Part shown: positions 1-64,000 of the stretch, piece by piece
How positions within the stretch are numbered: position 1 is the first letter of the stretch
Layout: each line of letters opens with the position of its first letter
Assembly: GCA_951406725.2 (NCBI GenBank)
Contig: OX597816.1
Span: forward strand, 18,662,001 to 18,726,000
From: Octopus vulgaris
Lineage: Eukaryota
Direction: 5' to 3'
Length of the DNA: 64,000 nt
Program-made: the position numbers and the translations under genes
Notes under the pieces: generated by a model
Seen by the model: only the letters and a program-made list of their open reading frames with translations
Databases searched by the model: none
Told to the model about the DNA's origin: nothing

Positions 1-547
1 CCATCATTTAGGTCTAAAGTCCTACCATGATTATTTACATTATTGGTAATGTTACTATTATTGTTAGTATTATTATCAAACTGTATATTGTTGCTATAGA
101 TATCACTGATATTTTCATTCTTTGTATTTTCTCTATTAGCCTTACTTCTATTATTAACATTATTACTTCTATTAGTATCGATATTATTATTACTCTTATT
201 ACTGTTAATATTATTATTAGTCATTCTGTGGTTGCTGATTCCATCCATGTTTTGATAGTTACTATTGTTGCGTTTATTGTTGGTAGTATTGTTATAATTA
301 TTATTGGTATTCATGTTGGTATTATTATTTTTATTTTCATCTTTCCTGGCTAGTTTAATGTTGTTATTATTAATCTTAGCTATTAAAGTGGACATATTTG
401 GGAGGGTTGAATAAGAAATCCTAACTGTTTACTTAGAAATAATTCTATGATATCTATGAGAGATTGGGAAATTTTTTTCTAGAATTACAGTTGAAAGGAA
501 TATTCAGCCATATATCTTTTTTATTAAATTTCCTTGAATTAGAATCA
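1..547 (-). mobile_element. Inverted (fold-back) copy of the PLE segment 591-1174
   Basis: 1-547 is the reverse complement of about 591-1174 with few substitutions and a ~35-bp deletion. ORFs 27..353(+) and 822..1148(-) are near-identical. The spacer is 548-590, and the arm runs off the window edge. Confidence 0.93.
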
Positions 548-1756
548 TCTTAGAATTTGATGAGATGAATACAAATAATTCTACGAACCCTGATTCTAAT
601 TCAAGGAAATTTAATAAAAAAGTTATAATATGGCTGAATATTCCTTTCAACTGTGCGATTCAATCGGATATACAGAGCAAATTCAAAGTAATTCTAGAAA
701 AAATTTCCCAATCTCTCATAGTTATCATAGAATTATTTCTAAGAAAACAGTTAGGATTTCTTATTCAACCCTCCCAAATATGTCCACTTTAATAGCTAAG
801 ATTAATAATAACAACATTAAACTAGCCAGGAAAGATGAAAATAAAAATAATAATACCAACATGAATACCAATAACAATTATAACAATACTACCAACAATA
901 AACGCAACAATAGTAACTATCAAAACATGGATGGAATCAGTAACCACAGAATGACTTATAATAATATTAACAGTAATAAGAGTAATAATAATATCGATAC
1001 TAATAGAAGTAATAATGTTAATAATAGAAGTAAGGCTAATAGAGAAAATACAGAGAATGAAAATATCAGTGATATCTATAGCAACAATATACAGTTTGAT
1101 AATAATACTAACAATAATAGTAACATTACCAATAATGTAAATAATCATGGTAGGACTTTAGACCTAAATGATGGAGCAAAAGGATCAATAAATAATAACA
1201 ATGCTTTAGATAGCAGCACCAACTATATAAATAATAATAATAATAAAGATAATTATACTCATGATAATCAAAATAACAGGAACATAAGACATCTACCCAT
1301 GAATAATCCAACTTCTGAAGTTGTTCCTCCTGCGTGTAAGTGTAGAATTAAGTCAAGATGCCCGGCACCTGGTCTATGCGGGGAAAATAACGTAATCTAT
1401 AAATGTACCATATCTACTGAGAATAACACATTTTTTTACATTGGTTGTACGATAAATTTTAATAAAAGAGTTAGAAATCACGTCTCATCTTTTAGTTACG
1501 TCATAAAGTCGGAACCACCATACTTTCAAGTAAGATCTGGGAACTCAAAAATAATAACAGGAATTATAACCTTAATTGGGAAATAGTTAGGAGAGCAATG
1601 CCGTATAAAAATAACAGGGTTGGTTGCCAACTCTGCTCCATGGAGACCTATGAAATTCTAAGGCATAGAAAAAATAGAGGCTTGTTAAATAACCATATTG
1701 AAGTAGGACAAGTTTGTGTCCACGCTAAATTGAAGACTCTAAAATATTTTAAATGA
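548..1756 (+). mobile_element. Penelope-like retroelement (PLE), 5'-truncated 3' part: post-RT linker plus C-terminal GIY-YIG endonuclease, two frameshifts
   Basis: Joining ORFs 565..792 and 630..1586 and a third frame ending at TGA 1754-1756 gives RKFNKKVIIWLNIPF..HRIISKKTVRISYSTLPNM..CKCRIKSRCPAPGLC..NVIYKC..FYIGCT..KRVRNHVSSF..IWELK..WEIV..PY..CQLC..E..LLN..CVH. This is the PLE linker/GIY-YIG layout. Frameshifts fall near 700 and 1497. The RT core is absent. Confidence 0.88.
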
Positions 1757-2522
1757 ATAACTGTATAGAATAATCGTAACAAGATAGATAGATAAATATA
1801 GCTGGGTTTTTACTAGTATATCATTACTTTTTAAGTAGATAACTGCGAGTTCTCACACTATAGTTATCTTTTTCTTTATAACTGCACATGATTTTGAGCA
1901 TTAGGAAATAAATAGTACTCGTACGTTGCTTAAATGAGGGTTTATTTAATTCTTAAATCTTAATTTTTAATTTTGAACTTAATCTAATTTAGGTAACACA
2001 ACTTTAATAAAATAAGTTACTAAAGCTTCACAATTCTATTACAAATTTAAATAAGTAAGGATACTCCCTTGAAAGTAGTATGAGAAATTTCAATATAATA
2101 GACAATTCCATCACACCTTGTTAACTAAATTCTAAGTTTTGACCGGTAGTCTGTCAATGTATAGATAGTAACGGCAACAATTTTAACACAGTAACAGGAA
2201 TAAATAAATAAATAAATTTAAATGACCTCTTGTTAAGGTTGCACTTAGATTTTTTCTCTTAATGTATTTCCTTTTGACGATAGCTTTTGACCCCTCTACC
2301 CCTGACCTTGTTATCTCTTTAGATTCTCTTTAGATTCATATCTGCTTTCATCTACGTCAGGTTGGTAGTAAATAGCTGTTTTACTGGTCAAAAATAATTT
2401 TCTCCTCATAGTTCCTGGATTCTTACAGATTCAAACTAACCAGGCCGTCTACAAATTCTTCTGTAGTTGGTCACCTTAGAACCCCCCTCCCTCTAAGTTG
2501 TCACAGAATACTCTATATAGGC

Positions 2523-2706
2523 GTCTTTTCTTTTCTCCCTTCTTTCCCTTTTTTCTTTTTCTTTTTCTTTTCTTCTCCCCGTTTTTCTTTTTTCTTTTTT
2601 CTTTTTTCTTTTTTTCCTTTTCTTTTCCTTTTTTCTTCTTCTTTTCCTTTTTCTTTTTCTTTTTTCCTTGTCTCTTTTCTTCTTCTTCCTTTCTTTTCTT
2701 TTCTTT
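2523..2706. repeat. Polypyrimidine (T/C) low-complexity tract
   Basis: Almost pure T/C run, which explains the K/E/R-rich and F-rich ORFs. Confidence 0.95.
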
Positions 2707-2854
2707 GCTCCACAAAAAAATGCCGTCAGCTTTTAGAAGTCATAACATAGCAGTTTTGCGTGGAGAACAGTAATGTGGCAAATACCTTATCATATAGCAT
2801 GAAATGATTGTGGATTAACCATGGATAAATTCATCGTCTGTGAGTATGAAATTC

Positions 2855-3058
2855 CTTCTCATATCTCTGGAAATTTAAATCTACACTACGGATTAATTCA
2901 CCTTTTCTGTGAAGCTAATAAGCTTTTAAAAACCTGTGATAAGTCTGTGCATCATCCTCCTCATATCTCTGGAAATTTAAATCTACACTACAGATTAATT
3001 CACCTTCTTTGTGAAGCTAATAAGCTTTTAAGAACCTGTGATAAGACTGTGCATCATC
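2855..3058 (+). repeat. Tandem duplication, 102-bp period, 2 copies
   Basis: ctcatatctctggaaatttaaatctacactac...gtgcatcatc starts at 2858 and again at 2960. Confidence 0.92.
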
Positions 3059-3171
3059 ATTAAGGAACTTTGGAAATCTGTTTGCAACCTAAATCTGCCT
3101 TTAATGAAATTATCTCCAATACTTCATGAGTATAGCCTCACCCGCTAAGATGTTTGGAGAACTCATATGTA

Positions 3172-3262
3172 TTTTAGCTGATGAGTACGGGACACTTTTA
3201 TCTGCTGCAATTTTTGCAACTTGTAATAAAGCCTGTCTTTGTATGAAACAATTGTACTAAAA
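3172..3262 (+). ncRNA. Type I hammerhead ribozyme, extended stem II, loop III AAUU
   Basis: Stem I UUUUAG/CUAAAA; CUGAUGA 3178-3184; stem II GUACGGGACA..UGUCUUUGUAU; GAAA 3245-3248; stem III AC-AAUU-GU; cleavage triplet GUA ending 3256. Confidence 0.82.
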
Positions 3263-3413
3263 ACTAATCCATTCTTGTTGCTTCTTTCTCGTTTATAATC
3301 GCCCCACATTACTGTATGGTTAACACCATATAGTTTTCCGGTGCATCTAAGTTAAGTACCACATTCAAGTAAATTCATTGGAATTGACTTGAATCTTAAT
3401 TGCTTTGATTGTA

Positions 3414-3467
<54 letters not shown>

Positions 3468-3469
<2 letters not shown>

Positions 3470-3885
3470 CGCAGGAGTGTCTGTGTGGTAAGTAGCTTAC
3501 TAACCAGCCACATGGTTCTGGGTTCAGTGCCACTGCGTGGTATCTAGGGCAAATGTCTTCTGCTATAGCCCCGGGCCGACCAATGCCTTGTGAGTGGATT
3601 TGGTAGACGGAAACTGAAAGAAGCCTGTCGTATATATATATATATATATATATATGTGTTTGTGTGTATGTATATGTTTGTGTGTCTCTGTTTCTCCCTC
3701 TAGCATTGCTTGACAACCAATGCTAGTGTGTTTACGTCCCCGTCACTTAGCGGTTCGGCAAAAGAGACCGATAGCATAAGTACTGGGCTTACAAAGAATA
3801 AGTCCCGGGGTTGATTTGCTCGACTAAAGGCGGTGCTCCAGCATGGCCGCAGTTAAATGACTGAAACAAGTAAAACAGTAAAATA
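3468..3885 (+). mobile_element. tRNA-derived SINE family A (CORE-like central motif), full length
   Basis: Head ggcgcaggagtg..tggtaag..gggttcagt, central gggcaaatgtcttc, internal (TA)n/(TG)n, tail gactgaaacaagtaaaa. Many similar copies occur in the window. Confidence 0.9.
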
Positions 3886-4036
3886 GCATATATATTATGG
3901 AGATGTACTTGCATAGCAAGTGACCAGATCTGAGATCGTGTGCTGGAACGAAAACAATCGCAGCGTGGAAGGTGTTTATAAGCCATTTAAGAAACACACA
4001 AAAACTGTTAGATTCACTTCAAAATTTAAATTTAAC

Positions 4037-4085
4037 TTGTCAAAATATTTTCGTCGCTTTGTGACCGCGACCTGTTCACTAACAA
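4037..4085 (-). ncRNA. Minimal hammerhead-like motif with compensatory G3:C8 core
   Basis: Minus strand reads UUGUUA GUGAACA G GUCGC ggucacaaa GCGAC GAAA AUAUUU UGACAA: stems I and II pair and the stem III region is the palindrome AAAAUAUUUU. Confidence 0.62.
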
Positions 4086-4109
4086 AATTCTGTACCCAAT
4101 TTCTCTCTA

Positions 4110-4328
4110 TAAGGCTTCAGTCGGTCCGAGGGTATAGTAGAACACATTTGTACAAGGTGGAATGCAGTAGAACTGAACCCAGTTCCATGAGGCTGGGAAG
4201 TAAGCTTGTTACTAGTCAGTGACGCTTCGGCTTAAACATATGTGTGTATGTGTGCGTGTCGTTATATACTCTTTTACTCTTTTACTTGTTTCAGCCATCC
4301 GGCTGAGGCCATGCTGGGGCACCGCCCT
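4110..4328 (-). mobile_element. Two degenerate SINE family A fragments (head 4110-4230, tail 4267-4328)
   Basis: Reverse-complement similarity to 3468-3885, for example tactcttttactcttttacttgtttcag. Confidence 0.7.
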
Positions 4329-5300
4329 TGTATAATATGTATAATTGTTTGTGCATTTTTTTTTCTGTGTATGTGCCAGATATATCAACAACCATCATAA
4401 TTTGTAAGAGCTCTGTATGTGAACAGAATATACAGCCGCAACGATTATTGGTACGATGTCGTATTGTTAAGCACACGTCTTCCAGTTTCAATAGGAATTA
4501 AGAAGCACAGCATAAACCAGAGTTCGTAGGTCGTATCGTTTAACTCGTTAATCAAACTTCTCTGTCCATGGATGATTAGCTATTCAGAATTCATGTATAT
4601 TAAAGTGTTGCTTGTATTCTTTCATGGTATTTATCAGTTGAGGTAAATTTACCTAACCTTTCACTTACACACGATCTCATTAGTATATGTATCTGTTGTA
4701 ATTTTAATTATTTCTTTTATTGGTCACAGATTCCTGTGACGTTGAGGACAGTACATAAATGAAACACAAAGCCAAAATCAGAATAGGGAAATTACAGCGA
4801 TTAGAGTTTTCTCTTTAACAGTAACAATAAATTCATAGCAATAGGTAAGGAAACATTAATATCAAATACCATGTAAAATAGAATTAGAAGTAAAGCCTAC
4901 AAAATGGACTGAGTTGGTGCAATTCACTAAGACCATAAGTAGATCCATTTGGCAACAATTTCACCAACATCTTACGTTATATTTTCTAGAATGCAGAAAA
5001 CACCCGTCTGTGACATATCTACATGAAACCGTTTCACAATTTCTTTCTCCCTTGACACACATTATCATTGACCGAACTTTGTACTGTAAGGTTAATTCTG
5101 TGTATATAAAAAAAAATTATTAATTATTAATTTTCCCGTAGTTTTACTATTCAGGCACCACATAAATAGGATGCGAGTATATATATTTTCCTTTCAGACT
5201 ATTTTGTTTTCCTAATTAGAATTATTTAATGTGTGAGAGCGACTATGCTAGCAATGAGAAAAATCTTTCATGCCTGAGGGGTGAAGACGTAAAAAAAATT

Positions 5301-5708
5301 CGCAGGTATGTCTGTGTGGTAAGTATCTTGCTTACCAGCCACATGGTTCCGGGTTCATTCCCACTGTGTGGTATCTTGTCTTCTACTATAGACACGGACC
5401 GACCAATGCCTTGTGAGTGGATTTGATTGACGGAAATTGAAAGAAGTCGTCATATATATATGTATATATATGTACGTGTGTATGTGTTTCTGTGTCTGTG
5501 TTTATCCACACCAACATCGCTTGACAACCGATGCTGGTGTGTTTACGTCAACGGAACTTAGCAGTTCGGCAAAAGAGCCCGATAAAGTAAGTACTAGGCT
5601 TCTAAATAATAAGTCCTGGGGTCGATTTGCTCGTCTAAAGGTGGTGCTCCATTTTGGCTGCAGTGAAATGATTGAAATAAGTAAAAGAGCAAAAAAGAAT
5701 AAAAGATA
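5301..5708 (+). mobile_element. SINE family A
   Basis: Colinear with 3468-3885. Confidence 0.88.
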
Positions 5709-7034
5709 AAAAATGTGCAAAGCAGAATTTTGTCGACAATTTATAGATCTGTGGTCTAGTCTAGTAATGTTATTCCGAAGCATTATGCTTCATTATACCA
5801 CATATTTTATTAAGCGCATAGCGTGTTCTTTGAAGACCAGAAGAAAGTAGCAAAAATGGTTAAGTTTTAAATGAATAGATCTTACTAAGAGTCAAGAAAG
5901 TGGAGGCTACCACGTTCGATGCTTTATATTCAGAGACATTCATGTAGAGTTTCTTCTAAAATACATTCCCAATTTTGCTATATTGCAGAAATTATTTTGT
6001 TCTTGAAATTGATGCTGGAATTTAATCTTTATATTTCTGGCTATATACGTCTCATATGTTTTATTATTGCTAAATTAATTAGATCGAGCTAAAGCTCACA
6101 TTTTAATTAATTTTTTTAGTTGTATGTTTTCCGTTTATATTACCCTTAATATCTTGGGCTCATGTGGTCATTCCATGAAATGATTACTAATTATGGGTTT
6201 TAGAATTGTTGTGGATGTTGCAGTAGTAATCATTGCTGTTCTTGTCACTGTTACCACTACTGACGCAATGGATGGGCAGAATCTTTAGATCGTCAGAGAA
6301 AACTCTCTTCAGAATTTTTTCTGCTTCACACTCTAAGTTCTACTCTCGCTGACGTCAATGTTGTCTTCATTTCTCTCACTCAAAAGAATAATGGATCAGT
6401 CTAAGAACTCCATCTTTGGCATGAAGTTAATCCCACATATCTCCTCTAGGCAAAGTTTTTGTCCTTATATATTAATTGAGAGAAAATTGCATTATTTTTC
6501 TTCTTTGCCTTTCTGTTTACCGGGTGTTTATTCTTAATTTTCAAACAGTTTTCAACGTTATTTCTGAATAATGAAAAAAAGAATTTAAACAGTACTCATT
6601 CATTACTACATAATATCAGACTATCCCCGTATGAGACTATCGACTTCAAGTTTTATATGAAGCTAGTAAAATACAATTCTCCTTGTGTATTATTTCATTC
6701 AATTATCAATTGTTTGTTTATATAATGTTGATCATGAAAAAATGCTTTGTAAATAATTTGTTTACTGGACGTATTTTCTATTATTTCATAAGAGTCACAT
6801 AATGAACTTTACGGCGCTGAGTGCTTTGCAAATACAACGCAAATAATGAGGCTACCTAGATATTTCTGTAAGAAAAAGACAGGTAAATGACAGTAAGTGT
6901 TGATTAATTTATGGGTGACATTTGAAGGCATTCTTAATATGACAGCATCTCAGGAGAACAAATTCTACTTCAAGCTTTTACACATTTGTTCTCTTTAGGT
7001 GAGATCATATTATCAGATAAATTTTTCTAAGATT

Positions 7035-7165
7035 GCGCAGGTGTTCCTGTGTAGTAATAATTTTGCTTCCCAAACAAATGGTTCAGCTTCACTGCATAGC
7101 AACTCGGGCAAATATATTCTACTATAGCTTCGACCGAACAGAATCTTGTGGGTGGATTTGGCATG
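7035..7165 (-). mobile_element. SINE family A, degenerate head fragment (orientation uncertain)
   Basis: gcgcaggtg..ttctactatagcttcgaccgaac..ttgtgggtggatttgg matches the family A head region. Confidence 0.5.
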
Positions 7166-7899
7166 AAAGAGTTTTATTTTCATATTTAAACGTTTCCCCT
7201 GCACGAATTCAAAAGTTAAATAAGTCTATGTTTATATACATAGAAATACATAAATATTCATAATTCGACACATACACAAAACACAAACACACACACATTT
7301 ACACATATTTGTCCAATTCATCAATCATTTTTGTTTTAAATTTATTTGAAACGATTCGATCTATGTCTGCCCTCTTATATCTCTAATGAATTATATCAAA
7401 ACAGAGATGTTAGTCGTAAATTATCTATTAGACTGAAGGATATGTTATGTGGATTCCTAAATCAAGTACAAAAATAATCTCTCGCTGTATCGGTGCAATA
7501 ACTTTCAGGCCAATTAGAGCTATTGCCGCTAAGTTGACCATAAATCAATACAATTAAATAAGAGCCAAAATTCACAGCATATTGTGTTATATATATATGT
7601 ATATATATTATTCACTCTTACGGTACGATTAGATTTATGTCCTGCTATGGGAATTGAACGGTTGTAAAGACAGGCTTATAAGCATGCCCAGAGAAATTTG
7701 GAAATCATCGATTTATTTTCCAATATATTGAATAGAAAATTTCACACATTTTCAGCTCATAAATCGGGAATAGATTTTTAAAAAAATTAATTCTCCACAG
7801 GTCATATCACACTCACCCACTCTTTCTCTTTTATGTACATTTGTGTCCTTTGTATATGCATACACACGCACACATATATAGATACGAATAGATATATAT

Positions 7900-7957
<58 letters not shown>

Positions 7958-8115
7958 ATTTAGGGTACTACTATTCGTAGATACCAACACGCTAAGTACC
8001 CTCAATATAATATAAATGAATATTTTCAAAGAGGAAGAATTTACGGATTTTTTCTCTTACGAGGTTTTTCACGCTGACTACTGATAATTTCTTTTAAAGA
8101 TTTTATCCTCAATTG

Positions 8116-8199
<84 letters not shown>

Positions 8200-8534
8200 A
8201 TATATAGTCATTACAGATATAGGGTGAAATATAGTTAATTTGATAAAATGAGCAAATTTCACATAGCAGTATTTCGGTCTGGAAAAGGACCATATTCGAT
8301 AAAAATTTATATAATTATAATAATAAGGGTTTTCTGCAACAAGTTGCTTAACCACATACCGAAAATTTCTAAAATTTTCGGCAACATATATATATATATA
8401 TATATATATTTCGCAGTATCGACCAGACGATCAGATGTTGTTTTACATCGCTAGTCACAATCCGCTTCTAATTCTGTCTTGATTGTGCCGTTGTTTTCTC
8501 ATTTACCCAAAGTTCTGTTGAAAAGAAAAGAAGG

Positions 8535-8599
<65 letters not shown>

Positions 8600-9874
8600 A
8601 TATATATATAAATATATATAGATGTATAAACATATAGGTAAATGCTTGTATATATACGTGTATGTGTGTTTGTGTGTGTATGTGTAATCATATATCATAT
8701 AAGTTTATGCCTTTTTTTATTGACATAAATTTAAAATGTGATATGGCTAAGTTGTTTGTCTATGCGTGATGGGCGTCTGTGTATTCTGTATAAACCGCAC
8801 AACAAATACTAATCGGAAGATGTTTATATATATTTATTCAAAAAAAAAAAAGAAAAGAAAAGAAAAACATTGCATACCACTGAGTGTATATAGCATTCGC
8901 TTTCAGATACTTCTAACAGGAAACATATGTCGCATTATTGATACCAAAGAACAATTCCAAAGCCCGAATAGCCTCCTCGGTCTAAAAAGAATAATTTGTA
9001 GAACTAATTCGTTATCCTTAGTAATAGATAGTACTTTGGTACCTTCAGCTAGAATAGAACCCTTATTCCTATAGAGAAACACTACTAACATTTTAGAAGT
9101 GTGTGATAACGCTTCTAATGTTTGAATTTAATTAGTAAAAGGACCCAAAGTATGTTGAAACTGATAATGTGTACATTTATACGTTCGCACAGTTTTGCAC
9201 ACTAGGATATGAATAGTAATCATTGCAGTATTTTGATCTCAAAACAAAACTTTTTCCTATAGTTTTACGCTTGAAATCAATTCATTCGCGAATTATCATC
9301 TGTGTTTTGGTGTGTTCTTACTGTATCCGAGATAGACACAACGTTGTGTATACGAACCTATACAAGTGCTTCCATTTCTGTACAAAGTGCAGGAAAGAAT
9401 ACATTTTCTTGAATGTGATAAGGCTTCTCAAGATTCAGCTAATTCATTATAACTACACGAAGGAAGAAAATTGTTATTCGAGCGAATAACCCAACAGCTA
9501 CTGTCATTGGTACATAGGTAACGCTAAAGCCAGACACTCATGTATATGAGCCCCCCTACGCTTACACTGCGTATGCTGAATAAATTCTTTTTTCATGCAT
9601 CGGCACACACCAGCTCATGATTTATTTCTAGTTTTCTATGGAGGGATGGAAATTCATGTCTAGACCCATATCACTATATCTTTATGTAGTTTCCGAAGGG
9701 CGAAATTGCATCGAAACATTTTGTCTGGTACTAATCTGACGACATAAATTTGCATTGTTCATGTCCAAAAATTTATAGGTAGAAATTTTTCTCAGAAACA
9801 AAACGCTGAATGTTTAGATATATTTCTTTCGAATTTCTCTCGTTAGTAACATAGCTTATGCATTCTATGAGCCC

Positions 9875-9937
<63 letters not shown>
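9875..9937. repeat. (ATC)n microsatellite
   Basis: Perfect cat/atc run, source of the poly-M and poly-D ORFs. Confidence 0.97.
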
Positions 9938-9938
<1 letters not shown>

Positions 9939-9992
9939 TTCATATAAGAACGATCTCTTAGATACATATGAAGAGAAAGAGAGAGAGAGAGA

Positions 9993-10131
9993 GAGGAGTG
10001 GCAATGTGGTAAATAGCTTGCTTACTAACCACATTTTCAGTCCCACTGCATGGCATCTTGGGAAAGTGTCTTCTACTATAGCCTCGGGCCGACGAAAGCC
10101 TTGTGAACGGAAGCCCGTCGCATATATATAC

Positions 10132-10191
<60 letters not shown>

Positions 10192-10300
10192 GTGTGTGTG
10201 TGTGTCTGTCTGTCACCCCAACATCGCTTGAGAACTGACGCTGGTGTGTTTATTTCCCCGTAACTTAGCGGTTTGGTGGCATGCAAATGACTGAAATAGA
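9993..10300 (+). mobile_element. SINE family A with internal deletions
   Basis: aggagtggcaatgtggtaa..tcttctactatagcctcgggccgac..gactgaaata. Confidence 0.82.
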
Positions 10301-10726
10301 TTAAAGAAAAAAAATACATACACACACACTCACGTGTTTGGTGGTGTCCAATATTGCCAACATGGATTAGCTTGCATTATCAATAACAGACACTGTACTT
10401 TAGACAATTCCACAGATATGCTTTAATCTTTGTTCTACAAAATTACTTTTTATTCAGCCAAATTCAAATATATACCAGGAATAAACTATGAGCTGTAAAA
10501 TTTCTATTTCCAGCTACTTGCAGTTGTATGCGATTCCATATATGTTTGTGAATGGAATCACATATTTTTGATCCCCAATCTTTTAGCTGAATGCATGTTT
10601 ATACGATCGTTATTCTCTCCCTTTACTCTTTCCCCTGTTATTCTGCAATATAATCAACGTCGTCATTATCGTTATTTACAAATTGACCAATAAGAAAGTT
10701 GTTAATATTTGAAATATTATTCTTAC

Positions 10727-10783
<57 letters not shown>

Positions 10784-10892
10784 TTAGTAATAGTTTAAGT
10801 ATTACTACTCTGATAATCATTACTATGAGTATCATAGCCAATAATAATGATGTTTCTGTGAATAATAATAACATAAGAAAGGCGGTGATGGA

Positions 10893-11190
10893 GGGGCAAC
10901 GGTCCCGTGGTTAGGGCAGCGGACTCGAGGTCGGAGAATCGCTTTTCGATTCCCAGACCCGACGTTGTGTGTGTTTATTGAGCGAAAACACCTAAGGCTC
11001 CACGAGGTTCTGGCATGGGGTGGTGGTGACCCCTGTTTTACTCTTTCGCCCCAAATTTCTTTCTGTATTTCGTCCTGTTTCTTGAGTGACGCTGCGATGG
11101 ACAGGCGTCCAGACCAGCTGGGGGGAACACATACGCCATAGAAACCGGGAAACCGGGCCCATGAGCCTGACTAGCCTTGAAAAGGGCGAA
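10893..11190 (+). mobile_element. tRNA(Arg)-like SINE family C
   Basis: ggggcaacggtcccgtggttagggcagcggactcgaggtc..ttcgattccc head with A/B-box-like motifs, followed by gtgtttattgagcgaaaacacctaa shared with 15357 and 48140. Confidence 0.85.
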
Positions 11191-11199
11191 GGAAGAAAG

Positions 11200-11405
11200 A
11201 AAGGCGGTGAACCGTGAGACATGTTACCTCTCTGGGGTAAATGTTTAGCGACATTTCTACGGTGTGTGTATTGTGATTTCAAATTACCCACAGGACGTGG
11301 TTACCTTTCATCATTTCGGGGTGTTTAAAATAAGTACCAGCTAGGCACATTTACCAATCAACCTCTCTCCCGAAAACACTGGGCTTGTGCCAAAGATTGA
11401 AACCA
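11200..11405 (+). mobile_element. SINE family B, degenerate
   Basis: aaggcggtga.. head and cctttcatcatttcggggtg..taagtaccag central motif. Confidence 0.65.
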
Positions 11406-12299
11406 ATATTAATAACATAATTACTACATTTATGAATATTTGTATTATAAATATCATTCGTAAGTGTCATTATTACTTTGACGATATTAATACTACTTGA
11501 GATGTGTTGTCTACATGAATAACACCATTTAATATTAATTTAATTAATAGTAACATCTTGGCTATCTTAATTGCTTTCTTTATCAATGAGTTCATAATTT
11601 TTCTAATCGTTTTCATAATGATTACCGATAATGAGTTTAATATCATGCTATATAACTATAGCTGAATGAATAGTTAGATATCTAAGGAATCGTATTACAG
11701 CTTAAATTGCTTGTTTAGAAAGTGGTTTACCTTTTTTCTTGCTATTAATCTGGTATTACTTTATAACATGTGCATATAATATGAAATTACTTCCATTACT
11801 GTTTAGTAAGATGGGCAAAGGAAGATTATACATTATGAATGTTACAGAAAAAAGAAAAAAAAATGATTTTCATGCCGAAATTTTGCTGTTTGACGCTTAT
11901 TAGGTCAGACTGGCTCTATAATAGAATAAAAGATGTTTCTTTTTTTTTTCTCAGAAAAGAAATAATCCCCGACGAAATGGATTAAATACACTATTTCTAT
12001 CAGTATAGTAACTGCAATAAGATCTGCTGCAATGCACATACTTCACCTAGATGAATGTAGAACACAGGATGTTAAATTTCTCATTGTCAGTTTTCAGTAT
12101 TCGATGTTGTTTACTGGTACTGTATAGACTTTTTTCTTTTTATTTCTGTATGTGAAACTTTAGGAATGACCTTTCAGTAACTGCTCTCTGAAAGTTCCTT
12201 TGCACATGCTGCTGTATGATGTAAGAGGTAGTGCGTTTCTTCAGATCAAGTTCTTTAGTCCATACGTAAGGGGAATATTACACATGAACAAAAAAACTA

Positions 12300-13140
12300 T
12301 TCGGAATAAACACAATTTGGAATGAAAATTAAAAGGATATATATGTAAAATAGAAATATATGAAGACTTACCTGATCAAAGAAGGATGAATGATTTTACA
12401 TATTAAGCAACTTAATCGTACTGATATACAAAAACGCAACCGTTGAAATCTGTGATGGTCAGGCGGTTATAAAATTTGCTGTTTATACATAACAAATTTC
12501 AGAATGAATTTCAGATTGTTGTTTTCTTTAAATGGCCGTTTATATATTGATTATAAACTTCTTTAAATGTCTTCCAATAGGTTTCCTGGTAGCATGTACA
12601 ATATGTATAGCAACGGAAGATAAAATCCTGATATATGCTTTAATTTTGATAAGCATAGCGTGTGATATAGTCATTAACTCTGTGGTAATTGATCAAAATA
12701 TAATACTTCAGGAAATACGAAACATTTGCAAATTAATTGCATGTGAATGGTGTAGGGAGTGATGAGAGTATTTTGTAAGTTGTTATGATATTCTCTACGT
12801 ATCATTGATATCCATAGCTATGATATTCTTGATTTTTTATAAATACTTTTATTTTGGTTGGGATATTTTGTTTTCTTTGTCGTTTATGAAAACTGTTAAA
12901 TCTAGTTCGAAACAGCTTTATATACTGAAATATTCATTATTTTTATCGCCACTATCCAGGTATTGATATATTTATAATTTAGACTTTGATAATTGATATA
13001 ATTAAAATTTTGGCATTGATACTTTTTCAAATTTATAAAAAGAATTCAATGACAAAGTGGTCATAATTGCTTACCACTTTAAAGGTTTTTATCGTAAAAA
13101 AAATCAACTCTTATAATTATATCTTTCAAGTGTGTTTCAT
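12300..13140 (-). pseudogene. Possible decayed LRR (Toll-like receptor-like) pseudogene, C-terminal part of the ectodomain
   Basis: Broken minus-strand frames read ILFINLKKYQCQNFNY, QYLDSGDK, ENKISQ and PTPFTCN (LRRCT-like), with weak YQYD and KLCLF further downstream. Many stops and frameshifts; pattern recognition only. Confidence 0.33.
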
Positions 13141-14118
13141 ATTCCGTCAATCACTTGTGCCAAAGCCGCTAAGGTAAAAAAATGTAAGCGTATGAATGGC
13201 GGCTGTTAAAGCCGTAGACGGTAAAATCAAACACAAGTCATTAGTGGTTCCGAGGCTATAAAAGTAGTCCCTTTTTCGAAGTACAGTGCATTGGAAATGA
13301 ACCTGAAACATTTAACTACACAGTCATATCTGCGCTTGATGTAAAATACATTTATTTACAATCTCTATCGTTCGCTGAATTAGGGTTAAGAAATTGCTAA
13401 GCAATTTTCACTTTGAAATGCATTATTTTTACTCAATCGTCATGTCTTTCTTAGTAAATTTCTTGCGAATTCTCTTAACAAAAGCAAAGTTAGATATCTG
13501 CTTTTTACTATGCATGAAATACAACACAAAACATCATAATATTAAAATTTCTCACATATTCGAATATCCATTCTGTATAATTATGTTTCTATATTAATAA
13601 AATCTGTCAATGTATTCTATTTGTCTTCCCAAATAAAATATTTTATATTTTAGAATATTTCTATTAGTATATTTACTTTTATTTTATGCTTTCTATTTTT
13701 ACACTTTTGCATTTGAAATTTATGTATCTGAATTTATTTTTATATCAGTATCATGCAAATTTCTATATTCTCTTCTTAGCTTAATTTTGCATACTGTAAA
13801 TGTAGTATCAGGCAAACATCTACATTTTCAATAACTTTGCCTTGCCCATGTTTGATTGTATAGCACGTGTATCTCACGAAGTTACATCACGTGTATATTA
13901 TAGCTGAATATACACTAGTTTCTGAAAGCTTTTTAATACAACGCCGATTAAAAGTAGGCACATTACTGCATCAAAGTTTATGTTATTCGTGGATTATGAA
14001 TCGGTACGTGTAAAAAGGGGATGATTTTGTTTACGCGGTGTCAGCAAAAGTACGATATTCTTCATAAATGTGAATGCGTGAATATGAAGCACACATAGAT
14101 GCTTACATAGACAATAGA

Positions 14119-14593
14119 ATGACTAGTTGTCAACATAATTTGGCAGCCTCAGGATGGGACGAATATTACTGTTATTTAACCCCAGGAAATATCGTTTCCA
14201 GCTGCCTATACGGCACGAAAAATCCTGTCCTGATACTTTCGAAATGGTGAGATCAGTAGCTCCACCCAGTATAACTTTCCGTCCACGTTTCAGTTTCTGT
14301 GTTATTGCATTTTATCAGCATGAATAGATTTGTTGGCAAGATGTCACCATTGAACTGCTGTCGAAAATATATAGGTTTCAAAGTGACACACAGTCGCTGA
14401 TCTACAAAATAGAATTTTCTTTTTTTCTAATAGCACCAGAAAGTAATGAGTTTTAGCCAACGTAATGTTACTGTTATATAGCCCCAAATATGAAGACACA
14501 AATAGCCAGCTGGAAAAGATCTTTCCTGGGACTAAATAACAGTAACATTAGTCCACTCATAATACTACCACATTATATTGGTAAAAAGTCATT
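14119..14593. mobile_element. MITE-like element with ~80-90-bp imperfect terminal inverted repeats
   Basis: ttactgttatttaaccccaggaaatatcgtttccagctg (14166-14204) is inverted at cagctggaaaagatctttcctgggactaaataacagtaa (14507-14545); similarity extends to atgact..agtcat at the ends. Confidence 0.72.
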
Positions 14594-14999
14594 ACTTTAT
14601 GGTGTTGTTGCTGTATATCTCTGTTTGGGAGATTTAGAAATTCTTTGGGTTTAGTAGATTTAAATGGAGCACATAATAAATATATAATATATAATCGGTT
14701 ATTATTACAAAAAGCCTGTGTGTGTCGCTCTTCTCCGTATTTTACAACTTTCGTGCTTATTTACAAATATATAAAAAATATATACAGTAAACTAGAATTA
14801 TATATACTTTAAAATTGCCTGAAATCGATGTGTGGGCAACGTAGCTAAATTGGGTGCGTACTGAGGCATGTAATTACAGATGTGTTCAATTCCCACTGGT
14901 TCGGCCCATAAATTTACGGTCAATTGATCACGTTTAATCGCGTTAAAAGGAACATGTATTAAATAAATAATATATCATTATAGTTATTATTAAAAAGGG

Positions 15000-15168
15000 A
15001 CATGCTTACAAATATTTAAGATTAGTAAATGAAGCTTAATAATCACCGAATAATATTAAACGTTGTAGTGGAAAGGATTCATACGGCGGCGAATTGGTAG
15101 AATGTTTGGGAGTGTATTTCTGCATTTATTCGTTTCCATTTGATATCAGTGAGTCTCAGTATTCTTAT
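15000..15168 (+). repeat. Left arm of a ~169-bp near-identical inverted duplication (partner 18374-18542)
   Basis: acatgcttacaaatatttaag...gagtctcagtattcttat is the reverse complement of 18374-18542 with only a few mismatches. Confidence 0.92.
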
Positions 15169-15243
15169 GTGCGTCGTCAACAGTTCCATGGGGTTGTACC
15201 GAACAAGACGACATATAATGTAAAATAACAATAGTAATAAGTA

Positions 15244-15341
<98 letters not shown>

Positions 15342-15356
15342 AATATATATATATAT

Positions 15357-15665
15357 GGGGGCGCAATGGCCCAGTGGTTAGGACAGCGGGCTTGCGGTTG
15401 TAGGATCGCGGTTTCGATTTCCAGAACAGACGTTGTGAGTGTTTATTGAGCGAAAACACCTAAAGCTCCACGAGGGTCCGGGGGGATGTGGTCGCGATCC
15501 CTGCTGTACTCTTTCGCTACAACTTTCTCTCACTCTTTCTTCTGTTGATCTGGTCGCTTAGCCAGCGGGGTGGCGTCATTTGAAGGCTAAAACAATGTGA
15601 AGCGCATTGTGACCAGCGATGTGTAGCAACATCTGATAGCCTGGTCAGCTACGGTGATCACTGTG
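15357..15665 (+). mobile_element. SINE family C, near full length
   Basis: ggggcgcaatggcccagtggttagg..ggtttcgatt head; tail gcattgtgaccagcgatgtgtagcaacatctgat also found inverted at 8419-8468. Confidence 0.87.
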
Positions 15666-15758
15666 ATCTGTGGCTTCTAGCTCGCTCTGATACTGAGTTG
15701 AGTTGGTGCCTTCTAGTATCTCAAAATTCAATATTCAATCATTCATGATTGTTTGTAT

Positions 15759-15850
15759 CCTGCGCTGATGAAAGAAGAAGTCTGGGTAAGGTAGAGTTAT
15801 CTAATTCTTATGCTTTCCTAAGACTTGATCTCGAAACGTACGTCCGTAGG
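15759..15850 (+). ncRNA. Type I hammerhead ribozyme, extended stem II, loop III GUAC
   Basis: Stem I CCUGCG/CGUAGG; CUGAUGA 15765-15771; long stem II (AAGUCU..AGACUU) with an A-C mismatch at its base; GAAA 15833-15836; AC-GUAC-GU; triplet GUC ending 15844. Confidence 0.8.
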
Positions 15851-16035
15851 TGACTTAAAACTGTATGATAGATTGCCGTTAATTCATTCTCTCTTACCTG
15901 TTTGTTTGCCTTTCAAATGCTGTGCCTTTACTGTGATCTCCCTTTTAGTAGAAGAAATAGCTATAATCTCTTTGACTGCTATTTCTAAATTCGGTGTGTG
16001 GTAAGGCAATTCGTTGCTAAACCCTTAATTGCTTA

Positions 16036-16078
<43 letters not shown>

Positions 16079-16333
16079 CATGGATGCGCATAGTTTAGTG
16101 GCATATCATCTACTGTGATGAACACCTTAATAGGATGTATTCAATGTCATTAGGTACTACCAATACAACGAACATGGACTATGTTAGTAAGAAACATGTG
16201 ACTTATGGAAACTCGAGTAGCAAGGAATTAAAAAATTATAAATTCCACCACTGTATATAGGCATATTAGTAATATGCATATATACATAGACATACATACA
16301 CACCTACACACACACACATGCACACACACACAC

Positions 16334-16366
<33 letters not shown>

Positions 16367-16402
16367 AACACACTGACGTATTACTATATTCACGCAAACA
16401 TG

Positions 16403-16440
<38 letters not shown>

Positions 16441-16448
<8 letters not shown>

Positions 16449-16492
16449 GTTGACATACGACTGTGCGTATGGGAGTACTATATAAATATGTA

Positions 16493-16546
<54 letters not shown>

Positions 16547-16598
16547 TACATATTTATATAATACTCGCGCACGCACACATTTATGTCAACAACTTATA
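16441..16598. repeat. Imperfect palindrome centred on a (TA)n tract
   Basis: ttgttgacata..tatataaatatgtacgca (TA)n tgcgtacatatttatata..tatgtcaacaa. Confidence 0.85.
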
Positions 16599-17589
16599 TA
16601 TATATAAAGCCACAAGGGTATAGGTAATGCATTTGTGGGTGCACCAAATTCAACTCCGTTCAAATAATGCCATTAGATAGAAGAAACATTGAATTTTCAG
16701 TATTTCTCTCATTCACGATGAAGAAGAAAGAAACAGAAACGAACTAATCTACTTACAAAATGACAACTGCATTTCATGCGAAAAAAAAAAACAGAAACAG
16801 AAATGAAAGTCTACACTATATAGAAATAAGTAAAAAACAACGTATAATTATTGAACACGTCAGTGATGGAAATATTTGCCTTTAAGTTAATCCATTTTAG
16901 ACCGGCACACACATATATATACACGCATATACAAATACTAAGTGCGAAGATGAAGTTTAAAAAATAATCATGTTTCCAAACACAATGGTTAATAATTAAT
17001 ATCTCTGAAAAAAATTCATCCTGAAATATTCGACTTCGAAAAACGAAAGCCTCAAAGGACCAAATAGTCATATTTTTAACGATTAATCATGCTATAACTA
17101 TTTACTGATGGGCAAATATAATCCCTATAGAATAGCTTATATATTTGCTTCGAATGATTTTCCAATTGTCACTTATTTTATGCATTCATATCTCTCCTGA
17201 ACATTCTTATAGCATGATGGTATTTCGAATGCATACGCTCCTTTCTGCGGTATTGTATCACCTCATTATTATCGTTTTCTGTTTCCATTTCTCACATTAT
17301 TTCCATTGATTTACATTCATTGATTTAATTTGCTGAAACGTCGTGTGTCATCCTCTCTTTCCCTGCAAGTATATATCCCAGTATGCCCCAGATGCTAGTA
17401 TTGATACTTATCAAATGTACTCGTGGTATAAATTTGATGGATACTGAATGGTTTCGAACCTTCCAAATTCGTCTGCTGTTAGTCTTATGGCATATGCCAA
17501 TGGAGGAGTTTGGCACTGTAAACGAGTTAGCAAAAATGACTAGTAAATAAGTTAGTACAAATAAATTAGTTAAATCGCCATCATAGATC

Positions 17590-17770
17590 GGTAGCCACTA
17601 CACACATTTTTTTCTCTCCTTGTTACCTTCTGTGTTCCTTTCTGTGGGAGAGCGTAGTTTTCGAAACGGTAAAGAAGTTTTCACTTCCCGAGAGTTATAC
17701 TAATATATCTGTTTTTCTACACCACCTGTCTTCGTCTTTTGTTTTTTTTTCGTGAATTCTCTCTATATAT
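17590..17770 (+). mobile_element. Short non-coding element with a degenerate minimal hammerhead (family of 34160 and 61447)
   Basis: ctttctgtgggagagcgtagttttcgaaacggtaaag followed by accacctgtcttcgtcttttgttt..(TA)n, matching the minus-strand copy at 61447-61640. Confidence 0.65.
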
Positions 17771-17896
17771 ATACATAGAGCAAATAAGAAAATAGGGAGG
17801 ATACAAAAATGACATACATCAGCTGGTAGACATTCTAGTATGTCTATTTATTCCAAAGTATTATTATGTAGACATGTAATAACTATGTGTAACATA

Positions 17897-18171
17897 CACA
17901 TGTACTAATATTACAGAAAAGAGCAGAAGAGAGCAAAAGATCAGATTATCAGAAGATTCTAAGTTCCCTACAGCCGTTTCTGCCAAGGGCCTAGATGCAT
18001 ATTCAGCATCGAAACTTTATCTGCCTATCACCACTGAACACTGAGGAGATGGAGATGGCATGGAGTATTGCGTTGCGTCTTGGCAGAAACGGCCGTAAGA
18101 AACTTAGAACTTTCAGACAATCTGATATTTTGCTCTTTTCTGCTCTTTTTCTGTAATATTAGTAAATGTGT
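17897..18171. repeat. Inverted repeat, ~90-bp arms and ~90-bp spacer, next to (TA)n; arms carry the 3' half of a hammerhead (GAAAC-GGCC-GUA)
   Basis: tactaatattacagaaaagagcagaag..gccgtttctgccaag versus cttggcagaaacggccgtaag..ttctgctctttttctgtaatattagta. Confidence 0.85.
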
Positions 18172-18185
18172 GTGTAACGTGTGTA

Positions 18186-18257
<72 letters not shown>

Positions 18258-18373
18258 TTTTATACGTTTAGTTTAGTTAAGAAATCTTGATAAAACGTAG
18301 CAACCTCTACGGATTACCTACAAACTAAAAAAGTTCGGAAGTATAGAGAGGCATCAGTAAACAGTACAAGTTT

Positions 18374-18542
18374 ATAAGAATACTGAGACTCACTGATATC
18401 AAATGAAAACAAGTAAATGCAGAAATACACTCCCAAACATTCTACCAATTCGCCGCCGTATGAATCCTTTCCACTACAACGTTTAATATTATTCGGTGAT
18501 TATTAAGCTTCATTTACTAATCTTAAATATTTGTAAGCATGT
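18374..18542 (-). repeat. Right arm of the inverted duplication of 15000-15168
   Basis: Direct reverse-complement match. Confidence 0.92.
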
Positions 18543-18778
18543 GTTTATTTTCTGTACTAAGTTCGTTCGCATATATGAAAATATTGATATGTCTCTCAAA
18601 TAACGGAAAATAGAGATAATGATATTGATGCGTAACTTTACTACAGCACCGGACACGACTCTGTACCTTTCAGGTGTAGTTAGTAATTCTTTTGTGCAGC
18701 GCATAAATAGTTTGTATATTTAATGAAGTGGGCAGATGTATGTATGTATGTATGTATGTATGTATGTGTGTATGTATG

Positions 18779-18838
<60 letters not shown>

Positions 18839-18923
18839 TTGAAGTAGATAAATGAATTATCTTATTACGAGAGCGTTTGTTGAAAAGCTTGTTGTGCATT
18901 TTGTTGGAGAATTAAGTTCCTGG

Positions 18924-19008
18924 ATTTTCCTGAAGAGAAAGCTGCAAAATGGACTCTTATTCAATCGGAATTAGGGACTTTGCAGACTTCGAAACATATG
19001 TCGAAAAT
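18924..19008 (+). ncRNA. Type I hammerhead ribozyme, extended stem II, loop III AUAU, in a ~225-bp element (18836-19060) flanked by (TA)n on both sides
   Basis: Stem I AUUUUC/GAAAAU; CUGAAGA 18930-18936; stem II GAA..CUGCAAA..UUUGCAG..UUC; GAAA 18991-18994; AC-AUAU-GU; triplet GUC ending 19002. Confidence 0.86.
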
Positions 19009-19060
19009 AAAATAAAGGAATTTGGTTAAATCTTCGTTCAGCTCCATTCTTTACTATACT

Positions 19061-19093
<33 letters not shown>

Positions 19094-19445
19094 ATATATA
19101 TATATGGTATATGTATATCTGTCACAAGTTCTCTTTATATCAGAATATTTTGGTGCATCTGTTTTACGCCCATTTATTACCAAGTAGGACAAATGTTCTT
19201 TTATGTACGAAATATCTAGAATTTCCTTTCGAAATTCCTCTTGTATTTCACATGACATATTTATGGATACTTATGTCAATTTTACGGACTTTTAAAAATT
19301 GGTTTCATTATAGAAGAAAATGTTTTTCCATACCTTATATAGAATGACAGATTTTTGGCAATAAAATTGCCTGGTTACTGTTTCTGAAATGTGATGTCTT
19401 TTATTAACCCTAAGATTAGTAATATAATCTAAAATCAAATATGTA

Positions 19446-19634
19446 GGCGCGGACATGGCTGTGAGGTAAGACGCTTGCTTTCCAACCATATGGTTCCGGG
19501 TTCAGTCTCACTACGTGGCACCTTGCGCAAGTGTTTTCTACTATAGCCTCAGGCTGACCAAAGCTTTGTCAGTGGATTTGGTAGACGGAAGCATATATAT
19601 ATATATATATATATATTTATAAAGAAGAAGCCCT

Positions 19635-19702
<68 letters not shown>

Positions 19703-19978
19703 TGCAGAGAGAGAGAGAGAAAGTTGTAAGTAGATATATAAAGATATAGATAGATATGTATTTATGTTTATGTGTGGGTTTTTTGTGTTTGTCCTCACTA
19801 ACGCTTAACAACTGATGTTGGTGTGCTTACGTCTCCGTAACCTAGCGGTTCGGCAAAGAGTCCGACCGATAGAATATGTACTAGGTTTACAAAGAATTAT
19901 GTCTGGGGTCGATTTCTTCGACTAAAAGCGGTGATCCGTCATGACCACAGTGAAATGACTGAAACATGTAAAAGAATA
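19446..19978 (+). mobile_element. SINE family A with expanded internal microsatellites
   Basis: Head ggcgcggacatggctgtgaggtaag.., tail gactgaaacatgtaaaaga. Confidence 0.85.
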
Positions 19979-20048
19979 TATATATGTGTGTGTGTCGTGT
20001 ATATATATATATATATATATATATTAATAAATAAGAAATATATAAGAA

Positions 20049-20079
<31 letters not shown>

Positions 20080-20896
20080 TCACTATGTATATTCGAGAAT
20101 GTGTATTAGATGCAGTACATTTTCACAAAAGCAATTATAATTGAATATTAAGCTATGGATCATAATCCAGTATCTTCCATTCGATTATACTGAATAAGCG
20201 CGAATACATTTAACAAGCATCTATAAAAGATATTTCTTCGTCAAAGTAATTCCTTATCGCCTTTAATGTCATGGAGGCTAAACAAAAAAAAACCAGCGTA
20301 GAGAAAATTGGAGTGCTTATACGGCGTGCACACCTATTCTCCTGCAATTCGTTACACACGCATAACCTCATTCGTATGCTCATTTCTCTTTGATATATTT
20401 CTTGGGATTACAAAAGTGAACTATAACATTTTTATGAAATGTATTATTTCTTAGAATCACTGAGCTGAGAAATTAATTTCCTTATATTTGAATCATATAT
20501 CTCTGAACTCTTTGAAATTCATCCACATCGAACGATCAAAGTAAGATTTCGTTCACAAACAAATGATTTAATAAGACTATTGCTATATAATACATAATCT
20601 GTATTATAATTTCATCTTTTCTGCATGTTACATCCTGCATCGTGCACTGGATTTAGATTTTTAATCTACATTACTTGCAGATGTATGATCTTCTTACTCT
20701 GATCTCGAATCTTCGGTGTATGAATCTGTCTTAGCAATCCTTAATATAAGAAATCTCCTTTCGCTATCCAGCAGAAAGGATCAATGTTTAAATCGACAAT
20801 CTGTTACCTATACGCATTCTTTCCATTTATTAGAAAAGAAACCACATGTAATGAAAGAATATGCGTCTTCCCTCTCTCTATTTATATGTGTATGTT

Positions 20897-20926
20897 TCTC
20901 TCTCTCTCTCTCTCTGCATCTGTGCA

Positions 20927-20966
<40 letters not shown>

Positions 20967-21272
20967 CATATATATGTGTATTTATATACATATATATGTG
21001 TATTTATATACATATATATGTATGTATGTATATACATATGTATATATATACATAGATTTGTATATATATACTTTATATATACATATATATGTATATATAT
21101 ATATACATATATATGTATTTCCTATATATCTACATATAGACATATATATATACATATATATATATAGATATATATATATATATATATACATGTATATATA
21201 TACACGTATATATATATATATATGTACCTATAAATATATATGTATTTATAAGTATATACGTATGAATGTACT

Positions 21273-21321
<49 letters not shown>

Positions 21322-21420
21322 GAATGTATGTATCTATTAGATTCAGGCTCCCACACACGCACTCATATATACATATATTTTAGATATCTAATACTTACAC
21401 ATATTTCTATATATGTATGA
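20897..21420. repeat. Compound TA/TG/CA-rich low-complexity tract
   Basis: Degenerate (TA)n array that gives the IY-rich ORFs. Confidence 0.93.
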
Positions 21421-21884
21421 GTGTGTCGCGGTGTACGGTTATCCTGGAGATATTAATGGCATATGTAATTTATATGACATTTAACGTGCCAAGGATTGCA
21501 AATTGTTTCTTTCATGTTTAAAAATTCGGTTTTTGGAAATACAAGACAATATGTTTAGCACGTGTTCATTGGATGCTTCAAACCATTGATTGTTTCAAGT
21601 CTTTGAAATATATATAATCATTCAATATTATAAATGTTTGTTTTACTCTTATCCAACTTAACGCCATATAGATACGTAACGCAAAAGTCTCAAATCCTAA
21701 ACTCAGTATGCATCTTATTTCAGACTCTTGATATTTTAGGCTTCGCAGCATAGACTTATATATAAAATACATTTACAAAGTCAGTCACTGTGGTATGGTG
21801 CTTAACACTTTTGTTATACAATACTATATTGCATTACATGCATATATTATTTGTTTCGGAGCCAACTATTTTCTATGTTAATAA

Positions 21885-22278
21885 ATTAACAACAGTTAAG
21901 ACAAATAAGTAAATACAATCATTCATCAACAGATGCTTGCGTAGTATACTTAAAATTAGATGGCTCGAACACATAAACAATACGGAGATATGGCAAAGAA
22001 CAAATCAAGTTTCGATTAGGGAGCAATTATTTAAGAAAAAGGGGAAGTGAATTGGTAGCCCAATTAGAAAAGACACACCAAATGTAGCGAAAAGTGCTTT
22101 ACAGTGGAATACGGATGGATATAGAAAGAAAGGTAAGGCCTAAGAACTCTCGGCAGAAATCAACTCAAAAGGAACTAGAGAAATGGGGAATTCATGGCAG
22201 AGTATAAGTAGAGAAGCGAAAAATTATGCGACATGGAATTCAATTATAAGTGGCCTGTACTCCGCGTTGGAGGGTTAA
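21885..22278 (+). mobile_element. RTE-clade LINE 3' fragment (decayed ORF C-terminus)
   Basis: Translates as SFINRCLRSILKIRWLEHINNTEIWQRTNQ..IGSPIRK..ALQWNTDGYRKKG-RPK..SW..W..GLYS, the RTE post-RT motif series, with stops and frameshifts. Confidence 0.85.
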
Positions 22279-22595
22279 AGGCAGAAAAAACAATTTTTTC
22301 ACGTTACTTCATTTAGCAGAATTTAAAATTAAATGCAAGTCGCATGACGTATATTCCAGGAAGATGTGTTGCAGTATATTTCTCCTTCAAAAAGTAGCAA
22401 ATCTCAAAAGCAAAGCGTTTTCATAGAAATAATGTACCGATATTATATACTAATGTAGCAAATTATATTCCAGCAATGTGTGTATACACAGGAGTATTAA
22501 TAGTACATTAAGCTAAATCTTAAAATACGCACATGTATTCGAATTGCTTAAGCAATAGTGATGCAGTGTATTCACTAAATCTTCTTTATATAATA

Positions 22596-22970
22596 CTAGC
22601 AGTATCGCCCGGCGTTGCTCTGGTTTGTAAGGGAAATAACTATAAAGCATTTTTAGAGAGTTATAGCCAAAAAATGGAAAAAAAATGATGGTAACTTTTT
22701 TTTGAGAGTAAAAAAAGGTGGAGTTGCGTCCCCTAGACAGTTTGCGGTTTGTGTTTCTGATTCTCGACCCCATGTCGAATTTATCGATTTTTTTTCAGAA
22801 CTGGGGGAACTTTTCAAAATTTTCGCTGCGTTAGTTTTGAATTATGACATTGGGCTATGTGTGTGTCAAGTTTCATCAGAATCGGTTGAAAGCCGTGGTC
22901 AGGATGAGGGTACAAGCAAACAGACACACAGAAACACGCACAGACAAACTGCCGTTTATATAGAGAGAGA
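22596..22970 (-). mobile_element. Non-autonomous Helitron (375 bp)
   Basis: Minus strand starts 5'-TC(tctctctatataaacggcag) and ends gcaacgccgggcgatactgCTAG. It is inserted between A and T and is homologous to 59510-60336. Confidence 0.88.
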
Positions 22971-24273
22971 TTACTAAAATATCTCTCTTATGGAAAGAAT
23001 TGTAAACGCACTATATATGTATTTGTGTGTGTATTTGCTGGCAGAGAGGTTGATAGATTGATAAAGAAGGAGAGAGAAATTTGTAAAAATAATTTTCATA
23101 TTAGAATAGAATATTAGGAACAATAGATATAAGCATGGAAAGATCTTACGATTTAATTAAAACACATTAAAATGTCGATAAATATAGAAATATAGACTTG
23201 TATCTGATTTTAGTATCTCAGAAATGACTTCGTATAGAGTGCTACTCTGCCCCTGTAATGTTAAAATGATTGATATTGAGTAGTAACCTAAATTACTATA
23301 AATAAAGCTTCATGTTAATGATTTAGGCAACATCTTTAAATGGCACGATATGTAGAGCATGAACAAGAATAAATCAAATAGAACAACGAACAGAGAGCCG
23401 CGATTTGACAGCTATACATGAAAGAACAATAAAAAAGAAATTCAAATGATGTGTTTATCTATTCAATGCATATGTTCTCTGCAACATCTGTAGAGACATT
23501 ATCTAGTGTTAAAATATCTATGAAGTTTCAATCGATGTCATGCTTCAAACAGGATATGACAAAGTAACAATATTACACACAGAAAACAGTAGGAGATTAG
23601 CTTTGAAATTCAATATGAAAAGGAAAATATACCAACATTTTATAGGTGTCCATTCATGCAAATATTTATCATTTCGCTTTGCAGTATAAACTATACAAAC
23701 GTTTCTCCGATAAATGATATAACTTATGCACACATAATCTAAATATCAATTTTATAAATTTGTGATTTTTTTCTCTATATAATTGATATTTAAATGACTA
23801 CTTGTTTATACAAAGAACACAAAGATATTTAGCTTAGGAATTCGCAGCCACTCTTCCACCTATAAAATATTCGGAGAGGTTATTCTAAGCAACATCATAT
23901 TATAAAAGTCTTAGTGTCCTCATAGAAAAACGCCCGTGAATGGGTTATATTTCGTTTGTGGGATAAATAACCCTAAAAATGTGTTGAATAATATTTATTT
24001 AGAAAATTACGTTGAAACGTTATATATGCAGTTTAAACAGGAAAAAAAAATTGAAAGGCAATTTTCATATTGTCGTGTATTTTGGCAAATAGGTTCGATT
24101 GGGCAATGCCGAGTAGAAGAACAGTTACATATAAATGCTCATTTCAGGCTTCCAACGTTAAATACAACATACACCATTGCACGCAAAGGATTACCCCAGG
24201 GCAATGGATGAGCTCCTGTGAGAAGCAAAAAAATTGTATATAAAAGCCCTAGACCGAGACAAGGATAATATTC

Positions 24274-24342
<69 letters not shown>

Positions 24343-24345
<3 letters not shown>

Positions 24346-25083
24346 ATTAATCAATATAGGGTGGCAAAAAAATTTTGTAGAATTTTCTGTCACCAGCGGC
24401 CTAGTGGGAAAAATTAAATAGTCATAGACCATTTATAAGTTCAACATCACAATCAAGGAACGGCCATAATAGGCCATTCACCCACTAGAAATAACAGCCA
24501 AAGCTTCAACCGCAAAATAACATTAATTCCGCAAACCAGGAGAAAATTAAAAAAACGTTTACCCTGTAATTTCTTATACGATGCACCGTTTCATCTACTG
24601 TTTAATGGTAAACTAACCTGATTAAATTAAATCAAGCCAATCTTCCATAGGCCCTTAGATTCGTCAGTAAGAAATAGCCAGATCGGAACAGATATTTTCA
24701 CGAGGCACATCTGTCCCTGCCTCGGCAATATCTGACCTAAAATTTTCAAATCATCGCACTCGCGCCAAATTTATCGGCAGCAAATAAATATAAGCCGCCG
24801 ATTCCATTACGGAATCAACCAGAAAATTCATAATTAATCAATATAGGGTGGCAAAAAAATTTTGTAGAATTTTTCTGTCACCAGCGGCCTAGTGGGAAAA
24901 AATTAAATAGTCATAGACCATTTATAAGTTCAACATCACAATCAAGGAACGGCCATAATAGGCCATTCACCCACTAGAAATAACAGCCTAAGCTTCAACC
25001 GCAAACGGTATACAGGGTGTGGTATATGTATTTTGCGGTTGAAGCTGTGTTATTTCTAGTACGGCCGTTCCTTGTTGTGATGT

Positions 25084-25086
<3 letters not shown>
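24343..25086 (-). mobile_element. Non-coding hammerhead-bearing element inside (TA)n: 487-bp period partial tandem (direct repeats 24343-24516 and 24830-25005) plus a short inverted fragment 25026-25086; retrozyme or PLE pseudo-LTR-like
   Basis: Near-identical ~175-bp direct repeats, a hammerhead between them, an inverted and internally deleted copy of the repeat end, and (TA)n on both flanks. Confidence 0.85.
24569..24675 (-). ncRNA. Type I hammerhead ribozyme with extended stem II
   Basis: Minus strand: AUUUCUUA CUGACGA AUCUA..(~58 nt)..UAGAU GAAA CG-GUGCAU-CG UA UAAGAAAU. Stem I is a perfect 8 bp; triplet GUA. Confidence 0.88.
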
Positions 25087-25148
<62 letters not shown>

Positions 25149-26829
25149 TATACGTGTGTATATGTATCTGTGTGTGTACGAGTGTGTGCATGTGTGTGTG
25201 TGTATGATTTGGAAACAATATATATTCATTTTTTTAGTAAATGAAATATCTACATAGTCAAAAGGTTTCGCTTATGCTAATCATGACAAATTAGTAGGTG
25301 ACAGGATTATTATTTCGTCCTATCATAATAAGTTTTCATTCCATGCTAGTAAGAGGAGCAAAATATCTGATAGAGGGGCGTAGGGAATAATTTGCTTTAA
25401 ATGGTTAAGGAAATAATATGGTAGAATATCAACCGCTGCAGATACTTTGCGATAAAATTATAAGCTATTTCCTTTTCTAAGCATACTGATAATGCTTATA
25501 ATTCTAAAATTGTACCCGTGTGGCATTCACTTAGTTGAATGCAGTTACTCTTTTATCTCGAACGCTTCAATGGATTATATCGATTCCTTTGAAGTGTATT
25601 TTATTCTATCAATTGTGTGGGTTTTATATCAAGTTTCACCTCGGTTAGACTGGGACCCAAACTCTAAAAAGCTGGAGCAATTTGTCCCCCAGGAATCAAA
25701 TATCTGTACGACGGTAGGCAATTATTTTGTCTCCAGTACTTTACCGATTCTTTCTGCTATTTAATATCGAAAGGAAGAGTATAGTTGACCTCGATAATAC
25801 TGGAAATCTTAAAATAACAAACGAAAAAATAGAAACGGAAAGAGAAAAAACACGGAGAAAAATCCATCAGGAGAATATTAATATGAAATATAATAATTAA
25901 TTGCTAATTTAATGCTCTATGATACGCTATTAGTTTTATTTCATAATAAATGAGAATCTCAAAATATGAAACACTTGTATCATTATAAGTAAACAAAGAT
26001 ACTTGCATATCATGTTTATATGCCCCGTATAAAGTAAACATAATATGACTACGTAAAACAACCAAAACAACATGAAATATGAAAACAACAAGAAAATAAG
26101 AAAATGTACAAATAAATATATGCATCGTTAGTAGGATTTAACATCAAACAGATTTCCTGAAATCGATATCTATAACTATAATCGTCTTTTGCATATACTT
26201 CGTATCAAATAACTTTTTATCAAATATATGAGTAATTTATTTGATCTTATAAAAATGCTAATTTGAATCTGATGGCCTTTCGTTATACGCTCTATGATAT
26301 AGTCGCAATGAAAACTAACGCATGCAAAGAAATCATGTGACCATAAGCATACGTATAGCAAGATGCACTTAACATACATACATGCATATATTCCGGTATT
26401 TTTTTCTTTCTATATTTATATATTTAACTGTATTTATATACAGATCAATATATGTTTATGTAAACATCTGTTTTTCATATATAATGTACATAAACCTTCA
26501 TTTTAGACACATTTAATGCAGATACAAACATGAGAATCACATACATGTCAGATTCGAAATTAATATATTATGGTGTATAATTATTACAGGGACATGGATA
26601 TTACACACACATATATACACATACATACACACGTCTGTGAAACTATATATATATATATACATAAATATACGTATATATAGGCATATATATATATATAACT
26701 ATACATATGTATATATATATATATATATATATTCACACATGTTTATGCTTATGTATTTCCCTAGGTATATATCTATATCTACATCCTATTTATGTTTCCT
26801 TTCTTGATTCTCCCTCTCCTCCTCTCTCT

Positions 26830-27045
<216 letters not shown>

Positions 27046-28049
27046 TGACACACACATTAGCAATACAATCAATTTTTAATTTTTCCTTCTTTAGAAGTGT
27101 CAGGCAGAAATTTGTGGTTGCGTTATGGGTTGGAAATCAATGCGTATAATCATATGAAATCGTTTTCAGTGATACATAGTGCCATTTATTCGCTCATATT
27201 ACGATACATTTTCTACACACACACACACACACCTAAATATACGCACACCTAAACATACGCACACGCACACACTCACAGAGTCGCATACACAATGACATAT
27301 GCGTTTAATTTAGCCTGCATAAAACAGCGATAGTTTCCAAATGAAATACATACAGGGAAAATATTTTATGTGTTGCTCAACCCGGCATTCAGCGCAGCTT
27401 AATAAACTTCTAATTTTTCACTACTACCGTCTTTCACTGGAACCTTTTGCACAATGTTTCCTATTGACAACAATAAATCACCGCATTAAACGTTCCGTAT
27501 TGGTTTAGCATTTTCTTATAGAGGACAAATTTCATATCGAACCAAACACGAGTGTTGTCCTGGTTTCAGGAGAGATTCTCCTCTGGCATTACTGCAAACG
27601 ATTATCGCTTTCGTTTCATATGAGTATAGAGAACTCACCTTTATTCATTTGAGATGATTCTAGTCGGGAAAGTTACGTTAGGAAGTTAATAATGAAATTG
27701 CGAACAGAGAGCCGCCATTTGCTTCAGCTGAAAAGTAATCAGATGAAGAATATTTATACATTTTCCTTGTTCATAAAGATGATTTGTGACCGAAGTATTT
27801 TTGGAAGGAAGTGCTTTTCTAATTTTCATAGTTTCTTTGAATTTGCGTCTCGGTTTTCAGATTCTCAATATTGACAAAAGATGGAAGGCGAGATCGAGCG
27901 GGGAATCTGTGAGCGAAATGCTTCCCGTGTGAAACAGGCCAAACTATCTTTGCCAGGTCTCGGGATTTAAAACCTCTTTTCCTTTGGCAGAAGGAATATT
28001 CTGAAGAGCATTTTTTGAGTTCAAACAACACACAGTTTTTGATATGAGT

Positions 28050-28514
28050 AAGGCGGCGAGCTAGCAGAAACATTAGTACGCCGAGCGAAGTGCTTATCGG
28101 TATTTCGTCTGTCTAAGGCGGCGAACTGGCAGAAATGTTAGCACGTCGGGCGAAATGCTTATCGGTATTTCGTCTGTCTTTACATTCTGGGTTCAAATTC
28201 CACCGAGGTCGACTTTGCCTTTCACCCTTTCGGGGTCGATAAATTAAGGACCAGTTACGCACTGGGGTCGATATAATCGACTTAATCCCTTTGTCTGTCC
28301 TCGTTTGTCCCCTCTATGTTTAACCCCTTCTGGGCAATAAAGAAATATGTATTTTGTCTGTCTTTACGTTCTGGTTTCAAATTCCACGGAGGTCGACTTT
28401 GCATTTCATCCTCTCAGGCTCGATAAATTAAGTACCATTTGCGTCCTGGGGTAGATTTAATCAATTGGATCCCTTTCAAAAAAATTCAGGCCTTGTAACT
28501 AGAGTAGAAAAGAA
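28050..28514 (+). mobile_element. SINE family B, composite (duplicated head, partly repeated body), with TSD
   Basis: aaggcggcgagctagcagaaac head twice, gcctttcaccctttcggggtcgataaattaag..ccag core twice; TSD-like tttgatatgagt on both sides. Confidence 0.88.
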
Positions 28515-29289
28515 TGTTTGATATGAGTCAGATATAAACTCATTTTAAATAGGTATAATCATTATAAATTTAATCACCATTTCATGAAGTAGTCTGTAAA
28601 TAGAAAAAAATTAGAATGTGAAATTTAATGCTTTTTTCGTTTTATTATTGAAAACGTTTCATCGACACTTTCATGTGAAAAATGAAACGGGGTTTCCTTT
28701 CCAATCAAGTGCGCCTATTTTCTAAAAGACATACATATGTATGAAATTTCACAATTGCGTTACTAGAGGACCTACCATAATGTCTGTCACTTTACACTTT
28801 ATGTACACTTCATGAATATTGTTCCCACGTCAGACTACCCCAAATCGTGAAACTGCATGTGATAATATGAAAACAGTTATGAAAACTTATAAAATATTAA
28901 GTGGAAGTTAAACTTACATGGAATACTGAACTTAACTATTTGCCCGACATTTTGTACTGATATACATATAACTACAAACATCCATACGTTGTGATACGTA
29001 TTGTATGTACTGATACATATTTCAGAGTGAATATCCCCACAGTTGAATCAGCTTCTTATGAATACTGACATATGCCATTGTACGACTTATATCAACGATG
29101 TTTAGAAACTGTCAAATAACCAAATAGCTGAAATATTTACCCTGTAAACGATTTCAGGTTTTATATATTTTTAAATCCCAGCCATTCGTATAATGCCTTC
29201 AAATTTTAGCACTTGTCAAGAAATTATAAAAGAGTAGATATGTCATCTACATCGACACTAGGTCCCCCAGCCCAAAAAAAAAACCATGA

Positions 29290-29512
29290 ATAACCCGAAA
29301 CCGTTGTGAAATTGAGCGGCGGCGATTACTGCTGACACTATGACTGCTGGTGTCTTGTATGATATTCTTGATATTGATGTAGTAGTGCTCAAAAACATAT
29401 ATCATAATCTTATTTTTATTTAATATTTTATATTCGGTTTCGATGTATATAATGTTTATATATTCGGTTTTCGATGTATATAATGTTTCGTCAATTTATT
29501 AGCCACGCATAC
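29290..29512 (+). repeat. Dispersed direct repeat, copy 1 (copy 2 at 31872-32063)
   Basis: ctatgactgctggt..atattgatgtag..tatatcataat..tatttttatttaatattttatattc..tcaatttattagcca is shared by both copies; copy 1 has an extra ~30-bp tandem. Confidence 0.82.
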
Positions 29513-29721
29513 AACTGGTATCTTATTTTATCGACTCCGAAAGGATGAAAGGCAAACTTGACTGCGGTGAGGTTTCAGCATAGTTTGTAAAAAAAAACGG
29601 AAGAAATACTGCTAAGTATTTCGCTTAATGTGCTTAAGGTTCTATCAGTTAACCGCTATTCGACTTGTGTATAATGAAATCACGTTGAATTATTTCCTCA
29701 TACATTCGCCAATACGTTGAA

Positions 29722-29801
<80 letters not shown>

Positions 29802-30125
29802 AATTTTTGTATACAGTACTCAGGTGCACCGCAACTTGTCAAAAGTGCATATAAAGCAGATGCAGTAATGTACAAATGTCTGGAAAGTGAACTGTTTATG
29901 AGTCAGATACATGCTTGCGTGTGTATGGAGAGGAGAAAATCAGGTGTAGTGTTGGCAAATCTCAGGAAGCATGGAAGTTTTGAAGGATGCAGTGCTTCGA
30001 CAACTAACAACTGATGCTGGCAGTTTGTTTCATACTTCATCAACTCTTAGCGTGAAAAATGTTTCCGAAACTCATGGGAGCTGTGCTGTTTTCTGACTTT
30101 GTAAACATGTCCACGGGTGTTAGAC
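29722..30125 (-). mobile_element. CR1/L2-group LINE 3' end with (ATT)n tail
   Basis: Minus translation SNTRGHVYKVRKQHSSHEFRKH..TLRV..NKLPASVVSCRSTASFK is the CR1 C-terminal TRGH..FF..RV..WN.LP motif, followed by a 3'UTR and a trinucleotide tail. Confidence 0.87.
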
Positions 30126-32239
30126 AGGCTACGTCTATTAGAACATTATACATTTCGAGCTATTTGGTGCTGCCTTACGTACTAAATTGTAATAATATAT
30201 TAGACGAAGGAACTAAAGTGTTGTTAGTCATTGCCAAGTATTTTTATTTTTCAAGCAAAAACAATAGTTAACTAACTTTTTGGTGTTCGCTGAAAGGCAT
30301 ACCCAAAAGTATCGTAATTAAATATCAAGTAACACTTATTTTTACATACATTTTCTATTTCCTCTTCATACATTCAATGAATCAATCTTTAGAAAGATTT
30401 AACATACGTACAACTCAATAAGTTGCCTATACCTAACCACCTAACATTAAATTGGTTTTTGTTGGTGAATATTTTCAGATCAATTGATTGATAAACTTGA
30501 ATAAGTACTAATCTAACCTTCAACTGGAAAGAATATAAAAATAAAGTGTATCTACTTTGTAATTGATTATTGCAAATAAACTTTACGATACCTTTTCATG
30601 TGCAAAGATTAAAAAAATATCCGGTAAAAATATAAAGATTAAAAAACAGAAAAATATCAATAGAAAATGAACTACGCACTTTTGAATAAAATAAAATATC
30701 TTATGAGATTAATCTCTCATTGACTCTTTCAAGTCAGACTCGAAATGCACCATTGACTGTCACATAATTCAATGTTGCTTTTAGTTTCAACCGTGAATAA
30801 AGGTCGAAAAAGATTGGTAGTCAGACTAAGAAAAAATCGATAAAATTTAAAACAACATCATCTCTTTTTTTCCCTGAATTTCGGGACGTTTTAGCAATAA
30901 AAAGTAGTAAAGTGTATAAGGGTTACAAAATTTGGTAGCTTGGAAATCTCCCAAATGAGTGAATAGGTCAATTCCGATAGCTCGATTCCTTTTTCATCGC
31001 TGTGGTGTTGTTAGTGACAAAGGCGTCTTTTAAAGCGATGGAATTTGATTAATTATATGGTTTCATACGATTTTAAAAAATAGATACAAGAAACAAATAA
31101 AAAAAACAACATATTTCTAAAATTACAAAAAGTTATTTTGAAAACAAATATAAGGTATAAAAGGATAGAACGACAAGGATGAAGAGAAAATCTAAAGCGA
31201 TTATTAATTGATACAACGTATAATAAAATATGTGTCGGAGCAATTTTTTACTTTCACTTTTCCAGAGAATTCTCATAACATTGGTAATTGAATGAAAGTT
31301 TGTGTTGAAGCTATGCACGTGCGATATTTGGGAATATACAACACAAGAATATCTTTAGCAGTTGAATGGAAAGACGTAAGCCCTCATGCTTCATCTCTGG
31401 TATAACAATGTATTCCGCTTCTTTTTCCTCAGTGTATTACTTTTTGCATATTTTTCCAATCTAGGCAGCTAATATGAAACGGAAAATACCCTACCCCATA
31501 GGATCAGAATGTTCTGGAGTCTAAAATGCTCTAATGATGTTAAAGGTTTTTTTTTCTTTTTTCATATTAAGCGACAGCAAAACTTTTATTCTTTATGTTC
31601 AATAATATTTGCTCGGGAGATATGATTTTCACATTTCTATCAGTGCAATGTGAAAGTCGCACCGAGATACGTTCCATATTTCGTCGCGTATAACGTTTGA
31701 AAATATTTATAGATCAAAATAATAAACATAGAAAACAACTAATGATGATGATGATGATGATAACCATGTTGCTTCTAATGCCGTTAAACACCACGTATTT
31801 CCCAGCAGAAGTGTTATATTTGAGTCTTCAAAAAAAACAAAACAAGACAAAAACAACAAAAAAACAGCACTAATAACACGAAACTGTCGTCAAATTGTGC
31901 TGCGGAGATTACTCTTGATACTATGACTGCTGGTATCATGAATGATAATCTTTATATTGATGTAGAGTTGTTGAAATACGTATATCATAATTTTATTTTT
32001 ATTTAATATTTTATATTCAGTTTCAATGTATATAATGTTTAGTCAATTTATTAGCCATGCGTATATTAAGGCTATTGAGCAGGCATAAATCGATGACTTA
32101 AGTGATAAATAATGTTAGTGATCGAACCTTATCTGCTGACAGAATGAAGACAAACTTTGGGTGTTTTTTCGATTAAATCAAATTAAATTCTTTAAAGTGA
32201 ATTAAAATTATTTCAATGAGATTTAGTTGATTATGTAAC

Positions 32240-32319
32240 AAAGGAGAAAGTCACTCACTTTGCGTAAGAAAAGACAAAGTCACTCACTTCATGTGACAAA
32301 GGAGAAAGCCGCTCACTTT
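32240..32319 (+). repeat. ~30-bp minisatellite, 3 copies
   Basis: aaaggagaaagtcactcactt-like unit repeated three times. Confidence 0.8.
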
Positions 32320-32529
32320 TCTATGACTTTAGTTGTGTGTCTTGATAAATCAAGTAACTCTGAGATAATTTTTATTCGCTTGCAAATAGCAAAGCGGACA
32401 TATAAATATTAAATGCTTCAAATATGTTAGGTAAAAAGATATAAGCGGTACAGTGAATAAAGTTATTGATCAATATGTAACACTAGCGAGCATAGTGGCA
32501 TTTGGTCCTGGTATATTTTTGATCGGGCG

Positions 32530-33125
32530 TAGTGGCATATCTTCAACTATCTTAAATCTCCAAAAATCGTTTCAAATTTGGAAACAAATATTTTATCTTC
32601 AGCCTGTAGTCAATCACGGGCAAGAATTCTGGACATAAATACAGCAGCATTTCATATCCTCGCCTGAAGGTTATTAACGATGTAACAGTGAAATTGTTGC
32701 TATACGGTTACTAAACGATATACACACAAATCTGATATTTTGATACCTAAATTTCAAAAGTAATTTGTATGATAAATAGTCTATATCCAATGCGTAGGAG
32801 TATATCTATTATGTAGTGGGATATCTATTATGTAGTGGCATATTATATAGTGGCATATATTCAACGAATTTACATCTCCAAATACTGTATCAAAATTGGA
32901 AAAAAATATTGTATCTTCAGCCTGTAGTCAGTCACGGGCAAGAATTCTGGACGTAAATACAGCAGTATTTCATCCCCGACTGAAGTTTATTAACGGCGTA
33001 ATAGTGAAATTGTTGCTATACGGTTACTGAACGATATACACAGATATCTGATAATTTGGTACCTAAATTTCAAAAGTAATTTGTATTATAAACAGTCTAT
33101 GTCTAATGCGTAGGAGTATATCTAT
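32530..33125 (+). repeat. Tandem duplication, ~318-bp period, 2 copies
   Basis: tagtggcatat..tatcttcagcctgtagtca..cacgggcaagaattctggac..aatgcgtaggagtatatctat at 32530 and 32848; short junction repeats atatctattatgtagtgg. Confidence 0.92.
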
Positions 33126-34025
33126 GTGTATGAGTATAAAAAGAAACAGAAGAAAATAACTTATTTTCTGGTATATTAAAATAATACGAATAAATGAATA
33201 ATATTACTGGTTCATTTGTTTACGTAATATAAAATACGACCGTTTTTTGATTTCCTAATCAATCGTCATCTTTATTAACCATACATGAAAATCATGTTTA
33301 ATACTAATATATTACAGTATACCTATTAAATGCCTCCTTAAACAAACATTAGGAAGAGAGCTTTAGTATTTCCATAATATTATGAGTTAAGATTTTGTTA
33401 CGTGTTTCCTTGCATCATTATGAATTATATTTCAGTATCTCTACACCAGATAATTTATACTGTCGTAATTATTTACTAATGCTAGTAATGCTAGCGATCT
33501 TAAAAACTTCGGTCGAAACCAATCTTCAGAATCTATAACTAGTTAGGATTTCTGTCTATACACATCGTCTCAATGTTATATTTCGAAATATTTACTTTTA
33601 TATTATCTAACTAATATCTTCCCACGCAATGTTGTTTTCTGTAGCACTTAATATCACATCAAGGTCGCTCATTTGTTATTTGGTTGTCTATTACTGCTTG
33701 AGTAATGTTTTATATACGTGAACGGTAGTTGGACACTAGGAAGTGTTGGCTGCGCTGATTTTTATTATAGAAAACACAGGTACACACATTTCAAAAGAGT
33801 GATGCAGGAAATTTATGGATTGAAGCAACAGTACAAATCAAATGGCAGATTTAGTGTAACATACCAATATATGTAGAAACTTTATCATTTATTTTATGTC
33901 AGTTTCAATTAAATTCAACACAGTAATTCTGATTGCAAGGACAGTACTGTCATTTTGGTATAATAAGGGAGCTCTCTCCCTCTCTCTTAGTTTCTCTGCG
34001 TACCTCTCTCTTTCACTTTCTCTTC

Positions 34026-34058
<33 letters not shown>

Positions 34059-34184
34059 TACAAATACACGCACACATTTTAACCTGTTGACCCGTTAATA
34101 TCTAAGCATTTTCTGTCTCTATCATATTTTTCATTCTCTCTTCGTTTTTTTCATTCTCTCTCCTTTTTCTTTTTCATCTTAATC

Positions 34185-34221
34185 CTTTCTGTCGAAGAGC
34201 GTAGGCTCGAAACATAAAAGA
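34185..34221 (+). ncRNA. Minimal hammerhead-like motif, CUGUCGA-A core variant
   Basis: CUUU CUGUCGA A GAGC-GUAG-GCUC GAAAC AUA AAAG; same family as 61545-61582 and 17637-17675. Confidence 0.55.
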
Positions 34222-34360
34222 CTTTTCCATTCTTCCTGAGCGTTAATTTTTCCTGCTTGTTCCTACACTTGTTTTTACCTTTTGATTTCTGTAAATTAGA
34301 ACTATCTCTCTGTCTGTCTGACTCTCTCTCTCTCTCTGTCTATCCATATATGTTATGTCC

Positions 34361-34421
<61 letters not shown>

Positions 34422-34706
34422 GGTTTTTTTTGTATTTATATTCGTATTATTTTTTGTTTTTTTTTTATTATTTTTGTATTTATATTAGTGTAACATCGTC
34501 CGTTTTCCCGTCCTTGTTTCTTATACATTCGATCCTTTTTCCAAGGAATCTAATGCCCTTAGCTTAGTTTTCCCCTTGGGGTTGGCCATATTGGAGCGAT
34601 CTCAAGATTAATAAGCCGAAATTGCGAAGATGACCCGTCCATGTTTTTTGTATCGTCTATTTGGATGTTTTGCGTTCTTGTTCCATTTTGTATATATATA
34701 CACACA

Positions 34707-34746
<40 letters not shown>

Positions 34747-35067
34747 TTATGCGAGGTAATGGTGTCAGTTATACCCAAAGGTGTCGGGTACTGCTGAATA
34801 AGTGCTATGGAGAGATCAGAGTTAAAATCCAGGTTCGGTAATTATGCGAATAAGGGGTCTAACGTAGATCATATATCAGCATGTGTATATATACAAAGGA
34901 AGGGGTATAATAATATCCTGGAAACAGAAGTAAGACCTTCTATTTATAAATGTTCTAAAATTTCACAGCCTTGGTTTATTTTTTATTTAAAGGAATTATT
35001 ATAGTTTTCCCTTACAAGTTTTCCCACGCTGACTACTTGATAAATAATTATATAGATTTTATCCTAT

Positions 35068-35114
<47 letters not shown>

Positions 35115-35794
35115 GAATTCGTATGGTTGTGTATAGGAAAATAAAGTATTCTGTGAAATCCCAGCTTCATTTGATTTTCACTTTTTATTATTCGCAATTG
35201 ATACAAGTTTATTGAAATAAAGCAGTTCTTTCAAGTGCTGATGTAGTGATAGTCGTACTCGACAACAACTTTAGTGAAATATTTGGTTTTACTCCTAAAA
35301 TATCATCCGATGGGATCCAGCAGGCTGAATCTTACGTACTATATTTTGACCAATTACCATGTGGCTTGGATGCCACGGTTCAGTGACTACGGCAAGTTCT
35401 AACTGTATTTCGACCAATCAGTATGTGGCTTAGACGTCACGACGTGGTGAGCACGTCAAGAATTCTTTATTTGACCAACCTAAAGGAATAATTCTTTGAC
35501 TATATTTTGGAATGTGGAAAACTTGGAAGCCGTCTTACATTTATGATAAATTCTCTTCAGTCTGTAACCTAACATCTGATGAGATGGTCGTGTCTACACC
35601 CACAAAGCAGTGGATACTGGGCAGAGAAGATAGAAGGTTTTATGACATCAACAACATTTTTACGTGTGTGTATGTGTCTATATATATATATATGTATAAA
35701 CACATTCATATGCGTAAGTGTATTTGTATGTATGTAGTTGTGCATGTGTGATGTGCGTGTGTGCTCGAGTGTGAGCGTCTGTGAGCGAGTATGT

Positions 35795-36329
35795 GTGTTT
35801 GTGTCTGTGTTTGTCCGGCACCAACGCTTGACAATCGATATTGGCGCGTTTCCTTTCTCCGTTCGCTAAAGAGCAGGATAGAATAGGTGACAGGCTTAAT
35901 AAACAAAAGAATAAGTTTTTGGGACAATTCGTTCGATTGAAATTCATCGACGCGTTGTCCTAACATGGCCACGGTCTAATAACTACAACAAATAAAATAT
36001 AAAAGACATTTATATTTGTGTGTGTGTGTATGTATGTGTATCGGTGTGTGTGTGTGTGTGTGTGTGTGAGTGAGTTTGTGTATGTGTGCGTGTAATTGTA
36101 AATTGTAAATTGATTCTTTTGCGAAAAATACTTTCTGCCTGCACGAAAAGAATAAGTTTTGGGGACAATTGGTTCGTTTGAAATTCTTCGAACCGTTGTC
36201 CTAACATGGTCACAGTCTAATAAATACAACAAAAAAAATATTTAAAAAAACCGTACATTTGTGTTTGTGTGTGTGTGTGTGTGTAATTGTAAATTGATTC
36301 TTTTGAGTATAATACTTTCTGCCTGCACG
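35795..36329 (+). repeat. Degenerate SINE A tail within a local tandem duplication (35906-36145 / 36146-36329)
   Basis: aaagaataagttt..gggacaatt..gttgtcctaacatgg and gtaattgtaaattgattctttt..tactttctgcctgcacg each occur twice in the same order. Confidence 0.8.
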
Positions 36330-37000
36330 TTTGAATCATTTTTATATCAATACTGCAGAACTGAAAAACATCGATGAATAAGATTCTTCAGAGCATGTTT
36401 ATGAATGAAAATATATGGGAAGGGCCAGCAAATAAAATGAATAACGTTGTTTATTATATTATATACCCTTTTGAAGCTGTTTTATACATCCTTTCTGTAA
36501 TATTCATTCATTGTCATGAATACTTGAATCTATTTATGGAAATGGTAAGAAAGTTAATGACGTAGTAAAACCTAGTCTTCGTTGAGAATGACTGTTAAAT
36601 GCATTAATTTTGATAGTGATATGTTGTTATATTATTATATGACAGTGACAGAAGTGTAATTTAACATCAATCGTATCATATTGTATCACACGAGGCTCCA
36701 ATGATCAAAGGGTATATTGTTTCTTTCTATCAGTACCGCGATAATATTTACTGTATTATATTTAAACATATTAATGAAATGAGCTTGCATATTTAAAATA
36801 TTTCTTTGCACTCGAGTCGTCGTTCTCATCTTCGTTTTCAAGAGTGGTGTATGAAATGTTGTGGCTTCTTTTAAAGGGCATCGTCATAATATATTTACAG
36901 TTATGAAAATATACAAATTTAGTTGATTTATAGAACTGTAATATGAACTTAAGTAACAGCAACTCTCTGAAATTTCTTGAATTATTTCAATGCGAAAATT

Positions 37001-37397
37001 ATTTTCTTTACTACCCACAAGGGGCTAAACACAGAGAAGACAAACTGGGACAGACAGACCGATTAAATAAGAAACTGGTACTTATTTAATCGACCCCGAA
37101 AGGATGAAAGGCAAATTCGACCTCGGCGGAATTTGAACTCAGAACGTAGCGGCAGACGAAATACCTATTTCTTTATTACCCACAAGGGGCTAAACATAGA
37201 GGGGACAAACATGGGCAGACATAGGTATTAAGTCGATTACATCGACTCCAGTGCGTAACTGGTACTTAATTTATCCACTTCGAAAGGATGAACGGCAAAG
37301 TCGATCTCGGCGGAATTTGAACTCAGTACGTAACGGCAGGCGAAATACGCTTAGCATTTCGCCCGGCGTGCTAATGTTTCTGCCGGCTCGCCGCCTT
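37001..37397 (-). mobile_element. SINE family B, partial tandem
   Basis: Two body/tail units; TSD-like tcaatgc(g/c)aaaat on both flanks. Confidence 0.88.
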
Positions 37398-38589
37398 CAT
37401 GTCAATGCCAAAATGATTACATTTTATAAGATTTGGGGATTATTTATCTCAAACAAACTTCTTTTCACTCAATGTATTTCATCATTATGTAACAAATAAC
37501 GGACTATAGTTACAAAAACAATCTAGTTTTTGTCATTCAAATTTCCTCACGTATATGAGCTGCAGTCACTATTCTAATATTAGACTGATTTTATCAACTA
37601 TACAAAAACGTGAATAATCTAATTTTCTATCGGACTAGACATTGGATGCTATTTCTACAAATAATGTTCAAAATTGTTGTTTTATTTGGGGTAGGATTAC
37701 ATCATTATACATTGTTGGACGAATAAGTGGGTATTTATAATGCCCATATTTTTATCAAGAGTATCAGATACAGACGATAAATAGCTTGGAATAGTAATTG
37801 AAACATGTACTTATAGCAATGAGCCATTACTTCCCGTTCTACAGTGTAAGCTAGTTATGTAAAATTATATTAATAGACTCGTGATGTTATGCTGAACAAA
37901 ATATCTATTTACAATTTCTTATATTTTTGTCGTCCATCTAATGATAATATTCCTGTTTATGGTTATCAATAATAAACTCTCTACAATCAATGTTTGTTTT
38001 GTAAATCAGGGATATTTTCAGTGGTGAGTTTTAAAGTGACGTCGGCGTTACTGAGAAGGAAACAAACAATGACTACATGGTACAAGAAGAGGGGCGTGAA
38101 GTCTGGGCACAGTAATGGACATTTTTTGATCCCACTATATACGTACATGCATACACACATATGCTCTCTCTCTCACACACACACAGCAACGAACAGGCAC
38201 TTATACATATACTAAAGTATATTGTGCGTAGGTATATGTATATACATATATATACATACAAAAGACAGCCAGTCAGCCACTGTTGAAACAATCCTGTCAC
38301 AACCTGGGACCTTGAAGATTGCTTTAATGCAAGAAAGTATACTAGTCCCTTAACATTTAATATTTGATATTCAATATTTCATCTATTCAATAAGACAATC
38401 AATACTTCATTTCATTTTACTCTCTATATATTATTTATACTATATATTCTATATTCTACATTAATATTATAAAGAATATAAATAAAACATAAAAACAAAG
38501 AAATTTGGAATTTTTAAAAATAATATATATATACATATATGTATGTGTGCGGGTATATATTATATGCATTTTTTTTTACTTATTCTATC

Positions 38590-38892
38590 TGTTTCTTTTC
38601 GCCGAACCGCTAAGTTACGAGGACGTAAACACATTCATCGGTTGTCAAGCGATGTTGGGGAGGACAAACACAGACACAAACATGTACACACACATACGTA
38701 TATATATATATATATATATATACATGTTTATGGCGGGCTTCTTCCAGTTTCCGTCTACCAAATCCACTCACAAGGCTTTGATCGGCCCGATGTTATAGTA
38801 GAAGATACTTGCCGAAGGTGCCACGCTGTAGGACTCAACCCAGAACCGTGAGGTTGGTAAGTAAGTTACTTACCACACAGCCACTCCTGCGC
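38590..38892 (-). mobile_element. SINE family A
   Basis: Reverse complement of the family A head and body. Confidence 0.85.
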
Positions 38893-40265
38893 ATGTGTAT
38901 AATACATGTATACACGCGCACGTAAACACATACCTACAACACAGACAGATGCACGCACACACACACAGACACCCGCAGATATGCACCAAGATAGCTACTG
39001 AGTTATCTGGATTGAAATTTAATCACAATATAATGGAAAATACATTGATAACATGTCTCTATACAACATTGTAAATATACTTCTTATTGAATGCGAGGGT
39101 TGTATGTAGGATGTAGTTAGATACTACTTTCTAGTAGTTTGCTCTCTCTCCTTCGCTTATGCTCTCCAGCACGATAACCGATTGTGTCAATAAATAGGAG
39201 CATTGACCTGAGAGACTGAAACCGAATGTTCTATTCACATTCACTGACTGCACGAGGAATACGAGAGTATAAAATTAAACACTGCATTATTACAAGTTGC
39301 TTCTCTTTAATTATGTACACTATATGGTCCCCAATGAATAAAACATGTTCTCTTTCTTGGTTCAGTATCCTAATTCGACTCTATGATTCCATTAACCTTT
39401 AGCTCACAAGCCTTCGGCATAATTTCAATAGCGTTAGTTCAACCTAAATGACCTTATATTATTTACTCATTAAACTACGTGAACTGCACTTAATAAATAT
39501 TTCATAATACTTTATCGTTTCACCAGAATTAAGCTAATAAACAGAATGAAGCCAATAAATGCAGTTCAAGTACTTACACATGCGGGATGAACATTTTGCT
39601 CTCCCTCAGAAGATAACGCATTCATTTCATGTATTTTGTTTCAAGATTACATTTTATATCGGTGCGTTTGTGTGTTGGTTGAGAAGTTCAGAAACTGGAA
39701 GTGATGCATTATGTTTGTTAACTAAAGTTATTTCTTTAGCTTGAGACTTTGGGATTACTATATAAGTGGATCTTTCTGGCAATGGATGTTTATATCAGGG
39801 AGATAACCATTCACTAACGAGGCGTAACTAGATTAGAAATTACAACTTAAAATTCAGGAACAAAAGGATGAAGATTCAGAGCAATTTTATCTGCCAGAAC
39901 GTTCTTACAATAGTTGTTATCAGTCGCATATAAGTGAACTTCATTCTTTTCAAAATTCATCCGTATGTATCTCATTAATTAGATACATTACAGAGAGAGA
40001 GACTTCATTAAGATTAGAGATAAAATGAATGGCAATCCGAGGGAAATTCATGAAATGTATTTTTTCTGCATCATAAAACGTTGGTAATTTAGCATTCGAG
40101 AGAAGGAGGGTATGTTGCTGGTGTTTACGAGCAGAGTAATAGCCGTTTTCAAGGGAATTCTGTCTCTATGAAAATGTTTAAAAGTAGCTAACTCTTTTGA
40201 AATAAGGTGAAATGATATTGCGTTTATGTGTTTTCATTATATTGTTCCAGGAAGAATATAATATA

Positions 40266-40307
40266 ATACACACACACACACACACACACATACACACACA
40301 CATACAT

Positions 40308-40340
<33 letters not shown>

Positions 40341-40354
40341 GATAGATAGATAGG

Positions 40355-40428
<74 letters not shown>

Positions 40429-40432
40429 TAGA
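40266..40432. repeat. (CA)n/(TA)n/(GATA)n compound microsatellite
   Basis: Seen directly in sequence. Confidence 0.96.
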
Positions 40433-41235
40433 TAAAACTTACTCGGAAGAGGATGCATTTCGTTCGATCATATAAGAATGTAAATAATATATAAATATAT
40501 GCATATATACATTCATATATGTAGATATCTACATATATATGTATATATCCATGCATATATGGGTACAGGACATAAAAAAACGTTGAAAACAATGAGAAAC
40601 GAAAACATAAAAAACAAAAACATCTAACTCACTTTTTATTCGAACAACGAAATAAACAAACAGAGAAAAAAGACGTGCGACATAAAGAATATTCCTCTTC
40701 ATCAGTTGTCCTCTGTTTCATCTGCTCCGTGTTCGAAGGCAAGGACAAAACGCGACTTCGTTGCAACAGTCCTTCCCGTAAAGCAAATTAAATAATATTG
40801 AGGATTGTTTTGCGGAGGGTGAAAGTGGTAGCAAGAAGAGGACAGTGAGAACAAAACAGTAAAAACAAACGGTAAGGGCCCTTCCTTTCTGGTTTTCTCT
40901 CCCACCCTTCCGTATTCTTCTCTTCTCCTCTTCCCCGTTCCCTCTCTCTCACTCCTCCTCCTCGAATATCTCGTCGCTGACATGTGACGAAAGGGAATCT
41001 ATCTTTCGTCCCATTACCTTCCTAAAACGACACGTGCTTATACATGTCACCGTTCATAAACTCGTCTTCCTAGCGTTCCAAACTTTTCTTTCGTCTTGGC
41101 TTAACAGCCCTCACTGCTTATAATCGCTTATAGCTCAATGTTTGATTTTCCCACTACCATTTATGAATAGGATAGATATATAGATAGATAGACAGTTAGA
41201 TATATACACATAGATAGAGAGACAGGTATATATGC

Positions 41236-41278
<43 letters not shown>

Positions 41279-42217
41279 TATATATATGTATATATTTATG
41301 TATATATGTATATATATACATGTTTATCTATATCAATATCTAACCCCTCTCTCCCTCTGACTCCCTCTCCCTCTCTCTCTCTCTCTATATATATATATAT
41401 TTATATAAACACACACATATATATATGCATGCACATACATACACAGGCGTGCGAATACACACACATATATGTATATATACGATACGCACACTCAAAAGTA
41501 CATATGTGAATGTATATTCCTCGCTAGACAAACAGAAACAGCACTTTGAATTAAATAAAAGCCGTACAGAAACCAGAGTGTGCTGTGTTCAGTATGACCT
41601 AATTTAAAGCGTTAATTTGAATAGTGATGTCCTCCATCCATTTTTGAAACCCCCACCCCATGAAATGTACAATGACAGGTACACACTTGCATGAAATGAG
41701 CTATATAAAGGTGTAATCAAATAGCTTGATCAGTTCCTCAATTATTCTCTGTATTGAAAATAACAACCATTAACGTAAGTGCAACATGAATATGGAACAT
41801 TTCCATTTAAATGGTTTCTGATGCTTTTAAAAGGATAAATTACTTAAGTGGGGTGTTAAACTATAATTACATATTTCTAACATAATTTCTTACATTTCTG
41901 TATATTGTAAAGCTAAAGCACTTATGCACCCAATAACTTACGTGACCTGAAAATGTATTTTTGACCTTTATGCACTGGTTGTAGTCAGCCAAGTAAATGC
42001 TGTAAGATAAATAGATTTTTCTAGCTACTGCGGTTTTGTTTGAATTGAGCTAGATAGAATGCACCGATTGAAGCATAAACCTGCATACATATGCCATTTT
42101 ATACACGTACCATATAGTTGAACACCCACGCATAGAAACATACAGACATACATAGACACAAACAGACACACACACACACAGAGGCGCGCACACACATACT
42201 CTATTTATATGAACATA

Positions 42218-42437
42218 AGGTGGCGAGCAGGCAAAAACGTTAGCACGCTTGGCTAAATGCTTAGCGATGTTGCAGTATTTAGTCTGTCTTCAAGTTCTGA
42301 GTTCAAATTCCGCCGCGCTCGACTTTGCGTTTCATCCTTTCGGGGTCGATAAATTAAATACCAGTTGCGTACTGGGTCGATCTAATCGATTTCACCCCCC
42401 ACTCCAAATAATTCGAGCCTTGTGCCTAAAGTAGAAA
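42218..42437 (+). mobile_element. SINE family B with TSD
   Basis: aggtggcgagcaggcaaaaacgttagcacg head and tttcatcctttcggggtcgataaatt core; TSD-like tatttat(a/g)tgaacata. Confidence 0.85.
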
Positions 42438-42505
42438 ATAATATTTATGTGAACATATCTCCAGAACTTCGTTCATAAATACAATCACTATTCATCCACC
42501 CACTT

Positions 42506-42573
<68 letters not shown>

Positions 42574-42660
42574 AAGTGTGTCATTCAATATGTGACCGCG
42601 TGTGTATCGTTGGAGATTTTCTTCTCCGTTTTCCCTTCCTTGGACTTTTCTATTTTCTAT

Positions 42661-42695
42661 GTTTCTGACGAAGAGCTCCCATCGAAACGTTAAAT
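42661..42695 (+). ncRNA. Minimal hammerhead-like motif in a ~220-bp element between two (TA)n tracts
   Basis: GUUU CUGACGA A GAGCUCCCAUC GAAAC GUU AAAU; stem II partly decayed; downstream ttcctgagcg is shared with the 34185 family. Confidence 0.58.
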
Positions 42696-42803
42696 CATCC
42701 TTCTTTCTTTCGTTTCCTGAGCGTCCAATAACACTATACTTGTTCTACGTCCTCGCGTTGTTGTGTTTTCATGTTTTGATTAACTTTATATATACATCAT
42801 ACA

Positions 42804-42919
<116 letters not shown>

Positions 42920-43239
42920 TACACATAGATATAGATATAGTGTGGCTTGTTTGCAATTTTTCAACCGAAAGGCAAATATATATACATCATCTAAGCGACT
43001 GAGGGTGTTATACAACATCAGTATTGCTAGAAATAAGAGCCAAAACAATTCTTAGCCACAATAATGCACCGACGTACTTACTGACAAGAGATGCGAGCTG
43101 TCTAAACACCGGTCAGTGTACCATTAGACATGATGCCCCAGAGTTTTCAAAGCAAAAGCCCTAAGATCGATTCACGATGATTATATTTGAATAGTCAGCG
43201 CATATATATACATATATATATATATATAGACATAAGTCT

Positions 43240-43585
43240 GGCAGGGGTAATGAGAAGTTTGTGTTGCAACCCAGTGGGTTCTGGTTTAGGTGCTTAGGTA
43301 TGTGTCTCTGCGCAAAAATGGCCTTTACTATCGTCACTGAGTGGGCAAAGACTGAGAATGGATTTAGGAGAGAGAAACTGAAAGACACCCGTAATGTAAA
43401 CATGTGCGTGTGTGTTTATGCGTGTGTTTGTGCGTATGAATGTGTGTGTGTATATGTGCCAGAAAAAGGTCCAACGGAATAAGTAGGAAGCTTAAAAGAA
43501 AGATTACTGGGGTCGATTCGTTTGAATCAAATTCTTCAAGGCGGTGCCCCAGGGTGGCTTCATTCTAATGACTGAAACAAAAGGT
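43240..43585 (+). mobile_element. SINE family A, degenerate
   Basis: ggggtcgattcgtt..aaggcggtgccccag..tgactgaaacaa tail. Confidence 0.65.
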
Positions 43586-43607
43586 AATATGTGAATGATA
43601 ATCAATG

Positions 43608-43770
43608 CACTCTCACTCAATTAACCAAGAACAGATTCACGTACACTCACTCACTCACTCACTCAATCAATCACTCACTCACTCACTCACGCAATCACTC
43701 ACTCACTCATTCACTCAATCACTCACTCAATCACTCACTCACTCATTCACTCACTCAATCAATGACTCAC
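43608..43770. repeat. (TCAC)n/(TCAA)n tetranucleotide microsatellite
   Basis: Seen directly in sequence. Confidence 0.93.
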
Positions 43771-43807
43771 AAAAGACCTCACTGATACAATCTTATATTT
43801 TAATTTT

Positions 43808-44175
43808 TTCTTTTATTGGTTTCAGTCATTTGACGGCTGCCATACTGGAGCACTGCCTTTAGCCGAACAAATCGAACCCAAGACTTATTCTTTGTAAGCC
43901 TAGTACTTATTCCATCGGTCTCTAATGCCGAACCGCTAGGTTACGGGGACGTCATGCGATGGTGGAGGGGTGGAGGGCAAACACCGACACCTACCTACAC
44001 ACACGCACGCACATATATTTATGACGGGCTTCTTTCAGTTTCCATCTACCAAATCCACTCACAAGACTTTAGTCGGCCCGAAGCTAAAGAAGACGACACT
44101 TGTACAAGATGCCATGCAGTGGGATTGAAGCCGCAACCAAATGGTTGGTAAGAAGACTACACAGCCATTCCTGCT
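43808..44175 (-). mobile_element. SINE family A
   Basis: Reverse complement of family A. Confidence 0.82.
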
Positions 44176-44703
44176 CTGTGTATTGAAATTACTCTGTAAA
44201 CAAGACAATTGAATCGTTAACCGACGGTATTTTTCCATGCCAAATATTCAAATAAACGACTCGTTGAAAATCGGTGTTACGTTTCAAGAATCTTCGTCTT
44301 TTTTTATAAATACGCAAACCACTTCATATTTAGACGGCCTTTTTCTCTGTAAACACAGGTGTGCTAAAAACTATACACGTATACGCATACATCTACAAAC
44401 TCAGACTATCATAAAAACACACAGATTCTATCCATATACACACATTAAACACAAGGATATATTCACTCATTTCCATACGCACATTTATCTATGTATGTAT
44501 GTATGTATCAATCTATCTATCTATATATCTATCTATCTTTCTGCCTGTCTCTCTCTGTCTATCTGTCTGACTGTCTGTGTATCTCTACACTATATAATAT
44601 ATACATACAAGTTATCTCTCTTTCACACTCTCTGTATATTCTTATATATATATTTGTATATATATATATATGTGTATATATACGTATGTGTATACATGTA
44701 TGA

Positions 44704-44741
<38 letters not shown>

Positions 44742-44895
44742 GTGTGTGTATATGTATATATGTATATATATACACATATTTATATATATATGTATATAAA
44801 TATATACTCATATGTAAGTGCGAATACTTCTATATATATATACATTTATATACATATATATATGTAGGCATATCTCTCCCTGCCTACCTCTCTGG

Positions 44896-44927
<32 letters not shown>

Positions 44928-46507
44928 GTATTTGTGCGTGTGTGAGTGTACGTGTGTGTGTGTGTGTGCATGTATATGTGCATGTGTGTATCAGCATATC
45001 TGTGTATATGCACATTTTTGAGATGCATCGATAAAAAGATTTATTTTGCAACGCCTCACATAACGATACTTTGTTCCAATATTCTCCCATCAAGCCAGTT
45101 CAAGCGTAAACCACTTAAGGACCTTTTAAGAAACATGAAAGATTTTAACAGACAGGCAACTTGCCAGTGACTAAAAGCACTTGGCTTCGAATACGATCTC
45201 AATGAGAGATATCTCTATTTTAAGTTCTTAAGTATATGCAATTTCCTCATACGGAATTCTTTCGTCAATTATATTGAACAATATTTTGCAATTTGTACTG
45301 CCCAGCATTAAAAGTGAATGCGATATAAAATTAAAAAATAAAATAAGCAAACGCAACGAAAATTCAAGAATGAACAATGAAATAAAGGGGCATATTTGTT
45401 TTCATCGTCTATCAGCCGATCGTTCAATTATGATGAGTGATTTCGACGTGTCCTATTATGTCAATATTACTTTTGAATCGCAATTTATTACCTTTTCAGT
45501 TATTTAAAAACTTGTTGATATATTTATAAGTGAGTATAAGTGTGTGTATGAATGTGCGTAATTGAGCGTGTGTGTGTGTGTGTGTTTCACTTTCAAAACC
45601 TTGATAAGTTATAAGACAGCAAACGCCTAAGTCACGCATTTCAATCAAAATACGTGCAAATTGATGTTGAAGTGTATTAAATAAATTCTCTTTAAAACTA
45701 ATTACAGTAGTATCTAAACACATAGGGATTCCCTCTAAATCTTAAAAATATAATCAAGCTAAATTCTAATATTTTTACTATGCGGTAAGCAAAATATGTT
45801 CAAGTAACCCTTTACAAGTTTATTATTATTTACTTACATAAATATGTAAGAGTAATAAAGTAAGGGTAGAATGAGAAAAAACCTACTTATTAAATCACAT
45901 TAACTCTCGTATTGTACACAAATGCCTTATTCATATAGATTATTCCATGCAGTATTATTTTAGCATTTGCTGAGTAATATATCTTCTAAGTTTCGCACAA
46001 TTATATTTAAGTAAGAGTAAATGCAACGCAAGATATAAAAATATATGTCTTGAACAAGAAGAAATGGAGATAAATGTTCATGGCTTAGAATTCATTCCTA
46101 AGAACGTGTGAAGATATTAGAAGGCTCCAGGTGTGAATGCGGATAAAGACTTGCTTAAGCGTCAACTAACACTATCATGAAGTTATTTCAACTCACTTCT
46201 TATTCCGTGCTATTAAAATATCTTGGAGAAAGAAACTTTACGTAATGTTCCATGTGATTCAACTATAATGGTTATAAAAGGTTAGTACTTTACAGAGAGA
46301 TCAAGAAACACGTAACATGTCCATATACGATTTTGTATGACCCCACAGCAAGGACAAGGATCGACAAATCTCACAGTTATAATTCCTTTGGATACTAAAC
46401 TAAACCATGCACCATATTCGATAAGGTCATTGTCGTCGTCGTCGTCGTCATCACCATCAAAATCATCATCATCATCAACAACACTACCATCACTACAATA
46501 TACTCTC

Positions 46508-46924
46508 CTATTTCTTTACTACCCGCAAGGGGCTAAACACAGTGATGACATACAAGGAGAGACAAACGGATTATGTCGATTATATCGACCCCAGTGTGTA
46601 ACTGGTACTTATTTCATCGACCGCGAAAGGATGAAGGGCAAAGTTCACCTCAGCGGAATTTGAACTCAGAACGTAGCGGAAGATAAATACCTATTTCTTT
46701 ACTACCCACAAGGGGCTAAACACAGAGGGAACAAACAAGGACAGGCAAATGGATTAAGTCGATTATATCGACCCCAGTGCGCAACTGGTACTTATTTAAT
46801 CGACCCCGAAAGGATGAAAGGCAAAGTCGACCTCGGCAAAATTTGAACCCAGAACGTAGCGGCAGACGAAATACGGCTAAGTATTTCGCCCGGAGTGCTA
46901 ACGTTTCTGCCAGCTCGCCGCCTT
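46508..46924 (-). mobile_element. SINE family B, partial tandem, 17-bp TSD
   Basis: ~183-bp body/tail unit twice; TSD tacaatat(a/t)ctctccta at 46494-46510 and 46924-46940. Confidence 0.92.
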
Positions 46925-47436
46925 ACAATATTCTCTCCTACTACATTGTGTTATAGTGTCAATATTACCATGATCTGTCGGCTTTACGTGCGTGATTCTT
47001 GTATTTAGCACAGTATCAACACAACTAACACTATAATTGTTATTCCACTGATAATAACAGCCGATCGGCTATTTGTCTGTTACTAATGTAATGCATGCTG
47101 TTCAACTCTATTAAATCTTACTTTGATGAACAGACTTCACCCACGTCCGTCAAAATTTATCGTGACTTACTACTGAGACACCAAGCTATATTGATTTCAA
47201 ACAGTGATATTTTTTGTTCAACTGATCAACAATTCAAAATCAATAATAACGACGGGAACCCCATCAACAGATATTTATCATTTACACTACAGTTCTCTGA
47301 AAATGACGTTGAAGAATTTCACTTTATTTCTCAAATGCGCTGATGCTCAAAAATAATACATAGCATTACTACTTCATATATATTTTAATTTCGCTAGCAA
47401 TCACTTAATACGTGTAATTCTATTCATGACTAATTC

Positions 47437-47785
47437 TTATTTCTTTATTGCCCACAAGGGGCAAAGGAGGACAGACAACGGAATTAAGTCGATTATATCG
47501 ACCCCAGTGCGCAACTGGTACTTAATTTATCGACCCCGAAAGGGTGAAAGGCAAAGTCGACCTCGGCGGAATTTGAACTGAGAACGTAACGGCAGTTGAA
47601 ATACCTATTTCTTTACTACCCACAAGGGGCTAAACACAGAGAGGAAAAACAGCGACAGACAGCGGGATTAAGTCGATTATATCGACCCCAGTGCGTAACT
47701 GGTACTTATTTAATCGACCCCAAAAGGATGACATAGCAAAGTCGACCTCGGCGGAATTTGAACTCAGAACGTAGCGGCAGTCGAA
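47437..47785 (-). mobile_element. SINE family B, headless tandem of two body units
   Basis: tatttcttta..cccacaagggg..atcgaccccagtgcg..aagtcgacctcggcggaatttgaact occurs twice. Confidence 0.88.
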
Positions 47786-47849
47786 AATCAGGATTGATCG
47801 CATTGACGTGCCTTATCCTCAAACGATGCTTGCTCCGTTGTTGATGCTG

Positions 47850-47933
47850 TCTTCTTCTTCTTCTTCTTCTTCTTCTTCTTCTTCTTCTTCTTCTTCTTCT
47901 TCTTCTTCTTCTTCTTCTTCTTCTTCTTCTTCC
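47850..47933. repeat. (TTC)n microsatellite
   Basis: Seen directly in sequence. Confidence 0.97.
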
Positions 47934-48139
47934 AATCAGGACTCACGCCATTAGCCACAAAGAATAACCTCTAATTCGAGCCTTACTCTAAGCTACTAAG
48001 AATGTGTGTGGCAACTTGAATATCCACCCACCACACGCGATAGACTGGCGGTGGCACGGGCACGAAAGCTACGTTGTTATCCTAATTCCGTAAACGGTAG
48101 GTTTTAACGGGTGGAGAGCTGAACTATCCTGGGGTACAG

Positions 48140-48405
48140 AGGATAGGCGATCTAAACTAGCGTCTGAATTTTTTACCAGACCATAGTGGATTACACCATG
48201 GTTCCTCTGCTTTGTGGCAGAAGTAGGAACAAAGAGTGAGAGAAAATTGTGGTGAAAGAGTACAGCGGGGTTCACCCGCCCCGCGCCAGAGTCTCGTGGA
48301 GTGTAGGGGTTTTTTTTGCTCAATAAACACTCACAATGTCGGTTCTGGTAATCGAAACCGCGTTCTTACGACCGCGAGTCCGCTGCACTAACCTGTAGGC
48401 CATTA
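48140..48405 (-). mobile_element. SINE family C
   Basis: gctcaataaacactcacaa..aatcgaaaccgcg..acgaccgcgagtccgctg is the reverse complement of the family C head. Confidence 0.82.
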
Positions 48406-48776
48406 CGTCTTTATCATTGCTGTCGTTACTGCTCGGAGCTGCTCTGCGGCTCTGCTTGTTGCTGCTGGTGTGTTAGTAATGTCAGATTGTTGTTTGATTA
48501 GGAAAAATTCTAAAGCTTCGAACGCAATTACTGCGAGTAATTCTTTCAGCTGTGTGGTTCTTATCCTTCTCAGTTCAAACCTTACCTCATTCAACATGGC
48601 GTAGATTTAATAAAATGGTATTCAGCTTATTACTATCGATTTAAATCATTAAATATTTTCAAGTATACATTGCTCGTCTTTTCTCTAAAGGACATACCTT
48701 CAATGTTAGTGACTTGGCAGCGTGGTTATAGAGTCGGAGAAAGTGTAGATTGGGATATTTTATGCGTACATTTATA

Positions 48777-49196
48777 TACTCTTTTACTCTTTTTAATTCT
48801 TACAGTCTTTTGAATGTGGCCATACTGGAGCACCGCTTTTAGTCGTGCAAATCGACCTCAGGACTTATTCTTCGGAGGCCGAGTACTTATTCTATCGGTC
48901 TCTCTTGTCGAGCCGCTAGATACGGGGACGTAAACACACCAGAATCGGTTGTCAAGCGATGTTGGGGGACAAACACAGACACGCAAACAAAATACACACA
49001 TATACACACACACACATATATATACATATATACGACAGGCTTCTTTCGGTTTCTGTCGACGAAATTCACTCACAAGTGTTTGGTTGGCCTGAGGCTATAG
49101 TAGAAGACACTTGCCCAAGGTTCCACGCTGTGGGACCGAACCCGGAACCATGTGGTTGGTAAGCAAGTTACTTACCACACATCAACTCCTACGCCT
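48777..49196 (-). mobile_element. SINE family A
   Basis: Full-length reverse-complement copy. Confidence 0.88.
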
Positions 49197-49606
49197 ATAT
49201 ATATCCTTGACTTTAAATCAAGCTAAGGTCGAATTTGACGTTCATCAATGCGGCGTTAATAACACGATGTATCAGTCAATTACAGGAATCAATATTATCG
49301 ATTACTTCCTCGTCACTAAGAAAACTTGCCCTATGAATCTGGCAGTATCATTAGCAAATCAGTCAAAATTGCTTAGTGGCATATTTTCCGGCTTCTTACG
49401 TTGTATTGTCAGTTCCCGCCCAGATTAGTTTTGCCATATATCCTATCTGGGATTGGTAAATTAAATTATTAATCAAGTACTAGTGTCGATGGTAGAAACT
49501 TGTTGCTTCCTGTAAGAATGAATGATGTTGGGCAAAAATCGGAGAGAATTTTCTTTATCGGAACATTTTCAACATTGTTTGGTGAGAGCAAGGGTGAAGC
49601 CATTAT

Positions 49607-49667
<61 letters not shown>

Positions 49668-49999
49668 GTACATATACATATGCATATATACATATATGTG
49701 TATGTAAATATATATTTACATATATGCATATACGTATATATATATATATAAGTGTGTGTGAATGTAGTGCGTGTGTCTGTCTGTATTTATATGTGTATAA
49801 ATATTTTTTTCTATTTTTAAAGGCTAAACAAGGCAAATTATAAGAAATAATACAAGTCCTTAGTTTGCAGGAAATATTATAAGAAATGATAAGGAAATAA
49901 TCCACGTATTTTAGTCCTTATAATTGTATTGTGTTTGCTACAAAGAAAGTATAACCAGATAATGCTTCATGCGAACTCTTCTGCTCTTATATATATATA

Positions 50000-50216
50000 A
50001 AGGCGGCGAGCTGGCAGAAACGTTAGCACGCCGGGCGAAATGCGTGGCCGTATTTCGTCTGCCGCTACGTTCTGAGTTCAAATTCCGCCGAGGTCGACTT
50101 TGCTTTTCATCCTTTCTGGGTCGATTAATTAAGTAGCAGTTGCGCACTGGGGTCGATGTAATCGACTTAATCCCTTGTTTGTCCTCTCTGTGTTTAGCCT
50201 GTTGTGGGTGGTAAAG

Positions 50217-50220
<4 letters not shown>
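50000..50220 (+). mobile_element. SINE family B, single unit, in (TA)n
   Basis: aggcggcgagctggcagaaacgttagcacgccgggcg..gtttagcctgttgtgggtggtaaagaaat. Confidence 0.9.
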
Positions 50221-50256
<36 letters not shown>

Positions 50257-50806
50257 GCACACACACACACAAACATATGTATGTATGTGTGTGTGTTTGT
50301 GTGTGTGTGTGAATATGCTAATGGGTGTTTGTATGTATATATGAGTGCAAATGTAGAGAGGAGATATGATACTTCCATTATATACAGTACAAAGGTCGTG
50401 CTGAATTCCTACTTTCGATTAAATATTCACAAAGTTCTTATTGTTATAGAACTACGAACATGGTATATGCATTGTCTAATACTTTTCAAGAGTTTGCATG
50501 CAAGACACAGTATGCAATAGCATAATTAGTTATAAATTCTTTAGTTTAAGGGGTGATATTTCCACAAGTACTTGGACAAGTTTCGCACCAAGGCTGCTGC
50601 CATTTATCTGAAATATTTCCTTTTAGTGTTTCCTCTGACATCTTATTTGTTTATAGATTTTCTTAAAACATCTACCTGTCGAAATGTTGGAAAACAAAAT
50701 CCGTTGAAACTCCTCAAAGTAAAGAGGAAAACTATACATAGATATACATACTTATATACATACATATGTCCAAATATATGTATGTATGTATATATTTGCA
50801 TGTATC

Positions 50807-50861
<55 letters not shown>

Positions 50862-51799
50862 AATGAAATCCAGCTGTGAGTGGCAGTAAACGGAACAATT
50901 CAAGAGTAATTCTTGTGTTTGGTTTTACTGGAAAATAGTGCTGTCCCGGTTTTATTGCATTAGAAATAACTGGCTGTAATGGCCAGGGAATGTGGTGTGT
51001 ATAGGTGACAAAATTAATGTTTTTATTCTCTTTGTTGCTTCCTTTGAACAATATTACAGAAGCCGGATAAGAGAAAAAGAGAAAAAAAACCTATCGGCCA
51101 TTTTCTCCGACTTCAAGAAATTTGTCAGCCAAAAGGAATTGGCAGTGAAATAGTAAAAACCTAGTGAAACTGATGAGCGACTATCACTGTCAGATTCAAT
51201 TATGTCTAAATATTGGTAAAAGGATTGGAGACGTACATATAATTTTATTAAGTTTGATGTTTTATTTATTAGTACACTTGTCTGTCTCTCAGTCGTGGAA
51301 GTTTTGCGTTGTGTACCGTAAAAACCTCTTTCAGTATCATTGTAAAAGGAAGGGTTAGCATTAGAAATTTTTTAGATAATAATAAAATAAAATGAAAAAA
51401 AGTTGTTTTGGCAATGAATTAGTTTATTTTATTTATTGTACGAAACAATGGCGTGGGATTATACGATTTGAAATATTTCAGTATGTTTGTTAGTTTTTGT
51501 TCATGTCTGTTATCTTTGTATCCGTCCTCATCATTCTCTTCACTCTTACATCCTTATCACCACAGTCGTAGTTATTCTCATTATTGTATCCGTCTTACTA
51601 TCCACATCGTCGAAGTTATCCTCATCATCATCATCATCATTACAGAAACCATGAACATTCATATCGTCATCATTCACAGCATCATCATCATACTAATATC
51701 ATTTCCATCATCGGCATCATCGTCATCACTTTCATCATCACAATTGATGTCACCTTCATCATCATGATCATCATGGACATTGATGTAGAGCTGAAAAAG

Positions 51800-52000
51800 A
51801 AGTAATTTCTACTCTTCTCCTCTGGAAGCATATCTACTCGCAATAGCAGAGGGCGCACACTCTCCTACCCTTATGTAATCTCCAGGGATACAGGCATCCA
51901 GCAACAGGACCTCTGTAATGCTATGATGGACCGTGAAGTCTGGCGTAGTATGGTAAATTCCATTGTCTCGACCACGGTCGAACAATGATAATGATGATGA
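51800..52000 (+). mobile_element. RTE-like LINE 3' end with (GAT)n tail
   Basis: LLLWK..GRTLSYP.VISRDTGIQQQDLCNAMMDREVWRSMV fits the RTE-group C-terminal AM.DR..W motif. Confidence 0.72.
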
Positions 52001-52435
52001 TCATCATCATCACCACCATCAAAAACGTCAGCCCCATGTCCGAAGTCATCTTACTCGGTACCACTCCAACCAACGCCGTCGTTACCAACCTCATTATCGT
52101 GGTCATCGTCATCCCCTGCCAAAATATCCTGCATTAAAGGTTGCAGGAAATGATCGTTTATGGTAACGCGTACCGAATAATACTTATTTATGAAGCAAAT
52201 CTATAAATGTTTTAAAGAAAGAAATAGCAGTTGGCATATTTAAACAATTAAACACCGTCGTGATTTCCCGTAATTATTGCTCTCATTTTAAGTTCATATA
52301 CACATATATAGTGATATATATATATATACATGCATACATACATACATACTGTTGTGTCTGAGGAAAGTCACTTGTTGTGCCTAATAATTTAACACACTCA
52401 CCGGTAAAGAATCTTGCAAACCAAATCCCAAAACG

Positions 52436-52525
<90 letters not shown>

Positions 52526-52595
52526 ATTGGTAAAACGGTAAAATAACAAAAGAAAGAAAGAGACCTCAATATTATGTAAATAGAGGAAATTTATC

Positions 52596-52690
52596 TATAA
52601 AATAATATGTTACATTACTCGATAGTCAAGATAAAACTCTGAGTTTCAGATGCCGAAGTTTTATCTTGACTATCGAGTAATGTAACATAT

Positions 52691-52699
<9 letters not shown>
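52596..52699. repeat. Inverted repeat, 43-bp perfect arms and 18-bp spacer, between (TA)n tracts
   Basis: tataaaataatatgttacattactcgatagtcaagataaaact / agttttatcttgactatcgagtaatgtaacatattattttata. Confidence 0.93.
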
Positions 52700-52753
<54 letters not shown>

Positions 52754-52758
<5 letters not shown>

Positions 52759-52883
52759 TATATAGAAGGAGCTTCTACAGGACTAGTACTGTTTCATTCA
52801 AGAGAAATCTTCAGGAAGCTTCCTGAAGATTTCTCTTGAATGAAACAGTACTAGTCCTGTAGAAGCTCCTTCTATATAATAAA
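52754..52883. repeat. Perfect ~130-bp spacerless palindrome containing hammerhead-like boxes
   Basis: Centred on ggaagcttcc; each strand reads CUGAAGA UUUC UCUU GAAU GAAAC AGUA. Confidence 0.93.
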
Positions 52884-52950
52884 TTAATTTTACTCTGCTA
52901 TGTATTGAGTACCTTACTTACTGTGGTTAACCCCGAATCAACCCGGGACC

Positions 52951-53033
<83 letters not shown>

Positions 53034-53383
53034 TATAATTAACGGTAATAATATTTGTTTAAATTTTTCATGTTCAAGAGACATTTCTTTTAATCGGAGC
53101 GACATGTTTAAAATAAGGAATGCAAACGAGCAAACGTAGTGAATATTTTAGGAATAAATGATATAATGTTATTTTCAACTGAAAATCGCAGAGTATGATT
53201 GTGATACACGTATCATTGAAATATATTTTACTTACTGATGTATTCAACGCAACGCTAAGCGTATTTTTCATATCTTTATTGAATTGCTACTATGTATCAT
53301 TATCGTTAATTTTATGGTAGTTTTTGAGCAGTGGCTCTGATTTTAGTAAATAGTATTATATACCGTGCTGAATCTTAATTTAC

Positions 53384-53425
<42 letters not shown>

Positions 53426-53577
53426 CATATATAATTGTCACATATTGCATTTACAGATAAATTCCTCTACTTACATAATATCGGTTCCTTTCATTCTTTT
53501 GTTGTCTTACCATTTCTATCAATATATATATATACACACACACACACATATATATATATACATATATATCCATATAC

Positions 53578-53632
<55 letters not shown>

Positions 53633-54431
53633 CGCATGTATATATATATATTCATATACATATATATATTTACATATATACGTCCCTAGACATACATAAG
53701 CACACACCCACGCATACGCACGTATATTCGTGCAGTACAATGACAAATATTCATGCAGATGTTTGAGTGTGCGTTTCTGTCAATTGTGTGGGTGGTTGTG
53801 GATGTTTATCCATAAATATTGTAAGTAAAACAAAATATATGTAATTGCATGTTTAACGCTCTGAATATAGCTACGTTAACATTTTATTGTTTCATGCAAA
53901 ATCAAACAGCAATTTTTATATTTTTATTCATCAGGTATTTGAATTTATTCATTATTTAAATTCTGTTATGAAAGAAGCGCTTAAACGTGTAAGGAATGTT
54001 CTTATATTAGCGAACATTTATTTTTTATTTTTCACTTTAATATCTCAATCAGTGTAAATATTTTAATATCATGCCGTTGGCATAAACAGGCAATTTCAGA
54101 AACCTGATGCAAATGTTTTGTAAAGACCACTAAGTACATTTTCGTCAATATACCTAAGTATGCGTCGCTTGGCAGCTGATAGAATATATCGTTGCACAGC
54201 TGTTAGTAGCAATTGATTTATATGACTACATATTTTGAGTTCAGGTTCCGCTAACGTAAAATATTATATTCGTAATCTTATGTAAATAAATTAAAGAACA
54301 ATCGATTCGTTTAAATTATGCGATAAAGTTATCATCCTATCAAAAATTACCTGGCGTTATATCAATGCCGAAAATATTAAGTGTATATCAGCACTATATC
54401 TAACAAAGTTTTCAATATTATCATTCCTCAT

Positions 54432-54666
54432 CATGACATTTCTGTGATACGCGATGCCTATTGATCGTTTTTCTTTTCATTTCATTCCTGTTTCTTCTTT
54501 CCCTTTTACGATCCCTTTTGATCGAAAACCTACCCCACTTTTTAAATTTATTTATTTTATGTTATTTTTTTAAATCTATTTCTTTATTTTCGTTCTCCCC
54601 ATAAAGAAAAGTGCTACTTTGTAATCTGTCCCGTCTGTGTGCAGCCCTGTGTGGCTAATAAAGAAG
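54432..54666 (+). mobile_element. 5'-truncated non-LTR retroelement 3'UTR with 19-bp TSD
   Basis: TSD caatatt(a/g)tcattcctcat at 54413-54431 and 54667-54685; T-rich body ending cagccctgtgtggctaataaagaag. Confidence 0.8.
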
Positions 54667-55823
54667 CAATATTGTCATTCCTCATTGCTATATAGGCTTT
54701 AATTTATGACTTCGACTACGGTTTCTTTAAATAGGATTTTGTCTCTGATGCAGTTTGCGTGCAATATCTATGTTTATATATATAGCGATATGCGTCCATT
54801 GAAGTGAACTGTTGTTTAGCATCCCTCAAGGGAAACAAAGTATACATATATGTTCGGCATGTCGAGTAGCTGCTGCATAGATTCAGTAATCTCATTAACC
54901 CTTATTTGTATACATGGACAGTAAATTTCTTTGCGGTCTTTGATGTATTATGCACTGGATCTATGTGCTAACCTATGCTGTTACAATTAATGTATCCAAA
55001 TTCGTATCTACATCATTCCGATCTATAAATAACAAATTTACAATTATTTAAGGTGTGTATACATTTTTTTGGGACACCCTGTATATATAGACTATTCCTA
55101 TCATTATGTTTATTATTATTATTATTATTGAGTGAGAGAGCAGTTCATGCCATCAAAGTGACACTGGGGTAAAATATACGAAGCCCACGTATTTAGTTCT
55201 CATATTTGTTTAAAATTTGGACACTAGACCAGCAAGATGAACACGGGGTGGAAGAGTGCTTAATTGGTACATATTTCATCGATCTGAAAAGCAAAGTCGA
55301 CCTCTGTAGAATTTGAACTTAGCCTGTAAAAACGGACACAAAGCCGTTTAGCATTCTTGCTTGCGTGTTGTTGGAAAAGAAATTTATTAAAAGTGCATTT
55401 TATGAGATGAGAAGTTTGCTGTGAAATACAAGAATAGAATCTCTGCACAAGATTTTCTCACCATTGATTTAAACATCTTGTAATACAGAAAGGAAGCCCT
55501 CGAGGGGGATGAGGGCGTATTTTCGGGGCCTGTAGTTATATTCTATTTGTGCTGTGGATGTTCATGAATATTTTATCAGAAAAATATGGTTTTAAGCCAG
55601 TTTTCAACATTGATTTGCAATAGATATTCCTGTAGTAGAGAAGGGCAATGCTTCATTGTGGTGTTCATTTATGCTTGTTTATTGTAATCTTTCGTTTAAT
55701 TCGGGCAATGTTTAAAAAACATGCTTGGGGCTCAAAAGTATCGAAATGTGTTGAAGGGCATATGATATTATCTTTGGAACATACAAGTGTGCCCATATAG
55801 ACATACATTAGACGTGTGAATAC

Positions 55824-55854
<31 letters not shown>

Positions 55855-56088
55855 CATACATACATACATACATACATACATACATACATACGTACATACT
55901 GTCTTCTAATTAAATTCCATATATGGAGCTCTGAAATCCCCTTTACCTTATTTCTATAATTAGAAAATTCTTTATTGTCTCTTTCCAATTATTCTTCCCT
56001 CTCAGAATCTTACAGTAGTCTGGAGCAACCGAATCTTAGTCAGTCAGTTGATGGGTTCTACTACCTCAAATGTTCTTAAAATTTAAAT

Positions 56089-56172
56089 CCACATATTTGT
56101 CTATATATCTACCTTCTCTATAATGTTGCCACATCTTTGTCTATATATCTACCTTCTCTATAATGTTGCCAC
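56089..56172 (+). repeat. 40-bp tandem duplication
   Basis: ccacat(a/c)tttgtctatatatctaccttctctataatgttg repeated twice. Confidence 0.93.
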
Positions 56173-56208
56173 TTGATATGAAAATTTTTGTATTAATGGA
56201 AAACCTCT

Positions 56209-56303
56209 GTAATTGGCTGATGAGTACTCAGCATTTTAAAACTGTTGTAATACTTACAACATTTAATAAAATGATGTAGTACGAAACGATCGTACTAAAT
56301 TAC
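56209..56303 (+). ncRNA. Type I hammerhead ribozyme, extended stem II, loop III GAUC
   Basis: Stem I GUAAUUGG/CUAAAUUAC (one bulge); CUGAUGA 56217-56223; stem II GUACU..CAUUUUA..UGUUGUAA-UAC-UUACAACA..UAAAAUG..AGUAC; GAAA 56283-56286; AC-GAUC-GU; triplet GUA ending 56294. Downstream sequence is homologous to that of the 3172 hammerhead. Confidence 0.87.
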
Positions 56304-56427
56304 CGGAGTCATTCTTGTTGCTTATTTTGATTATAATCACCCCAAGGATGTTTAGGGATAACACCATACAGAAGTCTAGTGCATCTAAATTAAGTACCAT
56401 GTTCATTTGAATCTATATTTTGCTGAA

Positions 56428-56475
<48 letters not shown>

Positions 56476-56482
56476 CCATTCC

Positions 56483-56650
<168 letters not shown>

Positions 56651-56669
56651 AAATACTGAATAATACTAA

Positions 56670-58490
56670 TAAGCTGTTTCACAGTACCTTCTTTGACAAA
56701 GTATTTATCAAATACCTGAAAATATTTCGCCGCTTAAAATGAAGAGCTCGGTAGATTATATAAAGACGGATATATATTTGTCACGTACCCTAATTCTCTT
56801 TGCTCTACCTGATACATCAGTATGTGGAGCTGAATTAAGTGCTGCAATGATCATATTAATATACCTATCAGTTTATATTTACAAACTTCAGTCTAGGTTC
56901 CTGAAAAGTAGGCCAACCTGTTTTATCATATTGGTTAAATGTTTTTATGTGCTTTCGCAGGAAACGGAAAAAATGACAAAACATTGTTAGATATAATTCC
57001 AGTATTTCAACGACGTTTCTTATCAATATGCGGCAAATAACATAGCAAAGACTTTCTAAAAATCAGAAAAGAAGCGTAAAATCAACGAGCGACATATTTC
57101 TGTTTTACTTATCTACTTTTATCTATATTGAAAGGAGAAATATATTTCCAATTATCTAGATATTCGGCATAAAAAATGTACTTGAAGCATTTCACAAATA
57201 AAAGGGAAAAAAAAGATCTGAGATTCGCACTTTAGTTTCATGCTTAACGCTGGTTTGTCTGGAGAAGACATGCGCATTTCTAATCTGAAACACTTTATAT
57301 ACCGATTTAATCGGGACCAGGTTATTAGTTTACCGTATATGATTTTACTTCTGAAGACAGTGGGCGTCGTCTAACGACATTATAACGACGCGATATTTCA
57401 AACTAAATTCTTATTATCTCGGTTGAATTAATTTAAATTTGCTTATAACGACCTTTGTGTTATCCTTAGGGTGACAATTACCCCTTAACGTCAGTATGTC
57501 TGTTCATTACGAAACATATTTGCTCTTCGAGAAGAAATTCTAAGCAATCCTACAGTGTTTCAACAAATATCATTGTCTCAAAATTGATATTCCTTTTCAC
57601 GATACATACAATGTTATTATAATCACAGGAGGCTTAAAATTCAATTATATTATTGATAGAGTATAACAGATTTAAGCTTCGAACTTACAGCTGAACTTCT
57701 AATTAATGCATATAGTATGAACAACAAACTGAAGTTTCTACCATGACATGTAATAATCTAAAAAAAAAATTAAGTCATACCAAGGAACATGAGCATGAAT
57801 ATGAGAAGCTTCGTATGTGGGAAAATTTGTAGCAGTACAGAAACAATGATAGCCGAATTCAATTTCAGTCAATATGGTAGGGATTGATTTCCGTTTCAAA
57901 TACAAGTGTTGATATTATGTTACTAATATATTTTAAGGTTATGTAAAAATTTGGTAGAAATACGTACTATTTGCATATGGTTTCCAACATTTTCGATGTA
58001 TGCTTTCACCCTTCACTTTTCATTATACGTGATCGAAATACGAATGCAAATTTCGTAAAAAAAGAAAAACAATGGTTATTTCATCGTTTAATTACACCTT
58101 TAACTTACATATCGATAATATTCGTACAGCCAAATTTAATTCCTAAAGTTTAAAAGAAATCTCAATTATTTAACATCAACGAAGGAATATTCGGGCTAAG
58201 AGTTATGACGAGTGGAAAGTTAATCTAAGATAAATTTAAGAAATGGTAGAAAAGTCACTATGAGAGAGCAATAGACATTAAGAACAATATACTAACCGTA
58301 TGCACACAGTCTCCAGCTGTCAGAAGAGAAATTCAATCTACTTGAGACATAGTATGTGAAATTAAATACGCAGCCAGAAGGACACTTTCGTATCTCTACA
58401 AAATCATGTAACGAAAATATTAATATCCTCAATACTGGACAGAAACTACTGGACAATTTATTATAATGCGTGAAATTTTGAAGGTGGAGC
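56670..58490 (-). pseudogene. Possible decayed LRR (Toll-like receptor-like) pseudogene, N-terminal ectodomain
   Basis: Broken minus-strand frames read KCPSGC, VLNVYCS, PEYSFVDVK*LRFLLNFRN*I, FLHNLKIY, DILTLRGNC, SLKY-ISNNVLS, PRLKFVNIN and LYNLPS, resembling LRRNT plus LRR repeats. Heavily decayed. Confidence 0.42.
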
Positions 58491-59509
58491 AAAAGTTAAA
58501 CAGATTTATTATCAGAGTATTTGTAGTGAGAATGGATTTTTTCTATCGTCAAGAAAAATATTATTTCGTTACATGAGAGATCAATTAATTAAGTAGTGTT
58601 CAATACGACATATTTTTCTTTCTACTATGGTAGTTTTCTCAGTATATCAAACTTATTCTTCACTTGATTTCTATGTGTAGTTGGAGTTGTGGTGGTGGTG
58701 GTGGTGCGGAATCATGAAGTCAGTGTTGGTTAATACAGACATAACACAATACGACTGAAGTATTTCTCAGTAAATGTTTGATGTACCTCGAGTGACTAGA
58801 TTTTCTCTGGATGTATTACAACATTTCATGGTATCGGAAATATATTCTATAAAGCTTTCGCCTTGCAGAATGAGGAAGTGTACTCCACATACACTATGCT
58901 ACTTTTTCTGACAGAGTAATGACACAGAAGAGACTGAGAGAAAGAAACGGGGGAGATGTTCTTACTTTCCGTCTATACATCAGGCAAGCAACAAAGGAAA
59001 AATTATGTGACGGATATTCAAGAACACTTGAAGAGGCTACAATCCAAGAACAGCTAATTCACATAGTGACTTAAACACCATACTGTGCACAGACCATTAT
59101 TTTTCTACCTCGAGTAGCATGGGATTTGCAGAATAAATTCAAACGTAAGAAAGGTTTCATTGAGTTTAGTGCACTTCATGGAATTTGAGTCAAACAAAGC
59201 CAAACAAAAATGTATTGGTGATAGGTGTTTTGGATGGACTAATGCGCTGAAGAGAGTGCCGCTCTGGGAAAGTGTTCATCTCTTGAACGATGTGGAACTC
59301 AAATATCGAAAGTAATGACTGTTTGGATCGCTGCAAGATCAAATTTTAACAAACCTAGCGGCATTATAGGAATACACACGTGTACAAATGCTCCCGTGCC
59401 ACCATTTCCAACTTTATTTGCTATCCTTATATTATTTATTTTGTAAGGATACCTTACCACTTTCAATTCTCTGCCCCCTCTCTCTCTGTATGTATATATA
59501 TATATAAAT

Positions 59510-60335
59510 ATATATATCTAAACGGCAGTTTGTCTGTCTGTGTGTCTGTGAGGTTGTACCCTCACCCTGACCACGGCTTTCAACCGATTCTAATTACACT
59601 TGACACACATATAGCCCAATGCCATAATTCAAAACTAACGCAGCGAAAATTTTGAAAAGTTCCCCCAGTTCTGAAAAAATTTGATAAATTCGACATGGAG
59701 TCGAGAATCTAAGTTTCTTATATGCAACACATTTTCTGTTGTAGTTTTCGCAACTTGCAATCGATTTTCACCAATCTCATGGTGAAGCTTAATGTTACCC
59801 TAAGAAACTTAATTCTGACGTTAGTTTTCCATGCAATACCTTACCATCAGAAAAAATCAATAAAATCATGCCATTTTGCGAAATCGCGTTCAAATTCAAG
59901 ATGACATATTTTCGACAATATCTATCACAAATTGGCAGGATTTTTTTTTAAATTCCCAGCGAGCATCATGTCTGCTCCAAGGAGCTATATGGCCCTTTTT
60001 ATTCCAATAGGATACATTATTACTGGAAAAAATTGGTTAATTAAATCATATGTGGCACACATAGCAAACCGATTCGTGTATTAAACACAAACCACAGACT
60101 GTCTAGGGGACTCAACTCGACCTTTTTAACTCTCTTGGAAGGTGCAATGATGTTTTCATGTTTTCGCCCAAAGGGACAGCTAGTAACATCGTATACACAG
60201 ATGTATTCGAGTGAAGAGAATACATTGCAACCTACACATGAGCCTTCGTTCCCTAGGGGGAAAGGACTAGATTGGGATTAGTCATTGCCTACTAGGGGCT
60301 CTTACATACCCGGGCAACGCCGGGCTATGCTGCTA

Positions 60336-60336
<1 letters not shown>
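59510..60336 (+). mobile_element. Non-autonomous Helitron retaining the last codons of the RepHel helicase
   Basis: 5' part homologous to 22596-22970; 3' hairpin cccgg-gcaacg-ccggg at 60309-60324 then CTAG 60333-60336 followed by T; 60137-60214 reads GRCNDVFMFSPKGTASNIVYTDVFE*. The exact 5' end is blurred by TA repeats. Confidence 0.87.
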
Positions 60337-60419
<83 letters not shown>

Positions 60420-60443
60420 GTATATATATACATATGTATATAT

Positions 60444-60473
60444 CATACAAAGTCCCTTATTTACGTTTATTAT

Positions 60474-60513
<40 letters not shown>

Positions 60514-60544
60514 TAATAATAAACTCAAATAAGGGACTTTGTAT
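60444..60544. repeat. Palindrome centred on a (TA)n tract
   Basis: atacaaagtcccttattt..gtttattattacta (TA)n tagtaataataaac..aaataagggactttgtat. Confidence 0.9.
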
Positions 60545-61318
60545 TTTAAGCGTTGCAAAGTTTTCTGAACTTTGTAAAAATGTCTAAATATCAATTATCT
60601 TTTCCGTGATATTTATCAATGTCTCACTCTAGCCTGGTGGCCCTCGTCTATATGTCTCTCTTTGCAGCGCATTATGTGGTATATCATAAATCTTTCTGCG
60701 GTGAGTGTATATATATGTGTGTGTGTGTGTGTGTGTTTGCGTGTTTGTGTGTGCGTGTGCCTGTGTGCATATGTGTGTGTTTATGTGTATCCATATGTTA
60801 CAATAATTTCAATTACGAAAGTCGATTTTTCTTACACTTCACGTGTTCAAATGCATTGATGCATTGGACTTCGAGAAATGCTGAAGTATCACTTTATACG
60901 CTCTTAATTAATATTAATGTAATATCTGTCACTAGATTTCCATTTTGCCTTAATACCACTAATATTAGTATATCACTAATATTGTTCTGATACCATAAGT
61001 AAGATTCTGTTTAAAAAAAATGTTATTCTATATTAATATTTCTTCCCAACGTGAACAATGTGTTGCAAACGTATCACGCAAGACATAATGCTATTCAGCA
61101 ATTAGTTACCTCATATCAATAATTGCGTTTCCTGATTTCAAACCATAATATTGGTTGTTGCCATTACTACTTCCATGGAGTTCAAAGACATGTGTAATGG
61201 TTTCATGCTGAGTGGGATCGACCTAGCAATTTGAAGTGTCTGTGTTACTAATGAAGTAAAATGACATACATTATGTAACATTTTCCTTCTCACACATATT
61301 GCTATCGTACAAAAGAAC

Positions 61319-61396
<78 letters not shown>

Positions 61397-61544
61397 GTAT
61401 CTGTCTGTCTATCTATCTATCTATCTGTATATATATATATATATATAACGGGAAGGTTTACGAAAATAAACAAAAGACGAAGGCAGGTAGAGTATAAACA
61501 AAAAAATGTATTAGTATAGCGCTCAGGAATAGAAATAGAAAAAG

Positions 61545-61582
61545 TCTTTTACGTTTCGAGCCTACGATCTTCGACAGAAAGA
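61545..61582 (-). ncRNA. Minimal hammerhead-like motif, CUGUCGA-A core variant, in element 61447-61640 abutting (TA)n/(CTAT)n
   Basis: Minus strand UCUUU CUGUCGA A GAUC-GUAG-GCUC GAAAC GUA AAAGA. Confidence 0.58.
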
Positions 61583-62644
61583 TACACAGAAAAAAACAAT
61601 GAGAGAAACAAGGAGAGAAAACAATGCATGAAGAAGCTAACGATCTATCAGATAGATAGATAGAAAGATATTCAACGTTGCCTACGTAATATGAAATACA
61701 CATTTACATAAACACATATATAATGTATACATACATAGAAGCACATAAATATATTTATACATATACATATATACAGAACCATATATGTGCACATGTACAT
61801 ATTCATGTAAGACGGCTTCTTTAAAAGTGAGTTTCTGAACCACTTTCAGTTAAAAGGTAGTTTTTATTGTTTTTCTTTTTTGTAAGATTATACCCACTTA
61901 ACCAATCATAAATCATTCAATGTTATTCTTTTAGTTACAAAGATTTGGAACACCTTGTAATACGCAACGACGTGTCATTCAGAATGGATTTGAAGAACTG
62001 CTTTTCAATAACGTAGCATTTTTACCTTAATGAACAAGGTGATATTGAGAGGAACACTGTCAATACAAATACCAACCAAGCCAAGACTTTTGTGTCATGT
62101 AACACGATCTAAATTGTTTTTGCTTTCGTATGTTCTTTGCGTTTAAATAAAGACTTCGCCTGCAGTTATGACAAAGCAAATTAAATTCTTATTTTTGGCA
62201 ATATGAAATATTTAACTACTGCGGCTAAGCTCATCCAAACTAAAACCTCTTTTTCATTTATGTAACCGGAATGTTTATTTGCCTGAAAGTCATGTCTCTC
62301 CTGAAATACTAGACGGTATTTTGCAGACATTACCTACTGCCCAAAACCTACCTTGGAGACGAAGAAAAAAAGTAAACGAAGCTATATCACTGTGATTGCG
62401 ATCCCTAACTCTCACACAAGTGTTATATTCAACTAACGAAGGATATTCATCCCACTGGTTCAAGTAAGTGGTATACACAGCTTAAAAATATTTTAAACTC
62501 ATATTTTGAAGATGAATTTCACAGAAGTTACATTATTTACATTTGTCCTCATCTTGTTTGTTGTTAACACAACGTTTCGGCTGATAAACCCTACAGACAC
62601 CTTGAGGTGTCTTGGGGAGATTAACTACTACGCTATGTGCCCCC

Positions 62645-62720
62645 GGGCATATGCCGTAGTGGTTCAGAGCTCGGGCTACTAACCCCAAGATTCCGAGTTC
62701 GATTTCAAGCAGTGACCTGA
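62645..62720 (+). mobile_element. tRNA-like SINE head followed by (AAT)n
   Basis: gggcatatgccgtagtggttcagagctcgggctactaaccccaagattccgagttcgattt has A-box/B-box-like motifs but a poor acceptor stem. Confidence 0.65.
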
Positions 62721-62722
62721 AC

Positions 62723-62839
<117 letters not shown>

Positions 62840-62909
62840 TGATGATGATGATGATAATAACATCGAAAAGTACCTTAGGAATGAGAACTCAGATTCGAAA
62901 TTTCCCCAA

Positions 62910-62955
62910 GACACCTGATGAAGGCTGGAGGGTATATCAGCCGAAACGTTGTGTT
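62910..62955 (+). ncRNA. Minimal type I hammerhead (PLE type)
   Basis: GACAC CUGAUGA A GGCUG-gaggguauau-CAGCC GAAAC GUU GUGUU; stem III reduced to the palindrome AACGUU. Confidence 0.8.
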
Positions 62956-63546
62956 AACAATAAACACAATGAGGACAATTATCCGTCGAATGTAAATAAT
63001 GTAAATAATATACATAATTCCTCATGTCTTAAATATAGAACCGTACGAATTTCACAGGTAGTTCAAATTATCATTAAATAATTAAAAGATATTTTAAAGT
63101 AATAAATGGATCACCCTCTTTCATGTTAAGCATTAATATTGATATCTCTGATGAATGCATAAATACATATGAGTTTTAATACATGCTTGTGAATGGCTAC
63201 TGTAAACCTGAAAAAGCAAATGTAAATGTCTAGAATGCACGAAGTAATAACATTACAAATGTTACTCTGGAGGAGAGAGAAATTAGCACAAAAATCAATC
63301 CGTATTGTAGAATAGAACAAATATCATCAACAGGTGTAATATCATTCCAAAGTAATCCAGTTTCACCACACTTTAAAATTTACACAAATACACAGCGATG
63401 CTGTGGTCCTGATACTGAAGAGGTGAGCGATCACTTGAGAGACTCCGACTGAAAACTACTAAACTGTTTCAATAGCCACAGTGAAGTAAATGTTTCTTTG
63501 TAAATGAAAGCGTATGTATAGATAAACGTTAAACAAAACATTTGTA

Positions 63547-63962
63547 TCTCTTTACTCTTTTACTCTTTTACTTGTTTCAGTCATTTGACTGCGGCCATGC
63601 TGGAGCACCGCCTTTAGTCGAGAAAATCGACCCCGGGACTTATTCTTTGTAAGCCCAGTACTTATTCTATCAGATTTTTTGCCGAACCGCTAAGTGACGG
63701 GGACGTAAACACACCAGCATCGGTTGTCAAGCAATGCTAGGGGGACAAACACAGACACACAAACACACACACATACATATATCTATATATAAATATATAC
63801 GACAAGCTTCTTTCAGTTTCCGTCTACCAAATCCACTCACAAAGCATTGGTCGGCCCGGGGCTATAGCAGAAGACACTTGCCCAAGATGCCACGCAGTGG
63901 GACTGAACCCGGAACCATGTGGTTCGTAAGCAAGCTAATTACCACACAGCCACTCCTGCGCC
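63547..63962 (-). mobile_element. SINE family A, full length, little diverged
   Basis: Close reverse complement of 3468-3885. Confidence 0.92.
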
Positions 63963-64000
63963 ATGACATTAACAAAATATTTGGACGTTAACAAAATATT

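Follow-up and report, generated by a model that had tools for sequence, protein, structure and literature searches.

How does a small non-coding unit with a ribozyme motif come to lie, in little more than one copy and with an inverted fragment of itself at its side, between two (TA)n tracts? The locus at 24343-25086 raises this question within the window, by which we mean the whole 64-kb stretch of DNA that was analysed. We consider it likely that the locus is a copy of a non-autonomous, very high-copy element of the non-LTR retrozyme type, which was moved in trans by the reverse transcriptase (RT)-endonuclease of a Penelope-like element (PLE).

Anatomy of the insertion

The main body of the insertion (24343-25005) is 663 nt long and corresponds to 1.36 units of 487 nt. 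Its excess over one unit forms a direct repeat, copy 1 at 24339-24516 and copy 2 at 24826-25005 (both on the plus strand), which is 97.8% identical over 180 alignment columns with 2 gaps (E 1.5e-83); the repeat starts lie 487 apart, and the offset becomes 489 after two 1-nt insertions. The near-identical repeats 487 bp apart that an earlier note on this DNA had described are therefore real. One full non-coding unit, delimited by the repeat period, occupies 24343-24829 with its RNA sense on the minus strand and has a GC content of 37%. Copy 1 can be viewed as the pseudo-LTR-like overlap of a partial tandem, and copy 2, the extra 0.36 unit, would be the 5'-truncated end of the main cDNA, with the RNA 3' end of the insert presumably at about 24343. 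When the unit is doubled, the longest stop-free frame is 47 aa in the sense and 60 aa in the antisense direction, in agreement with the earlier statement that no meaningful ORF is present, and the repeats are separated by 309 nt without an ORF, where an autonomous PLE would have an RT and GIY-YIG ORF. Judged by its sequence, as a small non-coding unit with this GC content and no LTR-type ORF, the element has the features of a non-LTR retrozyme. Folded as a circle, the unit reaches -141.1 kcal/mol (z -4.2 relative to 60 dinucleotide shuffles). Self-comparison of the window revealed no second copy of the unit in its 64 kb.

The (TA)n reported earlier on both sides was recovered by TRF as a period-2 repeat of 35 copies at 24276-24345 and a repeat of 30 copies at 25086-25145, which gives a left tract at 24276-24342 and a right tract at 25087-25145; a target-site duplication is unreadable inside (TA)n. 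The left tract would be the target at which the main cDNA was primed, and the right tract would be the priming site of a second cDNA. This second cDNA would be represented by the inverted piece at 25003-25086 (plus strand), which copies the unit from 24591 to 24441; exact blocks of 8-18 nt and a global alignment show that at least 5 internal deletions have compressed about 151 nt to 84. The inverted piece shares a 3-nt AAA overlap with the main body at 25003 and passes over the hammerhead cleavage region, where it can be parsed ambiguously, as a 14-nt plus a 1-nt deletion or as a 7-nt plus an 8-nt deletion. An inverted and deleted copy of the repeat end had been claimed from 25026 onwards; its existence is upheld, but the alignment places its start at 25003, so that it crosses the ribozyme. 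The arrangement of main body and inverted piece means that both RNA 3' ends point outwards, each meeting (TA)n.

A partial tandem with an adjacent inverted 5'-truncated copy, set in a microsatellite (TA)n target, is the anatomy of a PLE-type insertion. Published PLE insertions show such partial tandems, frequently next to an inverted and 5'-truncated copy, and a preference for (TA)n is on record for Hydra and Naiad elements (PMC8557442); furthermore, the PLE protein of the anole cleaves and extends both target strands and has two internal RNA start sites downstream of the hammerhead (PMC11167929). The repeat, the inverted piece, the (TA)n flanks and the family of related contigs all support the central proposal of the earlier note, a non-coding, hammerhead-bearing head-to-tail unit inserted in the PLE manner.

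The hammerhead motif and its variants

Between the repeats, on the minus strand at 24675-24569, both a base-pair listing and a descriptor scan identify a type I hammerhead motif. It is composed of stem I with 8/8 Watson-Crick pairs, CUGACGA, stem II with 5/5 pairs, GAAA, stem III with 4 pairs and a 4-nt loop, and GUA; all 17 listed pairs are Watson-Crick or G-U, and the core with three helices, of which helix I is open, places the motif in type I. This is the intact hammerhead with a perfect 8-bp stem I that had been noticed from the letters. Cleavage is predicted after GUA, between 24577 and 24576. The locus contains exactly one hammerhead and the duplicated part contains none; because the direct repeat does not include the motif, the locus alone cannot excise a monomer. 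The descriptor scan of the window returned 1 match at thresholds of 8/5/4 and 3 matches at 4/5/4, and the same descriptor returned a mean of 0.0 matches on 100 order-2 Markov sequences of 64 kb, with thresholds that were picked after the hammerhead match had been seen.

CUGANGA and GAAA are separated by a spacer of 68 nt, unlike in the short-armed textbook hammerhead. This extended stem II domain (24593-24660, minus strand) is predicted to fold as a 5-bp base with a long imperfect hairpin, and by itself it reaches -22.4 kcal/mol (z -4.69), a value that 0 of 200 shuffles equalled. At gathering level, Rfam gave 0 matches in the window, and its 31 matches up to E 10 on 24200-25200, all below gathering scores, include no hammerhead; the length of the stem II domain is probably the reason for this miss. 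Stem III and loop 3 together form a 12-nt palindrome (24578-24589, minus strand) with a calculated energy of -17.5 kcal/mol as a self-duplex versus -0.2 kcal/mol as a monomer hairpin, and the modelled energies suggest that it is suited to a double-hammerhead fold. Such a marginal stem III that is strong as a self-duplex has been described for hammerheads acting as dimers (PMC4209133). In the window copy, the active fold is calculated to be 2.1 kcal/mol less stable than an inactive one in which the core is sequestered. The local fold of the minus strand also contains a stem between 24526-24517 and 24450-24441 (z -1.93), at whose two arms the inverted piece starts and the main body ends; this predicted stem may be due to chance, and the whole-circle fold pairs the region differently.

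Variation within the family was followed in 40 of 98 variant rows, 12 of which fall at 11 positions inside the hammerhead. None of these 40 of the 98 touches an invariant core base, for which the chance expectation, that 11 variable positions avoid 11 invariant core positions, is 0.28, and the free core position 7 (24663) varies strongly, with two common variants. Variants at 24668 and 24596 lead to G-U wobbles, and those at 24597 and 24656, which are stem II partners, would together turn A-U into G-C, the two changes being unphased. The pair 10.1-11.1 is A-U, and a U-to-C variant at 24593 would break it unless 24660 also changes; this partner change is absent among the same 40 of 98 rows. In the palindrome, 24583 and 24584 change together at equal or near-equal depth in 4/4 runs, such that the loop stays palindromic, and this double change may be one inherited event. 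Variation that is wobble-compatible or possibly compensatory is suggestive of a maintained fold, rather than proof of one.

The window contains several further repeats. A second family of type I hammerheads with a long stem II is represented at 3172-3262 and 56213-56298 (both plus strand), with 46- and 49-nt loops and a palindromic stem III; the two elements are 68.6% alike over 271 nt, have (TA)n ends about 140-170 nt downstream, and each carry a short tandem duplication upstream of the hammerhead (102 nt at 2853-3058 and 40 nt at 56089-56172). Local alignment of the 487-nt unit with these two elements yielded scores of 33 and 31 versus shuffle means of 31-32, so no similarity between the two families is apparent. 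A weak hammerhead-like match at 18924-19008 (plus strand) has a 3-bp stem II and is probably due to chance. An inverted pair at 62528-62622 and 62899-63004 (79%) surrounds an (AAT)n tract, and its second member shows a short-armed hammerhead core by eye that is absent from the list of the descriptor scan. At 32530-33125, a 316-nt unit is present in 1.9 tandem copies that are 88% alike, with no hammerhead match in the descriptor scan. A dispersed repeat of ~430 nt, usually beside microsatellites, occurs at 3448-3895, 5298-5712, 38577-38912, 43790-44183, 48770-49204, 63541-63962 and other places, and a second dispersed family occurs at 28048-28519, 37003-37402, 46507-46925, 47432-47786 and 49987-50230; both families presumably resemble octopus SINEs, and such SINE-like repeats together with the load of microsatellites suggest that the host is probably an octopus.

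The family in public sequencing runs

Part of the stretch is contained in 20 of 24 listed public runs, which represent 9 studies and 4 organism codes and none of which is recorded as RNA. Contigs of four runs were placed on the unit at 82% likeness; two of these runs (X1 and X2) are of DNA type, the other two (X14 and X15) are guessed to be RNA and may be DNA, and all are represented by contigs only. The family comprises 5152 contigs in X1, 16448 in X2, 124 in X14 and 190 in X15, and those of X1 and X2 match at 82-100% likeness, which provides the many copies that characterise non-LTR retrozymes. The share of contigs that continue into unlike sequence is 0 in X1, X2 and X15 and 0.04 in X14. 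When both copies of the repeat are mapped to a single unit, the depths of ten bins differ 3- to 5-fold, and the ratio of the first to the last 100 nt is 1.08-1.53 in the four runs. Single units with a fixed end and 5' truncation should fade steeply toward the junction, and the family depth does not; because depth is fairly even round the unit, there is neither a steep truncation gradient nor a collapse at the head-to-tail junction.

Even coverage of the unit and the near absence of unlike run-on argue that the locus is neither a local duplication nor the visible end of a coding element. A one-off duplication with a chance hammerhead-like motif would agree with the single copy in the window and with the Rfam result, but 100 simulated windows contained 0 comparable motifs, and the family has thousands of contigs, among them contigs unlike the window copy that reach across the junction; we regard this explanation as extremely improbable. 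If the locus were instead the terminal region of a coding PLE, 5'-truncated autonomous copies would mimic a small unit, which is plausible insofar as strong 5' truncation is usual in PLE insertions and their terminal repeats contain hammerheads (PMC8557442, PMC4209133). Moreover, 197 further loose ends could hide rare ORF-linked copies, in addition to a contig of X14 that exits the unit at 24629 with 255 unlike letters. Against this stand the ORF-free 309 nt between the repeats and an unlike run-on share of 0 to 0.04, and we consider a coding terminus very unlikely. These were the two alternatives that the earlier note had set against its own reading, and the thousands of contigs with their run-on shares make both look unlikely. 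The X14 contig, seen among the loose ends listed, leaves the unit inside the stem II domain and represents either a truncation junction or a related element.

Among the contig pieces listed, 2 of 32 cross the head-to-tail junction, by 14 and 23 letters, the longer being record 16 of X14 (24754-24848); within these 32 (there are 22054 others), none reaches 31 letters into each side of it or spans the whole unit. A variant at 24816 that is absent from the window copy lies 30-37 letters from contig ends in 4/4 runs, so other copies also reach across the junction. Multimers of the unit are thereby indicated, and the 487-nt unit probably forms a head-to-tail family of very high copy number. Past 25017, only X2 covers the inverted piece, at a depth of 39-135 versus ~3 million for the unit; if the inverted piece is one locus, the unit:locus ratio would be 2 to 8 x 10^4, to be read as an order of magnitude because summed depth is not copy number. 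Several joints of low depth listed for X2 either leave out part of the unit or return to an earlier point in it; copies with deletions therefore occur beyond the window locus as well. At the cleavage site, 3 of the 16 pieces listed for X14 and X15 bridge by at least 31 letters, which fits uncut RNA, religated RNA and DNA alike. One contig of X14 has a loose end in which (TA)n joins the unit near 24438-24445, and 13 contigs of X2 show such a join less clearly, with an agreement of 0.74 and a median of 12 letters; these ends match the place where the inverted piece meets (TA)n (24441) and hint at a second preferred start site near 24441.

The even depth round the unit would also be expected of arrays, and a satellite-like tandem repeat could have arisen from a PLE terminal repeat and spread at the DNA level, by unequal crossing over, extrachromosomal circles or templated repair, leaving the locus as a DNA-templated orphan and the inverted piece as a repair patch. 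Local amplification by unequal crossover after deposition of a PLE terminus has been proposed (bioRxiv 10.64898/2026.07.22.740005), and the many short microhomology-type deletions in 25003-25086 could reflect polymerase theta-type repair. However, both ends of the insertion meet (TA)n with the RNA 3' ends outward, which is the PLE pattern, the second hammerhead family likewise has both of its elements in the window terminating at (TA)n, and the unit is strongly structured as RNA, as its circle fold indicates. We consider the spread of a satellite improbable and prefer the insertion of a retrozyme-type element by a PLE.

Template, helper and relation to known systems

For the retrozyme-type element that we favour, the following route can be proposed. 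Head-to-tail copies would be transcribed on the minus strand, and hammerheads, probably as dimers via the palindromic stem III, would cleave the multimeric transcript to monomers of 487 nt, which may then be circularised by a host ligase. Both strands of a (TA)n tract would be nicked by a PLE protein; one nick would prime a cDNA at unit position ~24343 that runs 1.36 units through the hammerhead site, and the other would prime at ~24441 a short, slippage-ridden cDNA that extends to ~24591. The two cDNAs, from opposite (TA)n strands, would then be joined head to head through AAA, a structure that we take to resemble the twin priming of L1.

Because the main cDNA crossed the hammerhead site and continued past its own start, we infer that the template was a head-to-tail RNA. 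The earlier note had proposed copying of a 487-nt circle more than once round; the head-to-tail template holds, but the circle does not follow from it, since a linear multimer gives the same 1.36-copy product. In our judgement the chances that the template was a circle are about even. Nor should start points be expected to be circularly permuted, because the one PLE tested in vitro began reverse transcription at fixed internal sites (PMC11167929). With the same element and helper, read-through of a tandem array could have given a linear transcript that stayed uncut and served the PLE as template, the hammerhead being weak or acting at another step, and we give this alternative a substantial chance that falls somewhat short of one in two. 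In its favour, hammerhead mutants inserted normally in vitro, with unprocessed RNA as the dominant substrate, and none of the reads ended at the cleavage site (PMC11167929); likewise, 8 of 9 Xenopus retrozyme dimers failed to cleave in vitro (bioRxiv 10.64898/2026.07.22.740005), the even depth round the unit implies multimers as templates, and the inactive fold is slightly favoured in the window copy. On the other hand, the hammerhead core is intact, the stem III palindrome has been kept through a double change, and retrozymes of coral, mussel and axolotl accumulate as circles (PMC7229834).

The likeliest helper of the proposed insertion is a (TA)n-targeting clade such as Hydra. Although (TA)n makes up only 3.1% of the window, each of its three long-armed hammerhead elements terminates there. 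The window also contains a PLE remnant at 618-1760 (plus strand), a broken endonuclease region in which a CxCX5C motif of the Hydra type is accompanied by a match to GIY-YIG (E 5.5e-4) that falls below the cut-off of Pfam. A descriptor scan downstream of this remnant found no hammerhead, and local alignment of the unit with 1590-2520 on both strands scored 34 and 30 versus shuffle means of 32; a few short words near 2340-2470 that look shared by eye were set aside, as the alignment is at shuffle level. The remnant, with 1-1174, overlaps an inverted duplication of 1174 nt (90.6%), so that the window contains another inverted structure of PLE type. Six motifs of the unit gave 0 matches in the available Naiad, Chlamys and Hydra consensus supplement of PMC8557442, in which line breaks or divergence could hide some, and comparison by eye with the octopus Naiad ends given there showed no sequence likeness.

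More speculatively, the insertion might be an in vivo record of how the enzyme of a Hydra-type PLE, acting in trans, primed from both strands at two internal sites that it prefers on a circular RNA, and the element an unrecognised long-arm retrozyme from a hidden wider group to which the second family, with its two copies in the window, would also belong; we hold this full reading only tentatively and think it more doubtful than probable. If it is true, the circular-template model of PLE transposition becomes directly testable on thousands of natural insertions, and the unit would be among the most abundant repeats of the genome, perhaps with tens of thousands of units, missed by Rfam and by short-spacer descriptors.

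In the open-access literature we found no report of a cephalopod retrozyme, and the accessible text of the metazoan retrozyme paper (PMC7229834) mentions neither octopus nor cephalopods; repeat catalogues may nevertheless list the family already, as an unnamed repeat or under Penelope. A 15-letter motif of the element occurs at 119 loci in metagenomes, for which blastn of the element against all 119 gave one 19-nt match, attributed to chance. A longer motif had 0 matches in viral contigs and 1 in a bacterial genome, which is confined to the 24 letters searched, has no 5' core half in the preceding 150 nt and was likewise set aside as chance.

In plant LTR retrozymes, a type III hammerhead lies in each LTR, whereas the type I motif here lies between the repeats and not in them. 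The insertion resembles that of Poseidon PAc of Anolis carolinensis (Frangieh et al. 2024) in its AT-rich target, in the cleavage and extension of both strands, and in two internal start sites downstream of the hammerhead, but the start sites of PAc are one 30-40 bp tail apart, versus about 98 nt between the ends here, and PAc is coding, with hammerhead cleavage dispensable in vitro (PMC11167929). The Hydra and Naiad PLEs (Craig et al. 2021), both clades with octopus members, share with our locus the (TA)n target, the partial tandem and the adjacent inverted 5'-truncated copy, and Hydra hammerheads share the palindromic stem III; the unit differs from these elements in having no ORF and in its 68-nt spacer, and the Hydra-1_Obim hammerhead has a short loop 2 (PMC8557442). 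Long second arms are also known from PLE hammerheads, namely 9 bp with a 34-nt loop in a spike-moss element and core halves 35-50 nt apart in eight Naiads (PMC8557442).

The closest counterparts are the metazoan non-LTR retrozymes of Cervera and de la Pena (2020), for which PLEs were proposed as helper (PMC7229834). Like these, the element has a non-coding head-to-tail unit, a type I hammerhead, a GC content under 50%, a high copy number and a strongly self-paired predicted circle; its unit of 487 nt compares with about 170-400 nt in invertebrate retrozymes, its stem II domain of 68 nt contrasts with their short helix, and the window locus has one hammerhead only (PMC7229834). Li, Clavereau and Pollet (2026) proposed the same relation, with non-LTR retrozymes as non-autonomous PLE derivatives, and the unit falls within their range of 51-972 bp, in which monomer derivatives of multimers are common (bioRxiv 10.64898/2026.07.22.740005). 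By the rule of that preprint, two consecutive complete hammerheads, the window locus is not an active retrozyme; pLTR homology is given there for 24 of 57 Xenopus families, whereas no homologous autonomous PLE was found among the sequences compared here, and its sample as described consists of 31 vertebrates, 3 insects and 1 anthozoan, with no mollusc (bioRxiv 10.64898/2026.07.22.740005). More-than-unit copying of a circle was proposed in 2014 (PMC4209133), and the view of animal retrozymes as non-autonomous PLE derivatives was put forward in 2020 (PMC7229834) and argued in 2026 (bioRxiv 10.64898/2026.07.22.740005). The element thus belongs to a kind known from many animals, and its PLE link is in print; what is new here is a large, young family in a lineage outside the surveys found, with a hammerhead shape missed by standard searches, such that ribozymes may be undercounted in genomes of this sort, and with a compact insertion whose two ends both appear to have been primed from a single (TA)n tract. 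Given the genome, the family offers a test of whether the template that PLE enzymes copy is a circle or an uncut multimer.
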